Below, one piece after another: positions 1 through 64,000 of a DNA stretch of 64,000 nt. The position numbers were made by a program, and so were the translations under genes. Below the pieces are notes generated by a model, which worked only from the letters and a program-made list of their open reading frames with translations, was not told the DNA's origin and ran no database searches. Source of the DNA: Methanobacteriota archaeon (GTDB taxonomy: Archaea; Thermoplasmatota; Thermoplasmata; RBG-16-68-12; JAJISG01); assembly GCA_030594205.1 (NCBI GenBank), contig JAUVFR010000001.1, positions 71,870 through 135,869 on the forward strand. Reading direction: 5' to 3'. Position 1 is the stretch's first letter; the number at the start of each line of letters is the position of its first letter.

Positions 1-869
1 ATCCCCTCGTCCGGGAGTATCGAAAGACGACGGGGGGCCAGGGTGACGACCTGCCGGACTTCTTCGTCACCTCCCACCAGATCGACCCGTTCTTCCGCGT
101 GAAAATGCAGGGTACCCTCCAGCGGTACATCGACAGCGCCATCAGCAGTACGGTCAACCTGGCTGAGGACACAAGCGTCGAGACGGTGAAGGAGATCTAC
201 GAGTACGCCTGGAAGATGGGGTGCAAGGGGGTCACGGTTTACAGGGAAGGCAGCCGAGAGGGCATCTTGCTTACCTCACGCGAGAAGTCGGCCCGAGGCG
301 AGGTCGGGGCCACCAAGGTCCCGGCCGTTCCGAGGGAGGTGGGGAAGCCTCGCGCCCGCCCCGTCGTCGTGCGAGGGACCACTCAGAAGATCGAGACGGG
401 CTACGGGAAACTCTACGTGACCATCAACGAGGACGAGAACGGGCTCTTCGAGGTCTTCGCACAGATTGGCCGTGGCGGCGGCTACACCGCCTCCTTCACC
501 GAGGCCGTGGCTCGTCTCATTAGCCTCTGTCTCCGGTCCGGCATCTCCGCGGACGAGGTCATCGACCAGATGGAGGGCATCCGGAGCCCCCGGCTCGCGT
601 GGGACCATCAGGAGAAAATCTACTCCGTCCCCGACGCCCTGAGTAAGGCTCTCAAACGTCACCTCAGCGGCTATGACCAGACCACGCTGCTGCCCCGGGT
701 CGAGAGCTTTGGCCCCGTCCTTGACGACGAGTTGGACAAGGAGGCCCGGGACGGGGACGAGGAGATGGTGAAGCAGGGCCTCAGCCCCGAATGCCCGGAG
801 TGCGGCAGCCCCCTGATCTTCGAGGAAAACTGCATCAAGTGCCAACACTGTGGGTTCTCCGAATGCTAG
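1..869 (+). CDS. nrdJ: Class II (adenosylcobalamin-dependent) ribonucleotide reductase NrdJ, C-terminal part (5' partial, continues upstream of window)
   Basis: The frame is open from position 3. Translation gives ...GDDLPDFFVTSHQIDPFFRVKMQ...VNLAEDTSVETVKEIYEYAWKMGCKGVTVYR, characteristic of the class II RNR C-terminal region. The C-terminus has a CxxC...CxxC zinc ribbon (CPECG...CQHCG). Confidence 0.8.
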   Translation, partial: PLVREYRKTTGGQGDDLPDFFVTSHQIDPFFRVKMQGTLQRYIDSAISSTVNLAEDTSVETVKEIYEYAWKMGCKGVTVYREGSREGILLTSREKSARGEVGATKVPAVPREVGKPRARPVVVRGTTQKIETGYGKLYVTINEDENGLFEVFAQIGRGGGYTASFTEAVARLISLCLRSGISADEVIDQMEGIRSPRLAWDHQEKIYSVPDALSKALKRHLSGYDQTTLLPRVESFGPVLDDELDKEARDGDEEMVKQGLSPECPECGSPLIFEENCIKCQHCGFSEC

Positions 870-927
870 ACTCCCCCCAAAGGCCAAGTGGGAAGGGCCG
901 GTGACGCATGTCCCGGTTCTTCCCCAC

Positions 928-970
928 TCTTTTTTGGGGGTAAGGTGGTACAAAGGCAACGTCTTTTATC
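928..970 (+). terminator. Oligo-T tracts (TCTTTTTT at 928-935 and CTTTTAT at 963-969) downstream of nrdJ. Likely an archaeal poly-T terminator, and the second tract may double as a TATA box for gdhA.
   Basis: T-runs are rare in this high-GC sequence. They sit directly after the nrdJ stop. The purine-rich AAAGG just upstream of TTTTAT resembles a BRE. Confidence 0.35.
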
Positions 971-1033
971 GGTGCCCCCGGTTAGCCCGGCCCGGAAGGG
1001 CCCCTAGCCCTCCCACCACGGCCAGGAGGTGTC

Positions 1034-2311
1034 ATGTTGCAGACGGTAACAGCGCAGGAGACGGGGGAGATGAGCGCCTTCGAGATCGCCCAGGCCCAGA
1101 TTGACGCCGTCGGGGATCGGCTGGGAGTGGATTCGGACCTGCTTGAGATTCTCAAGAAGCCCACCCGGGAGCTCACCGTGAACTTCCCCGTGAAGATGGA
1201 CGACGGGACGATTCGGGTGTTCACAGGGTACCGGGTTCAATACAACCAGGTCTTGGGTCCCTTCAAAGGGGGCATCCGGTACCACCCCGACGTCACCCTT
1301 GAAGAGGTCCGCGCGCTCGCGGCGTGGATGACCTGGAAGTGCGCCGTTATTGGACTGCCCTACGGCGGGGCCAAGGGAGGCGTCATTGTCGACGTGAAGG
1401 AGCTCAGCCCTAGGGAGATTGAGCGGATCACGCGCCGTTTCACCTCGGAGATCTCTATCATCATTGGGCCCCACAAGGACATCCCCGCCCCGGACGTCTA
1501 CACGGATGCCCAGGTGATGGCGTGGATCATGGACACCTACAGCATGATTATGGGGTATTCGGTGCCTGGCGTGGTGACGGGCAAACCGCCCATCATCGGC
1601 GGGTCCAGCGGACGGGAGGAGGCCACGTCCCGTGGGGTGTTGTACACGACCCGCCAGGCGGCGATGATTCTGGGGCTCGACCTTGCGAAGGCGAGGGTGG
1701 TCATTCAGGGGTACGGCAACGTGGGCTACAACGCGGCGCGTCTCTTCCACGAGGAGGGTGGGTCGAAGATCGTGGCCGTGAGCGATTCCCGGGGGGCGAT
1801 TCGAGACAAGGAGGGACTGGATCCCCTCGCGGTCAAGGCCCACAAGGACGAGACGGGAAGCGTGGCGGGGTTCCCGGGCGCGGAGCCCATCACCCCGAAG
1901 GAACTTCTTGCGGAGAAGGCCGATGTCCTGATTCCCGCGGCCCTGAGCGGTTGGATCACCGCGGACAACGTGGACGCCGTCCAGACTCGCATCATCGCCG
2001 AGGGGGCCAACGGACCCACGACCCCGGACGCCGACCAGGTTCTCTTCGAGCGGGACATCACCGTGATCCCGGACATTCTGTGCAATGCGGGCGGGGTGAC
2101 CGTGAGCTACTTCGAGTGGGTGCAGAGCCTCCAGCAGTTTTTTTGGTCGCTGGAGGAGGTAAAGCAGCGTCTGGAGGAGATCATGGTGAAGGCCTTCGAT
2201 CGGGTCTGGGAGATGGCGCAGGAGGAGAACGTCGACATGCGGACGGCGGCCTACATGGTGGCCATGAAGAAGATCGTCCGCGCCTACGAGATCCGCGGCA
2301 TCTATCCTTGA
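1034..2311 (+). CDS. gdhA: Glutamate dehydrogenase (Glu/Leu/Phe/Val dehydrogenase family)
   Basis: The 425-aa product has GGIRYHP, the GLPYGGAKGG catalytic glycine-rich region and the GYGNVG NAD(P) Rossmann motif. Confidence 0.92.
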   Translation: MLQTVTAQETGEMSAFEIAQAQIDAVGDRLGVDSDLLEILKKPTRELTVNFPVKMDDGTIRVFTGYRVQYNQVLGPFKGGIRYHPDVTLEEVRALAAWMTWKCAVIGLPYGGAKGGVIVDVKELSPREIERITRRFTSEISIIIGPHKDIPAPDVYTDAQVMAWIMDTYSMIMGYSVPGVVTGKPPIIGGSSGREEATSRGVLYTTRQAAMILGLDLAKARVVIQGYGNVGYNAARLFHEEGGSKIVAVSDSRGAIRDKEGLDPLAVKAHKDETGSVAGFPGAEPITPKELLAEKADVLIPAALSGWITADNVDAVQTRIIAEGANGPTTPDADQVLFERDITVIPDILCNAGGVTVSYFEWVQSLQQFFWSLEEVKQRLEEIMVKAFDRVWEMAQEENVDMRTAAYMVAMKKIVRAYEIRGIYP

Positions 2312-4377
2312 TCGCGTAGGGAAGCGGCCACAATCTCCGCGAGGTCGAGGGACTGAAAGGACGCCTCCGCCCCGAGGGCCTTGATGCCGTCCTCCATCAT
2401 CGTCATGCAGAAGGGGCAGGCGGTGGTCACACCCTCTGCCTGCGTGGCCACTGCCTCCTCCGTCCGTTCGACGTTGATGCGCTTGCCCACGGACTCCTCC
2501 ATCCACATCCGACCCCCACCCGCCCCGCAGCAAAGCTGGTTCTCCCGGTGGCGGGGCATCTCACGAATCCGGAGTCCGGGGATGCCGCGAAGGGCCTCCC
2601 TCGGGGCCTCATACACGCCGTTGTGGCGACCAAGATAGCAGGAGTCGTGCCAGGCCAGGTCCAGGTCCGTCCTTCGGAGTGGGAGGCGCCCGGACGCGAT
2701 GAGCTGCTGGATCAGCTCCGTATGGTGGACCACCTCGTACGCCCCGCCGAACTCCGGATACTCATTCTGGAAGGTGTTGAAGCAATGGGGGCAGGTGACG
2801 ACGATCCGCTTGACCCCGTGGATGCGGAGGGTCTCCACGTTCTCCTCCATGAGGGTCTGCGCGAGGTATTCGTTCCCGATGCGACGGGCGGGGTCCCCGG
2901 TGCACTTCTCCTTCGTCCCCAGGATGGCAAAACGGAGGCCCGCGGCCCGGAGGATTTTCACCAGGGCGCGGGCCACCCTCTGATTCCGTTGGTCGAAGGA
3001 GGCGGCGCATCCCACCCAGTAGAGGAGATCCAGGTTCGTGGTCTCGGACGCCTCCCGGAGCGGCACGTCCAGTCCCTCTGCCCAGGCCGTCCGCTGGTCC
3101 CACGGCATGCCGTAGGGGTTGAAATTGGTCTCCATGCTCTGGAGCGCCTCCTGAGCCGAAGCCGGGAAGGCGCCCTGCTCCATGACCAGGTTCCGCCGGA
3201 GTTCCACGATGGGGGCGACGTGGCGGATGGCGACGGGGCAGATCTCCACGCAGGCGTTGCAGGTGGTGCAGGCCCAGAGTTCCTCCTCCCCCACCAGGTA
3301 GGGGGCCGGACGTTCGAGCTCCTGCCGATGCTCCTGGAAGGTCATGTCCCGGAGGGTGAGGATGGCCTGCATGGGGTCCAGGGGCTTGCCCGTGGTCCAC
3401 GCGGGGCACACGCTGGTGCAGCGGCCGCATTCGGTGCAGGCATCGAACATGAGGCGGTCCTGCCTGGAGAAGTAGGCCGTGCTGGCGGCCCCGAGTTGGA
3501 CCTGGTCGGCTTCAGGGCCCGTGAGGTCACCCAGTCGGAAGGGCGTGGGGAGCTGCCCGTACGGACGGAGGGAGGCCGTGTAGGTGTTCAGCGGGGAGGT
3601 GACCATGTGGAGGAACTTCGTGTAGGGGATGCTGGCGATGAAAGTGAAGGTGGCGAAGGCGTGGAACCACCAGAGGGCGTAGTATGTGGACTCCAGGGTC
3701 GGGCTTACGACGCCGGGGGTCAGGAGGCCCGCGGCGACGAAGGGGCGGGAGAGGGCGTAGCCCACGAAGGAATAGGGGTACCAAGGCTGCTGGGGGGTGG
3801 CCCCCAGGCGGATCCCCTCTAGGACGAACCCCTGGATGGCCAGCAGCAGCAGGATCAGGAGGAGGTAGTAGTCCCCCCACCCGGTGCGCAGGTGCTTGGG
3901 GCGGGTGACGAGACGTCGCCAGAGGGCGAGGCCCAGGCCGACGATGAGGAAGATGCCGAAGAGCTCCAGGCCGACCTCAAAGGCCAGGTAGGTGTTCCCG
4001 ACGAGGAAGGGGGTCCCGAAGACGTTGATGGCGATGTCGAAGTCCAGGGCGACGAGGATCGTCCCGATGAGGAGGACGATGAAGCCCGTGTAGATGAGGG
4101 TGTGAAGGAAGCCCGCGTAGACCTGACGAATGACCTTGCGTTGGAGGAGGCCTACCCGAATGAGCATACGCATCCGCCCGAGGACCGACTCCTGCGGGTT
4201 GGCCCGCTTCACTCGCCGCCACGTCCGCCACCGGAGGAATAGTCCGACGAGAAAGATGGCGAACGCGATGGTGAAGGCGATGATCATGGGCGCGAAGACC
4301 TCCGCGCCGATGATGGCGAAATGCTCCCGCTGGGGCTCCTGCGCGAGGGCCTCAACCGCGCCTCCGACCCACCCCAT
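2302..4377 (-). CDS. Membrane-bound Fe-S oxidoreductase, EtfD-like (NarI-like membrane domain + 2x[4Fe-4S] + HdrD/GlpC-type CCG domains). Putative ETF:quinone oxidoreductase.
   Basis: The N-terminus has multiple TM helices. Two ferredoxin-type motifs are present (CTECGRCTSVCP, CTTCNACVEICP), plus CCG-type cysteine motifs (…CCGAGGG…). It lies divergent to etfBA. The ATG at 4377 sits 27 nt from a TTATAA box; the alternative GTG start is at 4389. Confidence 0.75.
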   Translation of the reverse strand: MGWVGGAVEALAQEPQREHFAIIGAEVFAPMIIAFTIAFAIFLVGLFLRWRTWRRVKRANPQESVLGRMRMLIRVGLLQRKVIRQVYAGFLHTLIYTGFIVLLIGTILVALDFDIAINVFGTPFLVGNTYLAFEVGLELFGIFLIVGLGLALWRRLVTRPKHLRTGWGDYYLLLILLLLAIQGFVLEGIRLGATPQQPWYPYSFVGYALSRPFVAAGLLTPGVVSPTLESTYYALWWFHAFATFTFIASIPYTKFLHMVTSPLNTYTASLRPYGQLPTPFRLGDLTGPEADQVQLGAASTAYFSRQDRLMFDACTECGRCTSVCPAWTTGKPLDPMQAILTLRDMTFQEHRQELERPAPYLVGEEELWACTTCNACVEICPVAIRHVAPIVELRRNLVMEQGAFPASAQEALQSMETNFNPYGMPWDQRTAWAEGLDVPLREASETTNLDLLYWVGCAASFDQRNQRVARALVKILRAAGLRFAILGTKEKCTGDPARRIGNEYLAQTLMEENVETLRIHGVKRIVVTCPHCFNTFQNEYPEFGGAYEVVHHTELIQQLIASGRLPLRRTDLDLAWHDSCYLGRHNGVYEAPREALRGIPGLRIREMPRHRENQLCCGAGGGRMWMEESVGKRINVERTEEAVATQAEGVTTACPFCMTMMEDGIKALGAEASFQSLDLAEIVAASLRDQG

Positions 4378-4401
4378 CGGCTCGACCACGGGATGCTGCG
4401 G

Positions 4402-4439
4402 TTATAACGGTTAGCAGGTTTCATCGGGGCAGATTTATA
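4402..4439. promoter_or_regulatory. Divergent TATA boxes: TTATAA (4402-4407) serving etfD on the minus strand and TTTATA (4434-4439) serving etfB on the plus strand. Both sit about 27-30 nt from the start codons, consistent with leaderless transcripts.
   Basis: These are A/T-rich hexamers within an otherwise GC-rich 77-nt divergent intergenic region. Spacing to the start codons matches archaeal -26/-27 TATA placement. Confidence 0.4.
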
Positions 4440-4466
4440 GGGGGCGAACGGTCCGATGGGCGGCCC

Positions 4467-5237
4467 ATGAACGTCGTCGTATGTGTCAAGCAGGTGGCCA
4501 ATCCCGAGCTCCAGTATCGCATCCGGGACGACGCCCTCGACATCGTGCGGGACAACCTGACCTTCCAGGTGAACGGCCCGGATGAGTACGCCTTGGAGGA
4601 AGCGGTCCGCCTCCGGGAGGCCCACGGGGGGAAGGTCACGGCTATCGCGGCCGGGCCAGAGCGTGTGACAGAGGTGCTCCGACAGGCTATGGCGAAGGGG
4701 GCCGACGAGGCGATTCGCGTCGACCTACCGGATGGAAGGGAGTTTGATCCCTCCTACACGGGACAAACGTTGGCGCAGGCCATTCAGGCCTTGGATGTCG
4801 ACCTCGTCCTCTGTGGAGTGCAGTCGGACGACTACGCCCACGGGGCCACGGGCCCGATCCTCGCCTCGCACCTTGGGATCCCGCACGCCTCCGTCGTCAC
4901 GAGGGTGGAGGTCGAGGATGACCGCGTGAGGGTAAACCGAGAACTGGAGGGCGGGCTTGAGGAGCGGGTGACCCTTCCTCTCCCGGCCCTCTTGACCATT
5001 CAGTTCGGCATCAATGAGCCCCGCTTCGCCTCGGTGGCGGCCATCCTCAAGGCGACGAGGCAGTCCATTCAGGAGGTGACGGCCGCCTCCGCGGAGGGGG
5101 CCTCCCGTCTCACAGTCCGTCGGATGTACATCCCGGAGGTAACGCAGCAGGCGGAGATGCTGGAAGGATCCGTGGATGAGGTGGCACGGAGATTGGCGGC
5201 TATTCTGCGGGAGAAGGGCCTCGTTCCGGAGGGGTAG
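4467..5237 (+). CDS. etfB: Electron transfer flavoprotein beta subunit
   Basis: The protein starts MNVVVCVKQV and has ETF-beta family conservation throughout its 256 aa. Confidence 0.9.
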   Translation: MNVVVCVKQVANPELQYRIRDDALDIVRDNLTFQVNGPDEYALEEAVRLREAHGGKVTAIAAGPERVTEVLRQAMAKGADEAIRVDLPDGREFDPSYTGQTLAQAIQALDVDLVLCGVQSDDYAHGATGPILASHLGIPHASVVTRVEVEDDRVRVNRELEGGLEERVTLPLPALLTIQFGINEPRFASVAAILKATRQSIQEVTAASAEGASRLTVRRMYIPEVTQQAEMLEGSVDEVARRLAAILREKGLVPEG

Positions 5238-5238
5238 C

Positions 5239-6210
5239 TTGGGCATCCTTGTTGTCGCGGAGCATCGGCAGGGGAAGATTCAGGACCCGACGTGGGAGGT
5301 CCTCGGGAAGGCGGGGGAAGTGGCCGTCTCTGCACACACGGAGGTCAAGGCCGTTCTCATGGGAGACGCGGTATCGGACCTGGCCTCGGAGTTGGCTAGG
5401 TACCCGGTGAATGAGGTTCTTGTCGTTGAGGACCCTCGCCTGAAGGACTACACCCCTGAGGGATATGGGGCCGCTTTGGCCGCCCTACTCGAGCACGAGG
5501 AGGCCGAGCTCGTCCTCACCTCCCACACGGCCACGGGCTACGAGTTCCTGCCCCGGGTTGCGGCCGACATGGACCGCCCTCTGGTCACCGCTGCCATGGA
5601 CGTGAGCTTGGTCGACGGCTTGGTGGTCGCCACCCGAACGGGATACAACGGGAAGGTGGCGGTCGAGATCGCCATGGAGGGAGGTGGACCCGCTTTCGTG
5701 ACCCTGCGTCCCGCCACATTCACGCCGCCGGAACCCGGCCCGAAGAGAGCACCCGTCACCCCAGTCGATGTGGACCTTTCAGCCCTCCAAATCCGGCGGG
5801 AGGTCCAGGGGTACGAGAAGCCCGAAAGCGAGGACGTTGACATCGCCGAGGCGGATGTGGTCGTGACCGTGGGGCGCGGGATCAAGAAGAAAGAGAACAT
5901 CAGGCTGGCCGAGGACCTGGCCGCGGCCCTCGGAGGGGTCGTCGGGGCGTCTCGCCCCATTGTAGACAATGGGTGGCTCCCCCGGAGCCGTCAGGTGGGA
6001 TCCTCCGGGAAGACCGTGGCCCCTAAGCTCTACGTCGCCTGCGGAGTGTCGGGGGCCATGCAACACCTAACGGGCATGAAGGGGTCGCAGACCATCGTGG
6101 CTATCAACATCGACCCGACGGCCCCCATCTTTTCCGTGGCCCATTACGGGGCGATCGGGGACCTCCTCGAGATTATCCCCAGTTTGCTTAGGGAACTCGA
6201 GAAGGCCTAA
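5239..6210 (+). CDS. etfA: Electron transfer flavoprotein alpha subunit
   Basis: LGILVVAEH at the N-terminus. The C-terminal FAD-binding region reads [32 protein letters not shown]. The likely start is the TTG immediately after the etfB stop, because the track ORF starting at 5176 overlaps etfB. Confidence 0.85.
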
Positions 6211-6248
6211 GGCGCGTACTCAACGGTGATAATCGGGGCCGTGCCCTT

Positions 6249-6527
6249 ATGGCACGAAACAACCACGTAGTGGGCATGGAGCAACCCCTGCAGACGTTGT
6301 TCCTGCAGGACCTGGGTTCGGATGCCAAGGTGAAGTTCCGACCTCACGTATTCTTTGCGGTCTTCGCCACGGGTTTCATCCTGATTATCGTGATGGAAAT
6401 CTTTCTCCTCCCCCCATTATTCCACCTTTTCGCCATACGCGCCTTGCCGAACCCCTTCTACGAATGGATTGCCCTCGGGCTCATCGCGGCCCTCGTCAGC
6501 TTCAAGTGGGAGAAGTCAAGCCCCTAA
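6249..6527 (+). CDS. Small hydrophobic hypothetical protein (2 predicted TM helices)
   Basis: A 92-aa ORF with two hydrophobic stretches and no recognisable family. It could also be a non-coding region. Confidence 0.3.
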   Translation: MARNNHVVGMEQPLQTLFLQDLGSDAKVKFRPHVFFAVFATGFILIIVMEIFLLPPLFHLFAIRALPNPFYEWIALGLIAALVSFKWEKSSP

Positions 6528-6581
6528 GGGCGCGGAAGACTTCCGTGCGAGCGGACCCAAGGGACCCGTTCCGGCGGGGAG

Positions 6582-7835
6582 CTACAAGAGGGAATCGACA
6601 ACGCTCTGCGCGAAAGCCCGCGTCCCCACGACGGTGGTTCCCTCTACCTGCCGGGCCAAGTCCTGCGTGACGTCTCCTTCCAGCACGGCTCGGCTAACTC
6701 CACCGCGGACCATGTGAGAGGCCTCGGACCACCCAATGTATTCCAGGAGCATGGCCCCCGCCAAGATTTCCGCCATCGGGTTCGCAATATCCTGCCCCGC
6801 GTACTTCGGCGCGCTCCCGTGGATGGGTTCGAAGAGGGCCGCATGGTCCCCGATGTTGGCTCCCGGCGCGACGCCCAGGCCCCCCACCAGGCCCGCCGCA
6901 GCGTCCGAGACGTAGTCCCCATTCAGGTTCGTGGTCGCAATGATGTCGTATTCGGCCGTCCGTGTCAGAAGCTGTTGCAGCATATTGTCTGCGAGCCGGT
7001 CCTTGACCAGGACCTTGCCCTCCGGGGGAGTGCCCTCGTGCTGATCGCGGACCTCCTCTTCGGTTACAACGTCGCCTCGAAACTCCTGGACGGCAATCTC
7101 GTACCCCCATCGCATGAAGGCACCCTCCGTGTACTTCATGATGTTCCCCTTGTGCATGAGGGTCACATTGCGCCGTCCTCGCTCCACGGCGTAGGTGAGG
7201 GCCTTTCGGACGAGGCGCTTGCTGGCAAACTCGCTGATGGGCTTGAGGCCCAGGGCCGGGTCGTTCTTCACACGGAGGTCGTAGTGCTTCTCCAAGAGGT
7301 TCAGCAGCTTCCGGGATTCCTCGCTCCCGGCGGCCCACTCGATGCCCGCGTAGACGTCCTCCGTTGCTTCCCGGAAGACCACGAGATCGACGCGTTCCGG
7401 GTGCTTTAGGGGGCTCGGAATCCCCGGGATCCAGGCGATTGGTCGCACATTGGCATAGAGGTCCAATTCCTGCCGGAGGGTGACGTTGAGGCTCCGGTAG
7501 CCGCCCCCGATGGGGGTGGTCAGGGGCCCTTTCAACGCCACGACGTAATGGCGGACGGCCGCAAACACGTCAGGGGGGAGCAGCTCGCCGTAGGGTTCCT
7601 CCGCCTCAGTCCCCGCGAGAATCCGCCACCAAACGAGCCGGCGCTCTCCGCCATAGGCCGTCGCCACGGCCGCGTCCAAGACCTCCCGGGTGGCGGTTAT
7701 GACCTCGGGTCCGATGCCGTCCCCACGGATGTAGGGGATGACGGGGTCGGCCGGCACGGCGAGGCGCCCGTCCTGTGTCTGGATGGCCGTCCCCTCCCCG
7801 GGGGGGCGCAGCTTGTGGAAGCGGGGTGTAGGCAT
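6582..7835 (-). CDS. icd: NADP-dependent isocitrate dehydrogenase
   Basis: The internal Met (MPTPRF...) gives a 417-aa product with the isocitrate/isopropylmalate dehydrogenase signature (NLNGDYVSDAAAGLVGGLGVAPGANIG). The longer 667-aa ORF in the track is an upstream artefact overlapping sdhD. Confidence 0.9.
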   Translation of the reverse strand: MPTPRFHKLRPPGEGTAIQTQDGRLAVPADPVIPYIRGDGIGPEVITATREVLDAAVATAYGGERRLVWWRILAGTEAEEPYGELLPPDVFAAVRHYVVALKGPLTTPIGGGYRSLNVTLRQELDLYANVRPIAWIPGIPSPLKHPERVDLVVFREATEDVYAGIEWAAGSEESRKLLNLLEKHYDLRVKNDPALGLKPISEFASKRLVRKALTYAVERGRRNVTLMHKGNIMKYTEGAFMRWGYEIAVQEFRGDVVTEEEVRDQHEGTPPEGKVLVKDRLADNMLQQLLTRTAEYDIIATTNLNGDYVSDAAAGLVGGLGVAPGANIGDHAALFEPIHGSAPKYAGQDIANPMAEILAGAMLLEYIGWSEASHMVRGGVSRAVLEGDVTQDLARQVEGTTVVGTRAFAQSVVDSLL

Positions 7836-7876
7836 GCTTGCCAGGCGCACACCACACTCCCTTAAGAAGAAGTCCG

Positions 7877-8233
7877 TCACACCCCGAATAGGGCCACCAG
7901 GGCCGTCAGGGCCGTCGCGAGGCCCGCGATGACATAGAGGAATGCCCCCACCTTCCGGTAGGAACGCCTCATCCCCAGGTCGAAGAGGACGTATTTGAAG
8001 CGGTGCGCCCCGTGGAAGAGGGCGCCCCCCACGAGCACGATGAGGTAAACCTTCACGAGGGGATCTGTCACCCAGGCCAGCATCGCGTCGAAGGTGGAGA
8101 GGTCCTCCTCGAGGAGGCCGAGGTCGACCCCCGCGTGGAAAAGGATGATGTGGACTGGCAGGAGCAAGGCGACGATGAAGCCCCCCAGGGCGAAGAACTG
8201 CCAGAACACCGCCGTGCTCGTGTCTGGCTCCAC
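7877..8233 (-). CDS. sdhD: Succinate dehydrogenase hydrophobic membrane anchor subunit (SdhD-like)
   Basis: A 118-aa protein with 3 TM helices and His residues (LFHAG, ALFHGAHRF). It lies immediately downstream of sdhC in an sdhABCD arrangement. Confidence 0.6.
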   Translation of the reverse strand: MEPDTSTAVFWQFFALGGFIVALLLPVHIILFHAGVDLGLLEEDLSTFDAMLAWVTDPLVKVYLIVLVGGALFHGAHRFKYVLFDLGMRRSYRKVGAFLYVIAGLATALTALVALFGV

Positions 8234-8596
8234 TCAGAACCCCCGGAAGACTAGGAGATAGACGAGGCCGCTGACGACGATCCACGCAAGCATCCCCCCT
8301 GCGAACAACGCGGCGGGGGGAAGGGTTCGGCCCCGGAGGCGGATCCGGAACACCCCGGCGTTCAGGGACCACCAGGTAATGGCGTGGACGACGGCCATGA
8401 CCAAGACCACGCCGGTGAACGCTCGGAACACAGAGGAGGTGAAGAGAACCCGAAAGGCGTCGAAGAGGCCCCGGTCGGCCAGAAGAAGGAACTGAACCAC
8501 GAAGGCGAGGGCGTAGAGGTACACGAAGATGGAGGTGACCTCGCGGAGCATGTAGAGGAAGTAACGGGGGTTGCGAAGCCACCACGTCGACGGCAT
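8234..8596 (-). CDS. sdhC: Succinate dehydrogenase cytochrome b subunit (SdhC-like)
   Basis: An internal Met (MPSTWWLRNPRYFLYMLREV...) gives about 120 aa with 3 TM helices and a conserved His (VHAITWW). The 197-aa track ORF has a low-complexity N-terminal extension overlapping sdhB. Confidence 0.6.
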   Translation of the reverse strand: MPSTWWLRNPRYFLYMLREVTSIFVYLYALAFVVQFLLLADRGLFDAFRVLFTSSVFRAFTGVVLVMAVVHAITWWSLNAGVFRIRLRGRTLPPAALFAGGMLAWIVVSGLVYLLVFRGF

Positions 8597-8636
8597 CTTT
8601 GGGGTGTAGGTCTTCGCTCCTTCCTCGGTCGTCGTC

Positions 8637-9380
8637 TCACCTCCGAAGGATGGGGGGGAGGAGAATCTGTATCGCCTGGATCGCCCCGGGTGCCTTGAGC
8701 CTCTGGATGGCGCCGGCCGGGTCGACGTTCTTGGGGCAGACCACGGAACACTCCCCCACGTAGGTGCACTCCCAGAGGCCAGTCCGCCCGATGAGCCGAG
8801 CGAGGCGCTCTTTCGAACCATGATCACGGGTGTCTACATTGTATCGATAGGCGAGGGCCAGGGCGGCCGGGCCGATGAACTCCGGTTCCAGACCGTACAC
8901 CGGACAGCCGGCGTAGCAAATCATGCAGTTGATGCAGAGGGACTGCTGGCGATAGAGCTCGACTTGCTCTGGGAGCTGAGAGTACTCCCCCCGTTCCAAG
9001 GGCTTCTCGCTTTCCCGGATGATCCAGGGCATGACCTGCTGCAGCTTTCGCATGAAGTCGTCCATATCGACGACGAGGTCCTTGATCACGGGGAAGTGGC
9101 CCAGGGGGCCCACCCGGACGATGGGCTTCCGAATCTCGTGAAGGAAGGTCGAGCAAGTGAGGCGGGGAGTCCCTTCCACGGATGCCCCACAACTCCCGCA
9201 GATGCCCATGCGACACGACCACCGGAAGGCAAGGCTGCCGTCCATGTGATCCTTGACGTAGGCGAGGGCGTCCAGCACCATCATGTCGTTCCGGAAGGGG
9301 ACCGCGAAGTCCTCGTGGAAAGGCAGGGGGGACTGCTCCGGCCGGTAGCGGGTGACCCGGAGGATAATCTCATCGGCCAT
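8637..9380 (-). CDS. sdhB: Succinate dehydrogenase/fumarate reductase iron-sulfur subunit
   Basis: Motifs for the 2Fe-2S cluster (CRMGICGSCG), the 4Fe-4S cluster (CINCMICYAGCP) and the 3Fe-4S cluster (CTYVGECSVVCP) are all present. The start is at MADEIILRV. Confidence 0.9.
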   Translation of the reverse strand: MADEIILRVTRYRPEQSPLPFHEDFAVPFRNDMMVLDALAYVKDHMDGSLAFRWSCRMGICGSCGASVEGTPRLTCSTFLHEIRKPIVRVGPLGHFPVIKDLVVDMDDFMRKLQQVMPWIIRESEKPLERGEYSQLPEQVELYRQQSLCINCMICYAGCPVYGLEPEFIGPAALALAYRYNVDTRDHGSKERLARLIGRTGLWECTYVGECSVVCPKNVDPAGAIQRLKAPGAIQAIQILLPPILRR

Positions 9381-9382
9381 GC

Positions 9383-11086
9383 TCAATACACCCGCGCCTC
9401 GGGCTTCCACCGGGTGATGGTCACCGGCAGGTATTCGATTTCGGGACCTGTCTCTCCCTGCGTCACGACGGTGTGGGCGAGGAAGTTCTCGTCGTCCCGC
9501 TCCGGGAAGTCCGTCCGAAAGTGGGCACCTCGGGTCTCCGTGCGACGAAGGGCGGAGTGGACGATCGCTTCCGCGACCGTGAGCATGGATTCCAACTCCA
9601 GAACGGACGTGAGTTCCGTGTTGAACACGCGGTCCTTGTCGGCGACCTCCACCTTCTCGAAAGACCCCTTCAGTCTGGCAAGCACCTTGGTGGCTTCGCT
9701 CAACGAAGCGGCGTCCCGGGAGATGCCTACGTGGTCTTCCATGGTCGTTTGGAGTTCCTCTCGAATCTCCGCCACCCCCCGTCCTCCACGCTCGCGCCCT
9801 AGGAGGTCGTCGTAGAGCCGCGCCTCCTCCGCCTGCACGGCCTCGGTGGGCAACTCGACTTCAGAGGCTTGGCGGGCGTACCGACCGGCGGCTAGGCCGG
9901 CTCGCGCCCCGAAAACGAGACACTCGGTTAGGGAGTTGGATCCAAGACGGTTCGCGCCGTTGATGCTGACGCAGGCCGTTTCCCCCGCGGCGTAGAGACC
10001 CGCGAGAGAGGTCTGGCCCGTCGCGTCAGTGTGGACCCCTCCCATCATGTAGTGGACCCCCGGGCGAACTGGAATGGATTCCTCTTCGGGGTTGATGCCC
10101 ACATACTTCTCGGCAAGCTCCGTGACCATGGGGAGCCTCTCGCTCAACACCTTGCGCCCCAAATGCGTCAGATCCAGGTGCACGTGGGGTCCGTAGGGCC
10201 CTTCGATGCCTCGACCCTCGCGGATCTCCGTCATGATCGCCCGGGAAAGGAGGTCGCGGGGGCCCAGCTCCATCTTCCCCGGGACGTAGCTCTTGAGGAA
10301 GCGGTCCCCGTCGGCGTTCCGGAGGTATCCTCCCTCCCCCCGGGAGGCCTCCGTGATGAGGATGCCCGTTCCGGGAAGGGCCGTGGGGTGGAATTGCACG
10401 AATTCCATGTCCTTCAGGGGCGCCCCCGCCCGATAGGCCATGGCCATGCCGTCCCCTGTCTTGATCATGCCGTTCGTGGTGAACTGAAACGCCCGGCCGG
10501 CTCCGCCGGTGGTGAGGATGAAGGCCTTGCCGGTCAGGCCTGCCATGGTCCCCGTGCGTAGGTCCAAGGCCGTTGCACCAATGACGCGTTGCCCCTCTCT
10601 TACCAGGGAGGTGACAAACCACTCGTCCAACCGCTGAATGTTGTCGTACTTCAGGCTGTGTTGGAAGAGGGTATGGAGGAGGTGGAACCCCACCTTGTCC
10701 GCCGCGAAGATGGTCCGCTTGACACTCATGCCCCCAAAGGCCCGGACGGCGATGCGGCCATCGGGATCACGACTCCAGGGACACCCCCAGTGTTCCAGTT
10801 GGATGATCTCCTTGGGTGCTTCTCGGGTGAAAAGTTCCACCGCGTCCTGGTCGGCGAGGAAGTCACTGCCCTTGACCGTGTCGAAGGCGTGCAGGTCAAG
10901 TGTGTCGTAGTCCCGCAGCACCGCGGCTAGGCCCCCCTCGGCGGAGACGGTGTGACTCCGCATGGGGTAGACCTTGGAGATGATGACGATGTCCAGGTGG
11001 GGGCTCTCCTCCGCCGCCGCGATGGCGGCCCTAAGGCCCGCCGCGCCACCACCCACGATGACGAGGTCGTGGGAGAACCGCTCCAT
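9383..11086 (-). CDS. sdhA: Succinate dehydrogenase flavoprotein subunit
   Basis: The start at [21 protein letters not shown] is the FAD Rossmann motif. [10 protein letters not shown] contains the covalent-FAD His. The product is 567 aa; the track ORF is extended upstream into nth. Confidence 0.92.
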
Positions 11087-11126
11087 CGGCCAGCTGAGAT
11101 TCTGACCCTTGATAATGGTTTGGCCT

Positions 11127-11831
11127 TTACACCGCTGTCGCCGACGGTCGCCAGATGCGCGCTTGGATTTGGCCGGTCCGGATCTTCTCGTAGAAGGGGC
11201 AGTCGGGCCCAACGGGGCAGACAAGGCAGCGGGGGAGCCGGGCGGTGCACGTCTCGCGACCGAACCGGATGAGGGCCAGGTGCGCCTCTCGGCGCTGCTC
11301 CGGGGGAATGCGAGCCTTCCACGCCTCCGTGATGTCCTCGTAGCGCCGGCCCGGATCGATCTCCCACCGTTGGGCGATTCGCCAGATGTGCGTATCCACC
11401 GGCATGGTGGGGTAGTCCCCAACCATGGCGAGGACGACATCGGCTGTCTTGGGTCCGATGCCATTGAGCGCCATCAGCGCCGCCCGAGCCTGTTCCAGGG
11501 GGGGCCGAATGAGTCGGAGGAGATCGCCCTGGTACCGATCGAGGAGATGCTGGGCAAGCGCCTTCAGCCACTTTGCCTTGGCGGTGTAGAGACCGGCGGG
11601 ACGGAGTGCCCGTTCGAGATTCTCCACGCCGGTGGCCGCCACCCGCTCGGGCGTGATCCCGACGGAGTCCCGGAGGTTCTGGAGGGCCCTCCGTTCGTTC
11701 TGGACCGTGGTGTTCTGGGAGATGACTACGGAAACGAGAACCTCGAAGGGGTCCCTCCTTTGCGTCCAGTCCTGGGCGGGATACCTCCGAAGCACCGTTG
11801 AAAGAGCGCGGCGTGAGGTCTTCTCGTCCAT
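11127..11831 (-). CDS. nth: Endonuclease III (HhH-GPD DNA glycosylase/AP lyase with 4Fe-4S loop)
   Basis: The HhH-GPD region ([13 protein letters not shown]) and a C-x6-C-x2-C-x5-C cluster ([17 protein letters not shown]) are present. Confidence 0.88.
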
Positions 11832-11859
11832 CCTGGTTCCCTTCCGGGCAGGTTCCAGC

Positions 11860-12696
11860 TCACGACCTGACGAAAGAACGCATCATGAGGATGGCGTTGC
11901 GAGGCCGTTCCCGCAGGCGCCGGGTGAAGTACGCGAACCAGTGGGGTCCATAGGGGATGTACTCCAGCGTGCGAAGGCCCCGAGTTCGTAGCTCCCGCTT
12001 CAGGGGATCCCGGACCCCCATGAGGGTCTGAAACTCCAGCGTCCGCTGGTACTCCTCCTGCAGGGTCAACCCCTCCTGAATCATGGCGTCGTCGTGGGTG
12101 GCGAGGGCAAACCGCCGTCCCTCCTCGAACAGGATGCGCATCAGGACCCGGTAGTTCTCATCGATGTCCGTCTTGCGCCGGTATGAGATTCGCGAGTCCT
12201 CTCGGTACGCCCCCTTCACGAGGCGGATGATGGCATTGGGCATCATGGCACGAAGGTCGTCCACCGCCCGGTGGAGGTTGGCCTGGAGTGCTACTCCGGT
12301 TTCGGCGTACTCTCGCGAGGTTTCCTCGTAGATGCGTAGCGTGGCCGACGTGTACGGGGTGTCCTCCATGTCCAGCCAGAGGAAGACGCCTTGCGCCTGA
12401 CAGCGCTCCCGCATCTCCTCGAGATTCTCTCGACAGTAGTCCTCATCCATGCCGAGGCCGAGCTGGGTGGGTTTGATGGAGATGGCGGCGTCCAGCCCGT
12501 GGGCATCGATGCCGGCTATGATGGCCCGATACTCCCGCAACGTGGCCTCGACGGACTCTCGCCGGGTGTAGTGCTCCCCCAGGAAGTTAAGGATCGCTCC
12601 GAGGCCACGACCGTTCGCCACCCGGGCCCGACGGAGCCCCTCGTCAGAGGTGTTTCCCGCGACCCACTGGCGGGCTAGGGGAAGGAGAAAGTCCAC
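11860..12696 (-). CDS. Proline dehydrogenase (PRODH domain, PF01619-like)
   Basis: Motifs ISIKPTQLG, WLDMED, IRLVKGAY and YIPYGP match those of monofunctional proline dehydrogenases. Confidence 0.85.
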   Translation of the reverse strand: MDFLLPLARQWVAGNTSDEGLRRARVANGRGLGAILNFLGEHYTRRESVEATLREYRAIIAGIDAHGLDAAISIKPTQLGLGMDEDYCRENLEEMRERCQAQGVFLWLDMEDTPYTSATLRIYEETSREYAETGVALQANLHRAVDDLRAMMPNAIIRLVKGAYREDSRISYRRKTDIDENYRVLMRILFEEGRRFALATHDDAMIQEGLTLQEEYQRTLEFQTLMGVRDPLKRELRTRGLRTLEYIPYGPHWFAYFTRRLRERPRNAILMMRSFVRS

Positions 12697-12783
12697 GCGA
12701 GAGGAGCGGTCCTGCGCTCAAAAGGTTCGCGGTCCGCCCCCTGGGGAGAAACTTCCTAAAGGAGGGGACCCTAATTCCTGTCG

Positions 12784-13278
12784 ATGAGGTATTCCGAGCA
12801 GCTTGAGAACGCGTCGGGGCTCGCGGAGATTTTCGAACTCGTCAAACGGGTCGTCCAAGACAACCTGGGACGGATTCGTGCGGGCCTGATGCTTGGGCTG
12901 GCGGACCTGGGAAATCACCCTCGCGGTTTCATCGGGGGGTTCCACGCCGTGGGGAGCAACGTCATTGTGATGAACAAGGTCCCCCTGCTTCGGATCCAGG
13001 ACACAAACCAGGATTTGTACAAGCCCTACGCCTTCAACGTTCTCCTCCACGAATACCTGCACACCCTGGGCTACCTGGACGAAGGGACGGTCCGGCCCAC
13101 CGTCGCTCGGCTGAGCGAGGCGGCCTTCGGCCCCGATCACCTCGTCACCCAAATCGGCCGGGATTACGCCGCCTTCTTCCCCAACCTGGTCTACCCCGAG
13201 GCCGCCTGGCAGCCGCGGGAGTTTTCCATGGAGCTTGTGTCGGACTTCGACAAGGGTAGCGCCAGCTACATCGGCTGA
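12784..13278 (+). CDS. Hypothetical protein with HExxH zinc-metallopeptidase-like motif (LLHEYLHTLGYLDEG)
   Basis: A 164-aa ORF with coding-like composition and a single HExxH...E motif. No cysteines are present, so it is not an archaemetzincin. Confidence 0.5.
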   Translation: MRYSEQLENASGLAEIFELVKRVVQDNLGRIRAGLMLGLADLGNHPRGFIGGFHAVGSNVIVMNKVPLLRIQDTNQDLYKPYAFNVLLHEYLHTLGYLDEGTVRPTVARLSEAAFGPDHLVTQIGRDYAAFFPNLVYPEAAWQPREFSMELVSDFDKGSASYIG

Positions 13279-13335
13279 GGGCCGAAACCGTTTAGAGGCC
13301 GAGTGTTTTCACTCCTGCGCTGGAGGAGGGACGGT

Positions 13336-14028
13336 ATGGCCGAATTGCACCCCCGGGCCTACCTGGCTGAATTCATCGCCGTTCTGGCATTGGTCTTTGC
13401 GGGCGGCGGTTCCATCATCGCGAACGAGCTTCTGGGGCCGCAGGGCTTTGGGCTCCTGGGCATTGCCTTCGCCCACGGCATTGTGCTTGCGGTGATGGTC
13501 ACCGCGACGATGCACATCTCAGGGGGCCACGTGAACCCGGCCGTGACCATCGGCCAGCTGATCGCGCGGAAAATCGATGCGACCAACGCCCTCCTGTACA
13601 TCGGGGCCCAACTCCTTGGGGGCGTGGTGGGGGGCGTCCTCCTGCTCTATGCCTTCCCCTCCTCGGCCTGGGACCTCAACGGCATTAAGCTCGGCACGCC
13701 GCAGCTGGGGGCCATCGCCGACATACCCACCGCCATCGGGGTGGAGGCCATCCTGACCTTCTTCCTGGTTTTCACTGTGTTCGCCACGGGCGTCGACAAG
13801 CGGGGAACGGGCCAGATCGCAGGGTTCGCCATCGGCTTCGTCCTCATCTTCGACATCTTGGTCGGAGGGCCCCTCACCGGGGCCGCCATGAATCCGGCCC
13901 GCGCTTTCGGGACGGCAGCGGCCATCGTCCACTTCCCCCTCGAGCACATCGTCTACTGGATTGGCCCCATCATCGGGGGAATTGTAGCGGGCCTGGTGTA
14001 CGGGTACGGACTGCTCAAGAAGGAGTAA
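13336..14028 (+). CDS. aqpM: Aquaporin/MIP-family channel (AqpM-like)
   Basis: Two NPA motifs (GGHVNPAVT and AAMNPARAF) and six TM helices. The probable start is MAELHPRAY. Confidence 0.88.
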   Translation: MAELHPRAYLAEFIAVLALVFAGGGSIIANELLGPQGFGLLGIAFAHGIVLAVMVTATMHISGGHVNPAVTIGQLIARKIDATNALLYIGAQLLGGVVGGVLLLYAFPSSAWDLNGIKLGTPQLGAIADIPTAIGVEAILTFFLVFTVFATGVDKRGTGQIAGFAIGFVLIFDILVGGPLTGAAMNPARAFGTAAAIVHFPLEHIVYWIGPIIGGIVAGLVYGYGLLKKE

Positions 14029-14059
14029 GCACTCGCTCCGAGTGCGCCCCGAAAGTGGG

Positions 14060-14356
14060 CTACACGAGGCGAAAGAGAACCTTTCCCACGATGTGTTCGA
14101 CGGGGACCGGCCCGAAGTCCCGGCTGTCCGTGCTCAGCCGTCGGTTGTCCCCCACGATGGAGATGTGGGATCCATCGACCCGCGAGATTCGTTTCACCAA
14201 GAACCGGTTCTCGAAGGGATGGCGGAGAACGACGAGGTCCCCCACCGAAGGGCATCCCCAGAGATAGGGGAGCGCGCTCGCGATGACTTGGTCGCCCTCC
14301 CGCAGGGTGGGCTCCATGCTTCGATTCCTGATTCGGAAGCGGCGTAAGGGCGACAT
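14060..14356 (-). CDS. sodX: Ni-SOD maturation peptidase SodX (S26 signal-peptidase-like)
   Basis: RNRSMEPTLREGD carries the catalytic Ser and VKRISRVDGS the Lys, in an S24/S26 fold. It lies immediately downstream of sodN. The start is uncertain because the track ORF extends to 14461 and overlaps sodN. Confidence 0.6.
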   Translation of the reverse strand: MSPLRRFRIRNRSMEPTLREGDQVIASALPYLWGCPSVGDLVVLRHPFENRFLVKRISRVDGSHISIVGDNRRLSTDSRDFGPVPVEHIVGKVLFRLV

Positions 14357-14376
14357 CACAGGATCACGACCGACCC

Positions 14377-14898
14377 TCACCCCGCGGTCGGAACCACCAT
14401 CTCCCGCTCGGTAGGGTAGTGGGACCCCGTGCGGACGGGCGTCACGTTCTTCGTCTTCCAAAAGATTTCCGCGATTCGGTTCACCGTGTCTAAGAGGTCC
14501 TCCCCTACCTGCAGGTCAGTGGTCTGCTTGGACTGGGAGCCGAGCATCATCACCTTCCAGACCAGATCGTGGAGATCCGGGAAAGCCTCCGCATGATCGG
14601 GTTTGAAGTAATCTCCCCAGAGGATTCGAACCTCATGTTTGCAGATTTCGGCGTGTTTCTCCTTGATCTCGGTGTACCGGGCAATGCCGTGGGCGTACTG
14701 ATCCATCTCCGTCGGCGTCCCCCTGCCCTTCTCCGTCAGCTCCCCAATGAGGGTGTCCATCCGGATGACCGTATGGGCGGCCAGCTGGGCATAGTGCGGG
14801 TCGTAGATGCCGCACGGGATGTCACAGTGCGCATAGGCGGTTTCCTCGGGCAAGATCCTCTCGAGGATACGCGTCACGATTTTCCTTCTAGTTTCCAT
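14377..14898 (-). CDS. sodN: Nickel-containing superoxide dismutase (NiSOD) precursor
   Basis: The Ni-hook HCDIPCGIYDP is preceded by a 23-aa propeptide (METRRKIVTRILERILPEETAYA). The ATG at 14898 is preceded by GGAGGAGG with 8-nt spacing. The 480-aa track ORF is an artefactual extension. Confidence 0.85.
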   Translation of the reverse strand: METRRKIVTRILERILPEETAYAHCDIPCGIYDPHYAQLAAHTVIRMDTLIGELTEKGRGTPTEMDQYAHGIARYTEIKEKHAEICKHEVRILWGDYFKPDHAEAFPDLHDLVWKVMMLGSQSKQTTDLQVGEDLLDTVNRIAEIFWKTKNVTPVRTGSHYPTEREMVVPTAG

Positions 14899-14905
14899 TT
14901 CCGAA

Positions 14906-14913
14906 CCTCCTCC
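14906..14913 (-). promoter_or_regulatory. Shine-Dalgarno-like GGAGGAGG upstream of sodN
   Basis: The plus-strand sequence cctcctcc lies 8 nt upstream of the sodN ATG on the minus strand. Confidence 0.4.
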
Positions 14914-15057
14914 GTCCGTCGTCCAAGTCTCGGAAGACGAACCGCGTCTGAGGTACCGCGCGAAGGCGCACGGCCTTCTAAAGTCTTGGTGCGGGCGTGG
15001 AATCCGCTGAAGAACGTTTGAAATAGCCAACTCTCGTAGTCCGCCGAGGGGCTCGGG

Positions 15058-16581
15058 TTGCAGATTCAGGCCACGCACGGACGCATCGAAGAGGCCGCGG
15101 ATTCGGCGATTGTGGTAAACCTGTTTCAGGGCGTGAATGCTCCGGGAGGGGCCACGGGGGCGGTGGATCGCGCCCTCGAGGGAATGATTGCAGAGCTCAT
15201 TCAGGGCGGGGATCTGAAGGGGAAATTCAAGGAGGTCGTCCTCTTTCGGACGGGAGGACGCATCCCCGCTGAGAGGGTCCTCGTCGTGGGCCTCGGGGAT
15301 CAGCTGGAGTTTGGCTTGGACCGGATCCGGGAAACTTCCGCGAGGGCGGCGACGTTCCTGCGGGAGTCCGGCGTCTCCAGCTACACAACCATCATGCATG
15401 GCACGGGAATCGGCGGGGTCGATCTGAGGGAGGCGACCGAGGCCTTGGTGGAGGGGGCCCTGCTCGGGTCCTATCGTTTCAATCGCTACAGGACGGAGCG
15501 GGACGAAGACGAGGTGGAGCTGACGTCCATGACGGTCGCGGTCAAGGATGCGGAAAATCTGGAAACCGTGCAGGAGGCGATCCAGTGGGCGCGCACCGTG
15601 TCGGAGGCCACCAACTTTGTGCGGGATCTCGTTGCCTCCCCCGCCCGAGACAAGACACCCCGGGAATTGGCCCGGGTGGCCCAGGAGGTGGCCGAGGGCG
15701 CAAGCATACAGTGCACCGTTCTTGACGAGAAGCAGGCCGAGGAGCTGAACATGGGTGGATTCCTCGGCGTCGCACGCGGGAGCAGCGAGCCCCCGCGTTT
15801 CATCATCCTGGAGTATCACGGCGGCCCGAAGGGGGAGAGCCCCATCGCCCTGGTGGGCAAGGGCATCACCTTTGACAGCGGAGGCCTCTCGCTCAAGCCC
15901 GCCAAGTCCATGGAGACGATGAAGGAGGACATGGCGGGGGCAGCTGCGGTCATCGGGGTCCTCCGGGCCGCGGCCGAACTCAAGCTCCCGGTGAACCTCG
16001 TAGGCATCGCGCCTTGCACCGAGAATCTCCCTGGGGGCCGGGCCACCAAGCCGGGTGATGTCCTAACCACGCACCTCGGCACGACCATCGAGGTCCTGAA
16101 CACGGACGCGGAGGGTCGCCTGGTCCTGTCCGACGGCCTGGGATACGCCACGACCTTCAATCCCCAGGCCATCTTCGACATGGCCACCCTTACCGGAGCT
16201 TGTATGGTCGCCCTCGGCCGGATGACCACGGGCATGATGGGGACCAGCGAAGAGCTCATGGACCGCCTCCGCCGAGCAGGAGCCAAGACGGGGGACTATG
16301 TGTGGCCCCTCCCCCTCTACGAGGAGTACGAGGAGCAGATCAAGAGCGACATCGCAGACGTGAAGAACACGGGTGGGAAGTACGCCGGCGCCATTACGGC
16401 GGCCCTCCTCCTGAAGAGGTTCGTGAAGGACGTTCCGTGGGTGCACTTGGACATCGCGGGCACGCGGAAGACAACAGGCGAGGCCGATTCCCTCCAGAAG
16501 GAGTATCTCCCTAAGGGACCCACGGGCGTCGGGGTTCGACTGCTCATCCAGGTGCTACGCGACTGGAACCAGGCGACATGA
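15058..16581 (+). CDS. pepA: Leucyl aminopeptidase (M17 family)
   Basis: Motifs VGKGITFDSGG and NTDAEGRL are M17 family signatures. The 507-aa product begins at a TTG and the exact start is uncertain. Confidence 0.88.
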   Translation: MQIQATHGRIEEAADSAIVVNLFQGVNAPGGATGAVDRALEGMIAELIQGGDLKGKFKEVVLFRTGGRIPAERVLVVGLGDQLEFGLDRIRETSARAATFLRESGVSSYTTIMHGTGIGGVDLREATEALVEGALLGSYRFNRYRTERDEDEVELTSMTVAVKDAENLETVQEAIQWARTVSEATNFVRDLVASPARDKTPRELARVAQEVAEGASIQCTVLDEKQAEELNMGGFLGVARGSSEPPRFIILEYHGGPKGESPIALVGKGITFDSGGLSLKPAKSMETMKEDMAGAAAVIGVLRAAAELKLPVNLVGIAPCTENLPGGRATKPGDVLTTHLGTTIEVLNTDAEGRLVLSDGLGYATTFNPQAIFDMATLTGACMVALGRMTTGMMGTSEELMDRLRRAGAKTGDYVWPLPLYEEYEEQIKSDIADVKNTGGKYAGAITAALLLKRFVKDVPWVHLDIAGTRKTTGEADSLQKEYLPKGPTGVGVRLLIQVLRDWNQAT

Positions 16582-17261
16582 GCCTGATCGACGCGGTCTT
16601 CGAGGAACGACTCAATCGATTCTTGGTGCGTGCGAATCGGGGCGGGCAGGCGACCCTGTGCCATCTCCCAAATCCGGGGCGGCTTCGCGAACTCCTGCAA
16701 CCCGGGGCGTCTGTCCTGTTGCATCGACGCCCCCGTCTGCACCGTAAAACAGGGTACGACTTGGTTGCGGTCCGCAAGGGCGAGATGTGGGTTTCCATCG
16801 ACACGGGGCTGCCCAATCGTGCGGTTCGAGGCTGGCTAGCGGCCGAGACTCTTCCGGAGTTTCGAGGCTACTCACACATTTCCTCGGAGGCGATCTTGGG
16901 CGAAAGCCGACTCGACTTCCTCCTTCAGAACGGGCGAGATTGCTACCTCGAAGTCAAGTCCTGCACGCTCGTCGAAGACGGCGATGCCCGCTTCCCCGAT
17001 GCGCCCACGACCCGCGGCACGCGGCATATGAAGACCCTCACCGAGGCTGCCGGGAAGGGGGTCCGAGCCTGCGTTCTCTTCGTGGTCCAGCGACCCGACG
17101 CCAAACGGTTTCGCCCCCGCGACGAGACCGACCCCGACTTCGGGAAGGCCCTGCGGGCGGCTTACGCGAAGGGGGTGGAGATCATAGCGTATCGAACGAC
17201 GTTTGACGGGGTTACACTCGTCGATCCCCAGCGTATCCAAACGGATTTACGCACGAGGTAA
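16578..17261 (+). CDS. sfsA: SfsA-family protein (sugar fermentation stimulation protein homolog)
   Basis: The N-terminus RLNRFLVRANRGG...CHLPNPGRL and the central LEVKSCTLVEDG....FPDAPTTRGTRH match SfsA conservation. Confidence 0.7.
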   Translation: MSLIDAVFEERLNRFLVRANRGGQATLCHLPNPGRLRELLQPGASVLLHRRPRLHRKTGYDLVAVRKGEMWVSIDTGLPNRAVRGWLAAETLPEFRGYSHISSEAILGESRLDFLLQNGRDCYLEVKSCTLVEDGDARFPDAPTTRGTRHMKTLTEAAGKGVRACVLFVVQRPDAKRFRPRDETDPDFGKALRAAYAKGVEIIAYRTTFDGVTLVDPQRIQTDLRTR

Positions 17262-17978
17262 TTGGGAGAGGGGATGACGGGATCCCGCGAGGCGGTCCAT
17301 CCACCGACGGCGTTGGCTTCTACCGATGCCGGACTCCAGGACGAGCTTCACACGCTTTACCGAGAACGCCAGGGCGAAATCGAGACGCGGTTGCGGGAGT
17401 TTCGAGCGATTTGGGAGGAAGGTAGCGACGAGGACCTCTTCGCTGAGATGACGTTCTGCCTCTGTGCCGTTCAGACAGCGGCGCGCGTGAGCGATCGGAC
17501 CACACACACCCTCCGCGAGCGAGGGCTCCTCCTCGGAGGTTCGCGAAGGCGCGTCCGGGATGTCCTTCGAGGGGGCTACGTCCGTTTTCACGAGAACAAG
17601 TCCCGGTGGATCGTGGAGGCCCGAAGGCGTTTCATGGAACCCAGCCCGACCCTGCGCCAAGACCTGGAAAGACGAGCCCACTCCCCGCCGGCCCTCCGGA
17701 ACTGGCTCGAGGACGAGGTCCTGGGACTCGGACCGAAGGAGGCATCCCACTTCCTGCGGAACATCGGTCTCGGCGAAGATCTGGCCATCCTCGACCGCCA
17801 CATCCTCACAAACCTGAAGGACCTCGGCGTCCTCGACGCCCTGCCCCCGAGCCTCACGCGAACTCGCTACCTCGAGATTGAAGGGCGTCTCCAGGCGTTC
17901 TGCGAACGGACCGGCATCCCCGTGGGACACATGGATCTCCTCCTCTGGGCCAAGGCGACGGGTTTTGTCTTCAAGTGA
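17262..17978 (+). CDS. ogg: N-glycosylase/DNA lyase, archaeal Ogg2-type (HhH-GPD superfamily)
   Basis: Motifs FCLCAVQTAA, HhH (KEASHFLRNIGLGEDLAILDRHI) and the catalytic Asp context are present. Confidence 0.65.
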   Translation: MGEGMTGSREAVHPPTALASTDAGLQDELHTLYRERQGEIETRLREFRAIWEEGSDEDLFAEMTFCLCAVQTAARVSDRTTHTLRERGLLLGGSRRRVRDVLRGGYVRFHENKSRWIVEARRRFMEPSPTLRQDLERRAHSPPALRNWLEDEVLGLGPKEASHFLRNIGLGEDLAILDRHILTNLKDLGVLDALPPSLTRTRYLEIEGRLQAFCERTGIPVGHMDLLLWAKATGFVFK

Positions 17979-18570
17979 GGCGGACTCGACCGGGATTCGC
18001 CGGCGTTTCGTCGTCGTAGGACACGATGCGACCACGGCAGGTGACTTCGGCCTCAACGACCTGGCAGGGGCGACGGGACGCCTGGACATCCTGCTTCGCT
18101 GCGTGAATTCCGCCTTCCTGCTCTCCCATGACCTGCGGCGGGATACCGAGCTCTACCTCGTCCTCCTCGGTCCGCCGTGTCCCCCCCGGACGCTCCGACT
18201 GGTGGGCCGCGAGTTGCGACACCTCAACCCGGACGAGCGGAGCACCGCCGCTTTGCTGCGCCAGGCTCTTCGCTCCCCCACGGAGGGCCAGAGCAGCCCA
18301 GGGATTCACGTGAAATCCCTCGGCCTTTCCACGCTTCTTGAGACGTTCCCGAATGAGCTGGTCTACCTTCACGAGAACGGGACGGACATCCGTCAGGCGG
18401 CGCTCTCCTTGCCGACCACGTTCCTGCTCTCCGATCACCATGACTTGACTCCCGAGGAAGAGGCCGCCGTCCTCGGGTTCCGCCCCCAACGGCTCCGGCT
18501 CGGCCCCCGGCCGCTCCACGCGGACCACGCCATCCTCCTCGTCCACAACGAGTTGGATCGTCGCGCCTAG
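17878..18570 (+). CDS. trmY: tRNA (pseudouridine54-N1)-methyltransferase TrmY (DUF358/SPOUT)
   Basis: RFVVVGHDATTAGDFGLNDLAGATGRLD...ELYLVLLGPP matches TrmY. The conserved N-terminus begins about 17990, but there is no canonical in-frame start between the ogg stop and that point, so the listed ORF overlaps ogg by about 100 nt and the start is uncertain. Confidence 0.65.
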   Translation: MKGVSRRSANGPASPWDTWISSSGPRRRVLSSSEADSTGIRRRFVVVGHDATTAGDFGLNDLAGATGRLDILLRCVNSAFLLSHDLRRDTELYLVLLGPPCPPRTLRLVGRELRHLNPDERSTAALLRQALRSPTEGQSSPGIHVKSLGLSTLLETFPNELVYLHENGTDIRQAALSLPTTFLLSDHHDLTPEEEAAVLGFRPQRLRLGPRPLHADHAILLVHNELDRRA

Positions 18571-19511
18571 GCTTCTCGGATGGCCTGACTCAGGCCTTCG
18601 AGGCCCGCGGTCACGGTATCCGTGTCCGTGCCGTAGCACAGGCGAAAGTGGTCTGGGGCGCCGAACATCCTCCCCGGGGCGACGAGAACTCCGTATTCCT
18701 CGAAGGCCACAGAGGCAAGCCGGTCGACGTCCCCGCGATACCGAGGGAAGCTCACGTTGGCATCCGGGAGTACCCATTCGACTGCGGACTCCGCCTGGAT
18801 CCATTCCGCGACCAGCCGACGATTTGTGGCCATGAGACGCTGGTTGCGCCGTCGCACGGCTTTTCTGTCGGTGAGTACGCGCACGCCTACGGCGTCGCTC
18901 AGGAGGGAAGGGGCGACGCTGGTGAAGTCCTTCGCCTGGTGGAGGGCCGCCAAGAGATCCAGGACCGCCATGCACCAGCCGAGGCGCAGACCGCCCAGAC
19001 CGTACACCTTGGTGACGCTGGAGGTTATGATGAATCGGTCGCTCACCGTAAGGGCACTCGGTGGCGGCTCGTCGAGGGCGGCCTCCCTGAAGATCTCGTC
19101 CATGAGGATGGGAAAATCACCCTGCTCCGCGACCTCCGCAAGGCGGGCCAAGTCGTCCACGCCGAGGCGGGTCCCCCCGGGATTGTGGAGGTTGGTCAGG
19201 ACGAGCAGGCGAGGTGGGTGGTCTCCAAGGGCCTCCACTGCCTCCCAGTCCGGTTGAAATCCGCTCTCGAAGGGACGAGGAAGGAAGCTGATTTCCGCCC
19301 CGAGCAGCTGGAAGGTCTTCCAGAGGGGCTCGTAGCCGGGTCGCTCGACGACCACGCGGTCCCCTCGCTCCAGAAGGGCCAACCCCACCAGGAGATTTGC
19401 CTCACTGGCGCCCGCCGTTGCGAGGACCTGGTCCGCAGGCACCCCCGAGAGTCTCGCAATCTGCGCCCGCAATTCGGGGGATCCTGCGAGGTGGGGTTCG
19501 ACGTGCTCCAA
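18567..19511 (-). CDS. Class I/II PLP-dependent aminotransferase (AspAT/HisC-like). The conserved N-terminus continues upstream to about 19668 in the same frame, without a canonical start.
   Basis: SSVTKVYGLGGLRLGW is the PLP-Lys context and HLAGSPELRAQIA is also present. Upstream in-frame translation (…RVRNRFLPRAGPTFDLLHYIVDRLPRTKYDLSSSNLPPVPV…) is aminotransferase-like and is bounded by a TGA. Confidence 0.75.
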   Translation of the reverse strand: MEHVEPHLAGSPELRAQIARLSGVPADQVLATAGASEANLLVGLALLERGDRVVVERPGYEPLWKTFQLLGAEISFLPRPFESGFQPDWEAVEALGDHPPRLLVLTNLHNPGGTRLGVDDLARLAEVAEQGDFPILMDEIFREAALDEPPPSALTVSDRFIITSSVTKVYGLGGLRLGWCMAVLDLLAALHQAKDFTSVAPSLLSDAVGVRVLTDRKAVRRRNQRLMATNRRLVAEWIQAESAVEWVLPDANVSFPRYRGDVDRLASVAFEEYGVLVAPGRMFGAPDHFRLCYGTDTDTVTAGLEGLSQAIREA

Positions 19512-19620
19512 GTTAGCCAGGACGTTTCCCGACTCGACCGGAACGGGGGGAAGGTTACTCGAGGAGAGGTCGTACTTGGTTCTCGGAAGCCGGTCGACGA
19601 TGTAGTGGAGCAGATCGAAG

Positions 19621-20985
19621 GTGGGCCCAGCCCTGGGGAGAAACCGGTTCCGGACCCTTAAGGCTCACGGGGCCAATCTTGCCTCAAATCGGTCATCTCT
19701 CAGCGTGCTCGCCGCCTCCGCAACCTTTACCGTTGCCGCGGGGATAGAGCGAGACTGCATCCCGTCAGGAGGTGGACCCACGGAACGTTTCCACATCGCC
19801 GACGAGTCGGAGATCCTATCGGGTCGAACGACCGACGTGTATTTTCAACGGACGGAGGAGGTGCTCCGGGCCGAGGGGAAGGACGAGGAGCCTGTCGTGG
19901 CCGAAGTGACCACGGGCCAACTGCCTCAGAGGTGGCCTTGGGGGATCTTCTGCGGGCTCGAGGAGGCCGTAAATTTGCTCGAGGGGCGTCCTCTTGATTT
20001 GTACGCCCTGCCCGAGGGCACGCTCTTCAGCCCCCGAAGCCACGGAGGCGTCCGGGTCCCGGTCGCCGTGTTGGACGGCCCGTATGGAACCTTCGCCCGC
20101 TACGAGACGCCCTTGCTGGGCCTTCTCTGTCAGGCCACGGCCATCGCCACCAAGGCCGCGCGGGTGAAACGGGCTGCCGGGCCCCTCGAGGTCACGTCGT
20201 TCGGGGTCCGTCGCATGCATCCGGCCTTGGCGCCCATGATCGATCGGGCCGCCTACGTCGGGGGGTTGGACGCCGTTTCCAGCCTTCTCGGAGCGGATCT
20301 GATCGGGGAGGCACCTCGAGGCACGATGCCCCACGCCCTCACGATCGTCCTGGGCGGTCCTGAGGAAGCGTTCCGGGCCTACGACCGTCGGGTCGAGACG
20401 GGGGTTCCCCGGATCGCCCTCGTCGATACCTATCTGGACGAGGTGCGGGAAGCCCTCCTCGCTGCCGAATCCATTCCCGACCTCGCGGGGGTCCGCCTGG
20501 ACACGCCGGGGTCGCGGAGGGGCGACTTTCCCGAGATCGTCCGTCAAGTGCGCTGGGAGCTCGACCAGCGGGGGTACGAGGGCGTGAAGATTTACGCGTC
20601 GGGAGGTTTGGACGAAGAGAACATCCCTGATCTCGCCGCGGCAGGCGCCGTGGGGTTCGGCGTGGGTACCAGCGTCTCCGACGCGCCTACGATTAACTTC
20701 GCGCTGGATATCGTGGAAGTCGACGGTCGCCCGGCCGCGAAACGGGGGAAGTACAGCGGACGGAAGGACGTGTTCCGTTGCCCGACCGATCTCACGTACG
20801 AGGTCGGCTCATCCCCTCCCCCCTGCCCGCAGTGCCAGGGGACCATGGAGGGCGTCCTTGTCCAGTACCTCGAAGCAGGAAAGCTCGTCGCGGATCTTCC
20901 GAGTCCCCGGGAGATTCGAGAATCGGTCCTGGCCCAACTCAGCAGGCTGTCTGAATCTCAAGGGGAGCCTGAAAAGGTTGATTAG
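19621..20985 (+). CDS. pncB: Nicotinate phosphoribosyltransferase (archaeal type II PRTase with C-terminal Cys4 ribbon)
   Basis: DVYFQRT, GTMPHAL, RLDTPGSRRG and the C-terminal CPTD...CPQCQG are present, and the sequence is collinear with archaeal NAPRTases. The true start is probably near 19780 (FHIADESEIL). No canonical start codon lies there, although a GGAGGTG is adjacent. Confidence 0.78.
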   Translation: MGPALGRNRFRTLKAHGANLASNRSSLSVLAASATFTVAAGIERDCIPSGGGPTERFHIADESEILSGRTTDVYFQRTEEVLRAEGKDEEPVVAEVTTGQLPQRWPWGIFCGLEEAVNLLEGRPLDLYALPEGTLFSPRSHGGVRVPVAVLDGPYGTFARYETPLLGLLCQATAIATKAARVKRAAGPLEVTSFGVRRMHPALAPMIDRAAYVGGLDAVSSLLGADLIGEAPRGTMPHALTIVLGGPEEAFRAYDRRVETGVPRIALVDTYLDEVREALLAAESIPDLAGVRLDTPGSRRGDFPEIVRQVRWELDQRGYEGVKIYASGGLDEENIPDLAAAGAVGFGVGTSVSDAPTINFALDIVEVDGRPAAKRGKYSGRKDVFRCPTDLTYEVGSSPPPCPQCQGTMEGVLVQYLEAGKLVADLPSPREIRESVLAQLSRLSESQGEPEKVD

Positions 20986-21011
20986 GGCCGGGACCTAGGC
21001 CAGGCGGCGCG

Positions 21012-21389
21012 ATGTCTGAGATACCCGAGGATCTCCGCTACACCAAGGAACACGAGTGGGTCCGACTTGAGGGAGAGCGGGCCGTCGTGGGGATTACTGA
21101 CCACGCTCAGAACGAGCTGACCGACGTGGTGTACGTGGAGCTGCCCAGCGTGGGTGACGGGTTTGCGGAGGGGCAGGAGTTTGCCGTGGTCGAGTCCGTC
21201 AAGGCCGCGTCCGAGATCTATGCCCCCGTCTCCGGGACCGTGGCCGAGGTGAACAAGGAGCTGGACGACCGGCCGGAGCTGGTCAACGACTCTCCCTACG
21301 AGGCGGGATGGCTCGTCATTTTTGATCTCAAGGAGAAGGCCAAAGGCCTCCTCACGGCCGGGGAGTACCGGGACCTCGTAGGTGGGTAG
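21012..21389 (+). CDS. gcvH: Glycine cleavage system H protein (lipoyl carrier)
   Basis: A 125-aa product with the lipoyl-lysine motif ESVKAAS. Confidence 0.92.
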   Translation: MSEIPEDLRYTKEHEWVRLEGERAVVGITDHAQNELTDVVYVELPSVGDGFAEGQEFAVVESVKAASEIYAPVSGTVAEVNKELDDRPELVNDSPYEAGWLVIFDLKEKAKGLLTAGEYRDLVGG

Positions 21390-21595
21390 GCCTCCAGACC
21401 GGGGAAGAGCAGGAATCGGCGGTCCAAAGAGAGTCCGTAGGCCTCGTGGGTTGATTCGAGGGAGCGGCGCCCCCGTAGTCCTCCTAGGCTTGATGAAAGG
21501 CCGAAAGGGATATATCGCGCGACCCAGTAGTAAGAGGTCCGGCCGCGCACGTCTTTTGCGGGCATTGCCGTGTTTAGCGTGGGGGGGCGAGAGGT

Positions 21596-22750
21596 ATGAG
21601 CATGAGCAAAATTCACATTGCGATAGCTGGTGTGGGTAACTGTGCGAGTTCCCTTCTCCAAGGAATCGAATTCTACAGAACCTCAGGCGACGATCCCATC
21701 GGCCTGATGCACGACGAGGTGCGGGGCTATCGCGTGGAGGACTTGGAAGTGGTGGCCGCCTTCGACGTGGATGCTCGCAAGGTCGGCCGGGACGTGTCAG
21801 AGGCCATCTTTGCTCCTCCAAATTGCACCAAGGTCTTCTATCCCGAAGTCCCCGATTCCGGCGTAACGGTGAACATGGGTCCGGTCCTCGACGGCGTGGG
21901 CGAGCATATGGCGGATTACCCCGAGGACCGCACGTTCAAGGTCGCCGATGCCCCACCGGTGGATGTGGCCGAGACACTCCAGGAAAGCGGGGCCGAGGTC
22001 CTACTCAACTACCTTCCGGTGGGAAGCGAGAAGGCGACACGATACTACGCGGAGAGCGCGCTGGAGGCCGGATGCGCCCTCGTCAACTGCATCCCCGTGT
22101 TCATCGCCTCCGATCCCCACTGGGCCCGCCGCTTTGAACGCGCGGGGGTCCCCGTCGTGGGCGACGACATCAAGTCTCAGGTTGGGGCCACCGTCATTCA
22201 CAGGATCCTGGCGAAGCTCTTCGTGGATCGTGGGGCGAGCATCGACAGGACGTATCAGCTCAACACAGGTGGCAACACCGATTTCTTGAATATGCTCGAC
22301 CGGGCGAGGCTGACGTCGAAGAAGGTCTCGAAGACGGAGGCCGTGCAGGCGCAACTGCCCGTCCCTCTGGACGCCGAGAACATCCACATCGGGCCCTCCG
22401 ACTACGTCCCGTGGCAGAAGGACAACAAGCTGTGCTTCCTGCGGGTCGAGGGGAGGATATGGGGGAACATCCCCGTCGACCTGGAGCTCCGCCTCTCGGT
22501 GGAGGACAGCCCCAACAGCGCCGGGAGCGCCATCGACGCCATTCGCTGTGCGAAGGTCGGACTCGATGAGGGCCTGGGAGGTCCTCTCGAGGCGGTGTCA
22601 GCGTATACCATGAAACACCCTCCGATCCAGATGCCCGAGGAGGAGGCTCGGAGGCGGGTGGAGGAGTTTGTCGCGGGTCAGATAGCGGGGGTGACGGATG
22701 AGGGCGTTGGTCTTAGCAGCTGGGAGAGGGAGGAGGTTATCGAACGGTGA
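21596..22750 (+). CDS. myo-Inositol-1-phosphate synthase (archaeal MIPS)
   Basis: The N-terminal IAIAGVGNCASSLLQGI Rossmann motif, NTGGNTDF and a length of about 384 aa are typical of archaeal/bacterial MIPS. Confidence 0.82.
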   Translation: MSMSKIHIAIAGVGNCASSLLQGIEFYRTSGDDPIGLMHDEVRGYRVEDLEVVAAFDVDARKVGRDVSEAIFAPPNCTKVFYPEVPDSGVTVNMGPVLDGVGEHMADYPEDRTFKVADAPPVDVAETLQESGAEVLLNYLPVGSEKATRYYAESALEAGCALVNCIPVFIASDPHWARRFERAGVPVVGDDIKSQVGATVIHRILAKLFVDRGASIDRTYQLNTGGNTDFLNMLDRARLTSKKVSKTEAVQAQLPVPLDAENIHIGPSDYVPWQKDNKLCFLRVEGRIWGNIPVDLELRLSVEDSPNSAGSAIDAIRCAKVGLDEGLGGPLEAVSAYTMKHPPIQMPEEEARRRVEEFVAGQIAGVTDEGVGLSSWEREEVIER

Positions 22751-23996
22751 CGGCCCGAAGGCCCTGGTCCGTTTGCTCGGCCTCCCGCTCATCACCCGAG
22801 TAATCCTCACCGCCAGGCAGGCAGGGATCCGGGACTTCACCGTCGTCGTCGGCTACCAGGCCCAGGTCGTGATGGAGTCCCTCGGCGACGGCTCCTCCCT
22901 GGGCATCAAGCTCGCCTATGTCCAAAACGAGGCGTGGGAGAGGGGAAACGGTCTCTCCGTTCTGAAGGGGGCACAACAGTTCGGCGAGGAGCGCTTCCTC
23001 CTGTTGATGGCCGACCACGTCCTCAAGCCCGAGATTGTGGCCAGGCTTTCCCGATCGAGAGTCCAGGGGGGCGTTGCCATGGCGGTCGACACCTCCCCCG
23101 GGGAGGAAAAGGTCGCGGAGGCAACCAAGGTATTCGTGGAGAATCGACGCGTCCGACGCGTGGGAAAGGGCCTCGCCACGTTCACCGGAGTCGACATGGG
23201 GGTCATGGCGGGCGGAAAGGAGTTGGCCCGGGCCTTGCAGGCGGCGATCGATGAGGGCCGGGAGGAGCTCGGCGACGCCCTTGACCAGCTGGCCCGCGAT
23301 GGAAAGGTGCGGGCCGTGGAGTTCAAGGGCCCCCTCTGGGCGGACCTGGATACGCCACGGGATTTCCGGAGGGCCAGGAAGGACATGCTGCGTGACCTCG
23401 GCAAGTCCGAGGACGGCCCCGTGGCGAGGTACCTCAACCGTCCTCTCTCCACGCGGCTTTCCGCCCTGCTCGTGAAGACCCGTCTGACGCCGAACCAGAT
23501 GAGCATCTTTGTCCTCGGCCTCGCGTTCCTGGCCTCCTACTTCCTCTTCCTGGGAATCTATCCGTTCCTCCTCGTGGGGGGTATCCTGATCCAGCTCTCG
23601 TCCATCTTGGACGGAAGCGACGGGGAGATTGCCCGGCTGAAGTTCGTATCGACCCAAAAGGGGGGGTGGCTCGACTCCGTGGCAGACCGCTATGCGGATT
23701 TCATCTTCATTTCCGCGCTCGCCTACGGCCAGTGGGCTCTCGCCCCGGACCTCCGTTGGGGGTTCCTTGCCATCTTTGCCATCGTTGGATCCTTCGGCGT
23801 CAGTTACACTTCCGCCGCCTATTTCGCCTCCTTCAAGAGGGGCCATCCCCTCGGCCTCCAGCTCCCGGCGAAGCGGGACAGTCGACTGCTCATTTTGGCA
23901 GCCGCCGCGGTGATAGGGCTCCCCCTTTACGGCCTCCTTGCCGTCGGCGTGCTGGGCAACGCGGAGGTTATCAGAAGGCTCTTGACCTGGCGCTAG
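22698..23996 (+). CDS. Bifunctional CTP:inositol-1-phosphate cytidylyltransferase / di-myo-inositol-phosphate-phosphate synthase (IPCT/DIPPS)
   Basis: An N-terminal nucleotidyltransferase fold (LVLAAGRGRRL) is fused to a CDP-alcohol phosphatidyltransferase membrane domain carrying DGSDGEIARL...GGWLDSVADRYAD. It lies adjacent to MIPS. Confidence 0.82.
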   Translation: MRALVLAAGRGRRLSNGDGPKALVRLLGLPLITRVILTARQAGIRDFTVVVGYQAQVVMESLGDGSSLGIKLAYVQNEAWERGNGLSVLKGAQQFGEERFLLLMADHVLKPEIVARLSRSRVQGGVAMAVDTSPGEEKVAEATKVFVENRRVRRVGKGLATFTGVDMGVMAGGKELARALQAAIDEGREELGDALDQLARDGKVRAVEFKGPLWADLDTPRDFRRARKDMLRDLGKSEDGPVARYLNRPLSTRLSALLVKTRLTPNQMSIFVLGLAFLASYFLFLGIYPFLLVGGILIQLSSILDGSDGEIARLKFVSTQKGGWLDSVADRYADFIFISALAYGQWALAPDLRWGFLAIFAIVGSFGVSYTSAAYFASFKRGHPLGLQLPAKRDSRLLILAAAAVIGLPLYGLLAVGVLGNAEVIRRLLTWR

Positions 23997-24364
23997 CGGG
24001 CCGCGTAGGGGCCACTGATTCATCCTCAGGACGATGTCATGATCCCACCTCACAGAGGCGGCCCCGCAAGCGTTGGCCATGGCGAACCTGACCCTTTCTC
24101 ATCACCGTTTGAGCGGAATGCCTATTGGATGGAGCGGCGGCGTGCTTCTTCCTGCTCCAAGGGCGTGATGTAGCCTGGCCCTTCAGGGGGAGGAAGTTGA
24201 AGTCTTCAACATCTATAAGCCGCGGTTCACGATGCCTGCTCCCGGGGCTCGTAGGTAGCGAACTGGGCCTTCGTCGCTGTCTTTTCTTCGCCGAATTGAG
24301 CGACCCGCTGCCAATCGTGGAAAGCTCCGAACGCTCCTGATCAATGAGCTTGGAAACAGGTCCA

Positions 24365-24655
24365 CTAGGATGAAGCCTCGTAAGCTCTCCTGGTAAGACA
24401 GTCAAAACATAGGCAATGCGCGCCAACCGTTTCACTCACGGCCTTGGTGAGAACCTCTCGGCACCAGCAATCATCACTCTGCACGCCACAGCCAAAGTCG
24501 ATGCCGCATTCAGGACACTTCACAAGCTCGCCAGGCTTCAAGGCTGGCTCCACCATGCCTTCACGCCTCTCACGAGGGAGTTCCACATACGTGTCATGGT
24601 AATCCCCAAGCCGCCCCACAAGCGGATGCCACTCTAACGAAATTCTGATGGGCAC
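24365..24655 (-). CDS. Small cysteine-rich protein (Cys-rich CWC-like: CPECG…CG…DDCWC…CLCFDC)
   Basis: A 96-aa ORF with 9 Cys in a CxxC/CWC/CxCxxC arrangement. The true start may be the internal MVEPALKPGELVKCPECG. Local GC is lower than the flanks. Confidence 0.5.
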   Translation of the reverse strand: MPIRISLEWHPLVGRLGDYHDTYVELPRERREGMVEPALKPGELVKCPECGIDFGCGVQSDDCWCREVLTKAVSETVGAHCLCFDCLTRRAYEASS

Positions 24656-24737
24656 TTCTGTACTAGTCTCTTTGGAAATCGATGCCGGGGTGTGTGGCTA
24701 TGACTGGTTCTAAGTAGGCTAAGGGAGTCTGGCCTAC

Positions 24738-24810
24738 GGGCTCGTAGGGTAGTGGACTATCCTTCCGGCCTTCGGAGCCGGGGACCTGGGTTCGAATCCC
24801 AGCGGGCCCG
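24738..24810 (+). tRNA. tRNA-Arg (anticodon TCG)
   Basis: Manual fold. The acceptor stem is GGGCTCG/CGGGCCC (one T-G wobble). The anticodon stem CCGGC/GCCGG has loop CTTCGGA, giving anticodon TCG. The T-arm is CTGGG-TTCGAAT-CCCAG with discriminator G. No encoded CCA. Confidence 0.85.
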
Positions 24811-24815
24811 TCCTA
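24795..24815. repeat. attL-like direct repeat (tRNA-Arg 3' end, AATCCCAGCGGGCCCGTCCTA)
   Basis: A 21-nt sequence identical to 28256..28276. Confidence 0.8.
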
Positions 24816-24838
24816 GACCAAAAACACTGCGCGCAGGA

Positions 24839-25717
24839 CTACTTTGGAATGAGAGAGGCCAGCATCTGATCTGCATGGTTGACTGCAAGAGAAACGTGGC
24901 CTTCCCCCGGAAACACCCGTAGGTGACTATTCCTGATCATTTCATTCATCAACTTCACCACCCCGAAGGCTGGGTCTTTGTCCCCATGCCAGAAGGTGAT
25001 TCTCTCCCCGCAGGTAATGCCCGATATGTCAAATCCCCAACGACCGGCGAAAGCACGCGCATCATGGAGGGCTGCGTTGATTCCGTGGGAGAATCCCTCC
25101 TTGGAAATCCTGATGTAGAAATCGAAAAACCTGTCGTCGTTGAAAAGCTCAAAGTCGGCAACCGGCATGCGATGCCGATTCCTGTTGATTTGTGACCGAA
25201 ACTCCTCCGGGTCCTCTATGAGCGACATTTGCTTCTTCAATCCCATTCCATAGATCCACGGTAATCTTGAGGCCAGAAACAATTGGGTTCGGAGCGATCG
25301 GTCCATTGTCTTGGTGCCGAGACCTGGAGGGCCAACCGTGCTGATGACACCGTATTGGTAGACCAGATCCCCAATTTCGTGGGCGCAGGCAAGGACGTGA
25401 GGCGCGCCGCCGGATATTCCAAGGAGGGAGAATTCATCGACATCAAGCGTTTCCGTCAGCTCCTTGATGTCCCGGGCCCAGCCCAATAGTGACCGTCTGG
25501 TGAAGGTGGAGTTCCCATACCCCGGGCGATCGGGAACAATCAAACGTAATCCGAGCTTTCTCGCAACTCGGGAGAACATCTCACCCTCAAGCCTGCAATT
25601 TCCGTGGCCATGCTGGTGTATCACTGGAAAACCCTGAAAATCGCCGAACTCCGCGTATGATACGTTCCGGCCGTCTCCGAGGGTAGTCGAACGATCCAAC
25701 ATCTCCGCGGCGGTCAT
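24839..25717 (-). CDS. Alpha/beta-hydrolase fold protein (proline iminopeptidase/esterase-like)
   Basis: HGHGNCRL...PGYGNS and the nucleophile elbow GISGG are present in a 292-aa product. Confidence 0.8.
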   Translation of the reverse strand: MTAAEMLDRSTTLGDGRNVSYAEFGDFQGFPVIHQHGHGNCRLEGEMFSRVARKLGLRLIVPDRPGYGNSTFTRRSLLGWARDIKELTETLDVDEFSLLGISGGAPHVLACAHEIGDLVYQYGVISTVGPPGLGTKTMDRSLRTQLFLASRLPWIYGMGLKKQMSLIEDPEEFRSQINRNRHRMPVADFELFNDDRFFDFYIRISKEGFSHGINAALHDARAFAGRWGFDISGITCGERITFWHGDKDPAFGVVKLMNEMIRNSHLRVFPGEGHVSLAVNHADQMLASLIPK

Positions 25718-25722
25718 ACCGC

Positions 25723-25959
25723 TCAGAGACCCTGTTTCTCAAGATCGCGGTTGATGTTCTCCATCCTCTCGGGAGTCAAATCCCAGTATCTCCAGAAGAC
25801 CAGGGCGGCAACGAGAAGGAATGCGGCGGGGATTAATCCAAAGTGGCTCATTATTCCCCATTTTGCGATCTCACTCTGGGTCGCAAGTGTCGCATCAAAT
25901 CTCACGAGATTATGCACGATTGCCGGCACCGTACCGCCTTGGCCCAGTCTTGCCGTCAT
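25723..25959 (-). CDS. Small membrane protein (1 TM), hypothetical
   Basis: A 78-aa ORF tightly coupled (5-nt gap) upstream of the hydrolase on the same strand, with the hydrophobic stretch FGLIPAAFLLVAALVFW. Confidence 0.4.
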   Translation of the reverse strand: MTARLGQGGTVPAIVHNLVRFDATLATQSEIAKWGIMSHFGLIPAAFLLVAALVFWRYWDLTPERMENINRDLEKQGL

Positions 25960-26103
25960 TTGGCTTTTCCTTCATTTTCTCACTCATACACCATCAACCT
26001 CTACTAAGCATGGCTATTGGCTGAGCATGCTAGATAGGATACTTATAAGCTTAATCGGCAACGAGACGGGCTTTCGACCTGGGTTATTTCAGAATGCGTT
26101 CGA

Positions 26104-27678
26104 CTACGCTATGAGGTTTCCCCGATTCAAAAGGTTAAGAGGGTCGATGCTCAGCTTCATAGACCGGACGGACCTCAATCCCTTCTCTCCGTACTGAGTA
26201 TACAATGCCGGTTTTCCTCTTAGGGTCTTCTTGCCCAATCCATGCTCGGCAGCGATTGACCCACCCAGAGAAACGACCTTCTCTGCGATCTCCGCCAACC
26301 GGGCCTTCGCAGTATCGGCCTGATGATCATTTCTGGGTAGGAGCGTGAGGTGGACGTGGGAGTCCCCCGCGTGGGCAAAGAAGACGTACCCGAGAGCATC
26401 CAGTGATTGGAGGCCGTCACGGACAAGAGATTCGAATTCGGCTCCAACTTCGAGCAAATGGTAAAACAGTTCACTGAAGCTCGTTTGAGGAACGGAGTAG
26501 TCGGTAGCCACGAGGGACTGATCATGAGAGCGGGTGAGGGAAAGAACGTGCTCGGGCACGCTGTGCCTTAGTTCTTTGTGATGTTCGATTTCAGCGTGGG
26601 TAAGGGCGACCGAAGTATCGAGGATTTCGAGTTCATCGAACCTGTTTTTCCACCATTCCAATGCTGGATAGAGTTCGGAACTGGAGCGTACATCTTGTTC
26701 CAACATTATGATAGAATGGGCAAGAGGCGGGATCCGCGGATCTACCTGCTTGACAATTCTGGTGGCTCGGTCATCAAGAAACTCCACTGACATTGGGACT
26801 GGGAAACTGTTTGTGCCGCGTTGTTCCTGTGCAACTCGGATGACGTCAAATGCTTGGTCTAAGTTCTTGCACATGACAAAGATGCTCGCTATCTCTTCTG
26901 GGGGTCGTGTCAAACGCAGGGTGACTTCGGAGATGACACCGAATATCCCGTTCGTGCCAATGAAAAGATCAATGGGATGACTGTTGTCCGTGATGACCGG
27001 TCCTGCAACATTCTTGGTGACTTGAGGCAATTCATAATCGGGGCGGGGGATCCTAATCTCCTCGCCGTGAGCAATCAGGATAATGTAGTCCTCTTCGACG
27101 TAATGAGGCCGGGCCTGGTCCCTCCGTAACACGATGCAGTGACCCGGGGGGATGATCACCCTAAGCCCCTGAACCCAGGGCCTGGTAGGGCCGAATTTGA
27201 AGGTTCTTGCTCCAGAGGCATTTGTGGCCACGTTACCCCCGATGAATGAACCCCTCTCAGTGGAATCGGGCGGATAAAACCAGTTGTGTTCCCGTGCAAA
27301 GTTCTGCACTGCTTTGAGGGTCATGGCAACTGGCAGGGTCAGATAGGCCAATTCTTCGTTTACCTCCTCGAAACGGAGATGGTAGGTGATGTCGGTGTCG
27401 GGATCGGTCCACTCACGTGAGGGTGCGGCGGCAATCTCCCTCATCTTGTCCGTCGCTATGATCCATCCCCCGAGTGGAACTCTGCCGCCCGATAGTCCGG
27501 TGCCCCCGCCGGAAACTGTAATTGGGATGCTTTGGGAATAGGCCTGAACGATGATTTCCAAAAGCTCGGTCTCTGTCCTCGGAAAAAGTATCTTGTCCGC
27601 GGTACCTCTGACCAGGCCGGATTCATCATTGAGGTAGCTCGAATATTCGGTGGATACCTCTTGATATTGCTCGATCAA
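26104..27678 (-). CDS. FAD-linked oxidase (PCMH-type FAD-binding; GlcD/D-lactate dehydrogenase/AGPS family)
   Basis: The FAD-binding motif SGGGTGLSGG is present, with C-terminal HAGDSHVHL and AEHGLGKK, in a 524-aa product. Confidence 0.8.
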   Translation of the reverse strand: MIEQYQEVSTEYSSYLNDESGLVRGTADKILFPRTETELLEIIVQAYSQSIPITVSGGGTGLSGGRVPLGGWIIATDKMREIAAAPSREWTDPDTDITYHLRFEEVNEELAYLTLPVAMTLKAVQNFAREHNWFYPPDSTERGSFIGGNVATNASGARTFKFGPTRPWVQGLRVIIPPGHCIVLRRDQARPHYVEEDYIILIAHGEEIRIPRPDYELPQVTKNVAGPVITDNSHPIDLFIGTNGIFGVISEVTLRLTRPPEEIASIFVMCKNLDQAFDVIRVAQEQRGTNSFPVPMSVEFLDDRATRIVKQVDPRIPPLAHSIIMLEQDVRSSSELYPALEWWKNRFDELEILDTSVALTHAEIEHHKELRHSVPEHVLSLTRSHDQSLVATDYSVPQTSFSELFYHLLEVGAEFESLVRDGLQSLDALGYVFFAHAGDSHVHLTLLPRNDHQADTAKARLAEIAEKVVSLGGSIAAEHGLGKKTLRGKPALYTQYGEKGLRSVRSMKLSIDPLNLLNRGNLIA

Positions 27679-27974
27679 AGTCGGTCACCTGAGGTGTCAT
27701 TCAAATCAGCTGAGGCCGGTTCCACGAGTTCTAGCCGGTTCCCGGTAGGGTCCCGGAAACGGGCCAATCGACCGCGGCCGCTGGCCACACCATAGGCCTC
27801 GATGCCGTGAGGAAAGGTGACACCCGCGGCGGGGAGCCGCTCCATGACGGACTCCAGGTTTGTCACCCGAAACCCCATGTCTCCGCTCGGACCCTTACCG
27901 GGCTCCTCGCAGAAGCCCCAAAGCGCCTCGACCCGCTCCTGGAAGTTCTCCAGGGCCTTGAAGGGGATGTTCAC
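27675..27974 (-). CDS. VOC/glyoxalase-family protein, short and probably N-terminally truncated
   Basis: RFRDPTGNRLELVE and FRVTNLESVMERLPAAGVTF match the C-terminal half of a glyoxalase/bleomycin-resistance fold. An in-frame TGA lies 13 codons upstream of the GTG start, so a full domain cannot be encoded. Confidence 0.45.
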   Translation of the reverse strand: MNIPFKALENFQERVEALWGFCEEPGKGPSGDMGFRVTNLESVMERLPAAGVTFPHGIEAYGVASGRGRLARFRDPTGNRLELVEPASADLNDTSGDRL

Positions 27975-28255
27975 TCCATCGGCGTGGCGGGCCCGCTGCG
28001 ACTCCCGTTCGGATCATTCATTTCCGCCGTCTACTATCCCCTGATATGGACAGGAATATCAGCGACTTAGCCTTTCCGATGGGACAAGAACCTCACGCCT
28101 TTTTCGGTGGGACAACATAGAAGGCGATCCCAGGATTTGGGTAAGCCAGAGCAGGCCGAAGCGCGCAGAAAGGGAATCAACCCATTCTATCCGATTCACT
28201 CCCCCGGCAATGCGCCGTCTTAACTCAGTGAGCGGTTCGGATACTGGGGTATCCC

Positions 28256-28276
28256 AATCCCAGCGGGCCCGTCCTA
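28256..28276. repeat. attR-like direct repeat (copy of tRNA-Arg 3' end)
   Basis: AATCCCAGCGGGCCCGTCCTA is identical to 24795..24815. The preceding CTGGGGTATCCC resembles a degenerate T-arm. Confidence 0.8.
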
Positions 28277-28304
28277 TCGGGAGCATACCTTTTTCTGGAG
28301 AACC

Positions 28305-29950
28305 GTGACTTCGACGCGGGGGAGTGGCACGAACCCAGGTACGGAGTTTTCTGATCTAGCCGAAACGATTCTCGACGGCGTCTTCGAGAGCGACCCTCGA
28401 CGGGCGGTGCAGCTGGGATTTCACGAGTACGACGGGCGGCTACCTGATGTGGAGCCCGGCCGCATTAAGGAACGTATCACACGCACTCGGGATCACCTCA
28501 CGCGACTCACGGCCCTTGGCGACCTATCGCCGGATTCGGACGCCGAGCGTGAAATGCTCGCCTCCATCCTCGAGGTCACCCTGTTTCAGCTTGAGGATCA
28601 GGCGATTCCGTTCCGGAATCCTGGTGTCTATGCCTTCATGTTGAGCCTGGTCCCTACCTGAGTCGTGAGTACGCCCCCCTCCCCGAGCGGTTCGAGGCGG
28701 TGCTGACCCATCTCAAGAACGTTCCTCGCTTTCTGGACCAAGCCGAGGCCAACTTGGAGGAGGCGCTCCCCATGCCCTTCGTGGAGTTGGGGGTCATCGC
28801 CTCGCAAGGCATCGTCACGAGCTTCCGCCGGAACATCCCGGAGGAGGCGGCGAAGGTGTCGCAGGAACTCCGGGACCGGGTCATGACACAGACCGAGAAG
28901 ACCATCGAACGAATCGAGGCCTTCCAGGGACGCCTGGAGAAGGAGTGGCGTCCCCGGGCGAATCAGGATTTCCCCCTCGGGCCCGACCGGTACCGGCGCA
29001 TGTTGTGGGCCCAGGAGCGAATCGACCTCCCTCTGGACGAGCTGGAGGCCATGGGCCAGGCGAATCTGGAGGAGAACAAGGAAGCCTTCCTGGAGACGGC
29101 GAAGCAGATCGACCCCAAGAAGACGCCGCAGGAGGTCATGGCCCTCGCCGAGGAGGACCACAGCACGGCAGATGCCCTCCTCCCCGAGACGGAGGAGATG
29201 CTCGAAGAACTCCGACAGTTCCTCCTTGACAAGGACATCATCACGATTCCCTCGGAGGTGCGCCCCATCGTGACCGAGACGCCCTACCACTTCCGCGCCT
29301 GGGCGACGGCGGCCATGAATTCCCCGGGCCCTTTCGAGGTGCAGGGAGACGAGGCTTACTACTACGTCACCCCCGTCGAGCCGGATTGGTCCGAAGAGAA
29401 GGCGGAGGAGTGGCTGCGATACATGAATCGACCGAGCCTCAAGAACATCAGCGTCCATGAATGCTATCCGGGGCACTACGTTCACATGCTCCATCGGAAG
29501 CTCCTCCCCTCGAAGATTGGCCGCATCTACACAGGCTACGCCTTCACGAAGGGGTGGGCCCACTACACGGAACAGATGGCCCTCGAAGAAGGGCTGGGGG
29601 AGGGGGATCCCCGCCTCCGCTTGCTGCAACTGCAGGATGCGCTCCTCCGCAACTGCCGGTATCTCTGTTCCATCGGCCTGCACACAAAAGGCAAGACCCT
29701 CGACGAGGCCACGGCGTTCATCATGGAGAACGCCTTCATGGAGCAGGGCCCCGCGGCGCGGGAGGCCTTCCGAGGAACCTTCGACCCCGGCTACCTCAAT
29801 TACACCCTGGGCAAGCTCTTCATCCTCCAGGTCCGGGAGAAGTTCTTTGCGGCCCACCCGGAGGCGACGCTGCGGGAGTTCCACGACAAGTTGCTGGCTG
29901 GGGGCGCCCCGCCGATTGGCCTCCTTGAGAAGCTGGTTTTGGCGGAATAG
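28305..29950 (+). pseudogene. DUF885-family protein (HExxH-containing, bacterial-type) interrupted by a frameshift near 28600-28700
   Basis: ORF 28305..28661 matches the DUF885 N-terminus (LGFHEYDGRLPDV...). ORF 28700..29950 carries the remainder, including HECYPGHY. The upstream frame-2 translation (…PYLSREYAPLPERFEAV) is continuous with the second ORF. A C7 homopolymer lies nearby. Confidence 0.7.
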
Positions 29951-30034
29951 ATGAACCCATGAGCCCCCGGCGATTCCCACCGAGGAAGCTTCAAGTATCG
30001 CCGGCCGCGTACATCAGACACCGAAGGTGACCCC

Positions 30035-31213
30035 TTGGACGGTCCTGTGATCCTGGGCGCCGTCCGAACGCCCGTGGGCAAGTACGGACGGGCCCTCCGC
30101 GACGTTCCCGCCACCCGCCTAGGCGCCCTCGCCATCGAGGAGGTCGTGCGGCGGACTCGTGTCGATCCGACGGACGTGGAGGAGGTCATCATGGGCAACG
30201 TTATCCAGGCGGGTCTAGGCCAGGCACCCGCCCGTCAGGCGTCTCTCCTCGCCGGCCTCCCGGAGATGGTGGGTGCCGTCACGATCAACAAGGTCTGCGC
30301 ATCGGGCCTCAAAGCCGTGACCCTGGCTGCCGATACCATCCGGACGGGGGACCAAGACCTCGTCGTCGCAGGGGGCATGGAAAACATGAGCGCGGCCCCG
30401 TATCTGCTGCCCAAGGCCCGTTGGGGCTACCGGCACGGCAACGCAGAGCTAGTGGACGCGATGGTCCACGACGGACTGTGGGATGTGTACAACAACTTCC
30501 ACATGGGCATCACCGGCGAAGTCGTGGCGGAGAAGTACGGGATTACGCGAGAGGAGCAGGACGCCTTCGCCTACGAGAGCCACATGCGGGCGCTGAGCGC
30601 GATCAAGCAAGGCCGATTCGAGGCGGAGATCGTCCCGGTTCCGCTCGAGAGACCGGAGGGAGAAGCCCTCTTCGAGGTGGACGAGGGGGTCCGACCGGAC
30701 ACCTCCCTCGAAAAACTCGCCCGCCTGCCTGCTGTCTTTCAGGAGGGGGGCTCGGTCACCGCGGGGAACTCCTCCCAGCTGAGCGACGGGGGCGCCGCCG
30801 TCGTGGTCGCCTCGGCGGATCGGGCTGACGAGATGGGCGCCAAGCCCCTGGCCCGCATCCTCGGGTACGCCACAGGCGGCGTCTCCCCGAGGAACGTCAT
30901 GGAAGCCCCCATTCCCACGGTCAACGCGCTGCTCCAGAAGCTGGAGCTGACCATCCACGACTTCGACCTCTTCGAGCACAACGAGGCCTACGCCGCCGCC
31001 TCCCTTGCCGTCGCCCGACAGCTCGAGATTCCCATGGACAGGCTGAACGTGAACGGCGGAGCCGTCGCCCTCGGTCACCCCTTGGGATGCACGGGGGCCC
31101 GCATCCTGACGACCCTCCTCCACGCCATGCAGGATCGCGGTGCCCGACGCGGTCTCGTGACCCTCTGTCTTGGTGGCGGGAACGCCGTGGCCGTCGCCGT
31201 CGAGACGACCTAG
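30035..31213 (+). CDS. Acetyl-CoA C-acetyltransferase (thiolase II)
   Basis: The catalytic Cys context (NKVCASGLKA) is present, with C-terminal GHPLGCTGARIL and CLGGGNAVAVAVE. Confidence 0.92.
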   Translation: MDGPVILGAVRTPVGKYGRALRDVPATRLGALAIEEVVRRTRVDPTDVEEVIMGNVIQAGLGQAPARQASLLAGLPEMVGAVTINKVCASGLKAVTLAADTIRTGDQDLVVAGGMENMSAAPYLLPKARWGYRHGNAELVDAMVHDGLWDVYNNFHMGITGEVVAEKYGITREEQDAFAYESHMRALSAIKQGRFEAEIVPVPLERPEGEALFEVDEGVRPDTSLEKLARLPAVFQEGGSVTAGNSSQLSDGGAAVVVASADRADEMGAKPLARILGYATGGVSPRNVMEAPIPTVNALLQKLELTIHDFDLFEHNEAYAAASLAVARQLEIPMDRLNVNGGAVALGHPLGCTGARILTTLLHAMQDRGARRGLVTLCLGGGNAVAVAVETT

Positions 31214-31281
31214 CGCCCCCGAACCACCCGGAAAGCCTTTTAGGTTCGAGCCTGTTTCTTCATGGTTTGACCGGTTCCCCC

Positions 31282-34200
31282 ATGCTCCACACCGTAACCA
31301 AGCAAGGCTCCAAGGCGGACATCCTCGACCTGATGGAGGATCTCGTCCGGCGCTGGTTCGACCACAAGTTCGAGACTTTGACGGAACCCCAGGCCTACGC
31401 GGTGCCCCTGATCCACGCGGGGGAAAACGTCATCGTCTCCTCGCCGACGGGCTCCGGGAAGACGCTGACGGCCTTCCTTTCCATCATCAACGAACTCTAC
31501 GCCATCCAGAAGAAAGGCGAGCTCGAGGACAAGATCTACTGCCTCTACGTCTCCCCCCTGAAGGCCCTGGCCAACGACATCAACCGAAACCTACGCGAAC
31601 CTCTGGCGGAAATGGAGGCCTTGGCGGACGAGGAGGGGCTCGAGTCACCTCAGATCCGGGTCGCCGTTCGGTCCGGGGACACGTCTTCCAGCGAACGGCA
31701 GAAGCAAGCCCGCCGCCCGCCGCACATCTTCATCACGACCCCCGAATCGCTGGCCATCATCCTCTCCACACCCGTCTTCCGCCGGAAGTTCCAGGACGTC
31801 CGCTGGGTCATCCTGGACGAGATCCACGAGATCTGCTCCAACAAGCGAGGGGCCCATCTGTCCCTCAGCCTCGAGCGGCTCGGGGAACAGGTCAACGCCC
31901 CCTTCCTCCGCATCGGCCTATCCGCGACCATCGCGCCCATGGAGGAGGTGGCCAAGTTCCTGGCGGGGTACGAGGACGGGCGCCTCCGTCCGATGAACGT
32001 CGTGGAGGTGGAGAGCCAGAAGCGGTTGGACATGCGCGTCCTCTGCCCGGTGCGGGACATGACGTCCCTTCCCTTCGAGGTCGTCAACGCCCGGATGTAC
32101 GACCAGCTGAAGGGGATGATCGACGACCACCGAACGACCCTCATCTTTACGAACACCCGCAGCGGGACGGAGCGGCTCTCTATCAAACTCAAGGACCGGG
32201 GGGTGGAGGACCTCGAGGCGCACCACGGGAGCCTGAGCAAGTCCGTACGCCTGGACGTGGAGGAACGCCTCAAGGCGGGCAAGCTGAACGCCGTCGTCTC
32301 CTCCACCTCCTTGGAGTTGGGCATCGACATCGGGTACATCGACCTCGTCGCCCAGGTGGGCTCGCCCAAGTCGACTGCCAAGGGGCTACAGCGGGTCGGG
32401 CGGGCGGGCCATGCCTACGGCAACGTGAGCGTCGGACGCCTCATCGTGTTCGAGAACGACGATTTGCTGGAGTGCGCCGCCCTCGTGCGAGCGGCCTACG
32501 AAAACAGCATCGATCGGGTGGACATCCCCACCAACTCGTTGGATGTCCTCGCCCAAACCCTCGTCGGCATGAGCCTCGAGCAGCGGTGGGAGATTGACGC
32601 GGCCTTCGCCTTGATCCGGCGATCCTACTGCTACCGCCGCCTCCCCCGGAAGGACTTCCTCTCCGTCCTCCGGTACCTCTCCAGCCGGAACCCCGACGTT
32701 TCCGTCTATGCGAAAATCTGGCTCGACGAGGAGGAGGGCCGGTTCGGGCGGAAGCGCGGGAGCCGCATGATCTACTTCACGAACGTGGGAACGATTCCGG
32801 AGGAGGGGAACTACCGGGTCATCACCCACCACGGGGTCACCATCGGGACCCTCTCCGAGAAGTTCGTGGAGCAGCTGACCCGGCACGACGTCTTCGTCCT
32901 CGGCGGACGAACCTATCGGTTCGAGCGGGTTCGGGGGATGAAGGCCTTCGTCAAGGACGCCTCGGGCCGCCGTCCCACTGTACCCTCCTGGACCGGGGAG
33001 ATGCTCCCACGGAGCTTTGACCTCTCCCTGCAGGTGGGCCGTCTCCGGCAAGAGACCCTCCGGCGTGTGGACGGGGAGGGAGAGGCCGCGGCCATGGCCT
33101 GGCTCGAGGAGACGTGCCGGGTGGACCACGGATCCGCCCGTAGCCTCGTGAATTACCTGCTCGAGCAGCGGGCCATGGTCCCCCAGTTGCCGACGGACGA
33201 AGCCGTGGTCCTGGAGGGCTACATCGACATCCGGGGGAACCGAAACATCGTCTTTCACTACTGCTTTGGCCGCCGGACCAACGATGCCCTCGCCCGGGCC
33301 TACGCTTTCGTAATCTCCAACGCCCTGGAGTGTAACGCCCGTGTCTCCGTCACCGACGACAACTTCATGGTCACGATCCCGAAGCGGGCGAACCTGGAGG
33401 AGATCGTCGGTCTCCTGAAGAGCCACGAGCTCGAGGACCTCTTGCGCCGGGCCCTCCGGAACACGGAACTCTTCAAGCAGCGCTTCCGCCACTGTGCCAC
33501 GCGGAGCTTCATGATCCTCCGAAACTACCGGGGCCATCAGGTCTCCGTCGGGCGGCAACAGATCCGCTCCCAACGGGTGCTGGACTGGCTCCACGAGCTG
33601 GAGGACTTCCCGGTCATTCAGGAGAGCTACAACGAGATTCTCAATGACGTCATGGACCTCCACCACGCCCGACAGGTCCTCCAGGGGATCGAGGAGGGTC
33701 GGATCCAGGTCCACCTGACCTCCTGGTCCAACGTCCCCTCCCCCCTCGCCCACAACGTGGTGTTGGCCGGCATCAGCGACATCGTCCTCATGGAGGACCG
33801 GAGCGCCATGCTTCGGGACCTGCACCGCAAGGTCCTCCGACGGGTCGTCCCCGAGGAGCAACTGCAGGAGGTCCAGTTCACGGAACAGCAGGTCCAGGCG
33901 TACTTCCGCCAGAAGGCTCCGCGGGTTGCTTCTCGCGAGGACATCCTCCCCCTCCTGGAGAAAACGGGCGCTCTCAATCTGCTCCAGCAGAAGGGTCGAA
34001 ACGTCTACGACCTGGCCGAGGCCGACCCCGAGACCGTCCGGGCGTGGTGTGAGGAGCTGGTCGAGGAGGGCAGGGTCGCCTCCGTGTGGACACCCAAGGG
34101 CGTTCTCTGGGTTTCCACCACGGATGTGCCCGCCTACGCCGCCGTGTACGCTCGACCGCGGCGGCCGCGAACCCGCGATCGCCGGGTTCTGGATCACCTC

Positions 34201-36681
34201 GAGGAAGGGGCCAAGACGGCGAAGGAACTCGGTCGGGAACTCGAGGCGCCCCGGGTCGAGGTGAACGACGCCCTCCGCCGCCTCGAGCGGGGCTACCGTT
34301 TGGCCCGGCGAGGGCTCGCGGAGCCGGCCTACGAACCCCGGGAGGTGGAGGCCGACCGGTTCGAGGAGGCGTTGGACCGCCTGGTGGTCCGCTTGCTTGA
34401 GTTCCAGGGGCCGATGACCCTCGAGGAACTCGCGTACGAACTCGATCTGAAGGGGGAGATGCTCCAGGAGGCGTTGAACGGCTTGGTGAACGAGGCCACC
34501 CTCGCCTCGGGGCACTTTGTGGTGGACGAGGCGTACCAATACCTGGTCGCCCAAGACCTCCGCCGACTCGAGGCTCGAGAACAAGCGCTCCCCACCTTCG
34601 AGGAGACGGCGGTCCGGTCGTATCTCCTGGCCAAGCATTTCGAACGCCTCGACTCCGTGGATGCCTACTTCGATCGCTTCCTGGAGGCGGGGATCCTCTT
34701 CGACGTCTTCCAACGGGTCGAGGGCTTCGACATGGAAGATTGGTACCGCCGGCGGGAGGCGGGGGAGATCCTGGAGGGCCGGTTCCTCCGTGGACGAGTG
34801 CGGTACGTGCGGCGGGAGGAGGCTTCCCTCTTCGCCTCGGCCTACCGGCGCCCGCCGCTCGGGCCGCTGGAGGAACGCGTACTGACGGCGGTTGCCCGGG
34901 AAAACGGCCTCGACCTCGACCAGGTTACCGAGGCGGTGGGAGCCGACCGGGGGCGCGTGAAGGAGGCGCTGCATGCGTTGGACCGGGGCCTTCACATCAT
35001 CCGCAAGTTCACCGGCAGCGACGCCTGGACGACGAAGAACATCTACGTGGCCTACGAACCGGCGGACGAGCTGCCTGACGCCCAGGAGGCCATTGTGCGG
35101 CGGTTCCTCCGGGCATACGGCCCCGTGAGTCCCGCCGGCGTCAAGGGTTACGCCGGGTTCGGGTACGCCGAGACGGAGGGGCTCGTGGAACGCCTTCTCG
35201 AAGAGGGGGTCGCCACGAAGATCCTCGTGCAGGGGGACGGCGATGTCGAGATGCTTCTCCTCACCGAGGAGCTGCCGGCGCTCCAGGAAGTCCCCGCGCG
35301 GGCGCCCTCTGACAGGTTGCGAATCCTCTCCCTCCAGGATCCGTGGATCCGGCCGATGTGGGCGGAGGTCAACAGTCGATACGGCGACGGCTGGTACTAT
35401 CCTGTGGTCAAGGACGGCAAGCTCGTGGGGATGGTGGAGAAGTGGCAGATGAGCGGGTGTCTCGAGGTCCGAGAGATCGAACTGGACGACCCGGGGCTGC
35501 TGCCGGAGCTCCTGGTCGCGGTGCAAGGGATGATGGGCTTCTACGCGCAACGAGGCTACGAGATCGTTCGGGTCGTGGGCGCCTTCGGGAAGTCAGTCCT
35601 AGATGCCGGAGTCTCCGAGGCCTTCGAGGAGGCGGGCTTCCATCCGACAAACGACTTCTTCGCCTGGGGGGAGATGATCCCCCAGCAGCACTCGTGGGAG
35701 GAGGTTCTCAGTTACGTCTTCTACCGCCAGGGCATCCATCCGGACCGACGATTCAAGGACGCCTTTGCGGCCATCGAGGCCCTGGGAGGCCTCCGGTCCG
35801 ACTTCGCCTCGCTCCTGCGGACCCGACGGTTCACCCCGCTGAAGGAACTCTTTGAGAAGGGCCTCGTGGCGAAGGGCGTGGCCATTCCCCCCTACGTCAC
35901 GTACTGTACGGAGGAAGACCTGGAGCTCTACCGCGCGGCCAAGTCCGTGCCGATGGAGGAGGACATGGAGGAGGTGTGGGAACTCATTCGGGAGGGCGAA
36001 CCCATCTCGAAGGGGCGCCTGGTCGCCCTTGCCCCATTCCCCGAGGCGGTGACGGAGCGCGCCTTGCAGAAACTGCATAGGGCCTCCCACGTGACCCGGG
36101 ATCCGCGCCACAGGTACCGTACCGTGGGCGATGCAGGGCTCGAGCCATTGGAGGCGAAGAAGGTCGTCCTCCGGAAGGTCTTCGAGGCCTACGGCATCTT
36201 CAGCGCCGAGAACCTGGGGGCCTACACGCGGGGCCACTTCCGCATGGGGGAGATTCGGCGGATTCTCCGGGAGCTGGAGCGGGAGGGCGTCTTGGTCAAG
36301 GGGTTCTTGATCGAGGGAGAACCGGCGGTGTATTGGATGCTGAATGACGGCCTCCTGGGGAAGACGCCCTACAAGGGCCAGTTCGTCCTTTCGCCTTGGG
36401 ACAACCTCTCTTTCTACCTCCGGGATTACCTCCATGAGCGATGGCGGATGGGGAGTTGCTACGCGGCCTTCGATGGCTCCCGGTCCGTCGCGGCCTTCAA
36501 GGCACGCAAGCGGGGCGACGAGCTCGTGATCACCGAGTACCAGGGGGACTCCGCGGCCCAGGAGCTTCTCCGCGCGTTCGCGTACCAGAACGACCTGGCT
36601 CTCCATGCCGAAGGGGAGGAGGCGGACGAGTGGGAGCTGATTCGCTGGTACGAGCGCATGTATGGAGGGGTACGGGAGTAG
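31282..36681 (+). CDS. lhr: Lhr-like ATP-dependent DNA helicase, long form (1799 aa; SF2 helicase core + Lhr domains + about 900-aa C-terminal extension)
   Basis: Walker A (SSPTGSGKT), DEIH, motif VI (QRVGRAGH) and Lhr-core conservation up to about residue 900 are present. A long C-terminal region contains winged-helix-like segments. The start is ATG 31282, because the track ORF start at 31087 overlaps the thiolase. Confidence 0.88.
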   Translation: MLHTVTKQGSKADILDLMEDLVRRWFDHKFETLTEPQAYAVPLIHAGENVIVSSPTGSGKTLTAFLSIINELYAIQKKGELEDKIYCLYVSPLKALANDINRNLREPLAEMEALADEEGLESPQIRVAVRSGDTSSSERQKQARRPPHIFITTPESLAIILSTPVFRRKFQDVRWVILDEIHEICSNKRGAHLSLSLERLGEQVNAPFLRIGLSATIAPMEEVAKFLAGYEDGRLRPMNVVEVESQKRLDMRVLCPVRDMTSLPFEVVNARMYDQLKGMIDDHRTTLIFTNTRSGTERLSIKLKDRGVEDLEAHHGSLSKSVRLDVEERLKAGKLNAVVSSTSLELGIDIGYIDLVAQVGSPKSTAKGLQRVGRAGHAYGNVSVGRLIVFENDDLLECAALVRAAYENSIDRVDIPTNSLDVLAQTLVGMSLEQRWEIDAAFALIRRSYCYRRLPRKDFLSVLRYLSSRNPDVSVYAKIWLDEEEGRFGRKRGSRMIYFTNVGTIPEEGNYRVITHHGVTIGTLSEKFVEQLTRHDVFVLGGRTYRFERVRGMKAFVKDASGRRPTVPSWTGEMLPRSFDLSLQVGRLRQETLRRVDGEGEAAAMAWLEETCRVDHGSARSLVNYLLEQRAMVPQLPTDEAVVLEGYIDIRGNRNIVFHYCFGRRTNDALARAYAFVISNALECNARVSVTDDNFMVTIPKRANLEEIVGLLKSHELEDLLRRALRNTELFKQRFRHCATRSFMILRNYRGHQVSVGRQQIRSQRVLDWLHELEDFPVIQESYNEILNDVMDLHHARQVLQGIEEGRIQVHLTSWSNVPSPLAHNVVLAGISDIVLMEDRSAMLRDLHRKVLRRVVPEEQLQEVQFTEQQVQAYFRQKAPRVASREDILPLLEKTGALNLLQQKGRNVYDLAEADPETVRAWCEELVEEGRVASVWTPKGVLWVSTTDVPAYAAVYARPRRPRTRDRRVLDHLEEGAKTAKELGRELEAPRVEVNDALRRLERGYRLARRGLAEPAYEPREVEADRFEEALDRLVVRLLEFQGPMTLEELAYELDLKGEMLQEALNGLVNEATLASGHFVVDEAYQYLVAQDLRRLEAREQALPTFEETAVRSYLLAKHFERLDSVDAYFDRFLEAGILFDVFQRVEGFDMEDWYRRREAGEILEGRFLRGRVRYVRREEASLFASAYRRPPLGPLEERVLTAVARENGLDLDQVTEAVGADRGRVKEALHALDRGLHIIRKFTGSDAWTTKNIYVAYEPADELPDAQEAIVRRFLRAYGPVSPAGVKGYAGFGYAETEGLVERLLEEGVATKILVQGDGDVEMLLLTEELPALQEVPARAPSDRLRILSLQDPWIRPMWAEVNSRYGDGWYYPVVKDGKLVGMVEKWQMSGCLEVREIELDDPGLLPELLVAVQGMMGFYAQRGYEIVRVVGAFGKSVLDAGVSEAFEEAGFHPTNDFFAWGEMIPQQHSWEEVLSYVFYRQGIHPDRRFKDAFAAIEALGGLRSDFASLLRTRRFTPLKELFEKGLVAKGVAIPPYVTYCTEEDLELYRAAKSVPMEEDMEEVWELIREGEPISKGRLVALAPFPEAVTERALQKLHRASHVTRDPRHRYRTVGDAGLEPLEAKKVVLRKVFEAYGIFSAENLGAYTRGHFRMGEIRRILRELEREGVLVKGFLIEGEPAVYWMLNDGLLGKTPYKGQFVLSPWDNLSFYLRDYLHERWRMGSCYAAFDGSRSVAAFKARKRGDELVITEYQGDSAAQELLRAFAYQNDLALHAEGEEADEWELIRWYERMYGGVRE

Positions 36682-36725
36682 GCCGCGACTCCAGCCGAGC
36701 CTTGGAAACCTGAAATAGCTAGGCA

Positions 36726-37484
36726 TTGTTGAATGTCGTGGTGAACCACGAGTTCTTCGCGGCCGGCGCCGTGGGCATCGGTCCGGCCCTTCTCCTTATG
36801 TTCTACACGCTCCGCCGATATGAGTACCCGTTCGTGGAGAAGGCCCTCTTCCGCAGCGAGCGGCTGTTCCTCAGCTTCGCCATCGGGCTGGTGGTCGGCG
36901 TGGTGGCCGCCGTGATTTTCAACTTCTTCCAGATCAATACGACCGTCGCAGCCCTCCTCGCCCTCCTGGCCGTGGCGGTCTTCGAGGAGTCCTTCAAGAT
37001 CGTGTATCTGAACTACAAGCTCTTCCGCGGAAACTTCGACACGGTGTTTTACGGCCCCGGGTTAAGTCTCGGCATCGCGGCCACCTTCAGCATGGCCTTC
37101 GCCTTCCAGGTCTTTACCCAGCCGGACGTCCCACTCGGCGCGCTGGCCGTCAACGTGACGGTACTCGTCCTCCTATCCCTGGGTCTGAACGCCCTTCATT
37201 TCTATACGGGGTCCGTCCAGGGGGCGGGGGCGGGCGGAGGGACGCCCTGGCGATCGTACTTCCAGTCCATGGGTGCCCGGGCGGTCTTCGCCCTGTTGCT
37301 CGCCCCCTTCCTGGCACCCTTCCAGATCCCCAACCCCGCGGTGCTTGTGGGCTTCCTCCTCGTGGCGGTGGGCTTTGCGGTGTATCTGTTCTGGAACGCC
37401 TACAGACGCGTGATTCCGAACGCCCTCCCCTCGGACGTCCGTCGTCGGCTCCGCCGGCAGCCCGCGGGCAAGGAGGCGAGTTAG
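36726..37484 (+). CDS. Polytopic membrane protein, possible PrsW-family intramembrane metalloprotease
   Basis: About 7 TM helices. An EExxK motif (VFEESFK) and an FxxxH motif (LHFYTG) are present, as in PrsW/M82. The evidence is weak. Confidence 0.4.
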   Translation: MLNVVVNHEFFAAGAVGIGPALLLMFYTLRRYEYPFVEKALFRSERLFLSFAIGLVVGVVAAVIFNFFQINTTVAALLALLAVAVFEESFKIVYLNYKLFRGNFDTVFYGPGLSLGIAATFSMAFAFQVFTQPDVPLGALAVNVTVLVLLSLGLNALHFYTGSVQGAGAGGGTPWRSYFQSMGARAVFALLLAPFLAPFQIPNPAVLVGFLLVAVGFAVYLFWNAYRRVIPNALPSDVRRRLRRQPAGKEAS

Positions 37485-37485
37485 G

Positions 37486-37971
37486 TCAACCCAGGAATAC
37501 CAGGGCGGCGACGCACGCCCCGTAGTGGTCCATGGGCACGGAGAGGTCCTGAATCTGGTAGCGAATCGTGCCGAACTCGACCTCGCGGTGGCGCGCCATC
37601 TCTTCGATTTTCCACTCGAGGATTTCCTCCAGGGCCCCTCGGGTCCCGTACATGTGCCCTTCCGCCACGTACCCATGTCCCCCGCCCTTGCGGAAGGCGA
37701 ATGCGATCCCGGCCGCGATCATCTCCCCCTCGTTTCCCCGCATCTGAGCCAGGACGGCGTAGGTGATCATCCCGGCGGGCAGGGTCTTCGGGTTGATCTC
37801 TCGGATGCCGGGAGGCAGTACCGAGGAAACGGAGACCAGGTTCTGCTCGCCGATGCCGGCCCCGATGAGGGCCTTGTCGAAGGCGTTGAGGTCGGATACC
37901 GGACTGACGGCTCCGGCCCCCGTCACGAAGAACCGGGAGGGAACGGGGACCATGGGATCGGTCTCGCCCAT
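37486..37971 (-). CDS. pdaD: Pyruvoyl-dependent arginine decarboxylase
   Basis: The self-cleavage site VSVSSVLPPG (Ser-Ser) is present and the 161-aa product is collinear with MJ0316-type PdaD. Confidence 0.8.
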   Translation of the reverse strand: MGETDPMVPVPSRFFVTGAGAVSPVSDLNAFDKALIGAGIGEQNLVSVSSVLPPGIREINPKTLPAGMITYAVLAQMRGNEGEMIAAGIAFAFRKGGGHGYVAEGHMYGTRGALEEILEWKIEEMARHREVEFGTIRYQIQDLSVPMDHYGACVAALVFLG

Positions 37972-38006
37972 GTCGAATTTACCCGAGCCGCGGACTTAAA
38001 CGTTTC

Positions 38007-38492
38007 TCAGGCGGGAAGGGCCTTCCGCATCCGGCAGGCGTCCTCGCCCCAGGAGTAGTATCCCTCCAACAGGCCGTCCGTTTCGTATCCGAGGCGCTCG
38101 TAGAAGGCGATGGCGGCCTCGTTGTGGACGCCGACTTCCAGGAGCATGACGCGAGCCCCCTTGTCTCGCATGAACTCCTCGGCCTGCCGCATGAGTTCCG
38201 CACCGATGCCCTGACGGCGATGACCCGGGAGGACGCCGAGGGAGACGACCCGTCCCACCTCGCCCTCCTGCCGGAGCATGACGGTGCCGACCGGATGCCC
38301 GTCGACATAGTACAGGTAGGTGGACCCCTGGGGGTTCTTCAGGGTCCAGATGATGTGGGCCTTGGAGAATCCGCGCCGCCCGAAACACTTCTTCTCGATC
38401 TTGTAGAGGGCAGGGACGTCGGAGAGGTCCGCCTGGCGGAGCACGGTGCAGCAATCCGCGCGGGATATTTCAGCGTATCCCGGTTCTCGCAC
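38007..38492 (-). CDS. GNAT-family N-acetyltransferase (RimI-like)
   Basis: The acetyl-CoA binding region RRQGIGAELM...AFYERLGY is present. The probable GTG start gives 161 aa. The remainder of the 414-aa track ORF is antisense to asnS. Confidence 0.7.
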   Translation of the reverse strand: MREPGYAEISRADCCTVLRQADLSDVPALYKIEKKCFGRRGFSKAHIIWTLKNPQGSTYLYYVDGHPVGTVMLRQEGEVGRVVSLGVLPGHRRQGIGAELMRQAEEFMRDKGARVMLLEVGVHNEAAIAFYERLGYETDGLLEGYYSWGEDACRMRKALPA

Positions 38493-38531
38493 AACGTATA
38501 AGAGCGTCCAATCTGCTGGGAGGGAAGTTCG

Positions 38532-39830
38532 ATGACCGAGCGCGTGCCCATCGGGGACATCCTGCGGGGCGATCGCACGGGCCAGTCGGTGAAAGTGCGC
38601 GGCTGGGTGTACCGCACTCGATCCAGCGGCGGCATCGCCTTTCTCCTCCTCCGGGACGCCACCGGGGTTGTCCAATCGACCTTCCGGAAGGAGGAGGTGG
38701 GGGACACCCTGTTCGCCGCCATCGAGGCGACGGGGCGGGAGGCGGCGGTCGTAATCGAGGGGACGGTGGCCGAAGACAAGCGTGCGCCCGGAGGGTACGA
38801 AGTTCGGGGGTCCGCCTTCGAGGTCGTGGGCCCTTCCGCGAACTTCCCTATCGCCCGGGACCTCAGCGAGGAATTCCTGTTGGACGTCCGTCACCTCTGG
38901 ATTCGCTCCCGGCGCATGACGTCCGTTTTCAAGGTCCGCTCGACCGTCTTCCGGGCCATCCACGACTACTTTCGGGAGGAGGGGTTCTACGAGGTCCAGG
39001 CCCCCATCATTACGCCCGTGGGGAGCGAGGGCGGCTCGAGTCTCTTCCAGGTCCGCTACTTCGATCGGGATCTCCACCTGACCCAGAGTTGGCAGCTGTA
39101 CGCGGAGGCCCTGGTCATGGCCCTCGAGCGCATCTACACGATCGCCCCCTCCTTCCGCGCCGAGAAGTCGCGGACCCCACGCCACCTGACGGAGTACTGG
39201 CACGCGGAGATGGAAGTGGCCTGGGAGGGGATGGAGGAAGCCCTGAGGCACGGGGAGGGGGTCATCACCCGGGCTGCCCAGGAGGTGGCGGCCCGCAACG
39301 AGGCGGAGCTGGCCTACCTCGGGCGGGACGCGGACTATCTGCGCAGCATCCGACCGCCCTTCCCGCAGATCACCTACGATGAGGCCCTAGAGCGGCTGCA
39401 GGGCCAGGGTGTGGAGATCGAGTGGGGGAAAGACCTTCGGACGCTCGAGGAGCGGGCCCTCGGGGAGATGTTTGACCTACCCGTAATCGTAACTCACTAC
39501 CCGAAGGAAACCCAGGCCTTCTACAAGCGCACGGACCCGGAGGATCCCGATCTCGTCTTGGCCTTCGACTTCATCGCGCCCGGACGCGGCGGGGAGCTCA
39601 TCGGCGGTTCCGAGCGGGAGCCCGACCTAGAAGTGCTGAAGGCGAACCTCGTACGGACGGGAGAGGACCCGAAAGCCTATGACTGGTACCTGGACACCCG
39701 TCGCTACGGCTCCGTGCCCCACTCCGGCTTCGGCATGGGAGTGGATCGGCTCGTGCAGTGGGTGTGCGACCTCGAACACATCCGGGATGCCATTCCGTTC
39801 CCCCGAACGCCGACGCGGTACGCGCCGTGA
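38532..39830 (+). CDS. asnS: Class IIb aminoacyl-tRNA synthetase, most likely asparaginyl-tRNA synthetase (archaeal AspRS not excluded)
   Basis: An OB-fold N-terminus (VKVRGWVYRTRSSGGIAFLLLRD), motif 2 (FRAEKSRTPRHLTEYW) and motif 3 (GSVPHSGFGMGVDRL) are present. LTQSWQLY resembles the AsnRS motif LTVSGQL more than the AspRS motif QSPQL. Confidence 0.8.
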   Translation: MTERVPIGDILRGDRTGQSVKVRGWVYRTRSSGGIAFLLLRDATGVVQSTFRKEEVGDTLFAAIEATGREAAVVIEGTVAEDKRAPGGYEVRGSAFEVVGPSANFPIARDLSEEFLLDVRHLWIRSRRMTSVFKVRSTVFRAIHDYFREEGFYEVQAPIITPVGSEGGSSLFQVRYFDRDLHLTQSWQLYAEALVMALERIYTIAPSFRAEKSRTPRHLTEYWHAEMEVAWEGMEEALRHGEGVITRAAQEVAARNEAELAYLGRDADYLRSIRPPFPQITYDEALERLQGQGVEIEWGKDLRTLEERALGEMFDLPVIVTHYPKETQAFYKRTDPEDPDLVLAFDFIAPGRGGELIGGSEREPDLEVLKANLVRTGEDPKAYDWYLDTRRYGSVPHSGFGMGVDRLVQWVCDLEHIRDAIPFPRTPTRYAP

Positions 39831-39841
39831 CCCGGTGTGAC

Positions 39842-41008
39842 CTAGGCCTCCGCTCTCTCGAGCTCTCCCAGTAACTCGTGGGCAATGATCATCTTCTGGA
39901 TCTCGTTCGTCCCCTCGTAGATGCCCAGGATCTTCGCATCCCGGAAGTGCCGCTCCACCGGGTACTCGCCGGAGAAGCCGTACCCCCCGTAGATCTGTAC
40001 GGCTCGGTCGGCGCATCGGACGGCCATCTGGGCCCCGAAGAGCTTTGCCAGGCTCACCGCGAGGCGGTTGTCCTCGCCCTGGTCACGCAACCAGGCCGCC
40101 TTCAGATAGAGGAGCCGGGCCGCCTCCACCTCGACGGCCATCTCTGCGATCATCTCCCGGATCAGTTGGAATGCGCCAATCGGTCGGTCGAACGCCCGCC
40201 GTTCTCGGGCGTGCTCGAGGCTGAGCTCGAGGCAAGCCTGCCCAATTCCCACGGCCCCCGCCGCCACCCCGAGGCGTCCATGGTTCAGGACGTACATGGC
40301 CGTTTCCCACCCCTCCCCTTGTCTCCCGATGAGGTGGTCGGCGGGAATGCGACAGTCGTCAAAGGCGAGGTCCGCCGTCGGGGAGGCGCGCAGTCCGAGT
40401 TTCGTGTTCGTCTCCACGTTCGTGACGTGGAAGCCGGGCGTTCCCTGTTTTACGAGGAATGCGGAGATGCCGTCCTGACGCGCGGTGCCCGGCTCCCGGG
40501 CGAACACGACGACGTACTCGGCCAGGTTGCCGTTGCTGATGAACCGCTTGGCGCCGTTGAGGACCCACTCGTCCCCCTCTCGCTTGGCGGTGGTCCGCAG
40601 GTTGGCCGCGTCGGACCCGGCATCGGGCTCTGTGAGGGCCCACGCCCCTAGGAACTCCCCGCGCGCCAAGGGGGCAAGGATCGTCTTCTTCTGCGCCTCC
40701 GTCCCGGCGGCCAGGAGGGTCGTTCCGGCCAAGGAGGTCTGAACGGAGAGGGTGGTCCGTAGCGAGTTGCATCCTCGCGCGATCTCCTCCACCACCAAGG
40801 CAAAGCTCACGTAATCGAGGCCCGCACCTCCGTAGTCCTCGGGAATGGGAATGCCGAAGAAGCCGAGATCGGCCATCTTCTCGGTCACGGTCTGGGGGAT
40901 CGCCCCCTTCTCCTCCCACGCCTTCACGTGGGGGATGACCTCCTTGTCGACAAACGAGCGTGCCGTCTCCCGAATCAGTTTCTGCGCTTCGGAGAGCTGG
41001 AACTCCAC
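39842..41008 (-). CDS. Acyl-CoA dehydrogenase
   Basis: A 388-aa product with ACAD N/M/C domain conservation (GAWALTEPDAGSD, the catalytic Glu region YEGTNEIQ). Confidence 0.9.
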   Translation of the reverse strand: MEFQLSEAQKLIRETARSFVDKEVIPHVKAWEEKGAIPQTVTEKMADLGFFGIPIPEDYGGAGLDYVSFALVVEEIARGCNSLRTTLSVQTSLAGTTLLAAGTEAQKKTILAPLARGEFLGAWALTEPDAGSDAANLRTTAKREGDEWVLNGAKRFISNGNLAEYVVVFAREPGTARQDGISAFLVKQGTPGFHVTNVETNTKLGLRASPTADLAFDDCRIPADHLIGRQGEGWETAMYVLNHGRLGVAAGAVGIGQACLELSLEHARERRAFDRPIGAFQLIREMIAEMAVEVEAARLLYLKAAWLRDQGEDNRLAVSLAKLFGAQMAVRCADRAVQIYGGYGFSGEYPVERHFRDAKILGIYEGTNEIQKMIIAHELLGELERAEA

Positions 41009-41112
41009 GCCCTCACCCGTTCCGCCTACGGGGGGCCGCTTCCTTAAAGGCTTCTCAGGCCACCGTCGGCACCGGCAAGGGCTTATCTCGGCGAGTGGTC
41101 CGACCCGAAGCT

Positions 41113-41619
41113 GTGCAACTCTCCGACGCCGACGTCCGGGTCTGGATGATGGATGGGAAACTCCAGATCAAGGGGTTCCGCGACGGAAACCTGACCCCCA
41201 ACGGCTACGATCTCACGGTCGCCGAGCTCGCTCTCCCCGACGCCGACACTTCGAAGACGGAGGGTTCCCTCGAGATCCCTCCCAAGACCCGGTTTCTCGT
41301 TAGTACGGAGGAGGAGGTCCACCTGGGCCCACGCGTCGCGGGCGACCTCTGGCTTCGCACGACCTGGGCCCGTCAGGGGGTCCTCCCCGCCTTCGGGAAG
41401 GTGGATGCGGGGTTTGAGGGCACCCTCACCCTCTCGGCCTACAACGCCTCGGAACGGCCGCTCGAGATTGCCGTGGGCGACACCTTTGCGCAACTCACCT
41501 TCCACGAGGTGCGTTCGTTGCCCGAAGCCACGTACGCCGAGAGTTCCGGCACGTACCAGGGGCAATCCGGGGTCACGCCGGCCCGATCACCAGATCGAAA
41601 GCGAAGTGGGCCTGAGTAG
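41113..41619 (+). CDS. dcd: dCTP deaminase (dUTPase-fold)
   Basis: TPNGYDLTV and the dUTPase-like beta-strand motifs are present. The probable GTG start at 41113 (…QLSDADVRVWMMDGKLQIKG) is used, because the track ORF start at 40960 overlaps the divergent ACAD gene. Confidence 0.7.
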   Translation: MQLSDADVRVWMMDGKLQIKGFRDGNLTPNGYDLTVAELALPDADTSKTEGSLEIPPKTRFLVSTEEEVHLGPRVAGDLWLRTTWARQGVLPAFGKVDAGFEGTLTLSAYNASERPLEIAVGDTFAQLTFHEVRSLPEATYAESSGTYQGQSGVTPARSPDRKRSGPE

Positions 41620-42577
41620 GCGAGTATCCCCGGACCTCCCGAACGCCGTCCACCTCCAGACTCCGGTCCTCGGGGATGCTCGCCCGCAACGTCTCGATCC
41701 GCTCCTCGCGCTCCGCGCGTTCCAGGATCTCGTAGTAGTGGAGGACTCCTCCGTCCTTGAGGGCGCCCACGGAGAGGGGCACGTAGGGAAGAGGGTCCCA
41801 AGGATAGTCAAGGATGAACCGATCCGCCGGCTCGAACTGGGGAACGACGTCCTCAATGGATCCCTCCAACGGGATTACGGCGTCCGCCCGATTGCGGCGG
41901 ACGTTCTCTCGGAGGAATGCCACGGCTCGAGGATTCGCGTCCACGGCGTAGACCCGACCGGCCCCCGCCTGGTCGGCGTGGAGGGCAAAGGGGCCCACGC
42001 CACTGAAGGCGTCCACCACCACTTCCGGGCCTCGGATGAGTCCAGCGACCCGACGCCGCTCGGACGCCACCCGGGGAGAGAAATGAACCTCGGCCGGGTC
42101 CAGCGCGAGGGCTAGGCCGAATTCGTGGTGGAGGGTCCGGGTCTCCCTTCGGCCCGCGATGACCCGAAGAGCGCGCTCTCGGTACGAACCTTGTACCCCC
42201 TCGTCCGCGGCGACGGTCCTCGCCCCGCGATGCATCTGCAGGAACGCGTCCCCGATCGCGGCTTCATAAGGTCGGAGCGCCTCCGGCAGCCGAACGATGA
42301 CCACTTCGCCCACCACGTCGAATGCGCGCGGGAGAAGGGGTCGCAGGTCCTCTGGCACGCGTACGAGGTCCCGATACGTCCGCGGTCGGCTCGCGCGTAC
42401 GTCGAGGTTCACCGATTCGATGGGGTAGCCGAGGGGCTTTTCCTGGGTGACGGGGATAAGCAGTTCTCCGTTCCGCTCGACGATCTTTCGATCCAGCCGG
42501 AGCACCCCGGCCTCTCTGAACCGACGACGCGCCGCTTCGCCCTCCTCCTTGGGCACGACCGCGACGTAGGAAGCCAC
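41573..42577 (-). CDS. trm5: tRNA (guanine37-N1)-methyltransferase, Trm5/TYW2 family
   Basis: Class I SAM MTase motif I (VVDAFSGVGPFAL), DANP and Trm5-type N-terminal domains are present in a 334-aa product. Confidence 0.75.
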   Translation of the reverse strand: MASYVAVVPKEEGEAARRRFREAGVLRLDRKIVERNGELLIPVTQEKPLGYPIESVNLDVRASRPRTYRDLVRVPEDLRPLLPRAFDVVGEVVIVRLPEALRPYEAAIGDAFLQMHRGARTVAADEGVQGSYRERALRVIAGRRETRTLHHEFGLALALDPAEVHFSPRVASERRRVAGLIRGPEVVVDAFSGVGPFALHADQAGAGRVYAVDANPRAVAFLRENVRRNRADAVIPLEGSIEDVVPQFEPADRFILDYPWDPLPYVPLSVGALKDGGVLHYYEILERAEREERIETLRASIPEDRSLEVDGVREVRGYSPTQAHFAFDLVIGPA

Positions 42578-42612
42578 GGGCTCCGCATGGCGCCGCGGGG
42601 CCTAAGGGTTCC

Positions 42613-43260
42613 GTGAGGACCGCGAGCCCGTTCCGGATAAAGCCTTATACACCCTCATCGAGTTGGCCCCTCGGAGAATCCGTGGCGGGAGTCCTTCGAA
42701 CTTCTTGGAAGGCCCTCCTCGCGCAGGCCTTTCGCCGGTACTTCGTCAACACCGTCTTCGATTCCACGTTCGTCTCGATGGGGATCGTCGTCGCGTCGGC
42801 CCTGGTTCCCGACTCGAGCGTGGGGACCGTAGTCGGCACGATGTTCGCCGTCAGCCTGGCCCTCGGGATCTCCACGGGCACCAGCGTGTACGAGGCGGAG
42901 AAGGTGGAAGCGGAAATCCGGCTCCGCGAACTGGAGCGCGCTATGCTCACGCCCCTAGACGGGACGGAAGCAACGCGCGTGCTGGATGTCTCCCGATACA
43001 TCGTCGTCACGGTCAACGCCGTGGCCCCCCTGGCCGTCTTCGTTGCGACCGCTTCCCCCTTCTTTCTCTCCTCCTCCCTGACCATTCTCGGGATTCCCAC
43101 CGCTTTTTTCTCCGTGGCCATCGCCATGGTGGTGCTCTTCCTGGTCGGCACCTATCTCGGGCGGCTTACGGGTCGGCCGGCCTGGCTCAAGGGGTTGCGC
43201 ATGGCCGTCATTGGGATCGCGACTTTCGGGGCCATCTGGATCATCCAGGGCCTCTTCTAG
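42613..43260 (+). CDS. VIT1/CCC1-family (DUF125) membrane protein
   Basis: YFVNTVFDSTFVSMGIVVASALV matches the VIT-family N-terminal motif, and 4-5 TM helices are predicted. Confidence 0.5.
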   Translation: MRTASPFRIKPYTPSSSWPLGESVAGVLRTSWKALLAQAFRRYFVNTVFDSTFVSMGIVVASALVPDSSVGTVVGTMFAVSLALGISTGTSVYEAEKVEAEIRLRELERAMLTPLDGTEATRVLDVSRYIVVTVNAVAPLAVFVATASPFFLSSSLTILGIPTAFFSVAIAMVVLFLVGTYLGRLTGRPAWLKGLRMAVIGIATFGAIWIIQGLF

Positions 43261-43268
43261 GGAGGCCC

Positions 43269-44066
43269 ATGGGCGCGCTCGTCTTCATTGGCCTCGGCCT
43301 CCACGACGAACGGGACATCACCGTGCGGGCCCGTGGTGAGGCGCGCCGCTGCGAGCGGCTGTTCGCGGAGTTCTACACGTCCCGCCTGATGGGGTCCTCT
43401 GTCCGGGATCTTGAGTCGACCCTTCATCAGGAGATCCGCGTGCTGACCCGGGAGGAGGTGGAGGAGGGGCGCCTGGTCCTGGAGGCCGCAAAGAATGGGA
43501 ATGTGGGCTTCCTGGTCGCGGGCGACCCGATGGCCGCCACGACCCATGTGGATCTCCGCCTTCGCGCCCATCGCCTTGGGATTGCGACCCGCGTCGTTCC
43601 CGGTGTTTCGGCGCTCACCGCCGCCGCCGGCGCCCTGGGCCTGCAGCACTACAAGTTCGGGCGCACCACGACCCTCCCTATCCGAGAGGCGGGCTTCGCC
43701 CCTACGAGCCCCTACGACGTGGTCGAGGCCAACCGGACCGCCGGCCTACACACCTTGACCCTCTTGGACCTGAAGGAGGACCGGTTCCTGACGCCGCGGG
43801 AGGGTCTCGCGTATCTGCTGGAGATGGAGGACCGGTTTGCTCGAGGGGTCCTCGGCCCGGATACAGTGGCCTGCATTGCGGGGGCCTTGGGGTCCCCCAC
43901 GCCCACCCTCCGGGCGGATCGCCTGGAAAGGCTGCTGGGGGCCGACCCGGGTCCGCCCCTCCACGTGCTCGTTATCCCCGGGCCGCTCCACTTCCTCGAG
44001 GTGGAGGCCCTCGTGGCCTTCGCTGGTCTCCCCGAGGCGGTGGCGGAAGAGATCAATCCGCCCTGA
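43269..44066 (+). CDS. dph5: Diphthine synthase (diphthamide biosynthesis methyltransferase)
   Basis: MGALVFIGLGLHDERDITVRA at the N-terminus and tetrapyrrole-methylase fold conservation are present. The ATG follows GGAGG (43261-43265). Confidence 0.85.
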   Translation: MGALVFIGLGLHDERDITVRARGEARRCERLFAEFYTSRLMGSSVRDLESTLHQEIRVLTREEVEEGRLVLEAAKNGNVGFLVAGDPMAATTHVDLRLRAHRLGIATRVVPGVSALTAAAGALGLQHYKFGRTTTLPIREAGFAPTSPYDVVEANRTAGLHTLTLLDLKEDRFLTPREGLAYLLEMEDRFARGVLGPDTVACIAGALGSPTPTLRADRLERLLGADPGPPLHVLVIPGPLHFLEVEALVAFAGLPEAVAEEINPP

Positions 44067-44799
44067 GGTTGTCGGCATCCCAACGAAGGAGGGTGACGGT
44101 CTTCTCGAGGTGGAGGGTGTCCTCGGGGAACGCTTCGCGGGCGGCCCGCACTGCTTCACGGTGAAGATCCTCCGGGGTTTCCCATTGGCCAGAGTAGATC
44201 CGGTTTTCCAAGGCGTCAAGGGAGTCTTCCGTCCGGCGTTCCTCGGAGAAGGTCCCCACGAGCGTGCGTCGCCGCGGGGGCAGACGGTCCGGGAGGTCGC
44301 GCTCGAAAACGCCCCTCTGCGGTCGCTCGTATCCCGAATCCCGGATGAAGTCCCAATACACCCGATACGGCGATCGACCTTGCGTCCAAGTGGTCGCCAC
44401 GGTGAAGTAGCTCTCTCGGATCACACGGCGGATCTCCGCCAGCGCTGCCTTCCAATCGGACAGCAGGTGAAGGACGTGGACGGAGAGGGCCGCCTCAAAG
44501 GCGGCGTCCCGGAAGGGAAGCGTCAGCGCGTCCCCCAGGAGAACGTCGCGAAGCCCCTTGTCCCGTCCTCGCGCGATCATACGAGGGGCGATGTCCACGC
44601 CGACAAGAGGGATGCCCCGTCGTTGCAGGGGAATCCCGAAACGCCCCGTTCCTACCCCCACTTCCAGGACCCGGTCGTAGGCAGAGAGGGCGTCGACGAG
44701 GGCGTCCGCGATCGGCTCCATCTGGGAAGGGGGCAGGGTCCGCGTTTCATCGTAGCAGTGGGCAATCCGGTCGAAACTGACGCGCTGCGGAGCCGACAC
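44053..44799 (-). CDS. Class I SAM-dependent methyltransferase
   Basis: The SAM motif I context (LEVGVGTGRFGIPL) and motif II (GVDIAPRMI) are present in a 248-aa product. Confidence 0.7.
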   Translation of the reverse strand: MSAPQRVSFDRIAHCYDETRTLPPSQMEPIADALVDALSAYDRVLEVGVGTGRFGIPLQRRGIPLVGVDIAPRMIARGRDKGLRDVLLGDALTLPFRDAAFEAALSVHVLHLLSDWKAALAEIRRVIRESYFTVATTWTQGRSPYRVYWDFIRDSGYERPQRGVFERDLPDRLPPRRRTLVGTFSEERRTEDSLDALENRIYSGQWETPEDLHREAVRAAREAFPEDTLHLEKTVTLLRWDADNLRAD

Positions 44800-44823
44800 G
44801 GATTCGATTAGACAAGCTCGCGC

Positions 44824-44880
44824 TTTTAACCTGCGTGAGCCGGGGTAGTTTCACCCAACCCCCTGAAATACCCTTATATC
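44824..44880. promoter_or_regulatory. Divergent archaeal promoter elements: TTTTAA (44824-44829, for the minus-strand MTase, leaderless spacing) and a BRE/TATA GAAATACCCTTATAT (about 44865-44880) about 35 nt upstream of radA
   Basis: These are the only A/T-rich hexamers in the 115-nt intergenic region. Spacing to the start codons is 25-37 nt. Confidence 0.35.
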
Positions 44881-44914
44881 GACCTCAACCCTACTCAGAG
44901 GGACGGTAGTTGAC

Positions 44915-45862
44915 ATGGCCGCAACCACAACGACCATTGAAGAGCTGCCGGGGGTTGGACCGGCCACAGCCGATAAACTGAAGGAGGCCGGCTTCAACGA
45001 CCTGATGGCGCTTGCGGTTGCTTCCCCGCAGAGCCTGGCCGACGTCGCCGAGATTGGTAACTCCGCGGCGCAGAAGATCGTCCTCGCGGCCCGAGAGGTC
45101 GTCGACATCGGCGGCTTCGAGACCGGGGACGTTCTCCTCGAACGGCGGAAGTCCGTCAACAAGGTCACGACCGGTTCGAAGGGCTTGGATTCGCTGTTGG
45201 GGGGCGGCGTCGAGACCCAGGCTATCACAGAAGTTTTCGGCGCTTACGGGTCGGGAAAGACACAGCTGGGCCACCAGCTAGCCGTCAACGCGACGCTGCC
45301 GGTGGACCAGGGAGGCCTGGGCGGGGAGACGGTCTGGATCGACACGGAATCGACCTTCCGGCCGGAACGGATCGTCCAAATGTCCCTGGATCAGGAGCTG
45401 GATCCCGAAGCGATCCTCCAGAAGATTCACGTGGCCCGGGCCTTCAATTCCCATCACCAGATGCTTCTCGTGGAGAAGGCCAACGAGCTCGCCCAGACGG
45501 ACACGATTCGTCTCTTCGTCGTGGACTCCATGACCTCGCATTTCCGGGCCGAATACGTGGGTCGGGGCGTGTTGGCGGAGCGACAGCAGCTCCTGAACCG
45601 CCACATCCACGACATCATGCGATTCGGCGACGTCAACAACGCAGCCATTTTCGTGACCAACCAAGTCATGGCCAAGCCGGACGCCTTTTTCGGGGACCCG
45701 ACCCGACCCATCGGGGGACACGTAGTCGCCCATGCCAGCACCTTTCGCATCTACCTGCGTAAGAGCAAGGGGGAGCGACGAATCGCGCGCCTCATCGATT
45801 CCCCCAACCTGCCGGAGGCGGAGGCGATCTTCACCATCACCGAGCCTGGCATCCGGGACTAG
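44915..45862 (+). CDS. radA: DNA repair and recombination protein RadA
   Basis: The N-terminal HhH ([12 protein letters not shown]), Walker A ([10 protein letters not shown]) and Walker B ([15 protein letters not shown]) are present in a 315-aa product. Confidence 0.95.
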
Positions 45863-45886
45863 GCCTCTCCGCGAGGGTATCGTGCG

Positions 45887-46537
45887 GTGGAGATCCACAG
45901 AATCGTCGACCCCTCCTTCGATGTAAACCTCTACCTCGTCCTTGGACGGGAGGAGGCGATCCTCGTGGACGCGGGCACGGGCCATCGCTCGGACCTGGTG
46001 GCAGGCGAGATCGAAGCACACCTGGAGGGACGGCCGCTCCAACAGCTGGTCCTGACACACCGGCACTTCGACCACGTCGGGGGCACCAACGATCTTGTGG
46101 CGCGCTACGCCGTCACCCCGCGCGTCTCGGCGGAGGACGCCTCCCCGATCGTCGAAGGCGACGCCCGCAGTACGGGAGCGGCCTTCTTCGGGGGCACTCT
46201 CGAGCCTGCGGTGGTCGAAGTCATCGCGGAGGGCGACAAGATCGACGTGGGAGGGGGAAGCCTGGAAGTGCTCTCCACGCCGGGCCACACGGTGGGAAGC
46301 ATCTGCCTCCGGGGGGACGACGGTTCCCTCTTCACCGGGGACACCGTGTTCCCGCATGGGGGCGTGGGCCGATGGGACTTCGAAACGGGAAACTTCGACC
46401 AGCTGTTCGCCTCCATCAGGCGCTTGAACGCCCTGGGAGTGCGCGATCTCTACCCGGGTCACGGTGTTCCAGTCCAGGACGAGGCATCGGAGCACCTTGC
46501 CTGGGCCCTCGCGACGCTGGAGGGGTACGGGGGATGA
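45887..46537 (+). CDS. MBL-fold metallo-hydrolase
   Basis: THRHFDHVGG (HxHxDH), GHTVGS and a downstream His/Asp ligand are present. Confidence 0.8.
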   Translation: MEIHRIVDPSFDVNLYLVLGREEAILVDAGTGHRSDLVAGEIEAHLEGRPLQQLVLTHRHFDHVGGTNDLVARYAVTPRVSAEDASPIVEGDARSTGAAFFGGTLEPAVVEVIAEGDKIDVGGGSLEVLSTPGHTVGSICLRGDDGSLFTGDTVFPHGGVGRWDFETGNFDQLFASIRRLNALGVRDLYPGHGVPVQDEASEHLAWALATLEGYGG

Positions 46538-47181
46538 CACCAGACGCCCCTCGAATCTCGAGAGCGCATCGAGTTGGTGAGGATTGGGTCCTTCACGAGG
46601 AGGACCTGATGGAGGCCGTCGACCTGCTGAAGGGAGGGGCCCTCGTCGTGTACCCTACCGACACGCTGTACGGCCTCGGCGCGGACCCGTACGACGATGC
46701 GGCCGTGCGGCGTCTCTACCGGGTGAAGCGACGTCCTAGGAGCGAACCGGTCTCCTTGGTCGTCGCGGACATGGCGGAGGCGGAGCGTCTCGCCCACCTC
46801 GTCGGACCGAGTAGGCGGCTCTGGAAGGCCTTCTTGCCGGGGCCGCTGACGCTCCTGCTTCCGACGAAGCCGGAGGCTCCACCCCCTCCCGTGACGCGCG
46901 ACGGGGTCGTCGGTCTGCGGTGCCCCAATCAGGCGATCCCTCGCGCCCTCGCCGACGAGTTTGGACCGATCACCACGACGAGTGCCAATCGCCACGGCGC
47001 GCCGGCACCCCGTCACGCGGAGGAGGCCGTGGCCCAGTTCGGGACGGAGGTGGATCTCTACATCGACGCCGGACCCTCGCCCTATGGCCTTCCGTCCACG
47101 GTCGTCGATCTTTCGGTGGACCCGCCAACGGTTAAGAGGGAAGGGGCCCTGACGCCGGACGAGCTGAACCTCCATGGATGA
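46534..47181 (+). CDS. tsaC: L-threonylcarbamoyladenylate synthase (TsaC/YrdC/Sua5 family, YrdC domain only)
   Basis: Motifs PTDTLYGLG, LVVAD, TTSANRHG and STVVD are present. The ATG overlaps the preceding stop (ATGA). Confidence 0.8.
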   Translation: MTPDAPRISRAHRVGEDWVLHEEDLMEAVDLLKGGALVVYPTDTLYGLGADPYDDAAVRRLYRVKRRPRSEPVSLVVADMAEAERLAHLVGPSRRLWKAFLPGPLTLLLPTKPEAPPPPVTRDGVVGLRCPNQAIPRALADEFGPITTTSANRHGAPAPRHAEEAVAQFGTEVDLYIDAGPSPYGLPSTVVDLSVDPPTVKREGALTPDELNLHG

Positions 47182-48082
47182 GGAGGCCCTCGCGAAGATC
47201 CGGCAGGCAGGCCGAATCGGACGTCGGGCCTTGGAGGACGGCCTCAACCTCATCCGGGAAGGGGCATCCCTCCTGGAGGTCGCGGAGAAGACGGAGGCGA
47301 GCATTCTTGACGCGGGGGCGTTGCCCGGCTTCCCTGTGAACATCTCCCGCAACGAGCAAGCGGCCCACTTCACCCCGCGGCACAACGACGGCGATCTCAC
47401 GTTCTCCCGAGGCGATCTCGTCAAACTGGACGTCGGCGTCCATGTAGACGGCTATCTGGCGGACAACGCCCGGACGAAGGAGGTGGGGACAAGGAACTGG
47501 ACCAAACTCATTCGCGCCGTGGACGAGGCCGTGGTTGCGGCTGCTGAGATTCTGCGCCCCGGAACGCCCATGCGCCTTGTCGGGGCCACGATTGAGCGGA
47601 CCATCCGGGCCCACGGTTTCCGACCGATTGAGAACCTCTCGGGGCACAAGATGGAGCCCTATCTACTCCACGGCCCCAAGAGCGTGCCCAACGTGGAGGC
47701 GTTGCGAGGGGAGCGTGCCCAGCAGACGGCGGAGGCGGGCGAGGCGTATGCCATCGAACCCTTTGCCACGAACGGTGCGGGGCGGGTGACCGGGGGAAAG
47801 AGCAGCAACATCTATCGGATCGCCAAGGAGGGGCGCAGCGGCGTGCCCGAGGCGGACGCGCTCATGGAGAAGGTCTACGCGGACTTCCGGACGCTCCCCT
47901 TCTCTGAGAGGTGGGCGCATCGGATCGACCCCAAGGCCCCCCTTCACCTCCGCCGTCTCCTGCGGAAGGGCCTCATCTCAGGCTACCCGATCCTGGTCGA
48001 AGCGGGCAACGGGATGGTGAGCCAGAGCGAGAACACCGTGGTGGTCGCCGAGGCGGGGACCGAGGTGACCACGGTCCTGTAG
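47174..48082 (+). CDS. map: Methionine aminopeptidase, type 2 (archaeal M24A)
   Basis: A pita-bread fold with metal ligands (DVGVHVDGY, H...E...E) and the type-2 insertion. The product is 302 aa. Confidence 0.9.
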   Translation: MDEEALAKIRQAGRIGRRALEDGLNLIREGASLLEVAEKTEASILDAGALPGFPVNISRNEQAAHFTPRHNDGDLTFSRGDLVKLDVGVHVDGYLADNARTKEVGTRNWTKLIRAVDEAVVAAAEILRPGTPMRLVGATIERTIRAHGFRPIENLSGHKMEPYLLHGPKSVPNVEALRGERAQQTAEAGEAYAIEPFATNGAGRVTGGKSSNIYRIAKEGRSGVPEADALMEKVYADFRTLPFSERWAHRIDPKAPLHLRRLLRKGLISGYPILVEAGNGMVSQSENTVVVAEAGTEVTTVL

Positions 48083-48161
48083 TTGCGGATTCGAGGAACA
48101 GCAGCGCAAGGTTTATGAGTCCCCCTCCGCATGGAATGAATTCCTTATCGGGGAAGGCGCG

Positions 48162-48452
48162 TTGAGCGAAATCAAACGAATCGTTCTTGACGTTCTGAAG
48201 CCGCACCAACCCTCGTTAATCGAGCTCTCTCGGTCCCTCGCGACCCTGGATGGGGTCTTGGGCGTGAACTGCGTCCTGGACGAGGTGGACCAGGAGACGG
48301 AGAGCGTCAAGATCACCATCGAGGGGACGAACATCGACTATGCCCTCGTGGAGGCGGTGATCCGGGAAAGCGGGGCCGTGGTCCACTCCGTGGACAGCGT
48401 GTCCTCGGGTCGCAAGATCGTGGAAGAAGTCAAGACCCCTCAGGACCTCTGA
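48162..48452 (+). CDS. DUF211-family small archaeal protein
   Basis: RIVLDVLKPHQPSLIEL...GVNCVLDEVDQETESVKITIEG...VHSVDSV matches the DUF211 pattern and the product is 96 aa. Confidence 0.7.
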   Translation: MSEIKRIVLDVLKPHQPSLIELSRSLATLDGVLGVNCVLDEVDQETESVKITIEGTNIDYALVEAVIRESGAVVHSVDSVSSGRKIVEEVKTPQDL

Positions 48453-48730
48453 GCCTTCAGCTCCTTGGCGACCGCGTGGAGGATGGCCGTCTTAGTGCCT
48501 CCTCCCACGATGAGGATGCGTCCCTCCCTCTTCGCAGGCCGCCTAGGATGCGCGGCGTGGGGTTCGGCCTCCACACGATAATCTCGTCGGCGGGCGGCCT
48601 CTACGAGTTCTTCGAGGGTGGGATCCCGCACGGCAAGTTTCGTCGGGACCCTTCTTCCTTCATGGCGGGAGGCCGTGGCGTCGAAGTACAAAGGGTAGAG
48701 AACGACAATCCGGTCGCCCCGAGATACCAC
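48440..48730 (-). CDS. srp19: Signal recognition particle protein SRP19
   Basis: RIVVLYPLYFD...EGRRVPTKLAV...LEELVEA...GRILIVGGGTKTAILHAVAKEL is collinear with archaeal SRP19. The probable start is the GTG at 48730, because the track ORF start overlaps rps8e. Confidence 0.72.
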   Translation of the reverse strand: MVSRGDRIVVLYPLYFDATASRHEGRRVPTKLAVRDPTLEELVEAARRRDYRVEAEPHAAHPRRPAKREGRILIVGGGTKTAILHAVAKELKAQRS

Positions 48731-48770
48731 GCGGGTCTTAGGACGGGTGCGGTAAAAAGGGTGTCGCGGC

Positions 48771-49160
48771 TTACTCCGGCTCCTCCAGGAGGACGGCGTG
48801 CACCGTCCCCACCTGGCCGGGTCGGGAAGTGACCCGGGCGACCCCGTTCTCCGTTTCGATCGTCGCACCGCGGGTCACGATGTTTCGGGTGACGTAGTTG
48901 GGGTTCGCGGGATTGGTCTTGACCGACAGGATGCGCGTGCGCTCTGTCTTGCCGGTCTGGGGGTTGAAGAGGTCCGCCCACTCCGCCCGTAAGAGGCGAA
49001 CCTTCCGGCGACCTCCGAGGACCCGGATGACCTTCCGGCGCTCCGAGCCAATGGTGGCGAACTCGCGCTCTCGCCCAATCTCCCGCCGCTTCTTCTTGGC
49101 GTGAGGGCGGCGCATGCCCCCGCTGGGCTTGCGGCGCGAGTGCTTCTGCCAGATGGCCAT
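48771..49160 (-). CDS. rps8e: 30S ribosomal protein S8e
   Basis: MAIWQKHSRRKPSGGMRRP is the characteristic S8e N-terminus. Confidence 0.9.
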   Translation of the reverse strand: MAIWQKHSRRKPSGGMRRPHAKKKRREIGREREFATIGSERRKVIRVLGGRRKVRLLRAEWADLFNPQTGKTERTRILSVKTNPANPNYVTRNIVTRGATIETENGVARVTSRPGQVGTVHAVLLEEPE

Positions 49161-49214
49161 CTCGTCCCACCAGGTTCGTTGGCGGGATAAAGCTTAGGGC
49201 AGGAGGAGGCCGGG

Positions 49215-50165
49215 TCAGAACCCGAGGACGATGCCGAAGTTGAGGTCGCCGTAGAGAAGGTAATACGAAGCGAGGTACGCCAGAATGGCTCCCGTGTTCA
49301 GGAGGGGCAGGCCTGCTTGCGGTCGTCCACCCAAGACGAACCGCATGAGGAGGGTGAAACCGAAGAGGGTGCCAAGCAGGGTTGCTAGGGCGACCAGGAG
49401 GTTCGCGCCCACTCCCAGGATCGTGACCAGAGGCTCCAGGTTTGCAAAGGCCGAGACAACCAGGATTCCCGGGATGATGATGTCCCCCAACCCCATGAAC
49501 ATCGCCGCACGCTCCTCCCCTGCGTCGATCTCTTCCTGCAACCCCGGTTGGGTCCGGAAGGAATAGGGGAGGGACTTGGGGATTACCAGAAGGATGGGAA
49601 GCCGAAGGCCTGTGACGGCGTTGGCCAGGGTGATCATGTGCTTCGTCCGATACACGGCCACGGCGTCGTAGATGGCAAGGCCGATGAGAAAGACCAGGGC
49701 CGGGAGGATGCCGAAGGAGATGCCAATGATGGCGGTCACTCCGGCGGCCACCGCGAACCCCGTGGCGTCCACCACCCACCACTCCGGATACTTCAACAGG
49801 GCGTAGGCCAGACCGAAGGAGAGGAGGAGGGTCCCCTGGGTGGCTGCGAGACTCGCCCAGGGTTCCGGAAGGAAGCCGAAGGCCAAAGCGAAGGGGATCG
49901 AGAACACGAAGAGCATCGTGATGGTGATTGCCCCGAGGATCACATACTTCAGGACGCCCTCCCGCCGCTTACGGACCAGGAAAAGTACGAACCCGGTGAA
50001 GGCGAGGATGAGGATGAAGTAAAACAGCGCGTTGGTGAGGGCGTTGGGATCCGGGAAGGCTTGGATGTCCGCCTCGAGAAAGGGAGCGGCCAGCGTCAGC
50101 GCCACCAGATGAGCCCCAACGAGCAAGCCCGCTAGGGCCAGGATGGCCCTGCCCTCCCGAGCCAT
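49215..50165 (-). CDS. Presenilin/signal-peptide-peptidase-like intramembrane aspartyl protease (A22 family)
   Basis: About 9 TM helices, a YD motif (LAIYDAVAVY) and a GxGD motif (FMGLGDIIIPG). The start is taken as MAREGRAIL. Confidence 0.6.
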   Translation of the reverse strand: MAREGRAILALAGLLVGAHLVALTLAAPFLEADIQAFPDPNALTNALFYFILILAFTGFVLFLVRKRREGVLKYVILGAITITMLFVFSIPFALAFGFLPEPWASLAATQGTLLLSFGLAYALLKYPEWWVVDATGFAVAAGVTAIIGISFGILPALVFLIGLAIYDAVAVYRTKHMITLANAVTGLRLPILLVIPKSLPYSFRTQPGLQEEIDAGEERAAMFMGLGDIIIPGILVVSAFANLEPLVTILGVGANLLVALATLLGTLFGFTLLMRFVLGGRPQAGLPLLNTGAILAYLASYYLLYGDLNFGIVLGF

Positions 50166-50166
50166 G

Positions 50167-50787
50167 TCACTCCGAGGCGAGCTTCGCGAAGGCCACGTTG
50201 CCGACGATCTTCTCCACCTCAATCTTGACCACGACGCCCTTGGTGGTCCCGGGTACGTAGATGACGTAGTTCTCCCGGCGGGCGACGCCGTCCCCCTTCT
50301 TGCCGATGTCCTGGATCATGACCTCATAGACCTTGCCCGTCTGGAGGATGGGCTCCTCCGTCTTGACCGCCTTCTTGATCACCCGCAGGGACCGCCGGGC
50401 TCCGCAGGCATCGCACTGAAGGATGGCGATGCGCCCTTCCTTCACGATGTGGGTATCGGGCCGATTGCACTCCGCGCAGAGGACGTACTCGTCGACGTAG
50501 CTCAGGATGCGCTTGTTGATCTTGTCGGCCGAGAGGCGCCCCTTGAAGAGCGCGCGCCGGTCCTCCAGGCTCCCCGAGGTGCCCAGCTCCTTGAGGAGGA
50601 ACGCGAAGACATCCTGGAGCTTGCGATTGATGGCGTCGGCGATGTCGGCGAAGTTCCGGAGGACCGTGGTCTGCCCCTCAAGGAGGACCTCCGCCTCCGG
50701 GACCTGGAAGCGCTCGCGGGAGATACTGGTCTCAGGGAGTTCCTTCTTGACGCGCTCCAGGAGTTCCTCGTAGGTGGGCACACCCAA
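50167..50787 (-). CDS. eif2b: Translation initiation factor aIF2 beta subunit with C-terminal TRAM domain
   Basis: The aIF2-beta N-domain (YEELLERVKKELPE), central domain and C4 zinc finger (CAECNRPDTH...CDACGARR) are followed by a TRAM-like OB fold (GKVYEVMIQDIGKKGDGVARRENYVIYVPGTTKGVVVKIEVEKI). The start is taken after the pyrG stop (TTG 50787 or GTG 50781). Confidence 0.75.
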   Translation of the reverse strand: MGVPTYEELLERVKKELPETSISRERFQVPEAEVLLEGQTTVLRNFADIADAINRKLQDVFAFLLKELGTSGSLEDRRALFKGRLSADKINKRILSYVDEYVLCAECNRPDTHIVKEGRIAILQCDACGARRSLRVIKKAVKTEEPILQTGKVYEVMIQDIGKKGDGVARRENYVIYVPGTTKGVVVKIEVEKIVGNVAFAKLASE

Positions 50788-50818
50788 ACCATTCGGGGGC
50801 GGCCTTATCAACTTTGGG

Positions 50819-52414
50819 TCAGGCCTGGGTAGCCAGCGCGGCCTGGACCAGTCCGTAGTGGATCGGGGACGGGCGCAGGGGTCGGGAGGTGAACTCCGGA
50901 TGGAACTGCGAGGCGAGGAAGTAAGGATGGCCTTCCAGCTCGAGGATGTCCATCCGTCGGCCGTCCTCGGACCGGGCGACGTACCGCAGGCCGGCCCCCT
51001 CCAGCTTGGACAGGAAGGAAGGGTTGATTTCGTACCGATGGCGATGGCGCTCGTAGATGGACGTGCTCCCGTAGAGCTCGTGGGCCTTGGACCCCTCTTC
51101 GATGACCACCTCGTGGGCCCCCAGACGCATCGTGGCGCCCATGTCCTCGACCCCCTGTTGCTCCGGGAGTAGGTCCACGACTGGGTAGGGCGTCTCGGGG
51201 TCGAACTCGCTGCTGTTCGCACCCTCTAGCCCGAGGACCGATCGTGAGAACTCGATGGTGGCGAGCTGGAAGCCGAGGCAGACCCCCTGGAAGGGGATTC
51301 CCTGTTCCCGGGCGTACCGAATGGCCCGAATCTTGCCCTCAATGCCCCGCTCACCGAAGCCGCCTGGGACGAGGATGCCCTGCGTTCCTTCGAGGAGCCC
51401 CACGCCGTCTTCTTCCAGGTCAACGCTCTCGACCCACCGGATGTTCACCCGGGCGTTGGCCTTGGCGCCGGCATGTTGGAAGGCCTCCAGGTGACTGATG
51501 TAGGAGTCTTGGAGGTGGGTGTACTTGCCCACGAGTGCGATCTCCACCTCGCCCTCGGGGTTCCGGAGGCGCTCCACGAAGGCCTTCCATCCCCCCAGGT
51601 CCTGGGACGTCCCTTCGAGGGCCATCTGTTTCAGCAGGTAGTCGGTCAGGCCTTGCTGCTCCAAGATCATCGGAACCTCGTAGATGTTGCCGGCGTCCGG
51701 GGCGCTGACGATGCCCTCGACCGGCACGTCACAGAAGAGGGAGATTTTCTGCTTCACGTCATCATCCAACTCGACGGGCGCGCGGGCCACGATCGCGCTG
51801 GGGTGGATCCCCGCGGCCCGCAGCTCCCTCACGCTGTGCTGGGTCGGCTTGGTCTTGGGCTCGCCTACCACAGGGAGGATGGGAACCAGGGTCGTGTGCA
51901 CGAAGACGCAGTTCTCCTTCCCCTCGTCGATGGAGAGTTGCCGCATGGCCTCGAGGAAAGGCATGGACTCGATGTCACCCACGGTGCCTCCGATCTCGAC
52001 CAGGGTGACATCCACCCCCGCCGACTCGGCCGCCTCCCGGATCATCCGCTTGATCTCGTCCGTCACGTGGGGAATGATCTGGACCGTGCTTCCCAGGTAG
52101 TCCCCGTGGCGCTCCTTCTCGATGGCCGCGAGGTACGCCTTCCCTGTGGTGATGTTGTGGTCACGGCTCAGCCTAACGTCCAGAAACCGCTCGTAGTTGC
52201 CCAGGTCGAGGTCGACCTCGCCGCCGTCCTCCAGCACGAAGACCTCCCCATGCTGGAAGGGATTCATGGTCCCCGCATCCACGTTCAGGTAGGGATCGAT
52301 CTTGATGGCAGTCACGGAGAGGCCGCGGCTTTGCAGGTTGCGGCCGATACTGGACGTGGTGATGCCCTTTCCCAAACCGGACAAAACCCCGCCGGTCACG
52401 ATGATATATTTCAT
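50819..52414 (-). CDS. pyrG: CTP synthase
   Basis: A 531-aa product with the N-terminal synthetase domain ([16 protein letters not shown]) and the GATase domain catalytic Cys (GVCLGFQ). Confidence 0.95.
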
Positions 52415-52450
52415 GATCCCAACGGGGAATTGGAATGGGCGGGAGGCGAT

Positions 52451-53230
52451 TTAAACGTTGTCACCGACCCCCCCCTCCTCCGTCGCGTGGGCCTCTAAGT
52501 TTTCCTGGATCGCACCGAGAACGCCCCGTAAGTTACCTGCCTTTTCGTAGGCGCCTTGGGCGGTCTCGGCCATCTCTGGCTCATCCTTTGCCTCTCTCGC
52601 AAAGGCCACCATGATCCGAAGGGCCCGGACCAGTTCGTCCACAACGGCCACCGTCGCGGCCCGGTTGGTGCGGGAGAGAGGATTCAAGTCGATGGAGATG
52701 ACAGTCTTGCCCATCCCGACGAGCACCTCGGCCCGGTCGCCGTCTTCCAGCGGGACGAGGACCACGTCGGCGTCATAGATTCCCTCGTGACTGGATAGGG
52801 CCCGGGGATGCTCGAGGCCCGGGAGGGAGGCGTCGGGGTTTCTCCCGAGGACCCGTCCAATCCCCCGCTCCTCTAGGAGGGCCACGAGGGCTTCAACCCG
52901 CTCCTCCGTTCGATGGAAAACATTGACCTCAACGCGGGCCCTCGTCGCCCTCGCCAGGTCGCCGATCTCGTCCGCCGCCAGGACGGCTACGTTGCCGTTG
53001 ACGGAGAGAAGGGGTCGGTCGGCGCGAAGCAGATAGGCGACCGCCGCCCGCGCGGCGACCTCGGCCTGTGGCAGGGTACGCTCGCCTAAGAGGTAGTCGA
53101 ACGCCTCCCCTCGTCCGTGGGCGATGATTCCCTCCCACGCGACGAGGCCTTCGCGGGCGGCCGTCACGAGCTTCTTGCGCGTCACGAGGGAGCGATAGCG
53201 AGGGTGGGATCGGGGGATCGTGGAGGCCAA
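52451..53230 (-). CDS. 4-Phosphopantoate--beta-alanine ligase (archaeal phosphopantothenate synthetase, COG1701/DUF137)
   Basis: IAHGRGEAFDYLLGE and a length of about 259 aa are typical of archaeal PPS in CoA biosynthesis. Confidence 0.7.
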   Translation of the reverse strand: MASTIPRSHPRYRSLVTRKKLVTAAREGLVAWEGIIAHGRGEAFDYLLGERTLPQAEVAARAAVAYLLRADRPLLSVNGNVAVLAADEIGDLARATRARVEVNVFHRTEERVEALVALLEERGIGRVLGRNPDASLPGLEHPRALSSHEGIYDADVVLVPLEDGDRAEVLVGMGKTVISIDLNPLSRTNRAATVAVVDELVRALRIMVAFAREAKDEPEMAETAQGAYEKAGNLRGVLGAIQENLEAHATEEGGVGDNV

Positions 53231-53347
53231 GCAACGGGCAAGCCTCGGCGCGGCTTAAGCCCTTGGCGCCTGCGCGGACGCACCTTCGTCCACCCCTCCC
53301 GCCATTAGGTTATTACCCACAGGTCCGCTCCATGAGGACGGGAGGAG

Positions 53348-54538
53348 ATGCTGGTAGGCATCGTTGGAAAACCCAACGCCGGGAAGAGCACGTTCTTCGC
53401 GGCTGCCACTCTGGCACCCGTCGACATCGCCGATTACCCGTTCACCACCATCAAGTCCAATCGCGGCATCGCATATGTGACCCGTCCCTGTCCCCACTCC
53501 GAGCTTGGCACGGAATGCAGCCCCCATAACGCGCCTTGCACGGAGGGAGTGCGCCTCGTGCCCCTCGACCTCCTGGACGTGGCGGGACTCGTCCCGGAGG
53601 CCCACAAGGGACGGGGCCTGGGCAACCAGTTCCTGGACGACTTACGCCAAGCGTCGGCCTTCGTTCACGTCGTGGACGCCAGCGGTGCGACCGACCGGGA
53701 GGGAAACATCGAATCGCCCGGGGACCACGACCCCACGGATGATGTCCAGTTCTTGGAGGACGAGCTGGCCTACTGGATCGCGGGCATCCTCGCCAAGGGA
53801 TGGGACAAGATGGCGCGTCGGGCGGAGATTGAGGGCGAGAACCTCGAGAAGCTGCTTTCGGAGAGGCTGACCGGCCTCGGCCTGCGGGAGGCCCAGGTCC
53901 ATCTCGCCCTACGGGACGTCGCCCTGGAGGGACCCCCGCGGCGTTGGAAGGAGGAGGAGCTTGTGCGACTCGCCCGGGAACTCCGACGCATCGGGAAGCC
54001 CATGATTCTCGCGGCCAACAAGGCCGACGTCGCACCGGAGGACGCCTTACAGAGCCTGCTCAACCTCCCAGATGTCCGCGTGATACCCACCTGCTCCGAG
54101 TGCGAGCTCGCCCTACGACGTGCCGCAAAGGCGGACCTTCTCGACTACGTCCCTGGGGCCTCCGCCTTCACGGAACGGACGGACGCGAGCCTCACGGGGG
54201 AGCAGAGGGAGGCGCTGCAGAAGATTCGTGGCTACCTCAATCGGCTCGGGTTTACCGGGGTCCAGCGCTGCCTGGAGGATCTCGTGTTTGACCAGATGGG
54301 CATGATAGTGGTTTTTCCCGTGGAGGACGAGAATCACTGGACGGACAAGGATGGGAACGTCCTGCCAGACGCGTTCTTGATGCCTCGCGGCAGTGTCACA
54401 AGGGACTTAGCATACCAGGTCCATACCGACCTTGGGGACAATTTCATCCGGGCGGTGGATGCGCGGACCAAGAGGGTCCTGGGTAAGGATTACGAGTTGC
54501 AGGATGGCGACGTGATTCGCGTCGTTGCGAGGTCGTAA
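53348..54538 (+). CDS. Obg-like GTPase/ATPase (YchF/OLA1-related, Ygr210 subfamily) with C-terminal TGS domain
   Basis: G1 (GKPNAGKST), G3 (DVAGLV), G4 (NKAD) and a C-terminal TGS (…GDVIRVV) are present. A Cys/His-rich insertion (CPHSELGTECSPHNAPC) follows G1. Confidence 0.8.
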   Translation: MLVGIVGKPNAGKSTFFAAATLAPVDIADYPFTTIKSNRGIAYVTRPCPHSELGTECSPHNAPCTEGVRLVPLDLLDVAGLVPEAHKGRGLGNQFLDDLRQASAFVHVVDASGATDREGNIESPGDHDPTDDVQFLEDELAYWIAGILAKGWDKMARRAEIEGENLEKLLSERLTGLGLREAQVHLALRDVALEGPPRRWKEEELVRLARELRRIGKPMILAANKADVAPEDALQSLLNLPDVRVIPTCSECELALRRAAKADLLDYVPGASAFTERTDASLTGEQREALQKIRGYLNRLGFTGVQRCLEDLVFDQMGMIVVFPVEDENHWTDKDGNVLPDAFLMPRGSVTRDLAYQVHTDLGDNFIRAVDARTKRVLGKDYELQDGDVIRVVARS

Positions 54539-54539
54539 C

Positions 54540-56927
54540 ATGACGGCGTACGACGTCCGGCTTCTGGCTGCCTCCTACCGTCGCGAAGGGGATGACGAGC
54601 AGCCTGTCATCGAGCTCTTCGGCAAGACCCGAGACGGACGGTCCATCACCGTGGAATACTGGGGTTTCCGCCCCTATTTCTACGCCGTCGAGCCCCCGCA
54701 GTCTCTCCGAGGCACCTTCGAGCGGGACCCCGAAGTGGTCGAGCTTCGGGAGGTCGAGCTCGAGGTGACCCCGTTGGAGAAGAAGGCTTGTGTCCAGGTG
54801 GTCATGCAGCACCCCTGGCGGACCCCGGAGTATCGAAACAAAGCCCGGCAGTTCGGGAGCGAGGTCCTCGCGGCGGACATCCCCTTCGTTCACCGCTTCA
54901 TCTACGACATGGACCTGGGGTCTTGTTTCCGGGTTGAGGGAGAAGAGACGGAAGGCGGCTACACAACGGAGATCGTGCTCCGCGCTGCCTCCTTCGAGCC
55001 ATGCGACCCGTTCAACCCCCCCCTGAAGATCCTCAGCTTTGACATCGAGAACAGCATCGAGGACGGACACCTCCTCACTCTGGGCATCGCCATGCGGGGT
55101 CCGGACGGCGACATCGAAACGCAGGCCCTCCGAGGCGGCGAACGGGAGATTCTCCGGGACTTCGTCACCCTGGTGGAGAAGGAGGACCCGGACGTGCTCA
55201 GCGGGTACAACATCGGCGGGTACGATATCCCGGTCCTCCTCGAACGCGCTCGAAAGGGGAATCTGGGCCCACTGGCCTTCGGCCGGGACTTCGCCCCCTT
55301 CCGCCAGATCAACGAGCGCATGTGGCGCCTCCACGGGCGGGTCATCGTGGACGCCTGGTGGAGCGCCCGGACGGACCTCCGGCCCAAACAGGAGACCCTG
55401 GACTACGTCGCCCGCAAGCTCTTGGGCGAGGGGAAGCAGGAGGTGGATCCGGCCCGCATGGACGAGGAGTGGGAACGGGATCCGGAGCGGGTCATCCGCT
55501 ACTGCATGAAGGACGCGGAACTCTCCCTCCGGATTCTCGAGAAGCTGGCGAGCGTGGAGAAGGGCCTGGATCTCGCCACGGTCTCCCGTCTTCCGTTGGA
55601 CGATGTCTTGAACGGACGCACGTCCAACCTCATCGATTCCCTCCTCATCCGGGCGGCGGATCGGAAGGCCTTCGGGGTCCCGATGACGCGGCGCCGGGGA
55701 GGAACCGAATCCATCGAAGGGGGGTACGTCCACACCATCGATCCGGGTCTCTACGAGTGGGTCGTGGGCATGGACTTCCGGGCCATGTATCCAAGCCTGA
55801 TCATCGAGAACAACATTTGTTTTTCCACCCTCCACCCGGACGGGGACATCGAGGGACCCACGGGGGTCCGCTTCCTGGGGAAGGAGAAACGTGAGGGCAT
55901 TCTGCCGCGCATCCTGGCGGAGCTGATGGAGCAACGGCAGGAAATTCGCGCCAAGGTCGCGGAGGGGGATTCGGAGGACGTAAAGGCCTACTACGGTCGG
56001 CTGGAGGACGCGGTGAAGGTCCTCATGAACGCATTCTACGGCGTCCTGGCCTCCTCCTTTTACCGCTTCACGAATCCGAAGATCGGCGGGAGCATCACGG
56101 CCTTCGCCCGGGAGAACATCAAGGACGTGATCCGACGCCTGGAGGCACGGGGGAACCGGGTCATCTACGGGGACACGGACAGCGTGTTCTTTTCCCCCGG
56201 GGCGGACACCTTGGACGGGTGCGTGGCGGAAGGCCAGACCCTGGCGGCGGAACTCTCGGGGCGCGGCATGCAGCTGGAGTTTGAGCGCGTGTTCCGAAGC
56301 TTCTTCTCCCACGGTCGGAAGAAGCGATACGCTGGGCAGGTCATCTGGCCGGAGGAGCGCCTGGTCGTTCGTGGGTACGAGATTCGGCGGACGGACGCCT
56401 TCGACCTTCAGAGCGAGGCGCAGACGGAGGTGTTGGAGCGGGTCCTCCGAAACGAGATCGAGGATGCCATCCAGTTCGCCCGGGAGACGATTCAGCGGGC
56501 CCAGAACGGCGAGGCGGAGGTGGAGGTGGACCAGCTCGTCATCTCGCGCACCGTGAAGGAGCCGGCCCAATACGTGAACCCCGACTCCATGCCGAACGTT
56601 CAAGCGGCCAGGAAATTGGAAGGGATGGGGTACGAGTTCGTGCCCGGCATGAAGGTCTCTTGGGTCGTCGTCAACGCCAAGAAGACCCCGATGGTGGTGG
56701 AGCCGTACGTCAGCGGACGGCCGTTCGAGGAGACGCCGGACTGGGGGTATTACGCCCGCCGAGTCGCCCAGACTCTCGGCTACATCACCGAGGTCTTCGG
56801 GTGGGACGAGAAGAGCCTTCTGGCGGGGAGCCAGCAGGTCACCCTCTTCCAAAAGGATTTCGGGAAGGAACCGAAGGCTGGCCCGCGGAAGACGGACCGC
56901 CCCCTCACGCTCGAGGACTTCATGTAG
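54540..56927 (+). CDS. polB: Family B DNA polymerase
   Basis: Exo I (FDIEN), Pol motif A (DFRAMYPSLI), motif B (KVLMNAFYG) and motif C (YGDTDS) are present. The ATG at 54540 follows the preceding TAA. The product is 795 aa. Confidence 0.92.
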   Translation: MTAYDVRLLAASYRREGDDEQPVIELFGKTRDGRSITVEYWGFRPYFYAVEPPQSLRGTFERDPEVVELREVELEVTPLEKKACVQVVMQHPWRTPEYRNKARQFGSEVLAADIPFVHRFIYDMDLGSCFRVEGEETEGGYTTEIVLRAASFEPCDPFNPPLKILSFDIENSIEDGHLLTLGIAMRGPDGDIETQALRGGEREILRDFVTLVEKEDPDVLSGYNIGGYDIPVLLERARKGNLGPLAFGRDFAPFRQINERMWRLHGRVIVDAWWSARTDLRPKQETLDYVARKLLGEGKQEVDPARMDEEWERDPERVIRYCMKDAELSLRILEKLASVEKGLDLATVSRLPLDDVLNGRTSNLIDSLLIRAADRKAFGVPMTRRRGGTESIEGGYVHTIDPGLYEWVVGMDFRAMYPSLIIENNICFSTLHPDGDIEGPTGVRFLGKEKREGILPRILAELMEQRQEIRAKVAEGDSEDVKAYYGRLEDAVKVLMNAFYGVLASSFYRFTNPKIGGSITAFARENIKDVIRRLEARGNRVIYGDTDSVFFSPGADTLDGCVAEGQTLAAELSGRGMQLEFERVFRSFFSHGRKKRYAGQVIWPEERLVVRGYEIRRTDAFDLQSEAQTEVLERVLRNEIEDAIQFARETIQRAQNGEAEVEVDQLVISRTVKEPAQYVNPDSMPNVQAARKLEGMGYEFVPGMKVSWVVVNAKKTPMVVEPYVSGRPFEETPDWGYYARRVAQTLGYITEVFGWDEKSLLAGSQQVTLFQKDFGKEPKAGPRKTDRPLTLEDFM

Positions 56928-56987
56928 AACCCGGTCGTCGTAGGGACCAGAGAAACCCGAGTCACGCTCGAAACCGAGAAGGCGTAC

Positions 56988-57850
56988 TTGGAGGAGTTCG
57001 AACCCGATCGGGCCTGGCTCCGGGAACCCGATCTGTTTCAACGCTTCCGGGTCCCCGAGCAGGGGGTTCCTCTGGCGGCATCGAAGGTCGATCCGGACGC
57101 GATGCTCCTGGTGGTCGCGCGGGAACGCATCCGACGGGCTTTCCTCGTGACCGAAATGGCCTACCACCACCTCGCGCAGGGCGCCCTGGGGGGCCAGCCG
57201 TACCTCGTGAGCTTCTGTACGGTCTGTCATAGCGGCGTGGGGTTGGTCCTCGGATCGAGGGAGAGGTCCACTCCTTCAGCGCCGGCGGACTCTACAACGG
57301 ACTTGTCTTGTTGATTGACGACGAAACCAGAACCTACTGGGACCACATTCGCGGCTTGGCCCTGTACGGCCCCCTCCGAGGCGCCCGGATGGAAACCTTC
57401 CCGCTGGAGGTGACGAACGTGCGTGCTGCCTTGCGAACCGATCCGGAGCTGACCCTGTCACGCTCGAACCCCAAGCCATCCGCCCGCGTTCTTGGCTTGG
57501 TCGCGCGCAATACCTTTCGACGCAAGGGATTCCTCCCCCCCGGGTTTCGGCAGACCATGAGGCCGAAGGACGAACGCCTGCCGGAGATGACTCACGGACT
57601 CGGCGTGATGGGGGCCGAGGTGCAGCGCTTCTACCCGCTCGACCGGATCGCGGGAGGGGTGCTGGATGAAATCGCAGGTCGAGCCCCTCGTGTGGAAATG
57701 GATGAGGAGACGCAGGTCCCCACGGCTCGCTGGGAGGACGACGGGACCCGCCCGATGCAGGTCTTCTCACGGTGGTACGGGTTCGTCGCGACGTTCCCGC
57801 GGACGGGCGTTTTCGCCCCGGCCGAGTCGGCACCCCGCGTATCTGTTTGA
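56988..57850 (+). pseudogene. DUF3179-family protein interrupted by a -1 frameshift near 57245-57255
   Basis: ORF 56988..57314 ends …SFCTVCHSGVGLVLGSRER*. The frame-2 translation from 57233 (RRGVGPRIEGEVHSFSAGGLYNGLVLLIDDETRTYW…) restores the conserved DUF3179 core. A single missing nucleotide would join them. Confidence 0.65.
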
Positions 57851-57921
57851 GGGGTCCGAAGGGCTTTATAGCTAGCCAGGGGTAAAGCGGGGTCGCGAGC
57901 GAGCGCGGGCGGTTTGTCACG

Positions 57922-58545
57922 ATGGCAACGGAGGGCGAGAAGGCGGAGTCTCGGGCCCTGCGGGGTCTCTACCGGAACATCCGGGAAGCCTGGAAGACTC
58001 CGAGCCAGACGTACGTCGGCCCCCTGCTCCGCGAAAGGATGATCGAGTGGCGAAAGGGTCCCTCGGTGGCCCCTCTCGACCGGCCCACCCGGTTGGACCG
58101 TGCGAGGGCGCTCGGATACAAGGCGAAACCGGGGATTGTGGTTGCCCGGTCGCGTGTGCGAAGAGGAGGGCTGCGGAAGCGCGCCATCCGCGGCGGCCGG
58201 AAGCCTAAGCGCATGGGCATTGCGAAGATCACCATGGCGAAGAGCATCCAGCGGATTGCGGAGGAACGCGCGGGGAAGCGTCATCCCAACATGGAGGTCC
58301 TGAACTCCTATTGGGTAGGTGAAGATGGTCGACACAAGTACTACGAGGTCATCCTCGTCGATCCTCACAGCCCTTCCATCCGAAGGGACAAGGAGCTGAA
58401 CTGGATTCGGCGACCGGAGCATAAGAGACGCGTCGCCCGCGGGCTCACTTCGGCCGGAAAGAAGGGCCGAGGTCTTCGGCGAAAGGGGAAGGGAGCGGAG
58501 AAGGTACGCCCCTCCATCCGCGCCCACCAAGGAAAGGGAAAGTAG
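57922..58545 (+). CDS. rpl15e: 50S ribosomal protein L15e
   Basis: A 207-aa highly basic protein, with [11 protein letters not shown]...WRKGPSV...RRGGLRKR typical of L15e. Confidence 0.92.
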
Positions 58546-58546
58546 G

Positions 58547-59422
58547 CTAGGCGGGGCCCAGAACCGTCAGGCGGAGCCTCTCGAGCCGCGCCGAGTTGAA
58601 CCCCATCAGGGGATAAAACGCGGGCCGAAAGGTCCCCTTCCGTGTCTCCGTCGCTGTCCAGGGGTAGACAAACCCCACTGCCCCCGCGTCGTCTGCGACC
58701 TGGCGCATCTCCTCAAGCGAGTCGATTTCCTGCCACCGAAGACCGGGATCCCACGCCTGCAGTCCGGCGGCCCACTTGTCCTCCCCTCGGAACACCGGCA
58801 GGACATAGCTGCCTCGTTTCATCATGAGCCACGAAGCCAGGGCGCCCTCCGGCGTCTCCACCAGGCTCACCACCTTACCTTGGGTGCCGAGGGGCAGGCC
58901 CCCGACGCCCGGCAAGATCTCGGTGAAGAGGAACGCCTTCGCCCCGCGCACCTCCACGTGAACCTCCCAATCGGGCGCGGTTAGATTTACGTTCAGTTCG
59001 GGAAATCTGGCGAGAATGGCCGATCCGACTTCCCGCGCGACGTCTGCGCTGGTGAAGGGATGTTCACCGACCCGACGGGTCCGGACCGCGAAGCTGGACC
59101 CTTTCGTTCGAACCTCCTTCGCCAGCCGAACGGCCTTCGGGAGAATGGACTCCAGATCGCCCGGGCTTTCCCAGACCGGACTGAAGGAGACGAGCCCGAA
59201 CACCCTGCCGAGCCTTCGGGTCGCGTCCGGATCGTCGGATTCCACGAAGAGGCGCCCCTCCTCCCCCGACACGCGACCCCCACCGTCCTTATCGCCCAAG
59301 AGACGGAGGACGTTCTCGCGCAGACGTCTCATCATCTGGCCTCGCACATGGCGCCCCTTGAGCCCCATTTCCCCGTAACGGAGGAGGAATTTCACCCTTG
59401 CAGCAAGGCGCCCGGGATACAT
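58547..59422 (-). CDS. ThiI-like THUMP-domain protein lacking the PP-loop (degenerate tRNA 4-thiouridine synthase paralog)
   Basis: The N-terminal ferredoxin-like and THUMP domains are collinear with ThiI (…GGLPLGTQGKVVSL…). Where ThiI has SGGFDS, this protein has VETPEGA. The product is 291 aa from ATG 59422, and the upstream part of the track ORF is low-complexity. Confidence 0.55.
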   Translation of the reverse strand: MYPGRLAARVKFLLRYGEMGLKGRHVRGQMMRRLRENVLRLLGDKDGGGRVSGEEGRLFVESDDPDATRRLGRVFGLVSFSPVWESPGDLESILPKAVRLAKEVRTKGSSFAVRTRRVGEHPFTSADVAREVGSAILARFPELNVNLTAPDWEVHVEVRGAKAFLFTEILPGVGGLPLGTQGKVVSLVETPEGALASWLMMKRGSYVLPVFRGEDKWAAGLQAWDPGLRWQEIDSLEEMRQVADDAGAVGFVYPWTATETRKGTFRPAFYPLMGFNSARLERLRLTVLGPA

Positions 59423-59488
59423 GCGCCTTCGCGTCCCCGTTCCCTCCCGGCGAAGATACCTTTTTCTCGCTCTCCCGATTCGACCCGC

Positions 59489-60283
59489 GTGGACTTGCAG
59501 ATTCTGACGGTGGTCTCCATCCTGGTCTTCACCGTGGCCTTCGTGTACTCCAACTTGGGCCTCGGGGGGGGCACGCTGTACGTCCCCATCCTCCTTGCCT
59601 TCGTCACGCCGTTTAAGGAAGTGGCCGTGCCCATGTCGCTTGCGTTGACCCTGGCCACCGCCATGCCCGCGGCGATCAATCATTATCGGAAGAACTTGGT
59701 TCACACCCGACTGGCGTTCATCCTGGTCGGCGGTGCCCTCGTCGGTGCCGTCCTGGGGGCCCTGTTCACCCTTGCGATCACGCGTGAAATTTTCCTCCTG
59801 TTCTTCTCGGCGATTCTCGTGGTGGTCGGAGGGAAGATGCTCTGGGACTGGCTGGGCCATGCGGAGACGCTGGAGCGCAATGACGACGCGAAGATCACGA
59901 ATCCCCGGCTCGGTCTCACTTCCACGGCGACCCTCTCCTCCGGTTTCCTCTCCGGCAGCCTGGGTATCGGGGGCGGGGTGGCAAACGTGCCCATCATGGT
60001 CTACGGCCTCGGTCGGCGCACGCGCCTCGCCATTGGGACCTCCACCCTCATGATCGTGCCCACATCCATCGTGGGGGTCCTGAGCTACCTTTACTTCGAA
60101 GGCCTGGCGACCTTGGACGTCGGGTTGACCGCCTTCCTGTGGGTCCTCGTTCTCGTCGGCTCCTTCCTGGGGTCCTACTGGGGGCTCCGCAAGCTTCGGT
60201 CCCGGTCCGTCGCCCTTATCTTCATCCTGGTCCTTTTCGTGGCGGCGGTGAAGATGCTCACCGACCTGATCCTGGGGAGCTAA
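59489..60283 (+). CDS. TauE/SafE (TSUP) family sulfite/anion exporter-like membrane protein
   Basis: Two repeated 4-TM halves carry glycine-rich motifs (NLGLGGGTLYVPILL; SGSLGIGGGVANVPIMV). The probable GTG start is at 59489. Confidence 0.72.
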   Translation: MDLQILTVVSILVFTVAFVYSNLGLGGGTLYVPILLAFVTPFKEVAVPMSLALTLATAMPAAINHYRKNLVHTRLAFILVGGALVGAVLGALFTLAITREIFLLFFSAILVVVGGKMLWDWLGHAETLERNDDAKITNPRLGLTSTATLSSGFLSGSLGIGGGVANVPIMVYGLGRRTRLAIGTSTLMIVPTSIVGVLSYLYFEGLATLDVGLTAFLWVLVLVGSFLGSYWGLRKLRSRSVALIFILVLFVAAVKMLTDLILGS

Positions 60284-60315
60284 GATTTAAGGCGACTGTC
60301 CAGCTTGGTGCCGCG

Positions 60316-61467
60316 GTGGACTACTCCCCGGGCGGCAGCAGGGGCGACGAGGATTCCCTGAAAGTCGCGGGCGAGAGTCTGGTGGAGGCCTACGTTCGAA
60401 ACGAGGAGTTGAGACGGGTTCCCTGGTTGGTTCTCCTGCGCAAGGTGGCCTTCGCTCTCGCCGGCGCCTTCACGTTCATTCTAGGCATCCAGCTGATGCA
60501 GGTCTCCGCCCAGGAGTTGATTCCCACCCTGACGGGGCTGTTCGGCTCGTTGGTCGAGGCCCCTCACAATGCCCTGGGATTCGGGTGGCTCGTGACCTAC
60601 GGCGTCCTCAGCGGGTCCCCGATCGCCGCCCTGGGTCTGGGGCTCTTCGACGCGCAGGCCATGACCGACATATCGGCCTACTTCATGATCATGGGGTCAC
60701 GCTTCGGGGCCTCCTTCATTGTCATTGTCATTGGCACCATCGCCATCCTGCGGGGCGGGGGCCGGGAGGAGAGCCTCTCCATGGGCGTTCTCGCCTTCCT
60801 CGTGACCTACACGGTCTACGTTCCCGCCCTGTTCCTGGGAGTCTTCCTTCTCGACGGCAACTACCTGCCGTGGCTCGACATCTCCACCCCGCCCGTGATT
60901 GTCGGGGTCGTGGACCTGATCTTTGGCCCCTTGCGGGACGCTGCGGCCGCGCTTTTGCCCCCCGGGGCCGTCTTCTTCCTGGCTTTCCTGGCTCTCTACG
61001 CCGGTTTCTCTCTCTTCGACCGGGCCTTTCACCGCCAGGAGGTCGAGGAGGTCGAGGTCACGGCCCTTCATCGCGCCCTCGAGGTCCCCCTGTTCTCCTT
61101 CTTCTTGGGCGCGGGGATCACCCTCCTCTCCACGAGCGTCTCGCTCTCCCTGGGGATGCTCGTCCCCCTCTATCTCAAGGGGTACCTCCGTCGCCGGGAC
61201 GTGATTCCCTACATCATTGGGGCGAACATCACCACATTCGTGGACACCCTCCTCGTGGCTTTTCTCCTCTCCAACTCGGCGGCTACCCACATCGTCCTCA
61301 TCGCGATGCTGAGCGTCGGGGCCATCTCCATCCTGGTTCTCCTGGTCTACCGCTGGTACAGCAAGGCCCTCCTGTGGCTGTTTCACTGGACCTTCCACAG
61401 CAACCGCGCCGTGATTGGTTTCGTCGTCCTTCTAGTCGTTGTTCCTCTCATTTTGGTGGTGGTATGA
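60316..61467 (+). CDS. Polytopic membrane protein, hypothetical (weak resemblance to Na+/phosphate symporter PNaS repeats)
   Basis: About 10 TM helices. A GIQLMQVSAQ…TGLFGS motif is present. The probable GTG start at 60316 follows the TauE stop. Confidence 0.45.
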   Translation: MDYSPGGSRGDEDSLKVAGESLVEAYVRNEELRRVPWLVLLRKVAFALAGAFTFILGIQLMQVSAQELIPTLTGLFGSLVEAPHNALGFGWLVTYGVLSGSPIAALGLGLFDAQAMTDISAYFMIMGSRFGASFIVIVIGTIAILRGGGREESLSMGVLAFLVTYTVYVPALFLGVFLLDGNYLPWLDISTPPVIVGVVDLIFGPLRDAAAALLPPGAVFFLAFLALYAGFSLFDRAFHRQEVEEVEVTALHRALEVPLFSFFLGAGITLLSTSVSLSLGMLVPLYLKGYLRRRDVIPYIIGANITTFVDTLLVAFLLSNSAATHIVLIAMLSVGAISILVLLVYRWYSKALLWLFHWTFHSNRAVIGFVVLLVVVPLILVVV

Positions 61468-61508
61468 CAACCGCGGATTGCCCGAGCAGAAACGGGGGGT
61501 AACCGGAC

Positions 61509-62372
61509 ATGGCCCAACGTCGACGGAGTCGAAAACGCCGCGTCCTGGTCGCGACGAACCGATCGGGGGATGAATACGCCCTCGACTACGGGGTTCGCCT
61601 CGCCGAGTCCTTGGGGGCAGAGCTCGACCATTGGATGATCGTCGAGACGGTCGATGAGTGGCGGGCCGAGGCCCCCGCCCTGGAGCAAGAGAAGGAGTCT
61701 TGGAAGGATCGAGAACCCGCGGTCCAGGCCGAGCTGAAAAAGGGGCTGGCCGTGGAGATTCTGAGTCGTCTCCAACCGCAGCGATATCGGCTCGTCCTGC
61801 TCCGGTTTCGGGGACGCCGTGGCCTGAAGAAGGTCTTCCCGCGGTCGGAAATCCTCTCGATCCTTCGTCACGGAAAGGTCAGTTTCCTCGTTCTGCAGCG
61901 ACGACGGCGGCAGGTTCCGAAGAAGGTGCTCGTCTGTACGGGGGGTTCGGTCTATGCCCAACAAGCCGCGGAGTTCAGCGCCCGCCTCCTCGGCCCGCTC
62001 GGCGTCCAGACGACCGTCTTTCATGTGGCGGAGACCCAGCCGAAGTTTATCCTTAGCCAAGGGGCGGAGAAACCGGAGCTCGACCCGCGGATGGCGCGGG
62101 CTATGGCCCGGGCCCGACGGCCCTTCGAACGGGCGGGTTCCGAGACAACCGAGAAGGTACGATTCGGAAAGGTTGCCGACCAGATTCTCGCAGAGACCAC
62201 CTCGGGACGCTTCGACCTGATCGTGGTGGCGTCCCATGGAGAGAGCGGGATCCGCCATCTGCTCTTGGGCTCGGTGCCTGAGGAACTCGTGAAAAGGGCG
62301 CGGATCCCTTTGCTCATCGTACGGGCAACGAAAACCAGAACGATTTGGAGCCGATTATTCGGCCGAGGATAG
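61509..62372 (+). CDS. Universal stress protein, tandem UspA domains
   Basis: Two Usp-like halves end in HGESGIRHLLLGSVPEELVKRARIPLLIV (the G-x2-G-x9-G-S/T ATP motif region). Confidence 0.72.
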   Translation: MAQRRRSRKRRVLVATNRSGDEYALDYGVRLAESLGAELDHWMIVETVDEWRAEAPALEQEKESWKDREPAVQAELKKGLAVEILSRLQPQRYRLVLLRFRGRRGLKKVFPRSEILSILRHGKVSFLVLQRRRRQVPKKVLVCTGGSVYAQQAAEFSARLLGPLGVQTTVFHVAETQPKFILSQGAEKPELDPRMARAMARARRPFERAGSETTEKVRFGKVADQILAETTSGRFDLIVVASHGESGIRHLLLGSVPEELVKRARIPLLIVRATKTRTIWSRLFGRG

Positions 62373-62399
62373 GGGCCCCGGAGGGGGGTGCCTCGGGAA

Positions 62400-62545
62400 G
62401 TACGACCTCGTCGTCTTGGGATCCCACAGGATGGACCTCATTCGGAAGCTTCATCTTGAGAAGGGTCCGCGAGGAGGCCGTAGAAGTGGTTCGGAAGCCG
62501 ATCTTCATGGTCCGGACCCAGGAGAGGCATAAGTCTGGCGGCGCC
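62400..62545 (+). pseudogene. Frameshifted remnant of a third Usp domain
   Basis: KYDLVVLGSHRMDLIRKLHL (frame a) is followed in frame +1 by RRVREEAVEVVRKPIFMVRTQE. Together these resemble a Usp C-terminus (YDLIVMGSHG…GSV…PVLVVR). Confidence 0.35.
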
Positions 62546-62601
62546 TTCTGGGGTTGCGATGGCGGCGGGAAACCTTTAGACACGGCACAGAATGGTGTGT
62601 C

Positions 62602-63735
62602 ATGGCGCTCCCTCAGCCCGTCCCGGAACGAACCCGTCACCCGTTCCTGACCTACGACATGATTCAGGAGATTCCCGATGCCCTAGAGGCCACCCTCGAG
62701 AATACCCGAGACGAGGCGAAGCGCATCGCGGCGGAAGCGGAAGATTTTGACGCCATCATGTTCATCGGCTCGGGCACCGCGTTCTTCGCCGCCCAGCTTG
62801 GCAGTCAGCTGCTCCGACTGGCCGAGGACCCGATTCGATACCAGGCTCTCGAGGCCTTCGAGTTCCTCCACTACCTCCGCCGAGTCCCTCCGAAGACCCT
62901 CGTCGTCGGCATCTCCCACAGTGGAGTCACAAAAGCCACCGTGGATGCGTTGGGGAAGGCCCAGGGGCGGGACGTGCTCCGCGTAGGCATCACCCACTTT
63001 CGTGACCGTCCCATCGCCCAGGTCGTGAATCACCTCGTGATCGCGGGCAACGGACCAGATCGGTCCAAATGCCACACGAAGTGCTATGTGACGGGAGCTC
63101 TCGCGTCGACGGTCGTCATTCTTGAGCTTCTCCGCGTTTGGAGCGGGCAACTTCCCGATACAGTGAGAGACGTCGCCGAGCAGATCTCTGACCTGCCAGC
63201 TTTGGCTCGACGCGTCTTGCGGGAGGCCGACAGGGCCTGTGCACGGTGGGCAGAAGCCTACGTCGACCAGGACCACCACTACTACGCGGGGGCCGGACCC
63301 AACCGAGTGACGGCCCTCGAGGCCGCCCTCAAGATCAAGGAGACGAGCTTCCTGCCCGCCGAAGGGATGGAGACCGAGGAGGTCGGCCACGGTTCCTGGG
63401 TCTCCCTCGACCCGAAGAGCCTCCTCGTCCTCATTGCGCCTCGCGGGGCGAGCCACGAACGGAGCTTGGATCTTGCTCGAGTGGCGAAAATCGTGGGCAC
63501 CCCGGTCCTCGGCGTCGTCTCGGAGGGCGACGGGGCCCTAGCGGCCCGCTGCGACCAGGTGATCGAGATTCCCCAGACAGACGAGTGGCTCTCTCCCTTC
63601 CTCACCATCCTCCCGCTCTACCTTTTCGCCTACTACTCCAGCATAGGCCGCGGCGTGAACCCGGATGAGCTGCGCTACCTGGAACCACGGTACTGGCAGG
63701 CCCGACAGATTGTGTTCCCACCAGGGACTCACTGA
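62602..63735 (+). CDS. SIS-domain sugar isomerase (two SIS domains; GlmS-isomerase-domain/AgaS/NagB-II-like)
   Basis: SIS motifs (IMFIGSGTAFFAA; VGISHSGVTKATV; YYAGAGPNRVTALEAALKIKETS) are present. The start is at MALPQPV. Confidence 0.75.
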   Translation: MALPQPVPERTRHPFLTYDMIQEIPDALEATLENTRDEAKRIAAEAEDFDAIMFIGSGTAFFAAQLGSQLLRLAEDPIRYQALEAFEFLHYLRRVPPKTLVVGISHSGVTKATVDALGKAQGRDVLRVGITHFRDRPIAQVVNHLVIAGNGPDRSKCHTKCYVTGALASTVVILELLRVWSGQLPDTVRDVAEQISDLPALARRVLREADRACARWAEAYVDQDHHYYAGAGPNRVTALEAALKIKETSFLPAEGMETEEVGHGSWVSLDPKSLLVLIAPRGASHERSLDLARVAKIVGTPVLGVVSEGDGALAARCDQVIEIPQTDEWLSPFLTILPLYLFAYYSSIGRGVNPDELRYLEPRYWQARQIVFPPGTH

Positions 63736-63745
63736 GGAAGGAAGG

Positions 63746-64000
63746 CTACGTCCAGAAAGGCACGGCGCGCCGTTTGAGCATGGCGCGGAACTGTCGGGTT
63801 GTGCGCTGGAAGACCCGGTTCGTGTTCCGGTCCAGGATGACCCCGTACCGCCGGAAGAGGTCGAGCTCGTCGATCTTTCCCTCCGCAAACTTCTTCGCCA
63901 CGGCCTCGGGGTCCTCCTCCAGCCACATGGCCCGGTTCTCGCGGATCGCCTGCCGTTCCCCCTCCGTCGCCTCCCGATCGATTTCGTACTCCGCGAGTTC
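63746..64000 (-). CDS. Hypothetical protein, C-terminal part (3' partial; continues beyond window end)
   Basis: The frame is open to the window edge (…ELAEYEIDREATEGERQAIRENRAMWLEEDPEAVAKKFAEGKIDELDLFRRYGVILDR…) with coding-like composition. No family could be assigned. Confidence 0.45.
   Translation of the reverse strand, partial: ELAEYEIDREATEGERQAIRENRAMWLEEDPEAVAKKFAEGKIDELDLFRRYGVILDRNTNRVFQRTTRQFRAMLKRRAVPFWT

Follow-up and report, generated by a model that had tools for sequence, protein, structure and literature searches.

A probable nickel superoxide dismutase operon, sodN–sodX, in a Thermoplasmatota archaeon

Introduction

Does the archaeal DNA analyzed here, a stretch of 64 000 nucleotides (64 kb; hereafter the window), encode a nickel superoxide dismutase (NiSOD) together with the peptidase that matures it, and if so, is the gene pair a recent bacterial import? 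The initial annotation had described a horizontally acquired module in a domain of life that uses Fe/Mn-SOD or SOR. The latter premise no longer holds: reports of archaeal NiSOD go back to 2021 (Sutherland et al. 2021, bioRxiv 10.1101/2021.01.12.426412 / Geobiology) and include a 2023 study of marine group II (PMC10783094). The accessible parts of these two reports place NiSOD in MAGs of Thermoplasmatota, DPANN, Thaumarchaeota and Asgard archaea and ascribe this distribution to inter-domain transfer. PGAP already names such proteins, and a member of the same 90% cluster as the SodN of the window carries such a name. Since archaeal copies are already annotated and published, sodN–sodX is a typical representative of a family already known, and the finding matters little beyond bookkeeping. 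The archaeal gene pair as such is known; only mildly new is the long-form subclass to which this enzyme belongs, which is without a solved structure. Modest value is added by the evidence that in this lineage the pair is old, vertically inherited and apparently expressed from archaeal-type signals.

We conclude, with a probability of roughly 0.88, that the locus is a two-gene sodN–sodX operon of a Thermoplasmatota archaeon for a cytoplasmic nickel superoxide dismutase, a pair that is bacterial in type, old and vertically inherited. Gene identities, motifs, gene order and host, as well as a predicted fold, are direct results of the analysis.

Results and discussion

The sodN gene encodes a NiSOD precursor

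The features of sodN are as follows:

14377..14898, minus strand: sodN coding sequence, from ORF and translation; pre-NiSOD of 173 aa plus stop
14830..14898, minus strand: propeptide METRRKIVTRILERILPEETAYA, codons 1–23, with cleavage site A-Y-A↓H, by direct reading
14797..14829, minus strand: Ni-hook HCDIPCGIYDP, residues 24–34, directly after A-Y-A

The start codon ATG occupies 14898–14896 and the stop codon TGA 14379–14377. The translated protein scores 148.9 bits against Pfam PF09055 (E 1.4e-43, cut-off 25) and 162.3 bits against TIGR02753 sodN (cut-off 90), and a sequence search of the PDB yields Streptomyces NiSOD at 38–40% identity (E 6e-25). The hook aligns one to one with residues 1–11 of the Streptomyces enzyme (1q0d/1t6u), with precursor His24, Cys25, Cys29 and Tyr32 corresponding to mature His1, Cys2, Cys6 and Tyr9. 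In an alignment of 30 homologues the complete hook HCDIPCGIYDP is invariant, including the nickel ligands His1, Cys2 and Cys6 as well as Asp3, Pro5 and Tyr9, and so is the WGDYF segment; the identical 11-mer was found in 72 of 80 related loci (the best 80 among the matches listed). With a clean translation and both family models passed, the hook following a 23-aa leader that ends in Ala, as first annotated, is confirmed. A frameshift or a motif lost on realignment, which had been named as possible grounds for refutation, was not found: the translation is clean and the HMM alignment retains the motif.

The start sites at 14898 (sodN) and 14356 (sodX) are fixed by homologues and family models. 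An ORF of 480 aa (14377–15819) was rejected as sodN, being an upstream read-through without stop codon.

The leader of Streptomyces NiSOD has 14 aa, and the observation that the leader is longer here (23 aa) stands; across the SodN clade leaders measure 18–27 aa. The cleavage site is well conserved: of the best 80 related loci among the matches listed, 79 have Ala at position −1, and 77 have either Ala (54) or Val (23) at position −3. A leader ending in (A/V)-x-A fits the type I signal-peptidase rule and represents the type of site that is cut by S26 enzymes.

SodX and the proposed maturation of the precursor

The gene that follows sodN bears these features:

14060..14356, minus strand: sodX coding sequence, from ORF and HMMs; soluble S26 Ser/Lys peptidase of 98 aa
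14318–14320, minus strand: codon of catalytic Ser13
14192–14194, minus strand: codon of catalytic Lys55

SodX matches TIGR02754, ‘nickel-type SOD maturation protease’ (69.3 bits, cut-off 63.25, model positions 2–89 of 90), and PF10502 Peptidase_S26 (67.2 bits). Together with the motifs SMEPTL and VKRI these matches uphold the earlier assignment of the next gene 3′ as the S26 Ser/Lys peptidase SodX. The S26 signature, the Ser/Lys dyad and box E are common to SodX and the type I signal peptidases SpsB of S. aureus (4wvh) and LepB of E. coli (1b12). Ser13 (RSMEPTL) falls on Ser36 of SpsB, the residue replaced by Ala in the inactive mutant 4wvg, Lys55 (VKRI) pairs with the lysine of SpsB VKRV, and box E (GDNRxxSxDSR) is present and aligned. 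In the related contigs L003 and L005 the gene is called with 98 or 99 aa. A 133-aa version of sodX with a TTG start was rejected; here, too, the additional sequence is an upstream read-through without stop codon.

The model of bacterial signal peptidase I, TIGR02227, gives 71.1 bits, marginally more than the 69.3 bits on TIGR02754, so that sequence alone does not separate SodX from signal peptidase I. Read this way, the downstream gene would encode a signal peptidase for general secretion, or else some unrelated S24/S26 protein, and the sodN product would be matured otherwise or never. We regard this as highly improbable. In contrast to SpsB, SodX has only 98 aa, is soluble and lacks both the membrane anchor (no hydrophobic segment; maximal Kyte-Doolittle 19-mer score 1.23) and the middle segment of ∼50 residues, and it passes the equivalog cut-off of TIGR02754 over nearly the whole model. 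A SodX homologue occurs in 75 of the 80 related loci (again the best 80 listed), 48 times directly 3′ of sodN on the same strand, and in both domains sodX mostly adjoins sodN at these loci. The (A/V)-x-A end of the SodN leader, a site type cut by S26 enzymes, argues in the same direction. The archaeal (ER-type) signal-peptidase model TIGR02228 yields only 19.7 bits, below its cut-off of 51.85, and SodX is therefore not a signal peptidase of the host type. Unlike the bacterial type I signal peptidases, it presumably acts on a single cytoplasmic protein.

The same gene pairing, also for a cytoplasmic enzyme, is present in the cyanobacteria Prochlorococcus/Synechococcus, and SodX is described to activate NiSOD by cleavage of the preprotein (PMC8346466). 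The accessible parts of Sutherland et al. 2021 and PMC10783094 contain no mention (0 in each) of sodX.

By analogy with the characterized bacterial systems, cleavage, nickel binding and SOD activity can be expected for the protein encoded here. The 173-aa precursor would be translated from sodN, and SodX, as a small soluble Ser13/Lys55 peptidase, would cut it after Ala23 (A-Y-A↓H), leaving His24 as the free N-terminus. The nickel hook would then consist of the N-terminal amine, the backbone amide of Cys2, the thiolates of Cys2 and Cys6 and the imidazole of His1. Once nickel is bound, cycling between Ni(II) and Ni(III) would dismutate superoxide as in Streptomyces NiSOD. Our literature search retrieved comparative genomics of archaeal NiSOD (Sutherland et al. 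2021, PMC10783094) and no experiments or biochemistry, and for DPANN together with nickel SOD it gave nothing specific.

A long form of NiSOD

An AlphaFold model of SodN (pLDDT 88) predicts a four-helix bundle. In a Foldseek search of this model against the PDB the top 16 matches were all NiSOD (TM 0.87–0.91, target-normalized), with TM scores of 0.88–0.91, likewise target-normalized, for Streptomyces 1t6u/1q0d. The window protein thus resembles the Streptomyces enzyme (1q0d, 1t6u, 1t6i) in matching the same family models, in the same hook logic of HCDxPCGxYDP after a cleaved leader and in the four-helix bundle common to both. It differs from it by its 23-aa leader, a 12-aa insertion, a 22-aa tail, Ala17, His47, WGDYF in place of WSDYF and its archaeal host. 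One of these differences lies at the C-terminus:

14380..14445, minus strand: C-terminal tail, residues 152–173 (22 aa), past the end of Streptomyces NiSOD; predicted beta-hairpin

The PDB chains of Streptomyces NiSOD represent the mature form of 117 aa; the alignment to them stops at residue 151 of the query, and the HMM matches stop at 150/151. Beyond this point the model places two strands (154–158 and 166–170) with a block mean pLDDT of ∼91 over residues 151–170 and 69 for the final three residues. Y161, T163 and P170 of the tail are invariant within the clade. In the PDB alignment, the 12 inserted residues fall between the first and the second helix. A C-terminal extension of about 30 aa had been noted before; it exists, but comprises 22 aa, the remainder being the helix 1–2 insertion.

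SodN falls into a clade of long-form NiSODs, characterized by a ∼22-aa leader, additional residues between the first two helices and a C-terminal beta-hairpin tail that is conserved. Long leader and tail are common to the whole clade, including many archaea, Chloroflexota and Patescibacteria; the 80 closest species listed divide into 55 archaeal and 25 bacterial ones. For biochemistry this is a subclass that has never been solved or assayed: the PDB sequence search returned no long-form structure, all 6 matches being Streptomyces-type chains of 117–118 aa. Cyanobacterial NiSOD is shorter than the 173 aa of SodN as well (mode 157 aa, range 145–166; PMC8346466), and the nearest relatives of SodN come from archaea, Chloroflexota and Patescibacteria rather than from cyanobacteria.

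The second coordination sphere is only partly kept. Asp3 and Tyr9 are retained, whereas the position of mature Glu17 is Ala in SodN (Ala 70, Ser 9 and Gly 1 among the best 80 relatives listed) and Streptomyces Arg47 aligns with His in SodN and most of its clade. As neither Glu17 nor Arg47 is kept, tuning of the nickel site may differ from the Streptomyces enzyme. Since both residues are hydrogen-bond partners of His1, since the hairpin tail lies outside both family models and since the PDB matches are of the Streptomyces type throughout, the clade might be suspected not to be strictly a superoxide dismutase, or to be a differently tuned one. However, the nickel ligands, Asp3, Pro5, Tyr9 and WGDYF (WSDYF in Streptomyces) are all invariant, and sodN goes closely together with SodX, as it does in proven systems. 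Moreover, Streptomyces NiSOD mutants at E17 and R47 keep partial activity. Residues of this second sphere tune the site and do not define the NiSOD family. We consider a reading of the clade as no strict, or a differently tuned, SOD very unlikely and prefer that of a nickel superoxide dismutase. It is a speculative idea, and in our view a rather doubtful one, that the long form arose in archaea and spread from them into Chloroflexota and Patescibacteria, opposite to the direction that has been published, or that the tail alters the oligomer or how the nickel site is tuned.

The locus belongs to an archaeal genome

Pfam identified RadA, PolB, S8e, L15e, aIF2-beta, DUF211, Trm5/TYW2 and archaeal PPS as archaeal markers in the window; of those listed by the initial annotation only SRP19 could not be located. 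A TrmY-like gene (PF04013, archaeal type) lies ∼3 kb from sodN, and together with an Ogg-HhH gene it falls within 3–4 kb. Metagenome contigs can be chimeric, and a bacterial sodN region could in principle have been joined to an archaeal contig by assembly or binning. This is practically negligible here. Four contigs from different assemblies or runs (L001–L004) match the window with 99.3–99.6% nucleotide identity across both sodN junctions, one of them (L003) over 20.4 kb (window 4377–24810). Agreement of four independent assemblies with it at >99% identity throughout the locus shows that the contig is not chimeric, and a chimera, which had been put forward as a potential refutation, is thereby dismissed. 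The two archaeal-type genes close by and the uniform GC content around the locus (61–68%) also speak against an artefact.

Pfam scans of ∼55 ORFs of the 64-kb window gave no second SOD and likewise neither an SOR nor a nickel transporter. The window also encodes SDH, ETF, ProDH and acyl-CoA dehydrogenase, i.e. functions of respiratory or oxidative catabolism. In addition, sodN is situated among genes for repair of oxidative DNA damage, namely Ogg and an EndoIII-like gene.

A high-GC Thermoplasmatota lineage with oxidative catabolism thus carries a nickel-dependent SOD, which fits the published spread of NiSOD across domains. As far as the accessible parts of the published work show, SodN fits the ‘Chloroflexota-type’ half of the tree together with Patescibacteria and archaea, and its relatives span the same phyla as the archaeal NiSOD described there. 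Unlike the archaea of those reports, the lineage of the window is a high-GC (about 64%) member of the Thermoplasmatota, and no marine group II or Poseidoniales label appears among the named closest homologues or the species-level relatives listed.

Age and origin of the gene pair

Several observations would suit a fresh import of sodN–sodX as a bacterial island. Published NiSOD phylogenies infer several bacteria-to-archaea transfers (Sutherland et al. 2021, 10.1101/2021.01.12.426412, accessible part), the 80 closest species listed show a mixture of archaeal and bacterial sequences, SodX is of the bacterial Ser/Lys type, and the GC content of sodN (58.8%) is below that of the window (about 64%). 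For sodX it is 62.6%, against about 64% in the flanks. However, the lower GC of sodN stems from codon positions 1 and 2, i.e. from amino-acid composition: GC3 is 0.79 for sodN and 0.81 for sodX, like other genes of the window, and the codon-bias distance of sodN (0.31) equals that of other short window genes. The initial annotation had described the region as native-looking at ∼65% GC; the values measured for sodN and sodX correct this figure.

Synteny points the same way. Ogg, M17, a 164-aa protein, ProDH and MIP flank sodN–sodX in Thermoplasmata whose SodN is only 54–73% identical; these neighbors are conserved in L005 and L006 (SodN 73%) and in eight further loci (54–58%), and the scores of the neighboring proteins drop in proportion to that of SodN. 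No mobile-element gene flanks the pair, the closest ∼20 named SodN homologues are all archaeal, and relatives carry archaeal promoters (see below). Native codon usage and shared neighbors at 54–73% SodN identity lead us to reject a recent transfer, to which we give very little credence. We conclude that sodN–sodX is bacterial in type and was horizontally acquired at depth only; in this lineage it has resided for long and has been inherited vertically. The earlier view of a horizontally acquired module is thus correct with regard to the bacterial-type peptidase and the published transfers, but codon usage, synteny and archaeal promoters characterize the pair as old and native. Conserved synteny, archaeal promoters and the tail are not described in the accessible parts of Sutherland et al. 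2021 or PMC10783094.

A scan of the genome collection, which does not contain the species of the window itself, gave no species above 60% SodN identity among the matches listed; close relatives were taken from protein and contig look-ups. A neighbor-joining tree with 200 bootstraps resolves only shallow clades and leaves the backbone unresolved. It was for this reason not used for direction or timing of transfer, and age and source of the acquisition rest on synteny and literature.

Translation and transcription signals

The sequences around the two starts contain three further elements:

14357..14376, minus strand: sodN–sodX spacer gggtcggtcgtgatcctgtg, 20 nt, by direct reading
14906..14913, minus strand: Shine-Dalgarno-like GGAGGAGG, 7 nt before the sodN ATG, by direct reading
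14976..14983, minus strand: candidate archaeal TATA-like element CTTTAGAA, −85 to −78 from the sodN ATG

The spacer holds GTGATCC four bases 5′ of the sodX ATG, which is probably complementary to the 3′ end of 16S rRNA. A scan of 13900–15150 for sigma-70-like promoters gave no site, and a scan of the same interval for intrinsic terminators gave one terminator-like match, which is at chance level and falls within sodN, on the wrong strand. An Rfam scan of the window detected a single tRNA and nothing at the sodN–sodX locus. At the Shine-Dalgarno-like position of sodN, L005 carries TGGAGGTT. Comparison of the window with L005 shows that the TATA-like element is kept as CTTTAGA(A/G)GG although the surrounding spacer has diverged, and this conservation suggests that the element at 14976–14983 may function in sodN transcription. 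In syntenic Thermoplasmata relatives, a canonical archaeal BRE/TATA promoter, ACGTTTAAATA, is located ∼30 nt 5′ of sodN.

A nickel superoxide dismutase and its maturation protease

Both genes lie on the minus strand:
14377-14898, minus: sodN (ATG at 14898, TGA at 14379-14377), 173 aa
14060-14356, minus: sodX, 98 aa, beginning 20 bases past the sodN stop codon

Translation of sodN yields 23 N-terminal residues, METRRKIVTRILERILPEETAYA, followed without gap by the nickel hook HCDIPCGIYDP. A Shine-Dalgarno-like sequence (GGAGGAGG) is located seven bases 5′ of the ATG. A 480-aa version of the ORF was rejected as mere upstream read-through with no intervening stop codon; all homologues start 18–27 residues before the His. 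Profile searches, which the initial annotation had proposed as a check, placed both proteins above their cut-offs: SodN reached 148.9 bits with Pfam Sod_Ni, whose cut-off is 25, and 162.3 bits with the NCBIfam sodN model TIGR02753 (cut-off 90), and SodX reached 67.2 bits with Peptidase_S26 and 69.3 bits with TIGR02754 (nickel-type SOD maturation protease, cut-off 63.25). The initial observation of a sodN gene with a Ni-hook behind a 23-aa propeptide and a downstream SodX peptidase was thus correct, with E-values far beyond chance.

Compared with solved structures, SodN residues 24–151 align to residues 1–116 of Streptomyces NiSOD with an E-value of about 6e-25, and the hook matches position for position; every PDB sequence match is a Streptomyces-type chain of 117–118 aa. 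The AlphaFold model (mean pLDDT 88, 30 homologues as input) predicts a four-helix bundle with a helical propeptide (residues 2–15), and a Foldseek search of this model against the PDB gave significant matches to NiSOD entries only (TM 0.87–0.91 on target, 38–40% identity). The additional length had been described as a C-terminal extension of about 30 aa; extra length is indeed present, but the alignment divides it into 12 residues inserted between helices 1 and 2 and a 22-residue C-terminal tail (152–173), predicted to form a beta-hairpin (strands 154–158 and 166–170). The 30-sequence alignment shows no variation throughout the hook, in a WGDYF segment and at Y161, T163 and P170 of the tail. 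Two second-sphere residues differ from Streptomyces: Glu17 is replaced by Ala (Ala 70, Ser 9, Gly 1 in 80 relatives), and Arg47 aligns to a near-invariant His.

In SodX, which starts with MSPLRRFRIRNRSMEPTL, Ser13 falls on the catalytic serine of S. aureus SpsB, a position mutated to Ala in entry 4wvg, and Lys55 (VKRI) on the lysine of SpsB VKRV. The protein also carries the box E motif GDNRxxSxDSR; ∼50 residues between the aligned blocks of SpsB are missing. With a maximum 19-residue hydropathy of 1.23 it has no membrane anchor, and with 19.7 bits on the archaeal signal-peptidase model (cut-off 51.85) it falls far below the threshold, which assigns it to the bacterial Ser/Lys type. Public gene calls in two assemblies with near-identical loci (L001 2649-2906, L004 2229-2486) begin sodX at Met14, giving 85 aa, and two other assemblies call it at 98 or 99 aa. 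The shorter start is probably a miscall, which would delete the catalytic Ser13.

SodX is known to activate NiSOD through cleavage of the preprotein (PMC8346466). At 79 of 80 related loci Ala precedes His1, and position −3 is mostly Ala (54) or Val (23); judged from these sequences, the leader end fits a classical (A/V)-x-A signal-peptidase site, so that the substrate side would suit SodX. For cleavage, metal binding and activity we infer that the pair most likely follows the standard NiSOD mechanism: SodX would cleave the precursor after Ala23, the freed His1 N-terminus would bind nickel together with Cys2 and Cys6, and mature SodN would dismutate superoxide in the cytoplasm. A search of the accessible literature found no biochemical work on archaeal or long-form NiSODs.

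MIP and sodX are convergent, and the 31 nt between their stop codons contain a perfect inverted repeat (14029-14045, GCACTCG ctc CGAGTGC; 7-bp arms, 3-nt loop) that has no T-run behind it.

The gene pair resides in an archaeal genome

The archaeal host claimed initially was confirmed with Pfam: the window contains RadA with an HhH domain, PolB, S8e, L15e and aIF2-beta, as well as DUF211, Trm5/TYW2 and archaeal phosphopantothenate synthetase, and a gene for a TrmY-like PF04013 methyltransferase lies ∼3 kb from sodN. The aIF2-beta gene (50167-50820, minus strand, eIF-5_eIF-2B domain in Pfam) is apparently fused to a C-terminal TRAM domain. GC content is 61–68% all along the window, except for one island at 24–28.7 kb. 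A chimeric contig carrying sodN from a bacterial bin had been considered; this was excluded, as loci of four assemblies/runs (GCA_044240325.1, SRR18936876, GCA_022848745.1 and GCA_044343095.1) match the window with 99.3–99.6% nucleotide identity across both sodN-sodX junctions, one of them over 20.4 kb. The exact SodN protein is present on two contigs besides this one, and GenBank MCJ2530851.1 from the same 90% cluster is named ‘superoxide dismutase, Ni [Candidatus Thermoplasmatota archaeon]’.

The premise that archaea do without NiSOD is outdated. In Sutherland et al. (bioRxiv 10.1101/2021.01.12.426412; Geobiology 2021) an earlier statement to this effect is corrected: NiSOD is reported in 26 archaeal genomes of a one-genome-per-genus reference set, several bacteria-to-archaea transfers are inferred, and the Chloroflexota-centred half of the tree includes Patescibacteria and archaea. 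The locus therefore adds one more case to a phenomenon already on record, and NCBI's pipeline has named it already.

Long-form NiSODs occur in both domains

The protein database contains 5,226 SodN homologues at E ≤ 0.001. The best 120 of these measure 161–207 aa, most of them 168–177 aa, except for one 106-aa partial sequence; those named belong to Thermoplasmata/Thermoplasmatota, ‘Euryarchaeota’ RBG_16_68_13, Micrarchaeota, Aenigmarchaeota and Thaumarchaeota, with Parvarchaeota added from a cluster look-up. In a set of contigs with one genome per species, the 80 best matches (47–60% identity) comprise 55 archaea (Micrarchaeota, Nanoarchaeota, Aenigmatarchaeota, Thermoplasmata, Marsarchaeota, Thaumarchaeota, Woesearchaeota and one Heimdallarchaeota) and 25 bacteria (Dehalococcoidia/Chloroflexota, Patescibacteria, three Gammaproteobacteria and one Blastocatellia). 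The long leader and extra length, initially regarded as unusual, are present but not peculiar: leaders of 18–27 aa and mature lengths of 137–155 aa are found alike in archaea and bacteria, which makes them characters of the clade rather than archaeal novelties. Known cyanobacterial NiSODs measure 145–166 aa (PMC8346466). A SodX homologue accompanies sodN at 75 of the 80 loci. Its gene mostly follows sodN on the same strand; Dehalococcoidia and one Thermoplasmata group have it upstream in divergent orientation.

A neighbour-joining tree of SodN (200 bootstraps), which supports shallow groups but not the backbone and cannot date or orient acquisitions, unites the window with L003 (a near-identical locus) and the related L005 at 95%. 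Separate from these it recovers a group of soil Thermoplasmata (92%), a third group of Thermoplasmata (100%) that stands beside Dehalococcoidia (65%), and a Thermoplasmatales pair (100%). Several SodN groups thus appear within Thermoplasmatota, compatible with more than one acquisition.

Codon usage, synteny and promoters indicate long residence

The comparison of GC and codon usage suggested initially showed sodN to be native, with a GC3 of 0.79 and, at 0.31, a codon-bias distance like that of other window genes of 120–165 codons (0.32–0.37); its lower overall GC traces to the first and second codon positions. The genes follow the order TrmY-like, Ogg, SfsA, M17 aminopeptidase, sodN, sodX, MIP, 164-aa protein, ProDH, EndoIII-like, SDH, including:
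11127-11831, minus: EndoIII-like HhH-GPD glycosylase
12784-13278, plus: 164-aa protein without Pfam match, HExxH-like motif LLHEYLHTLGY
17262-17978, plus: Ogg-HhH glycosylase

The near-identical MAGs have exactly this order, and the relative L005/L006 (SodN 73% identical) keeps it except for MIP. Subsets of Ogg, M17, 164-aa protein, ProDH and MIP still surround the pair in Thermoplasmata with only 54–58% SodN identity (L012, L014, L017, L024, L027, L028, L030 and L038), and neighbour-protein scores drop in step with the SodN score.

Ahead of sodN, members of the more distant Thermoplasmata group have a canonical archaeal BRE/TATA box, ACGTTTAAATA. The element is strongly conserved ∼40 nt 5′ of sodN (consensus cACACGTTTAAATA; L012, L014, L015, L017, L021, L024, L027, L028, L030 and L038), and the TATA box ∼24–32 nt before the ATG implies a leaderless transcript. 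In contrast, the window and L005 share CTTTAGA(A/G)GG at about −80 plus a Shine-Dalgarno sequence; transcripts of this clade would have an ∼80-nt leader. No sigma-70-like site was found in the sodN-sodX region. Taken together, native codon usage, conserved synteny and archaeal promoter signals indicate, at the sequence level, that sodN-sodX is long resident and vertically descended in this lineage. The initial interpretation is supported in part: it is right on the genes and the host, and the proposed horizontal acquisition would hold only as an ancient event and not as a recent import.

The 164-aa protein gene lies within a few kb of the pair in L003–L006, L014, L017, L027, L028 and L038. Within 3 kb on either side of the SOD pair lies a gene for a base-excision repair glycosylase that targets oxidised bases (EndoIII-like and Ogg-HhH), and Ogg is still near sodN in distant Thermoplasmata relatives; a possible oxidative-damage neighbourhood is one reading, but this may be plain synteny.

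Other features of the window

24737-24813: tRNA-Arg(TCG), the only tRNA gene of the window
31087-36681, plus: Lhr-type helicase, 1864 aa from the first start codon listed
56988-57314 and 57308-57850, plus: two adjacent DUF3179 ORFs in different frames
21596-23996, plus: myo-inositol-1-phosphate synthase, then a fused nucleotidyltransferase and CDP-alcohol phosphatidyltransferase gene

Right after the tRNA begins a low-GC stretch (51–60% versus about 64%) that extends to 28700 and encodes an alpha/beta hydrolase and an FAD-linked oxidase, with weak glyoxalase and MFS matches; the alignment of the near-identical MAG contig L003 ends exactly at 24810. The region 24737-28700 has the appearance of a strain-variable island that inserted at the tRNA. 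The helicase combines a DEAD, Helicase_C, WH_Lhr and DEAD_assoc core with AlkZ-like DNA glycosylase matches in its C-terminal part. The DUF3179 ORFs cover successive profile positions (20–73 and 98–232), which suggests that the gene is frameshifted or the sequence in error. The inositol gene pair is reminiscent of IPCT/DIPPS, the pair that makes di-myo-inositol phosphate, or of inositol lipid synthesis.

Follow-up and report, generated by a model that had tools for sequence, protein, structure and literature searches.

CIMEs of Streptococcus and other Firmicutes are decayed ICEs or IMEs that kept attL and attR and lost their integration and transfer genes; loss of the integrase together with both retained att sites defines the class (PMC5704250). 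Archaeal tyrosine-integrase elements of the pNOB8 type and of the 'suicidal' SSV type target tRNA genes at their 3' end, with a block of identity that extends from a loop to or past the 3' end (PMC8371274, PMC7253208). The 3' end is the preferred position of archaeal integrases, with variable 5' limits (PMC8371274). SSV-type integration cuts the int gene into pseudogenes which decay fast, and the integrase of an incoming element has been proposed to excise integrase-dead archaeal elements (PMC7253208). Such elements are mainly known from Sulfolobales, Thermococcales, Archaeoglobales, haloarchaea and Thaumarchaeota, and the Thermoplasmata lineage studied here is absent from this non-exhaustive survey of cited literature (PMC8371274, PMC7253208). 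The pTN3-like elements of Thermococcales integrate into the 5' half of tRNA genes, according to work cited in PMC8371274.

We analyzed 64 kb (here referred to as the window) of a metagenome-derived contig of 283,814 bp from an uncultured Thermoplasmata archaeon. An initial annotation had described a low-GC island at its tRNA-Arg(TCG) gene. This island (24816-28255, 3,440 bp between the repeat copies) is probably a horizontally acquired, non-autonomous, CIME-like islet that was recently mobile, most likely via site-specific recombination of the tyrosine-integrase type. Its target position agrees with the 3'-end preference of archaeal integrases. As in CIMEs, it is bounded by att direct repeats at the tRNA 3' end, attL and attR are both retained, only cargo without integrase or transfer genes is present, and the site was hit repeatedly. 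Unlike CIMEs, its host is an archaeon (Thermoplasmata), no helper element was found in our searches, and it is very small (3.4 kb) with fragments making up half of its ORFs. The features of the region are as follows.

24183-24265, + strand: 5'-side relic of an older event, promoter-like stretch plus degenerate tRNA-Arg 5' fragment
24266-24737, no strand: 0.47-kb low-GC segment (GC about 0.56) from the relic 5' fragment to the present tRNA
24365-24655, - strand: Cys-rich CWC ORF (Pfam PF14375, E = 1.5e-5)
24705-24737: promoter region of the present tRNA (24705-24759 is 92.7% identical to positions 1-55 of contig L003)
24738-24810, + strand: tRNA-Arg(TCG), intact, integration target (ARAGORN; Rfam tRNA 57.7 bits, E = 6.6e-11)
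24795-24815, + strand: attL core, direct-repeat copy 1, from the 3' part of the T-loop to 5 nt beyond the discriminator
24816-27838, - strand: shared 3,023-bp cassette with hydrolase, MFS_2 fragment, FAD oxidase and 3' part of the VOC fragment
24839-25717, - strand: alpha/beta hydrolase of 292 aa with a GISGG nucleophile motif, apparently intact (Pfam Abhydrolase_1, Abhydrolase_6)
25723-25959, - strand: C-terminal fragment of a GPH/MFS_2 cation symporter, 78-aa ORF, pseudogene remnant
26104-27678, - strand: FAD-linked oxidase / 2-hydroxyacid dehydrogenase, an intact 524-aa protein of the GlcD / D-lactate dehydrogenase family (PF01565, PF02913)
27675-27974, - strand: VOC/glyoxalase fragment, 5'-truncated, 99 aa, about the second half of the domain
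27975-28255, no strand: right arm of the island, non-coding, all frames without Pfam or PHROGs match
28238-28255: tRNA-like P arm, CGGATACTGGGGTATCCC, last 18 nt of the right arm, directly before the attR core
28256-28276, + strand: attR core, copy 2 of the direct repeat; next comes the host flank, which in L002 directly follows the tRNA
28305-29950, + strand: host flanking DUF885 gene, frameshifted (frames 28305-28661 and 28700-29950)

The tRNA gene was placed by ARAGORN and Rfam on the + strand between 24737/24738 and 24810/24813. The repeat AATCCCAGCGGGCCCGTCCTA has exactly two exact copies (21/21 nt) within the 64 kb, 24795-24815 and 28256-28276 as first reported, and a third copy was absent from the window even with up to 3 mismatches allowed; 100 shuffles gave 0 matches, and chance would predict none. 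It consists of the last 16 nt of the tRNA and 5 nt downstream, and thereby spans the 3' part of the T-loop, the 3' strands of T-stem and acceptor, the discriminator and 5 nt past the tRNA. As in tRNA-integrated elements in general, the direct repeats are formed from the target tRNA and an intact tRNA stands at one end. The degenerate T-arm-like stretch that had been noted before the distal copy was recovered as a weak similarity (CTGGG...CCCAG) in the preceding 18 nt, the P arm. Since the core includes a self-complementary GGGCCC, an inverted partial copy of it (27988-28004, 15/17) was rejected as likely due to chance.

The GC content of the island was 54.3% and that of the remaining window 64.6% (z = -11.7, compared with 263 windows of the same size), and no second low-GC stretch was present in the window besides the island zone. 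The proposed drop in GC content was therefore found, though with 0.495-0.62 per 400-bp window its range differed from the 45-55% given before. Likewise, the region between the repeat copies is indeed low in GC, but the low-GC zone begins upstream of the tRNA at ~24,000-24,180 and is not confined to the island. The suggested tetranucleotide comparison gave an L1 distance of 0.426 for the island versus 0.156 ± 0.013 elsewhere, which is 2.3 times the maximum found elsewhere (0.189). GC3 was 0.60-0.63 in the island genes and about 0.8-0.89 in host genes. Low GC content, a direct repeat of the tRNA 3' end, metabolic cargo and variable occupancy in relatives are shared with bacterial tRNA-linked islands. 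Most of these keep an integrase pseudogene next to the tRNA, whereas the cargo of the islet comes within 23 bp of the core, counted from the stop codon of the hydrolase to attL. This left spacing is unusually tight for a decayed element.

All four ORFs of the island are located on the minus strand, in accordance with the initial annotation, and comprise two intact genes and two gene fragments. For the hydrolase the top PDB match was a pimeloyl-ACP methyl ester carboxylesterase (9wlv, E = 1.1e-15), and its homologs have 288-312 aa. The oxidase matched LctD (7qh2_C, 1e-29) and additionally glycolate oxidase, D-LDH and D-2HGDH in the PDB; its match to TIGR00387 glcD (5.5e-48) lies under the cutoff of that model, and the homologs are 521-532 aa in size. 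The ORF previously called a small membrane protein is in fact the C-terminal end of a GPH/MFS_2 symporter, with matches to positions 370-436/437 of NCBIfam TIGR00792 (E = 6e-6), 373-443/457 of PRK09848 and 373-423/427 of Pfam MFS_2. Together with the VOC fragment, which covers positions 75-121/121 of Pfam Glyoxalase (E about 1e-3, slightly under the gathering score) and has an in-frame stop codon upstream, the number of truncated cargo genes is two and not one. Beyond the island copies, the nearest relatives reached <=55% identity for the oxidase, the named ones being Heimdallarchaeota/Hodarchaeales, and <=46% for the hydrolase. The nearest relatives of both were located on contigs of 33-38% GC, and the two genes were paired again on an unrelated low-GC archaeal contig. 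In composition as well as in phyletic affinity the insert is foreign.

No integrase was detected in the island, neither of the tyrosine nor of the serine recombinase type. None was found in the four ORFs with Pfam, PHROGs and NCBIfam. Open frames of at least 25 aa in the non-coding parts (27940-28310 and 25940-26120) contained no integrase remnant either (Pfam and PHROGs, E up to 1-10). For an 83-aa open frame across attR a phmmer search of 1.8 billion representative proteins gave no credible homolog and only two repeat-like matches. The initial annotation had likewise noted no recombinase. The window gene list is housekeeping-like, and no recombinase was among its ten unassigned ORFs. With archaeal tyrosine-integrase elements the islet shares the tRNA 3'-end target, the identity block from loop to past the 3' end, the tRNA rebuilt at attL, the foreign composition and the empty site in relatives; unlike them, it lacks an integrase gene, genes for replication, viral or conjugation functions and also int(N)/int(C) stumps as expected for the SSV type, which were undetectable at either island border. 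A search for a parent element was negative as well: the island had no blastn match in PLSDB plasmids or GenBank phages, and no relatives of the oxidase were found in JGI metagenome contigs nor of the hydrolase in IMG/VR. Exact patterns of the P arm plus core and of the core had 0 matches in viral and JGI metagenome contigs; the junction of a circularised islet would read P arm, core, GACCAAAAACACTG. A transposon or insertion sequence was also considered and rejected, since no transposase was found, no terminal inverted repeat was among the inverted repeats listed, and the repeat is a 21-bp piece of a tRNA and not a short target-site duplication.

The genome of a sister species, L002 (Thermoplasmata MAG FS_3_bin.22), carries the empty site. 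Here the tRNA 3' end (55 nt, 100% identical to the window tRNA) is directly joined to the DUF885 flank, which is 84.6% identical over 3.9 kb to the window sequence after attR. This arrangement, a tRNA-Arg directly before the DUF885 gene, had been named beforehand as decisive; with the perfect repeat and the foreign composition it bears out the proposed insertion into the tRNA. The DUF885 gene of the window, with Pfam DUF885 matched on both pieces, carries a 1-nt deletion near 28651 as seen by alignment to the genes of L002 and of another MAG, L003 (540 aa), which are intact in both. In L003 the same tRNA site is occupied by different cargo, a 288-aa methyltransferase, followed by a decayed pseudo-tRNA of 60 nt (~75% identical; score 29 vs 8.6 ± 1.7), so the site has been hit repeatedly.

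Scars were also found on the 5' side. In L003 the 5' end of the tRNA recurs as a perfect 22-nt direct repeat on either side of 7.46 kb. The relic in the window (24183-24265) is homologous to L003 7453-7536, which there represents the promoter and the first 21 nt of an intact tRNA (local alignment score 41 vs 8.9 ± 1.5 in shuffles). Its degenerate tRNA-Arg 5' fragment, GGGCTCGTAGG-TAGCGAACT (24245-24265), was not significant on its own against the whole window. Both arrangements resemble pTN3-like integration, and in each the tRNA receives a new promoter and 5' end from the element. They differ from it in that the 5'-side islets have neither integrase nor stumps and belong to another archaeal class, and they are neighbouring scars and not the 3' islet itself. 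All four islets at tRNA-Arg(TCG), in the window and L003, are cargo-only and have no integrase remnant.

Copies of the island with 98.6-99.5% identity and different flanks were present in other metagenome assemblies. One of these, L001, is a near-identical, island-only contig which ends before either core is reached. In L082 the cassette (24816-27838) aligns to positions 1597-4619 with 98.6% identity (42 mismatches, no gaps), and the homology ends at 24816, the base that directly follows the attL core. This copy is located between purL and an M20 peptidase, has additional island-specific sequence on both sides as well as a BglII-like fragment, and lies between the copies of an imperfect direct repeat of 82 nt. 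Neither a tRNA nor a significant remnant of one was found beside it; at least the L082 copy is therefore not derived from simple integration at a tRNA site. A clean empty site for this context was not obtained among the nearest M20-peptidase contigs L086 and L087 (91% aa identity of the peptidase), in which the homology begins only 36 bp upstream of the gene and the upstream neighbour is MgtE instead. In two further contigs, L088 and L089, the island's right arm with its P arm is joined to a variant tRNA-3'-like core, AATCCCGGTCGGCCCGTC, with 3 substitutions. Divergence starts within this core immediately past AATCCC, the flank beyond it is an unrelated one, and the homology of the L089 flank to the methyltransferase islet of L003 was not significant. 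Both contigs would be compatible with a CIME-type tandem accretion beside an attR-type site. This variant core and the near-identical copies in other contexts are indirect hints that the integrase of a related element may have mobilised the islet. Of the two options offered at first, a decayed remnant or a mobilised cargo cassette, both fit: half of the ORFs are fragments, yet highly similar copies exist in other contexts.

According to the preferred reading, a tRNA-mimicking attP would have recombined with the stretch from T-loop to 3' end of the host tRNA-Arg(TCG). Integration would have restored an intact tRNA at attL, and the displaced block of 21 identical bp would have ended up at attR. 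The parent was probably a larger tRNA-targeting archaeal integrative element, from which both att sites were retained and the integrase was lost, and the cargo is a patchwork of two intact genes and two gene fragments. The crossover was presumably located in or beside the T-loop, and the ancestor of the islet presumably once carried genes for integration and transfer. Neither the island nor the tested ORFs of the window yielded an integrase, so we infer the catalyst and did not see it; it would be a tyrosine integrase that acted in trans or has since been deleted.

The main rival is a dead remnant only, in which a single integration of an autonomous element or provirus, its integrase possibly of the 'suicidal' SSV type, was followed by internal deletions that left just the cargo. 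The islet would never have moved, and the contexts of L082 and L088/L089 would go back to larger parents with the same module, by separate integration or by rearrangement. The fragments (2/4 ORFs) fit this reading, as does a dN/dS near neutral between copies for the hydrolase (8 non-synonymous, 3 synonymous differences) and the MFS_2 fragment (6 and 0, against L082). The fast decay of SSV-type int pseudogenes (PMC7253208) speaks for it as well, and the extra island sequence and BglII-like fragment of L082 are expected from module shuffling among larger elements. However, an int(N)/int(C) stump is undetectable at both borders, the direct repeats are still perfect, and the copies are nearly identical across samples. 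Moreover, the homology in L082 ends at the boundary of the att core and the right arm in L088/L089 adjoins a second tRNA-like core; these breakpoints suggest that the ends themselves are recombination-active, and we regard a dead remnant only as rather unlikely.

The absence of an integrase near the islet, the extended, imperfect tRNA similarity of the attR-proximal arm and the cargo-only content of all four islets would suit a Campbell-type insertion, in which circular foreign DNA with a tRNA-Arg-like stretch entered by homologous or microhomology-mediated recombination and the shared segment was duplicated. Against this, 21 bp of identity is short for homologous recombination, the repeat limits match tRNA landmarks (T-loop and 3' end, on the 5' side the end of the D-arm) as is typical of tyrosine integrases (PMC8371274), and the divergence inside the core of L088/L089 is expected from a defined crossover point, which makes such an insertion very unlikely. 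An assembly artefact, with an islet from another replicon or organism threaded into the chromosome contig via the shared 21-mer, has to be considered for a metagenome-derived contig whose attL and attR junctions are supported by one assembly. The island-only contig L001 stops before both cores, and the contigs of L002 and L003 end precisely 55 nt away from where the sequences diverge within the tRNA, which suggests branching of the assembly graph. But two chimeric joins would be needed on an identity of 21 bp, far under usual final k-mer sizes, L088/L089 independently join the right arm to a tRNA-like core, and independent insertions occur at the same site in related genomes. An artefact is thus extremely improbable.

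The CIME-like islet is a real and fairly ordinary small genomic island, a well-supported case of something familiar and not a new mechanism. It documents a recent and verified horizontal acquisition by an uncultured Thermoplasmata archaeon, for which the empty site is the proof. For part of the cargo, the closest relatives with names belong to the Asgard archaea (Heimdall group). Across related genomes, a single tRNA gene bears integration scars on its 5' and 3' halves. Small att-flanked islets without integrase are known in bacteria as CIMEs, and the cited literature holds no comparable archaeal description. The near-identical copies in different contexts represent a concrete and testable case for trans-mobilisation in archaea. 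It is a speculative and improbable extension that tRNA-Arg(TCG) in this lineage is a two-sided docking platform for cargo-only cassettes with tRNA-mimicking att sites of a 3'-end and of a 5'-half type, whose insertion, exchange and transfer from site to site would be the work of a recombinase encoded elsewhere. The four islets without integrase remnant hint in this direction, as do the 98.6-99.5% copies of the window islet, which lie at other junctions that break at the att core. If true, the cassettes would represent archaeal elements free of an integrase and mobilised in trans, and would be analogous to CIMEs or integron cassettes.

The only tRNA gene in the window is a tRNA-Arg(TCG) at 24738-24810 on the plus strand (57.7 bits; ARAGORN and Rfam agree). 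As the initial annotation had described, its 3' end recurs exactly as a 21-mer, AATCCCAGCGGGCCCGTCCTA, with copies at 24795-24815 (attL core) and 28256-28276 (attR core); no third copy was found in the window with 3 mismatches allowed, and none in shuffles. The repeat comprises the last three T-loop bases, the 3' strand of the T-stem, the 3' strand of the acceptor, the discriminator and 5 nt past the gene. The degenerate T-arm-like stretch proposed in front of the distal copy was also recovered, as a weak similarity over 18 nt (P arm, 28238-28255; CTGGG...CCCAG, loop longer). An inverted partial copy of the core (15/17) lies at 27988-28004, just upstream of a truncated VOC gene, and is probably due to chance, since the core contains the palindromic GGGCCC.

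Junctions of the island (a slash marks each boundary)
attL, tRNA core to island: ...CCCGTCCTA / GACCAAAAACACTG
attR, P arm, core and flank: ...GGGGTATCCC / AATCCCAGCGGGCCCGTCCTA / TCGGGAGCATACC
Empty attB (predicted): tRNA...CCCGTCCTA / TCGGGAGCATACC
Circular attP (predicted): ...GGGGTATCCCAATCCCAGCGGGCCCGTCCTAGACCAAAAACACTG

The 3,440 bp between the repeat copies had a GC content of 54.3% compared with 64.6% in the remaining window (z = -11.7 against 263 windows of equal size). The tetranucleotide distance was 0.426 versus 0.156 +/- 0.013 (maximum 0.189), and the third-position GC of the island genes was 0.60-0.63 versus about 0.8-0.89 in host genes. The drop in GC was thus confirmed, but the range of 45-55% given initially was slightly too low, as 400-bp windows ranged from 0.495 to 0.62. 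The island is the sole low-GC stretch of the 64 kb. Its low-GC zone begins before the tRNA because a second scar, with a relic at 24183-24265, is located upstream.

All four ORFs of the island are located on the minus strand.

Cargo genes of the island
24839-25717, minus: alpha/beta hydrolase, 292 aa, intact (Pfam; PDB 9wlv, 1.1e-15)
25723-25959, minus: C-terminal fragment of a GPH/MFS_2 symporter, 78 aa, matching the last ~70 model positions
26104-27678, minus: FAD-linked oxidase of the GlcD / D-lactate / D-2-hydroxyglutarate dehydrogenase family, 524 aa, intact
27675-27974, minus: VOC (glyoxalase-type) fragment, about the second half of the domain, with an in-frame stop codon upstream

Strand, truncated VOC gene, FAD oxidase and alpha/beta hydrolase had been recognized correctly. 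The supposed free-standing small membrane protein was rejected, as 25723-25959 corresponds to the end of the GPH/MFS_2 model; hence two cargo genes are truncated instead of one.

The island contains neither an integrase or transposase nor any replication or viral gene. Open frames of >= 25 aa in its non-coding parts yielded no recombinase (Pfam and PHROGs, permissive thresholds), nor did the 83-codon frame running through attR when searched against 1.8 billion representative proteins, so that the reported lack of a recombinase or its remnant in the island held. Among the checked window ORFs beyond the island no recombinase was present either, and the remaining gene list appears to be of housekeeping type.

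By family membership, the oxidase is a putative FAD-dependent 2-hydroxyacid dehydrogenase and the hydrolase a putative generic esterase or thioesterase-type enzyme. A set of VOC/glyoxalase, hydrolase and D-lactate-type dehydrogenase would be reminiscent of a route from methylglyoxal to pyruvate, and a catabolic cluster would be a fitting place for an MFS_2 importer. With the VOC gene and the transporter both truncated, no more than the oxidase-hydrolase pair is predicted to be active.

A search with the flanking DUF885 protein in species-representative genomes yielded two close relatives, both Thermoplasmata MAGs. In FS_3_bin.22 (L002) the contig starts within the tRNA, its 55 nt being 100% identical to window 24758-24812, and the tRNA directly adjoins the window flank following attR (84.6% identity across 3.9 kb); this is the empty site that the initial annotation had proposed to look for. 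The second relative, K_1_bin.30 (L003), carries a different cargo at this site (7593-8530), a 288-aa SAM-dependent methyltransferase. It is followed by a 60-nt pseudo-tRNA-Arg of ~75% identity to tRNA positions 16-76 (similarity score 29 versus 8.6 +/- 1.7) and by the intact DUF885 gene. This is an older, decayed insertion of different cargo. The window being occupied, L002 empty and L003 filled otherwise, three related genomes therefore represent three states of one site, and the island is an insertion into the tRNA gene.

Both MAG contigs are SPAdes-style 'NODE' contigs which start exactly 55 nt before the divergence point within the tRNA (1-55 in each). This has the look of a branch in the assembly graph (k = 55) and suggests that occupied and unoccupied variants of the site coexist in those samples. 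The DUF885 gene beside attR (28305-29950) falls into two frames in the window, since one nucleotide of a C-run near 28651 is missing relative to the intact genes of L002 and L003 (540 aa in L003); either the gene is a true pseudogene or the homopolymer was misassembled.

The tRNA's 5' half carries scars as well. The L003 contig begins with the window-type tRNA promoter and the first 22 nt of the tRNA, and this 22-mer is perfectly repeated (34-55 and 7516-7537, within 1-7537). Between the copies lies a low-GC segment of 7.46 kb, followed by the full tRNA, whose promoter differs from that of the window. The segment encodes an S8 peptidase frameshifted into 558 aa and 1080 aa and a 725-aa surface protein with a Big_5 domain. 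In the window, a relic homologous to the L003 promoter and tRNA 5' end (24183-24265; score 41 versus 8.9 +/- 1.5), consisting of a promoter and a degenerate tRNA-Arg 5' fragment, is located upstream of the live tRNA at a distance of 470 bp. A 0.47-kb low-GC stretch (24266-24737) with a Cys-rich CWC ORF (24365-24655, minus strand) comes next. The whole stretch, 24183-24737, has the appearance of an older insertion scar within this tRNA gene's 5' half and is the mirror image of the L003 5'-side arrangement. The tRNA-Arg(TCG) gene is thus a hot spot on both sides. Targeting of the tRNA 5' half has so far been peculiar to pTN3-like integrases (PMC8371274); the 5' islets share this side of the tRNA, but neither the L003 segments nor the window 5' stretch contains an integrase.

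Near-identical parts of the island were found in contigs of other assemblies. One of 3,276 bp (L001) consists of island sequence only (99.45% identity). In another (L082), window 27838-24816 is present with 98.6% identity, flanked by purL on one side and an M20 peptidase plus purS on the other, with no tRNA in this context. The homology ends at the first base past the attL core, beyond which only 7/9 positions match after a 2-nt indel. The L082 low-GC region (1117-5062) has the two copies of an imperfect direct repeat of 82 nt at its borders (1148-1229 and 4914-4995; 21/22 matches across the first 22 nt), and its VOC remnant is shorter than that of the window and fused to a weak BglII-like endonuclease fragment. 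Between window and L082, synonymous and non-synonymous differences numbered 8 and 7 in the oxidase, 3 and 8 in the hydrolase and 0 and 6 in the MFS fragment. These counts, too small for firm conclusions, are compatible with weak or relaxed constraint.

Contigs from two further read sets (L088 and L089) contain the right end of the island, from 28273 downwards including the P arm (99.25% identity). Here (1-110 and 1-150, respectively) the right arm is joined to a variant tRNA-3'-like core with three substitutions, AATCCCGGTCGGCCCGTC, and the flank beyond is unrelated. Divergence starts directly after AATCCC, as would be expected of a defined crossover within or beside the T-loop. The arrangement fits integration of the same element into a second tRNA-like target, a second element in tandem at attR, or the attP of a larger parent element. 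A tRNA ending in ...AATCCCGGTCGGCCCG would be the candidate second target. The flank ends an ORF with the C-terminus ...GWDLKPLSAEESRLLAVARN before the stop, which gives the impression of a class-I methyltransferase. It is evident from the near-identical copies at other junctions that the module, and apparently the island ends too, recombined over a span of no more than about 1% sequence divergence.

No relative of the FAD oxidase exceeds 55% identity once its own 99% cluster is set aside. Named relatives belong to Heimdallarchaeota, Hodarchaeales and Kariarchaeaceae, on contigs of 33-38% GC. For the hydrolase, identity falls from 97% straight to 46%. In an unrelated archaeal contig of 38% GC (L085, 1053-3556) a 46%-identical hydrolase adjoins a 52%-identical FAD oxidase in convergent orientation; the pair is therefore a recurrent unit also outside the island. 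A weak CdvA match was seen near this pair.

The anatomy matches what a site-specific recombinase of the tyrosine type leaves on integrating DNA at the 3' end of a tRNA. The identity block extends from a tRNA loop to beyond the 3' end, the tRNA is rebuilt at attL and the attR arm mimics the tRNA; the site is empty in a sister genome and has been used repeatedly by different cargos. Anatomy of this kind has been described for archaeal integrative elements (PMC8371274, PMC7253208), which the islet resembles in its att sites, but it has no integrase itself and is therefore non-autonomous. One alternative, a fixed, dead remnant, departs from this reading chiefly on the question of whether the small unit has moved on its own account. 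Integrase-independent Campbell insertion via short homology is another alternative to recombinase-mediated integration. A chimeric assembly is unlikely, because it would require two joins on a 21-mer and because independent contigs show the right arm beside a tRNA-like core.

The host flanks (21596-23996 and 31087-36681) encode a myo-inositol-1-phosphate synthase and a fused NTP-transferase / CDP-alcohol phosphatidyltransferase (IPCT/DIPPS-like), which suggest di-myo-inositol-phosphate synthesis and a thermophilic lifestyle, as predicted from these genes. They also contain an unusually long ORF of 1,864 codons that appears helicase-like.

Apart from the GC range, the second truncated gene and the upstream low-GC zone, the initial view of an integrase-less islet integrated site-specifically into a tRNA gene was essentially right. 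The islet is genuine, recently acquired, without integrase and located in a tRNA hot spot of an uncultured Thermoplasmata archaeon; it would become more notable only if trans-mobilisation of cargo-only cassettes in archaea were shown.

Follow-up and report, generated by a model that had tools for sequence, protein, structure and literature searches.

The gene at positions 31282-36681 on the forward strand of the window (the 64,000-nucleotide stretch of contig JAUVFR010000001.1 that we analyzed) encodes an Lhr-family helicase of 1,799 amino acids (aa), in which a helicase core is followed by a C-terminal domain (CTD) made of three tandem, homologous units derived from the HTH_42 module. We refer to these units as N, M1, and M2. 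Pfam domains and the PRK13767 model place the end of the core at about residue 860; therefore, the extension after the core is 939 aa long. The CTD owes its extra length to the tandem repetition of the HTH_42 unit. An initial annotation had proposed that an Lhr core and a CTD rich in winged helices (WHs) and resembling AlkZ/YcaQ are joined in one polypeptide, and on this Pfam, PRK13767, and Foldseek agree. Its comparison to the long bacterial Lhr proteins, with the archaeal protein being the longer, also holds (the difference is about 300 aa), as does the structural likeness of the CTD to known folds, since the AF2 models match the Mycobacterium smegmatis Lhr-CTD, AlkX/YcaQ, and AlkZ in Foldseek. 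The extension itself is thus confirmed, but tandem repetition as the reason for its length had not been foreseen. The archaeal Lhr with a triplicated tail is a variant of a known enzyme and reveals no new kind of system.

The open frame spans 31087 to 36681 on the forward strand, and the ATG at 31282 gives a complete coding sequence (CDS) of 1,799 aa plus stop, according to the ORF list and translation. We take this ATG as the start because the alignment to PRK13767, the NCBIfam Lhr-core model, begins at residue 4; the alignment covers residues 4 to 859, starting from model position 5. If the long ORF were an artefact, a core and a separate HTH_42 gene would have been fused by sequencing or assembly error, and the initial annotation had itself raised a merger of two genes through a missed stop or frameshift. 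Two observations could be read that way: in one long-read MAG the Lhr gene is called in three pieces (L001), and several database entries start within domain 4 of Lhr (P0005, P0026, and P0039). However, the pieces begin within domain 4 and are collinear fragments of one gene, and the contig with the three-piece call carries another split gene too. A single uninterrupted ORF running from the Walker A motif to the C terminus was found at 58 related loci in independent species-representative genomes, with lengths of 1,784 to 1,945 aa (median, 1,800 aa). The same N-M1-M2 layout after the core is common to about 40 full-length cluster representatives of 1,700 to 1,940 aa, and no break in composition was found at the junction between core and CTD. 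There is practically no chance of an artefact, a reading that the comparisons of the 58 loci and about 40 representatives already refute; 31282-36681 is a single genuine gene and not a merger of two. The entries P0005, P0026, and P0039, which appear to be stand-alone CTD proteins, are gene-call fragments.

The core (residues 1 to 860; 31282-33861, forward strand), as delimited by Pfam, PRK13767, and its motifs, is that of an archaeal-type Lhr-family superfamily 2 (SF2) helicase of the PRK13767/aLhr2 type. Pfam identifies RecA1 (DEAD, residues 34 to 219, with GSGKT at 57, DEIH at 179, and SAT at 214), RecA2 (Helicase_C, residues 279 to 377, with QRVGRAGH at 370), WH_Lhr (residues 405 to 565; E = 2e-35), and Domain 4 (DEAD_assoc, residues 636 to 823; E = 2e-56). 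The SF2 ATPase motifs I, II, III, and VI are all intact. The PRK13767 score was 1,132 bits against a cutoff of 849, whereas the equivalog model of Escherichia coli Lhr, PRK09751, gave 474.7 bits, far under its cutoff of 1,496, with residues 313 to 934 as the best-scoring stretch. The solved structure nearest to the core is that of M. smegmatis Lhr (5v9x; E = 2.5e-134).

Downstream of the core, Pfam matches to winged-helix and AlkZ-like families extend over residues 920 to 1356. Unit N (residues 861 to 1100; 33862-34581, forward strand) has three winged helices and no beta-barrel. Its AF2 secondary structure consists of three helix-helix-helix-hairpin units, and Pfam reports an AlkZ-like match (E = 2.8e-6) and a TrmB/MarR-type WH at residues 967 to 1003. 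Unit N is homologous to the WH triplet of the HTH_42 module: hhalign aligned it to M1 with a probability of 98.3% (E = 1e-14) and to M2 with a probability of 97.5%. Its match to the WH2-WH3 region of the E. coli and M. smegmatis Lhr proteins is weak (hhalign probability, 38%).

The other two units are complete HTH_42 (AlkZ-like) modules, each with three WHs plus a beta-barrel. Module M1 (residues 1101 to 1460; 34582-35661, forward strand) matches the Pfam AlkZ-like family with an E of 3.6e-11 over HMM positions 19 to 252, and this match recurs in all 11 family members compared. Against a profile of YcaQ and AlkX, M1 gave an hhalign probability of 73%; its AF2 pLDDT is about 80 to 93. Module M2 (residues 1461 to 1799; 35662-36678, forward strand) aligns with M1 over 296 columns (hhalign probability, 98.3%; E = 1.4e-14). 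When M2 was modeled alone, AF2 gave a pLDDT of 88 and a pTM of 0.83, and the closest structures in Foldseek were AlkX/YcaQ (9zd6; E = 5e-15, TM = 0.70 to 0.72), AlkZ (5uuj; E = 9e-12, TM = 0.69), and the M. smegmatis Lhr-CTD (7lhl; E = 1e-8, TM = 0.55 to 0.58). The hallmark at the start of the HTH_42 barrel, LSPxD(P/N), is kept in the sequences of both modules; M1 has LSLQDP at residue 1349. The HMMs of the three units cross-match in about 40 full-length relatives, in which the order N-M1-M2 is kept. In total, the tail comprises nine winged helices and two barrels.

A model of the whole CTD had a pLDDT of 86.9 and a pTM of 0.53, so that the geometry between modules is uncertain. Its top PDB matches in Foldseek were the M. 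smegmatis Lhr-CTD, AlkX/YcaQ, and AlkZ, with E values of 1e-13 to 3e-12 (1.3e-13 for 7lhl). When the PDB was searched by sequence, neither the CTD nor the profiles of M1 and M2 gave anything significant (AlkZ appeared only at an E of 0.35, with M1), and consequently the fold assignment rests on Pfam, hhalign, and AF2/Foldseek. We also looked for homologues of YcaQ, with a diverse HTH_42 profile in view; all that came back were E. coli proteins almost identical to it.

The protein is best compared with the long bacterial Lhr proteins (bLhr-HTH), represented by E. coli Lhr (1,538 aa) and M. smegmatis Lhr (1,507 aa; PDB 5V9X for the core and 7LHL for the CTD). The order of the core domains (RecA1, RecA2, WH, Domain 4) is the same, and in both the core is fused to a C-terminal WH array that includes an AlkZ-like module of three WHs plus a beta-barrel. 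Both lack the canonical QxQ motif, and 7LHL is the top structural match to the whole archaeal tail. However, the bacterial tail is about 650 aa long, versus 939 aa here, and consists of two WHs followed by one AlkZ-like module, giving five WHs and one barrel. The archaeal tail begins with a unit of three WHs instead of two and has two complete AlkZ-like modules instead of one. The tail has also diverged too far in sequence for BLAST or hhalign to give a significant match to the E. coli Lhr-CTD, used alone or together with that of M. smegmatis. The clues as to which archaeal module corresponds to the lone bacterial one are split. M2 more often matches the WH4_Lhr family (8 of 11 family members, versus 2 of 11 for M1; M2 matches AlkZ-like in 7 of 11), and M1 has the bacterial-like EAGF...WG end (EEAGF...WG in our protein).

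The characterized archaeal aLhr2 proteins, such as those of Thermococcus barophilus and Methanothermobacter (Lhr), share the archaeal-type core but are core-only, at about 850 to 950 aa. Hajj et al. (2021) reported that the aLhr2 proteins of Methanomassiliicoccales have a C-terminal region that is longer and includes an HTH_42 domain (PMC8301817), and it is to this long lineage that the 1,799-aa protein belongs. What they describe is "an additional HTH_42 domain" and not three tandem HTH_42-derived units (PMC8301817). Thus, a long aLhr2 with HTH_42 was already known; we found no earlier description of the tandem-module anatomy in the literature.

AlkZ (5UUJ) and AlkX/YcaQ (9ZD6) share with M1 and M2 the C-shaped fold of three WHs plus a C-terminal beta-barrel and the LSPxD entry to the barrel, but they are stand-alone monomers of about 370 to 410 aa, whereas here two modules and a partial one are attached to a helicase. 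In addition, the archaeal modules are shorter in one WH1 helix and in a portion of the DNA-binding loop. The catalytic motifs of HTH_42 glycosylases, (Q/H)-phi-Q, Q-phi-D, and H-phi-(S/T)-(D/E), lie on strand 1 of WH1 (PMC9040887), and in YcaQ/AlkX the Gln and Asp are both essential (PMC13303869). We searched N, M1, and M2 for these canonical motifs (QxQ, QxD, and Hx[S/T][D/E]) and found them in none of the three. At the site of the YcaQ/AlkX Gln-Ile-Asp, M2 appears to have Arg1505-Ser1506-Asp1507 (35794-35802, forward strand), so that the catalytic Gln would be replaced by Arg. In collinear hhalign alignments of M2 to YcaQ, and to YcaQ plus TfuAlkX (probability, 26%; E = 7e-4), GGL-RSD is paired with LL-QID. 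We have moderate confidence in this mapping, which derives from low-probability profile alignments and secondary-structure topology and not from a three-dimensional superposition. R-S-D is invariant among close relatives; among 44 representatives at 50% identity, the Arg is present in about three-quarters and an Asp or Glu in about 60%. M1 has EAGILFD (residues 1135 to 1141) at the place of the catalytic strand of YcaQ, with A-G-I/L in place of the motif, and unit N has no equivalent of it. A weak, by-eye match of a 13-residue motif between the end of M1, AGFHPTNDFFAWG, and E. coli Lhr, AGFSSSPQGLDWG, appears to place a conserved Ala of M1 at Asp1536, the catalytic Asp of E. coli Lhr.

If the protein works as characterized Lhr proteins do, the core would translocate 3' to 5' on single-stranded DNA and unwind forks or RNA:DNA hybrids. 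The tail would then serve as a platform for duplex or lesion binding and for self-association, bringing the motor to sites where DNA is damaged or stalled. An Lhr helicase whose triplicated HTH_42 tail is such a platform is our best explanation and, on balance, a probable one. The M. smegmatis Lhr-CTD is essential for resistance to mitomycin C and cisplatin and nucleates a tetramer (PMC9841417, PMC8053096).

It is possible, although we doubt it, that the tail is instead an array of active DNA glycosylases, in which one or both of the complete modules excise damaged bases or unhook interstrand crosslinks (ICLs), on a substrate supplied or processed by the helicase; this corresponds to the specialized ICL repair enzyme of the initial annotation. 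The full AlkX/AlkZ fold of M2 (TM of about 0.7), the invariance in close relatives of the Asp at the QxD position, and the retained LSPxD(P/N) in both modules would fit such an activity. In E. coli, the Lhr-CTD acts as a uracil-DNA glycosylase despite having no QxQ (PMC10953399), and the crosslink resistance conferred by mycobacterial Lhr needs the CTD (PMC9841417). On the other hand, the canonical catalytic Gln is missing, the acidic residue at the site is conserved in only about 60% of the wider family, and no AP-endonuclease or lyase partner is conserved beside the gene. Glycosylase chemistry of any kind in the tail is speculative, with a likelihood well short of even, and a noncatalytic role in DNA binding or oligomerization is somewhat more likely. 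Should there be such chemistry, M2 would be its likeliest seat, because it has the closest fold to the active AlkX and AlkZ and keeps the Asp (R-S-D versus the Q-I-D of YcaQ).

At the other extreme, a purely architectural tail would replace or modify the contacts of the bacterial tetramer with no direct lesion recognition or catalysis; for example, a dimer would have as many AlkZ-like modules (four) as the bacterial tetramer. The tetramer nucleated by the M. smegmatis CTD is required in vivo, and that CTD showed no DNA binding in gel-shift assays (PMC8053096, PMC9841417); the two complete modules per chain, versus one in bacteria, and the degenerate catalytic motif also agree with an architectural role. 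Nevertheless, we consider it very unlikely, given that M2 comes closer in fold to the glycosylase AlkX, a DNA-bound monomer (TM = 0.72), than to the tetrameric CTD of Lhr (TM = 0.55 to 0.58) and that the Arg is strongly conserved at the DNA-facing catalytic strand. It is unlikely, too, that the duplication either replaces the bacterial tetramer by a dimer or allows two-site lesion processing, for example, with each module acting on one strand of an ICL through a noncanonical Arg/Asp site and the motor then parting the strands. If the two-site reading were true, the protein would be a self-contained helicase-glycosylase machine for crosslink repair, confined to Thermoplasmata and certain Asgard archaea. 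Any function in crosslink repair or as a glycosylase is putative; the specialized crosslink repair enzyme of the initial annotation is so far unsupported, with QxQ and QxD missing and no repair gene conserved nearby.

The host is archaeal: the DNA at 32570-42646 of the window is 94% identical to that of a Thermoplasmata archaeon MAG and the 80 best related loci are all from Thermoplasmata or Methanomassiliicoccales. Among the species genomes of GTDB, 208 stretches matched; there were 406 clusters at 50% identity, with relatives in Asgard archaea as well. A form of about 1,800 aa is thus the norm throughout a lineage, with the layout conserved across Thermoplasmata, and to call its length unusual was an overstatement. 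To our knowledge, none of these long archaeal proteins has been the subject of biochemical work.

The role of the Lhr CTD (scaffold, uracil glycosylase, or crosslink sensor) is still debated, and the tripling of the HTH_42 unit in an archaeal lineage provides a natural experiment on it. The terminal module, M2, resembles active crosslink glycosylases in fold more closely than does the mycobacterial CTD, and the protein offers N, M1, and M2 as separable modules for examining DNA binding, catalysis, and oligomerization. A 2022 survey found 12 HTH_42 sequences in archaea, from which the module was thought to be almost absent (PMC9040887); in fact, HTH_42 modules are widespread there, as helicase fusions.

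Across 79 loci, the search for a conserved operon partner gave nothing beyond synteny, which involved a membrane protein, AspRS, arginine decarboxylase, and thiolase; no repair gene was conserved among the loci compared, nor was an adjoining AP-endonuclease or lyase. Rfam and tRNA scans gave nothing connected with the Lhr gene. The thiolase gene is followed by an intergenic leader of 68 bp (31232-31281, forward strand; sequence read directly), in which an A/T-rich element, CCTTTTAGG, about 40 bp before the Lhr ATG, may represent a TATA box of the archaeal type.

The Lhr gene lies in an open frame that runs from 31087 to 36681 on the plus strand, and translation from the ATG at 31282 gives a product of 1799 amino acids. 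This product scored 1132 bits (cut-off 849) against PRK13767, the NCBIfam model of the archaeal-type Lhr-core (877 positions). Because the alignment begins at residue 4, which pairs with model position 5, the start at 31282 chosen in the initial annotation is right. The core is of the aLhr2 type, with the Pfam domains DEAD (residues 34-219), Helicase_C (279-377), WH_Lhr (405-565), and DEAD_assoc/Domain 4 (636-823), and the ATPase motifs GSGKT, DEIH, SAT, and QRVGRAGH are all intact. The nearest solved structure to the protein is Mycobacterium smegmatis Lhr (5v9x; E 2.5e-134), and by analogy with characterized Lhr proteins the motor would translocate 3' to 5' on single-stranded DNA. Residues 861-1799 extend beyond the core. 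A 1054-aa antisense ORF (32386-35550, minus strand) lies entirely within the coding sequence and is most likely a shadow ORF of this 65% GC gene; ORFs antisense to Lhr were seen again in related loci, as expected with a conserved sense gene.

So long a frame could have arisen by the merging of an Lhr-core gene with a separate downstream gene, but the initial annotation's view that it is one gene held up. GC content does not break at the core/tail junction, and in 58 loci of species-representative genomes a single ORF (1784-1945 aa, median 1800) runs from Walker A through to the C terminus. A tail-only profile, run in an exhaustive HMMER search (E ≤ 1e-3), matched 406 clusters at 50% identity, about 40 of which are full-length proteins of 1700-1940 aa whose tail begins near residue 900-930. 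Three relatives that seemed to be stand-alone tails (P0005, P0026, and P0039) were rejected as such: all start within Lhr Domain 4, and the 678-kb contig with P0026 has one Lhr gene called as three collinear pieces, adjoined by another split gene. In that locus, from a Methanomassiliicoccaceae long-read MAG (L001; Lhr at 7590-12982), the splitting is probably due to indel errors.

To analyze the tail, an alignment of 28 relatives was cut into three parts, N (residues 861-1100), M1 (1101-1460), and M2 (1461-1799), which were compared profile against profile. N paired with the first 237 positions of M1 (probability 98.3%, E 1e-14), M1 matched M2 over 296 columns (98.3%, E 1.4e-14), and N matched M2 with a probability of 97.5%. 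Most full-length relatives also show cross-matches among the HMMs of the three units, and the N-M1-M2 order is kept. The AlphaFold2 model of the tail (mean pLDDT 86.9) has nine helix-helix-helix-hairpin units and two strand-rich blocks; its pTM of 0.53 makes the placement of the modules relative to each other uncertain. All three units have three winged helices; M1 and M2 each add a barrel, which N lacks. Among 11 family members, Pfam AlkZ-like was found in M1 of all 11 and in M2 of 7, and hits of the Lhr-specific WH4_Lhr fell on the third winged helix, for M2 in 8 members and for M1 in 2. Because the bacterial Lhr-CTD consists of WH2-WH3 and one AlkZ-like module (PMC8053096), the ∼300 residues beyond the bacterial tail are one more complete HTH_42 module and the winged helix that brings the first unit from two to three. 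In this protein an intact Lhr motor and three HTH_42-derived units are joined in one chain, and the fusion is conserved. Hajj et al. (2021) had already described the aLhr2 of Methanomassiliicoccales as extended at the C terminus by a region with an HTH_42 domain (PMC8301817). The searchable literature yielded no account of N, M1, and M2 in tandem.

The AlkZ/YcaQ-like, winged-helix nature proposed for the tail was confirmed by the predicted structure as well as by Pfam. The best PDB matches for the tail model were M. smegmatis Lhr-CTD (7lhl; E 1.3e-13), DNA-bound AlkX/YcaQ (9zd6; E 5e-13), and AlkZ (5uuj; E 3e-12). M2 modeled by itself (pLDDT 88, pTM 0.83) matched 9zd6 (E 5e-15, query-normalized TM 0.70-0.72), 5uuj (E 9e-12, TM 0.69), and 7lhl (E 1e-8, TM 0.52-0.58). 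Fragments of long archaeal Lhr relatives are named "AlkZ-like" or "YcaQ family" by NCBI. In Foldseek, the barrels of M1 and M2 (35326-35670 and 36385-36678) weakly matched GNAT acetyltransferases (3tt2, 3fix, 3f0a, 2k5t, and 4pv6; E 0.006-0.1), and the HTH_42 "barrel" may be distantly GNAT-like.

HTH_42 glycosylases carry the motifs (Q/H)-φ-Q (AlkZ-like), Q-φ-D (YcaQ-like), or H-φ-(S/T)-(D/E) (PMC9040887). In YcaQ/AlkX the motif is on the first strand of WH1, and its Gln and Asp are both essential (PMC13303869); in E. coli YcaQ it is Q45-I46-D47. No canonical motif was found in N, M1, or M2, the residue mapping being of moderate confidence only. In two collinear alignments, one of M2 with YcaQ and one with YcaQ plus Thermobifida fusca AlkX (probability 26%, E 7e-4, 310 columns), GGL-R-S-D of M2 (R1505, S1506, D1507) pairs with LL-Q-I-D. 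R-S-D is at the expected location in both AlphaFold2 models, a beta-bridge between helices 1 and 2 of WH1. It is invariant in relatives down to ∼35% identity; among 44 more distant representatives, about three quarters have the Arg and ∼60% an Asp or Glu. M1 has A-G-I-L at the same topological positions, with conserved Glu1135 and Asp1141 close by. E. coli Lhr-CTD is a uracil-DNA glycosylase without QxQ, and its activity depends on D1536 (PMC10953399). By eye only, AGFHPTNDFFAWG at the end of M1 is similar to AGFSSSPQGLDWG at the E. coli Lhr C terminus, which would place a conserved Ala at the D1536 position. M1 closes with EEAGF; compare REAGF in E. coli Lhr.

The mycobacterial Lhr tail is required for crosslink resistance and oligomerization (PMC9841417), and by analogy the archaeal tail is best read as a DNA- or lesion-binding and assembly platform. 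That it also performs glycosylase chemistry is possible, though less likely than not, and M2 would be the likeliest seat of any such activity. The long archaeal Lhr helps dissect the role of the Lhr tail, although its existence would not surprise a specialist.

Tail relatives are encoded in 208 stretches (185,579 species genomes searched), the best 80 of which are all from Thermoplasmata, Methanomassiliicoccales, Methanomethylophilaceae, Natronoplasma, or Saliniplasma. Named relatives include 1895-aa Lhr proteins of Odinarchaeota and "Candidatus Asgardarchaeum" (P0132/P0207/P0209), whose tails have N and M1 but only part of M2. In a 2344-aa Lhr (P0107/P0205), residues 1970-2200 form a fourth winged-helix triplet. 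Positions 32570-42646 of the window share 94% DNA identity with contig JAZGDV010000074.1, from a Thermoplasmata archaeon MAG.

Genes for a DUF885 protein and a thiolase precede Lhr on its strand. The ORF that starts 45 bp past the Lhr stop (36726-37484, plus strand) encodes a multi-pass membrane protein of 252 aa without a Pfam match; it is followed by arginine decarboxylase and GNAT genes on the opposite strand and then by aspartyl-tRNA synthetase. Of 79 related loci, 31 have a homologue of the membrane protein 45 to ∼5,000 bp beyond Lhr, and this looks like synteny, not an operon partner. Clustering all ORFs of the 79 loci gave inherited synteny only, with no Nei2-, MPE-, or ligase-type partner beside Lhr. 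L001 has genes for an OGG-type glycosylase and AP endonuclease 2 (14379-17408) at 1.4-4.4 kb downstream of Lhr, an arrangement not seen in the window. The neighbors of Lhr, together with housekeeping genes on the minus strand for an HdrD-like CCG/4Fe-4S protein (2302-4389), a succinate dehydrogenase/fumarate reductase flavoprotein (9383-11464), and CTP synthase (50819-52414), argue for an ordinary chromosomal region and not a mobile or defense island. A 928-aa ORF without a Pfam match (54444-57230, minus strand) is antisense to a gene (54525-56927, plus strand) for a DNA polymerase of family B, with DNA_pol_B and exonuclease domains. The sole RNA gene found in the window is a tRNA-Arg (anticodon TCG) at 24737-24813 on the plus strand.
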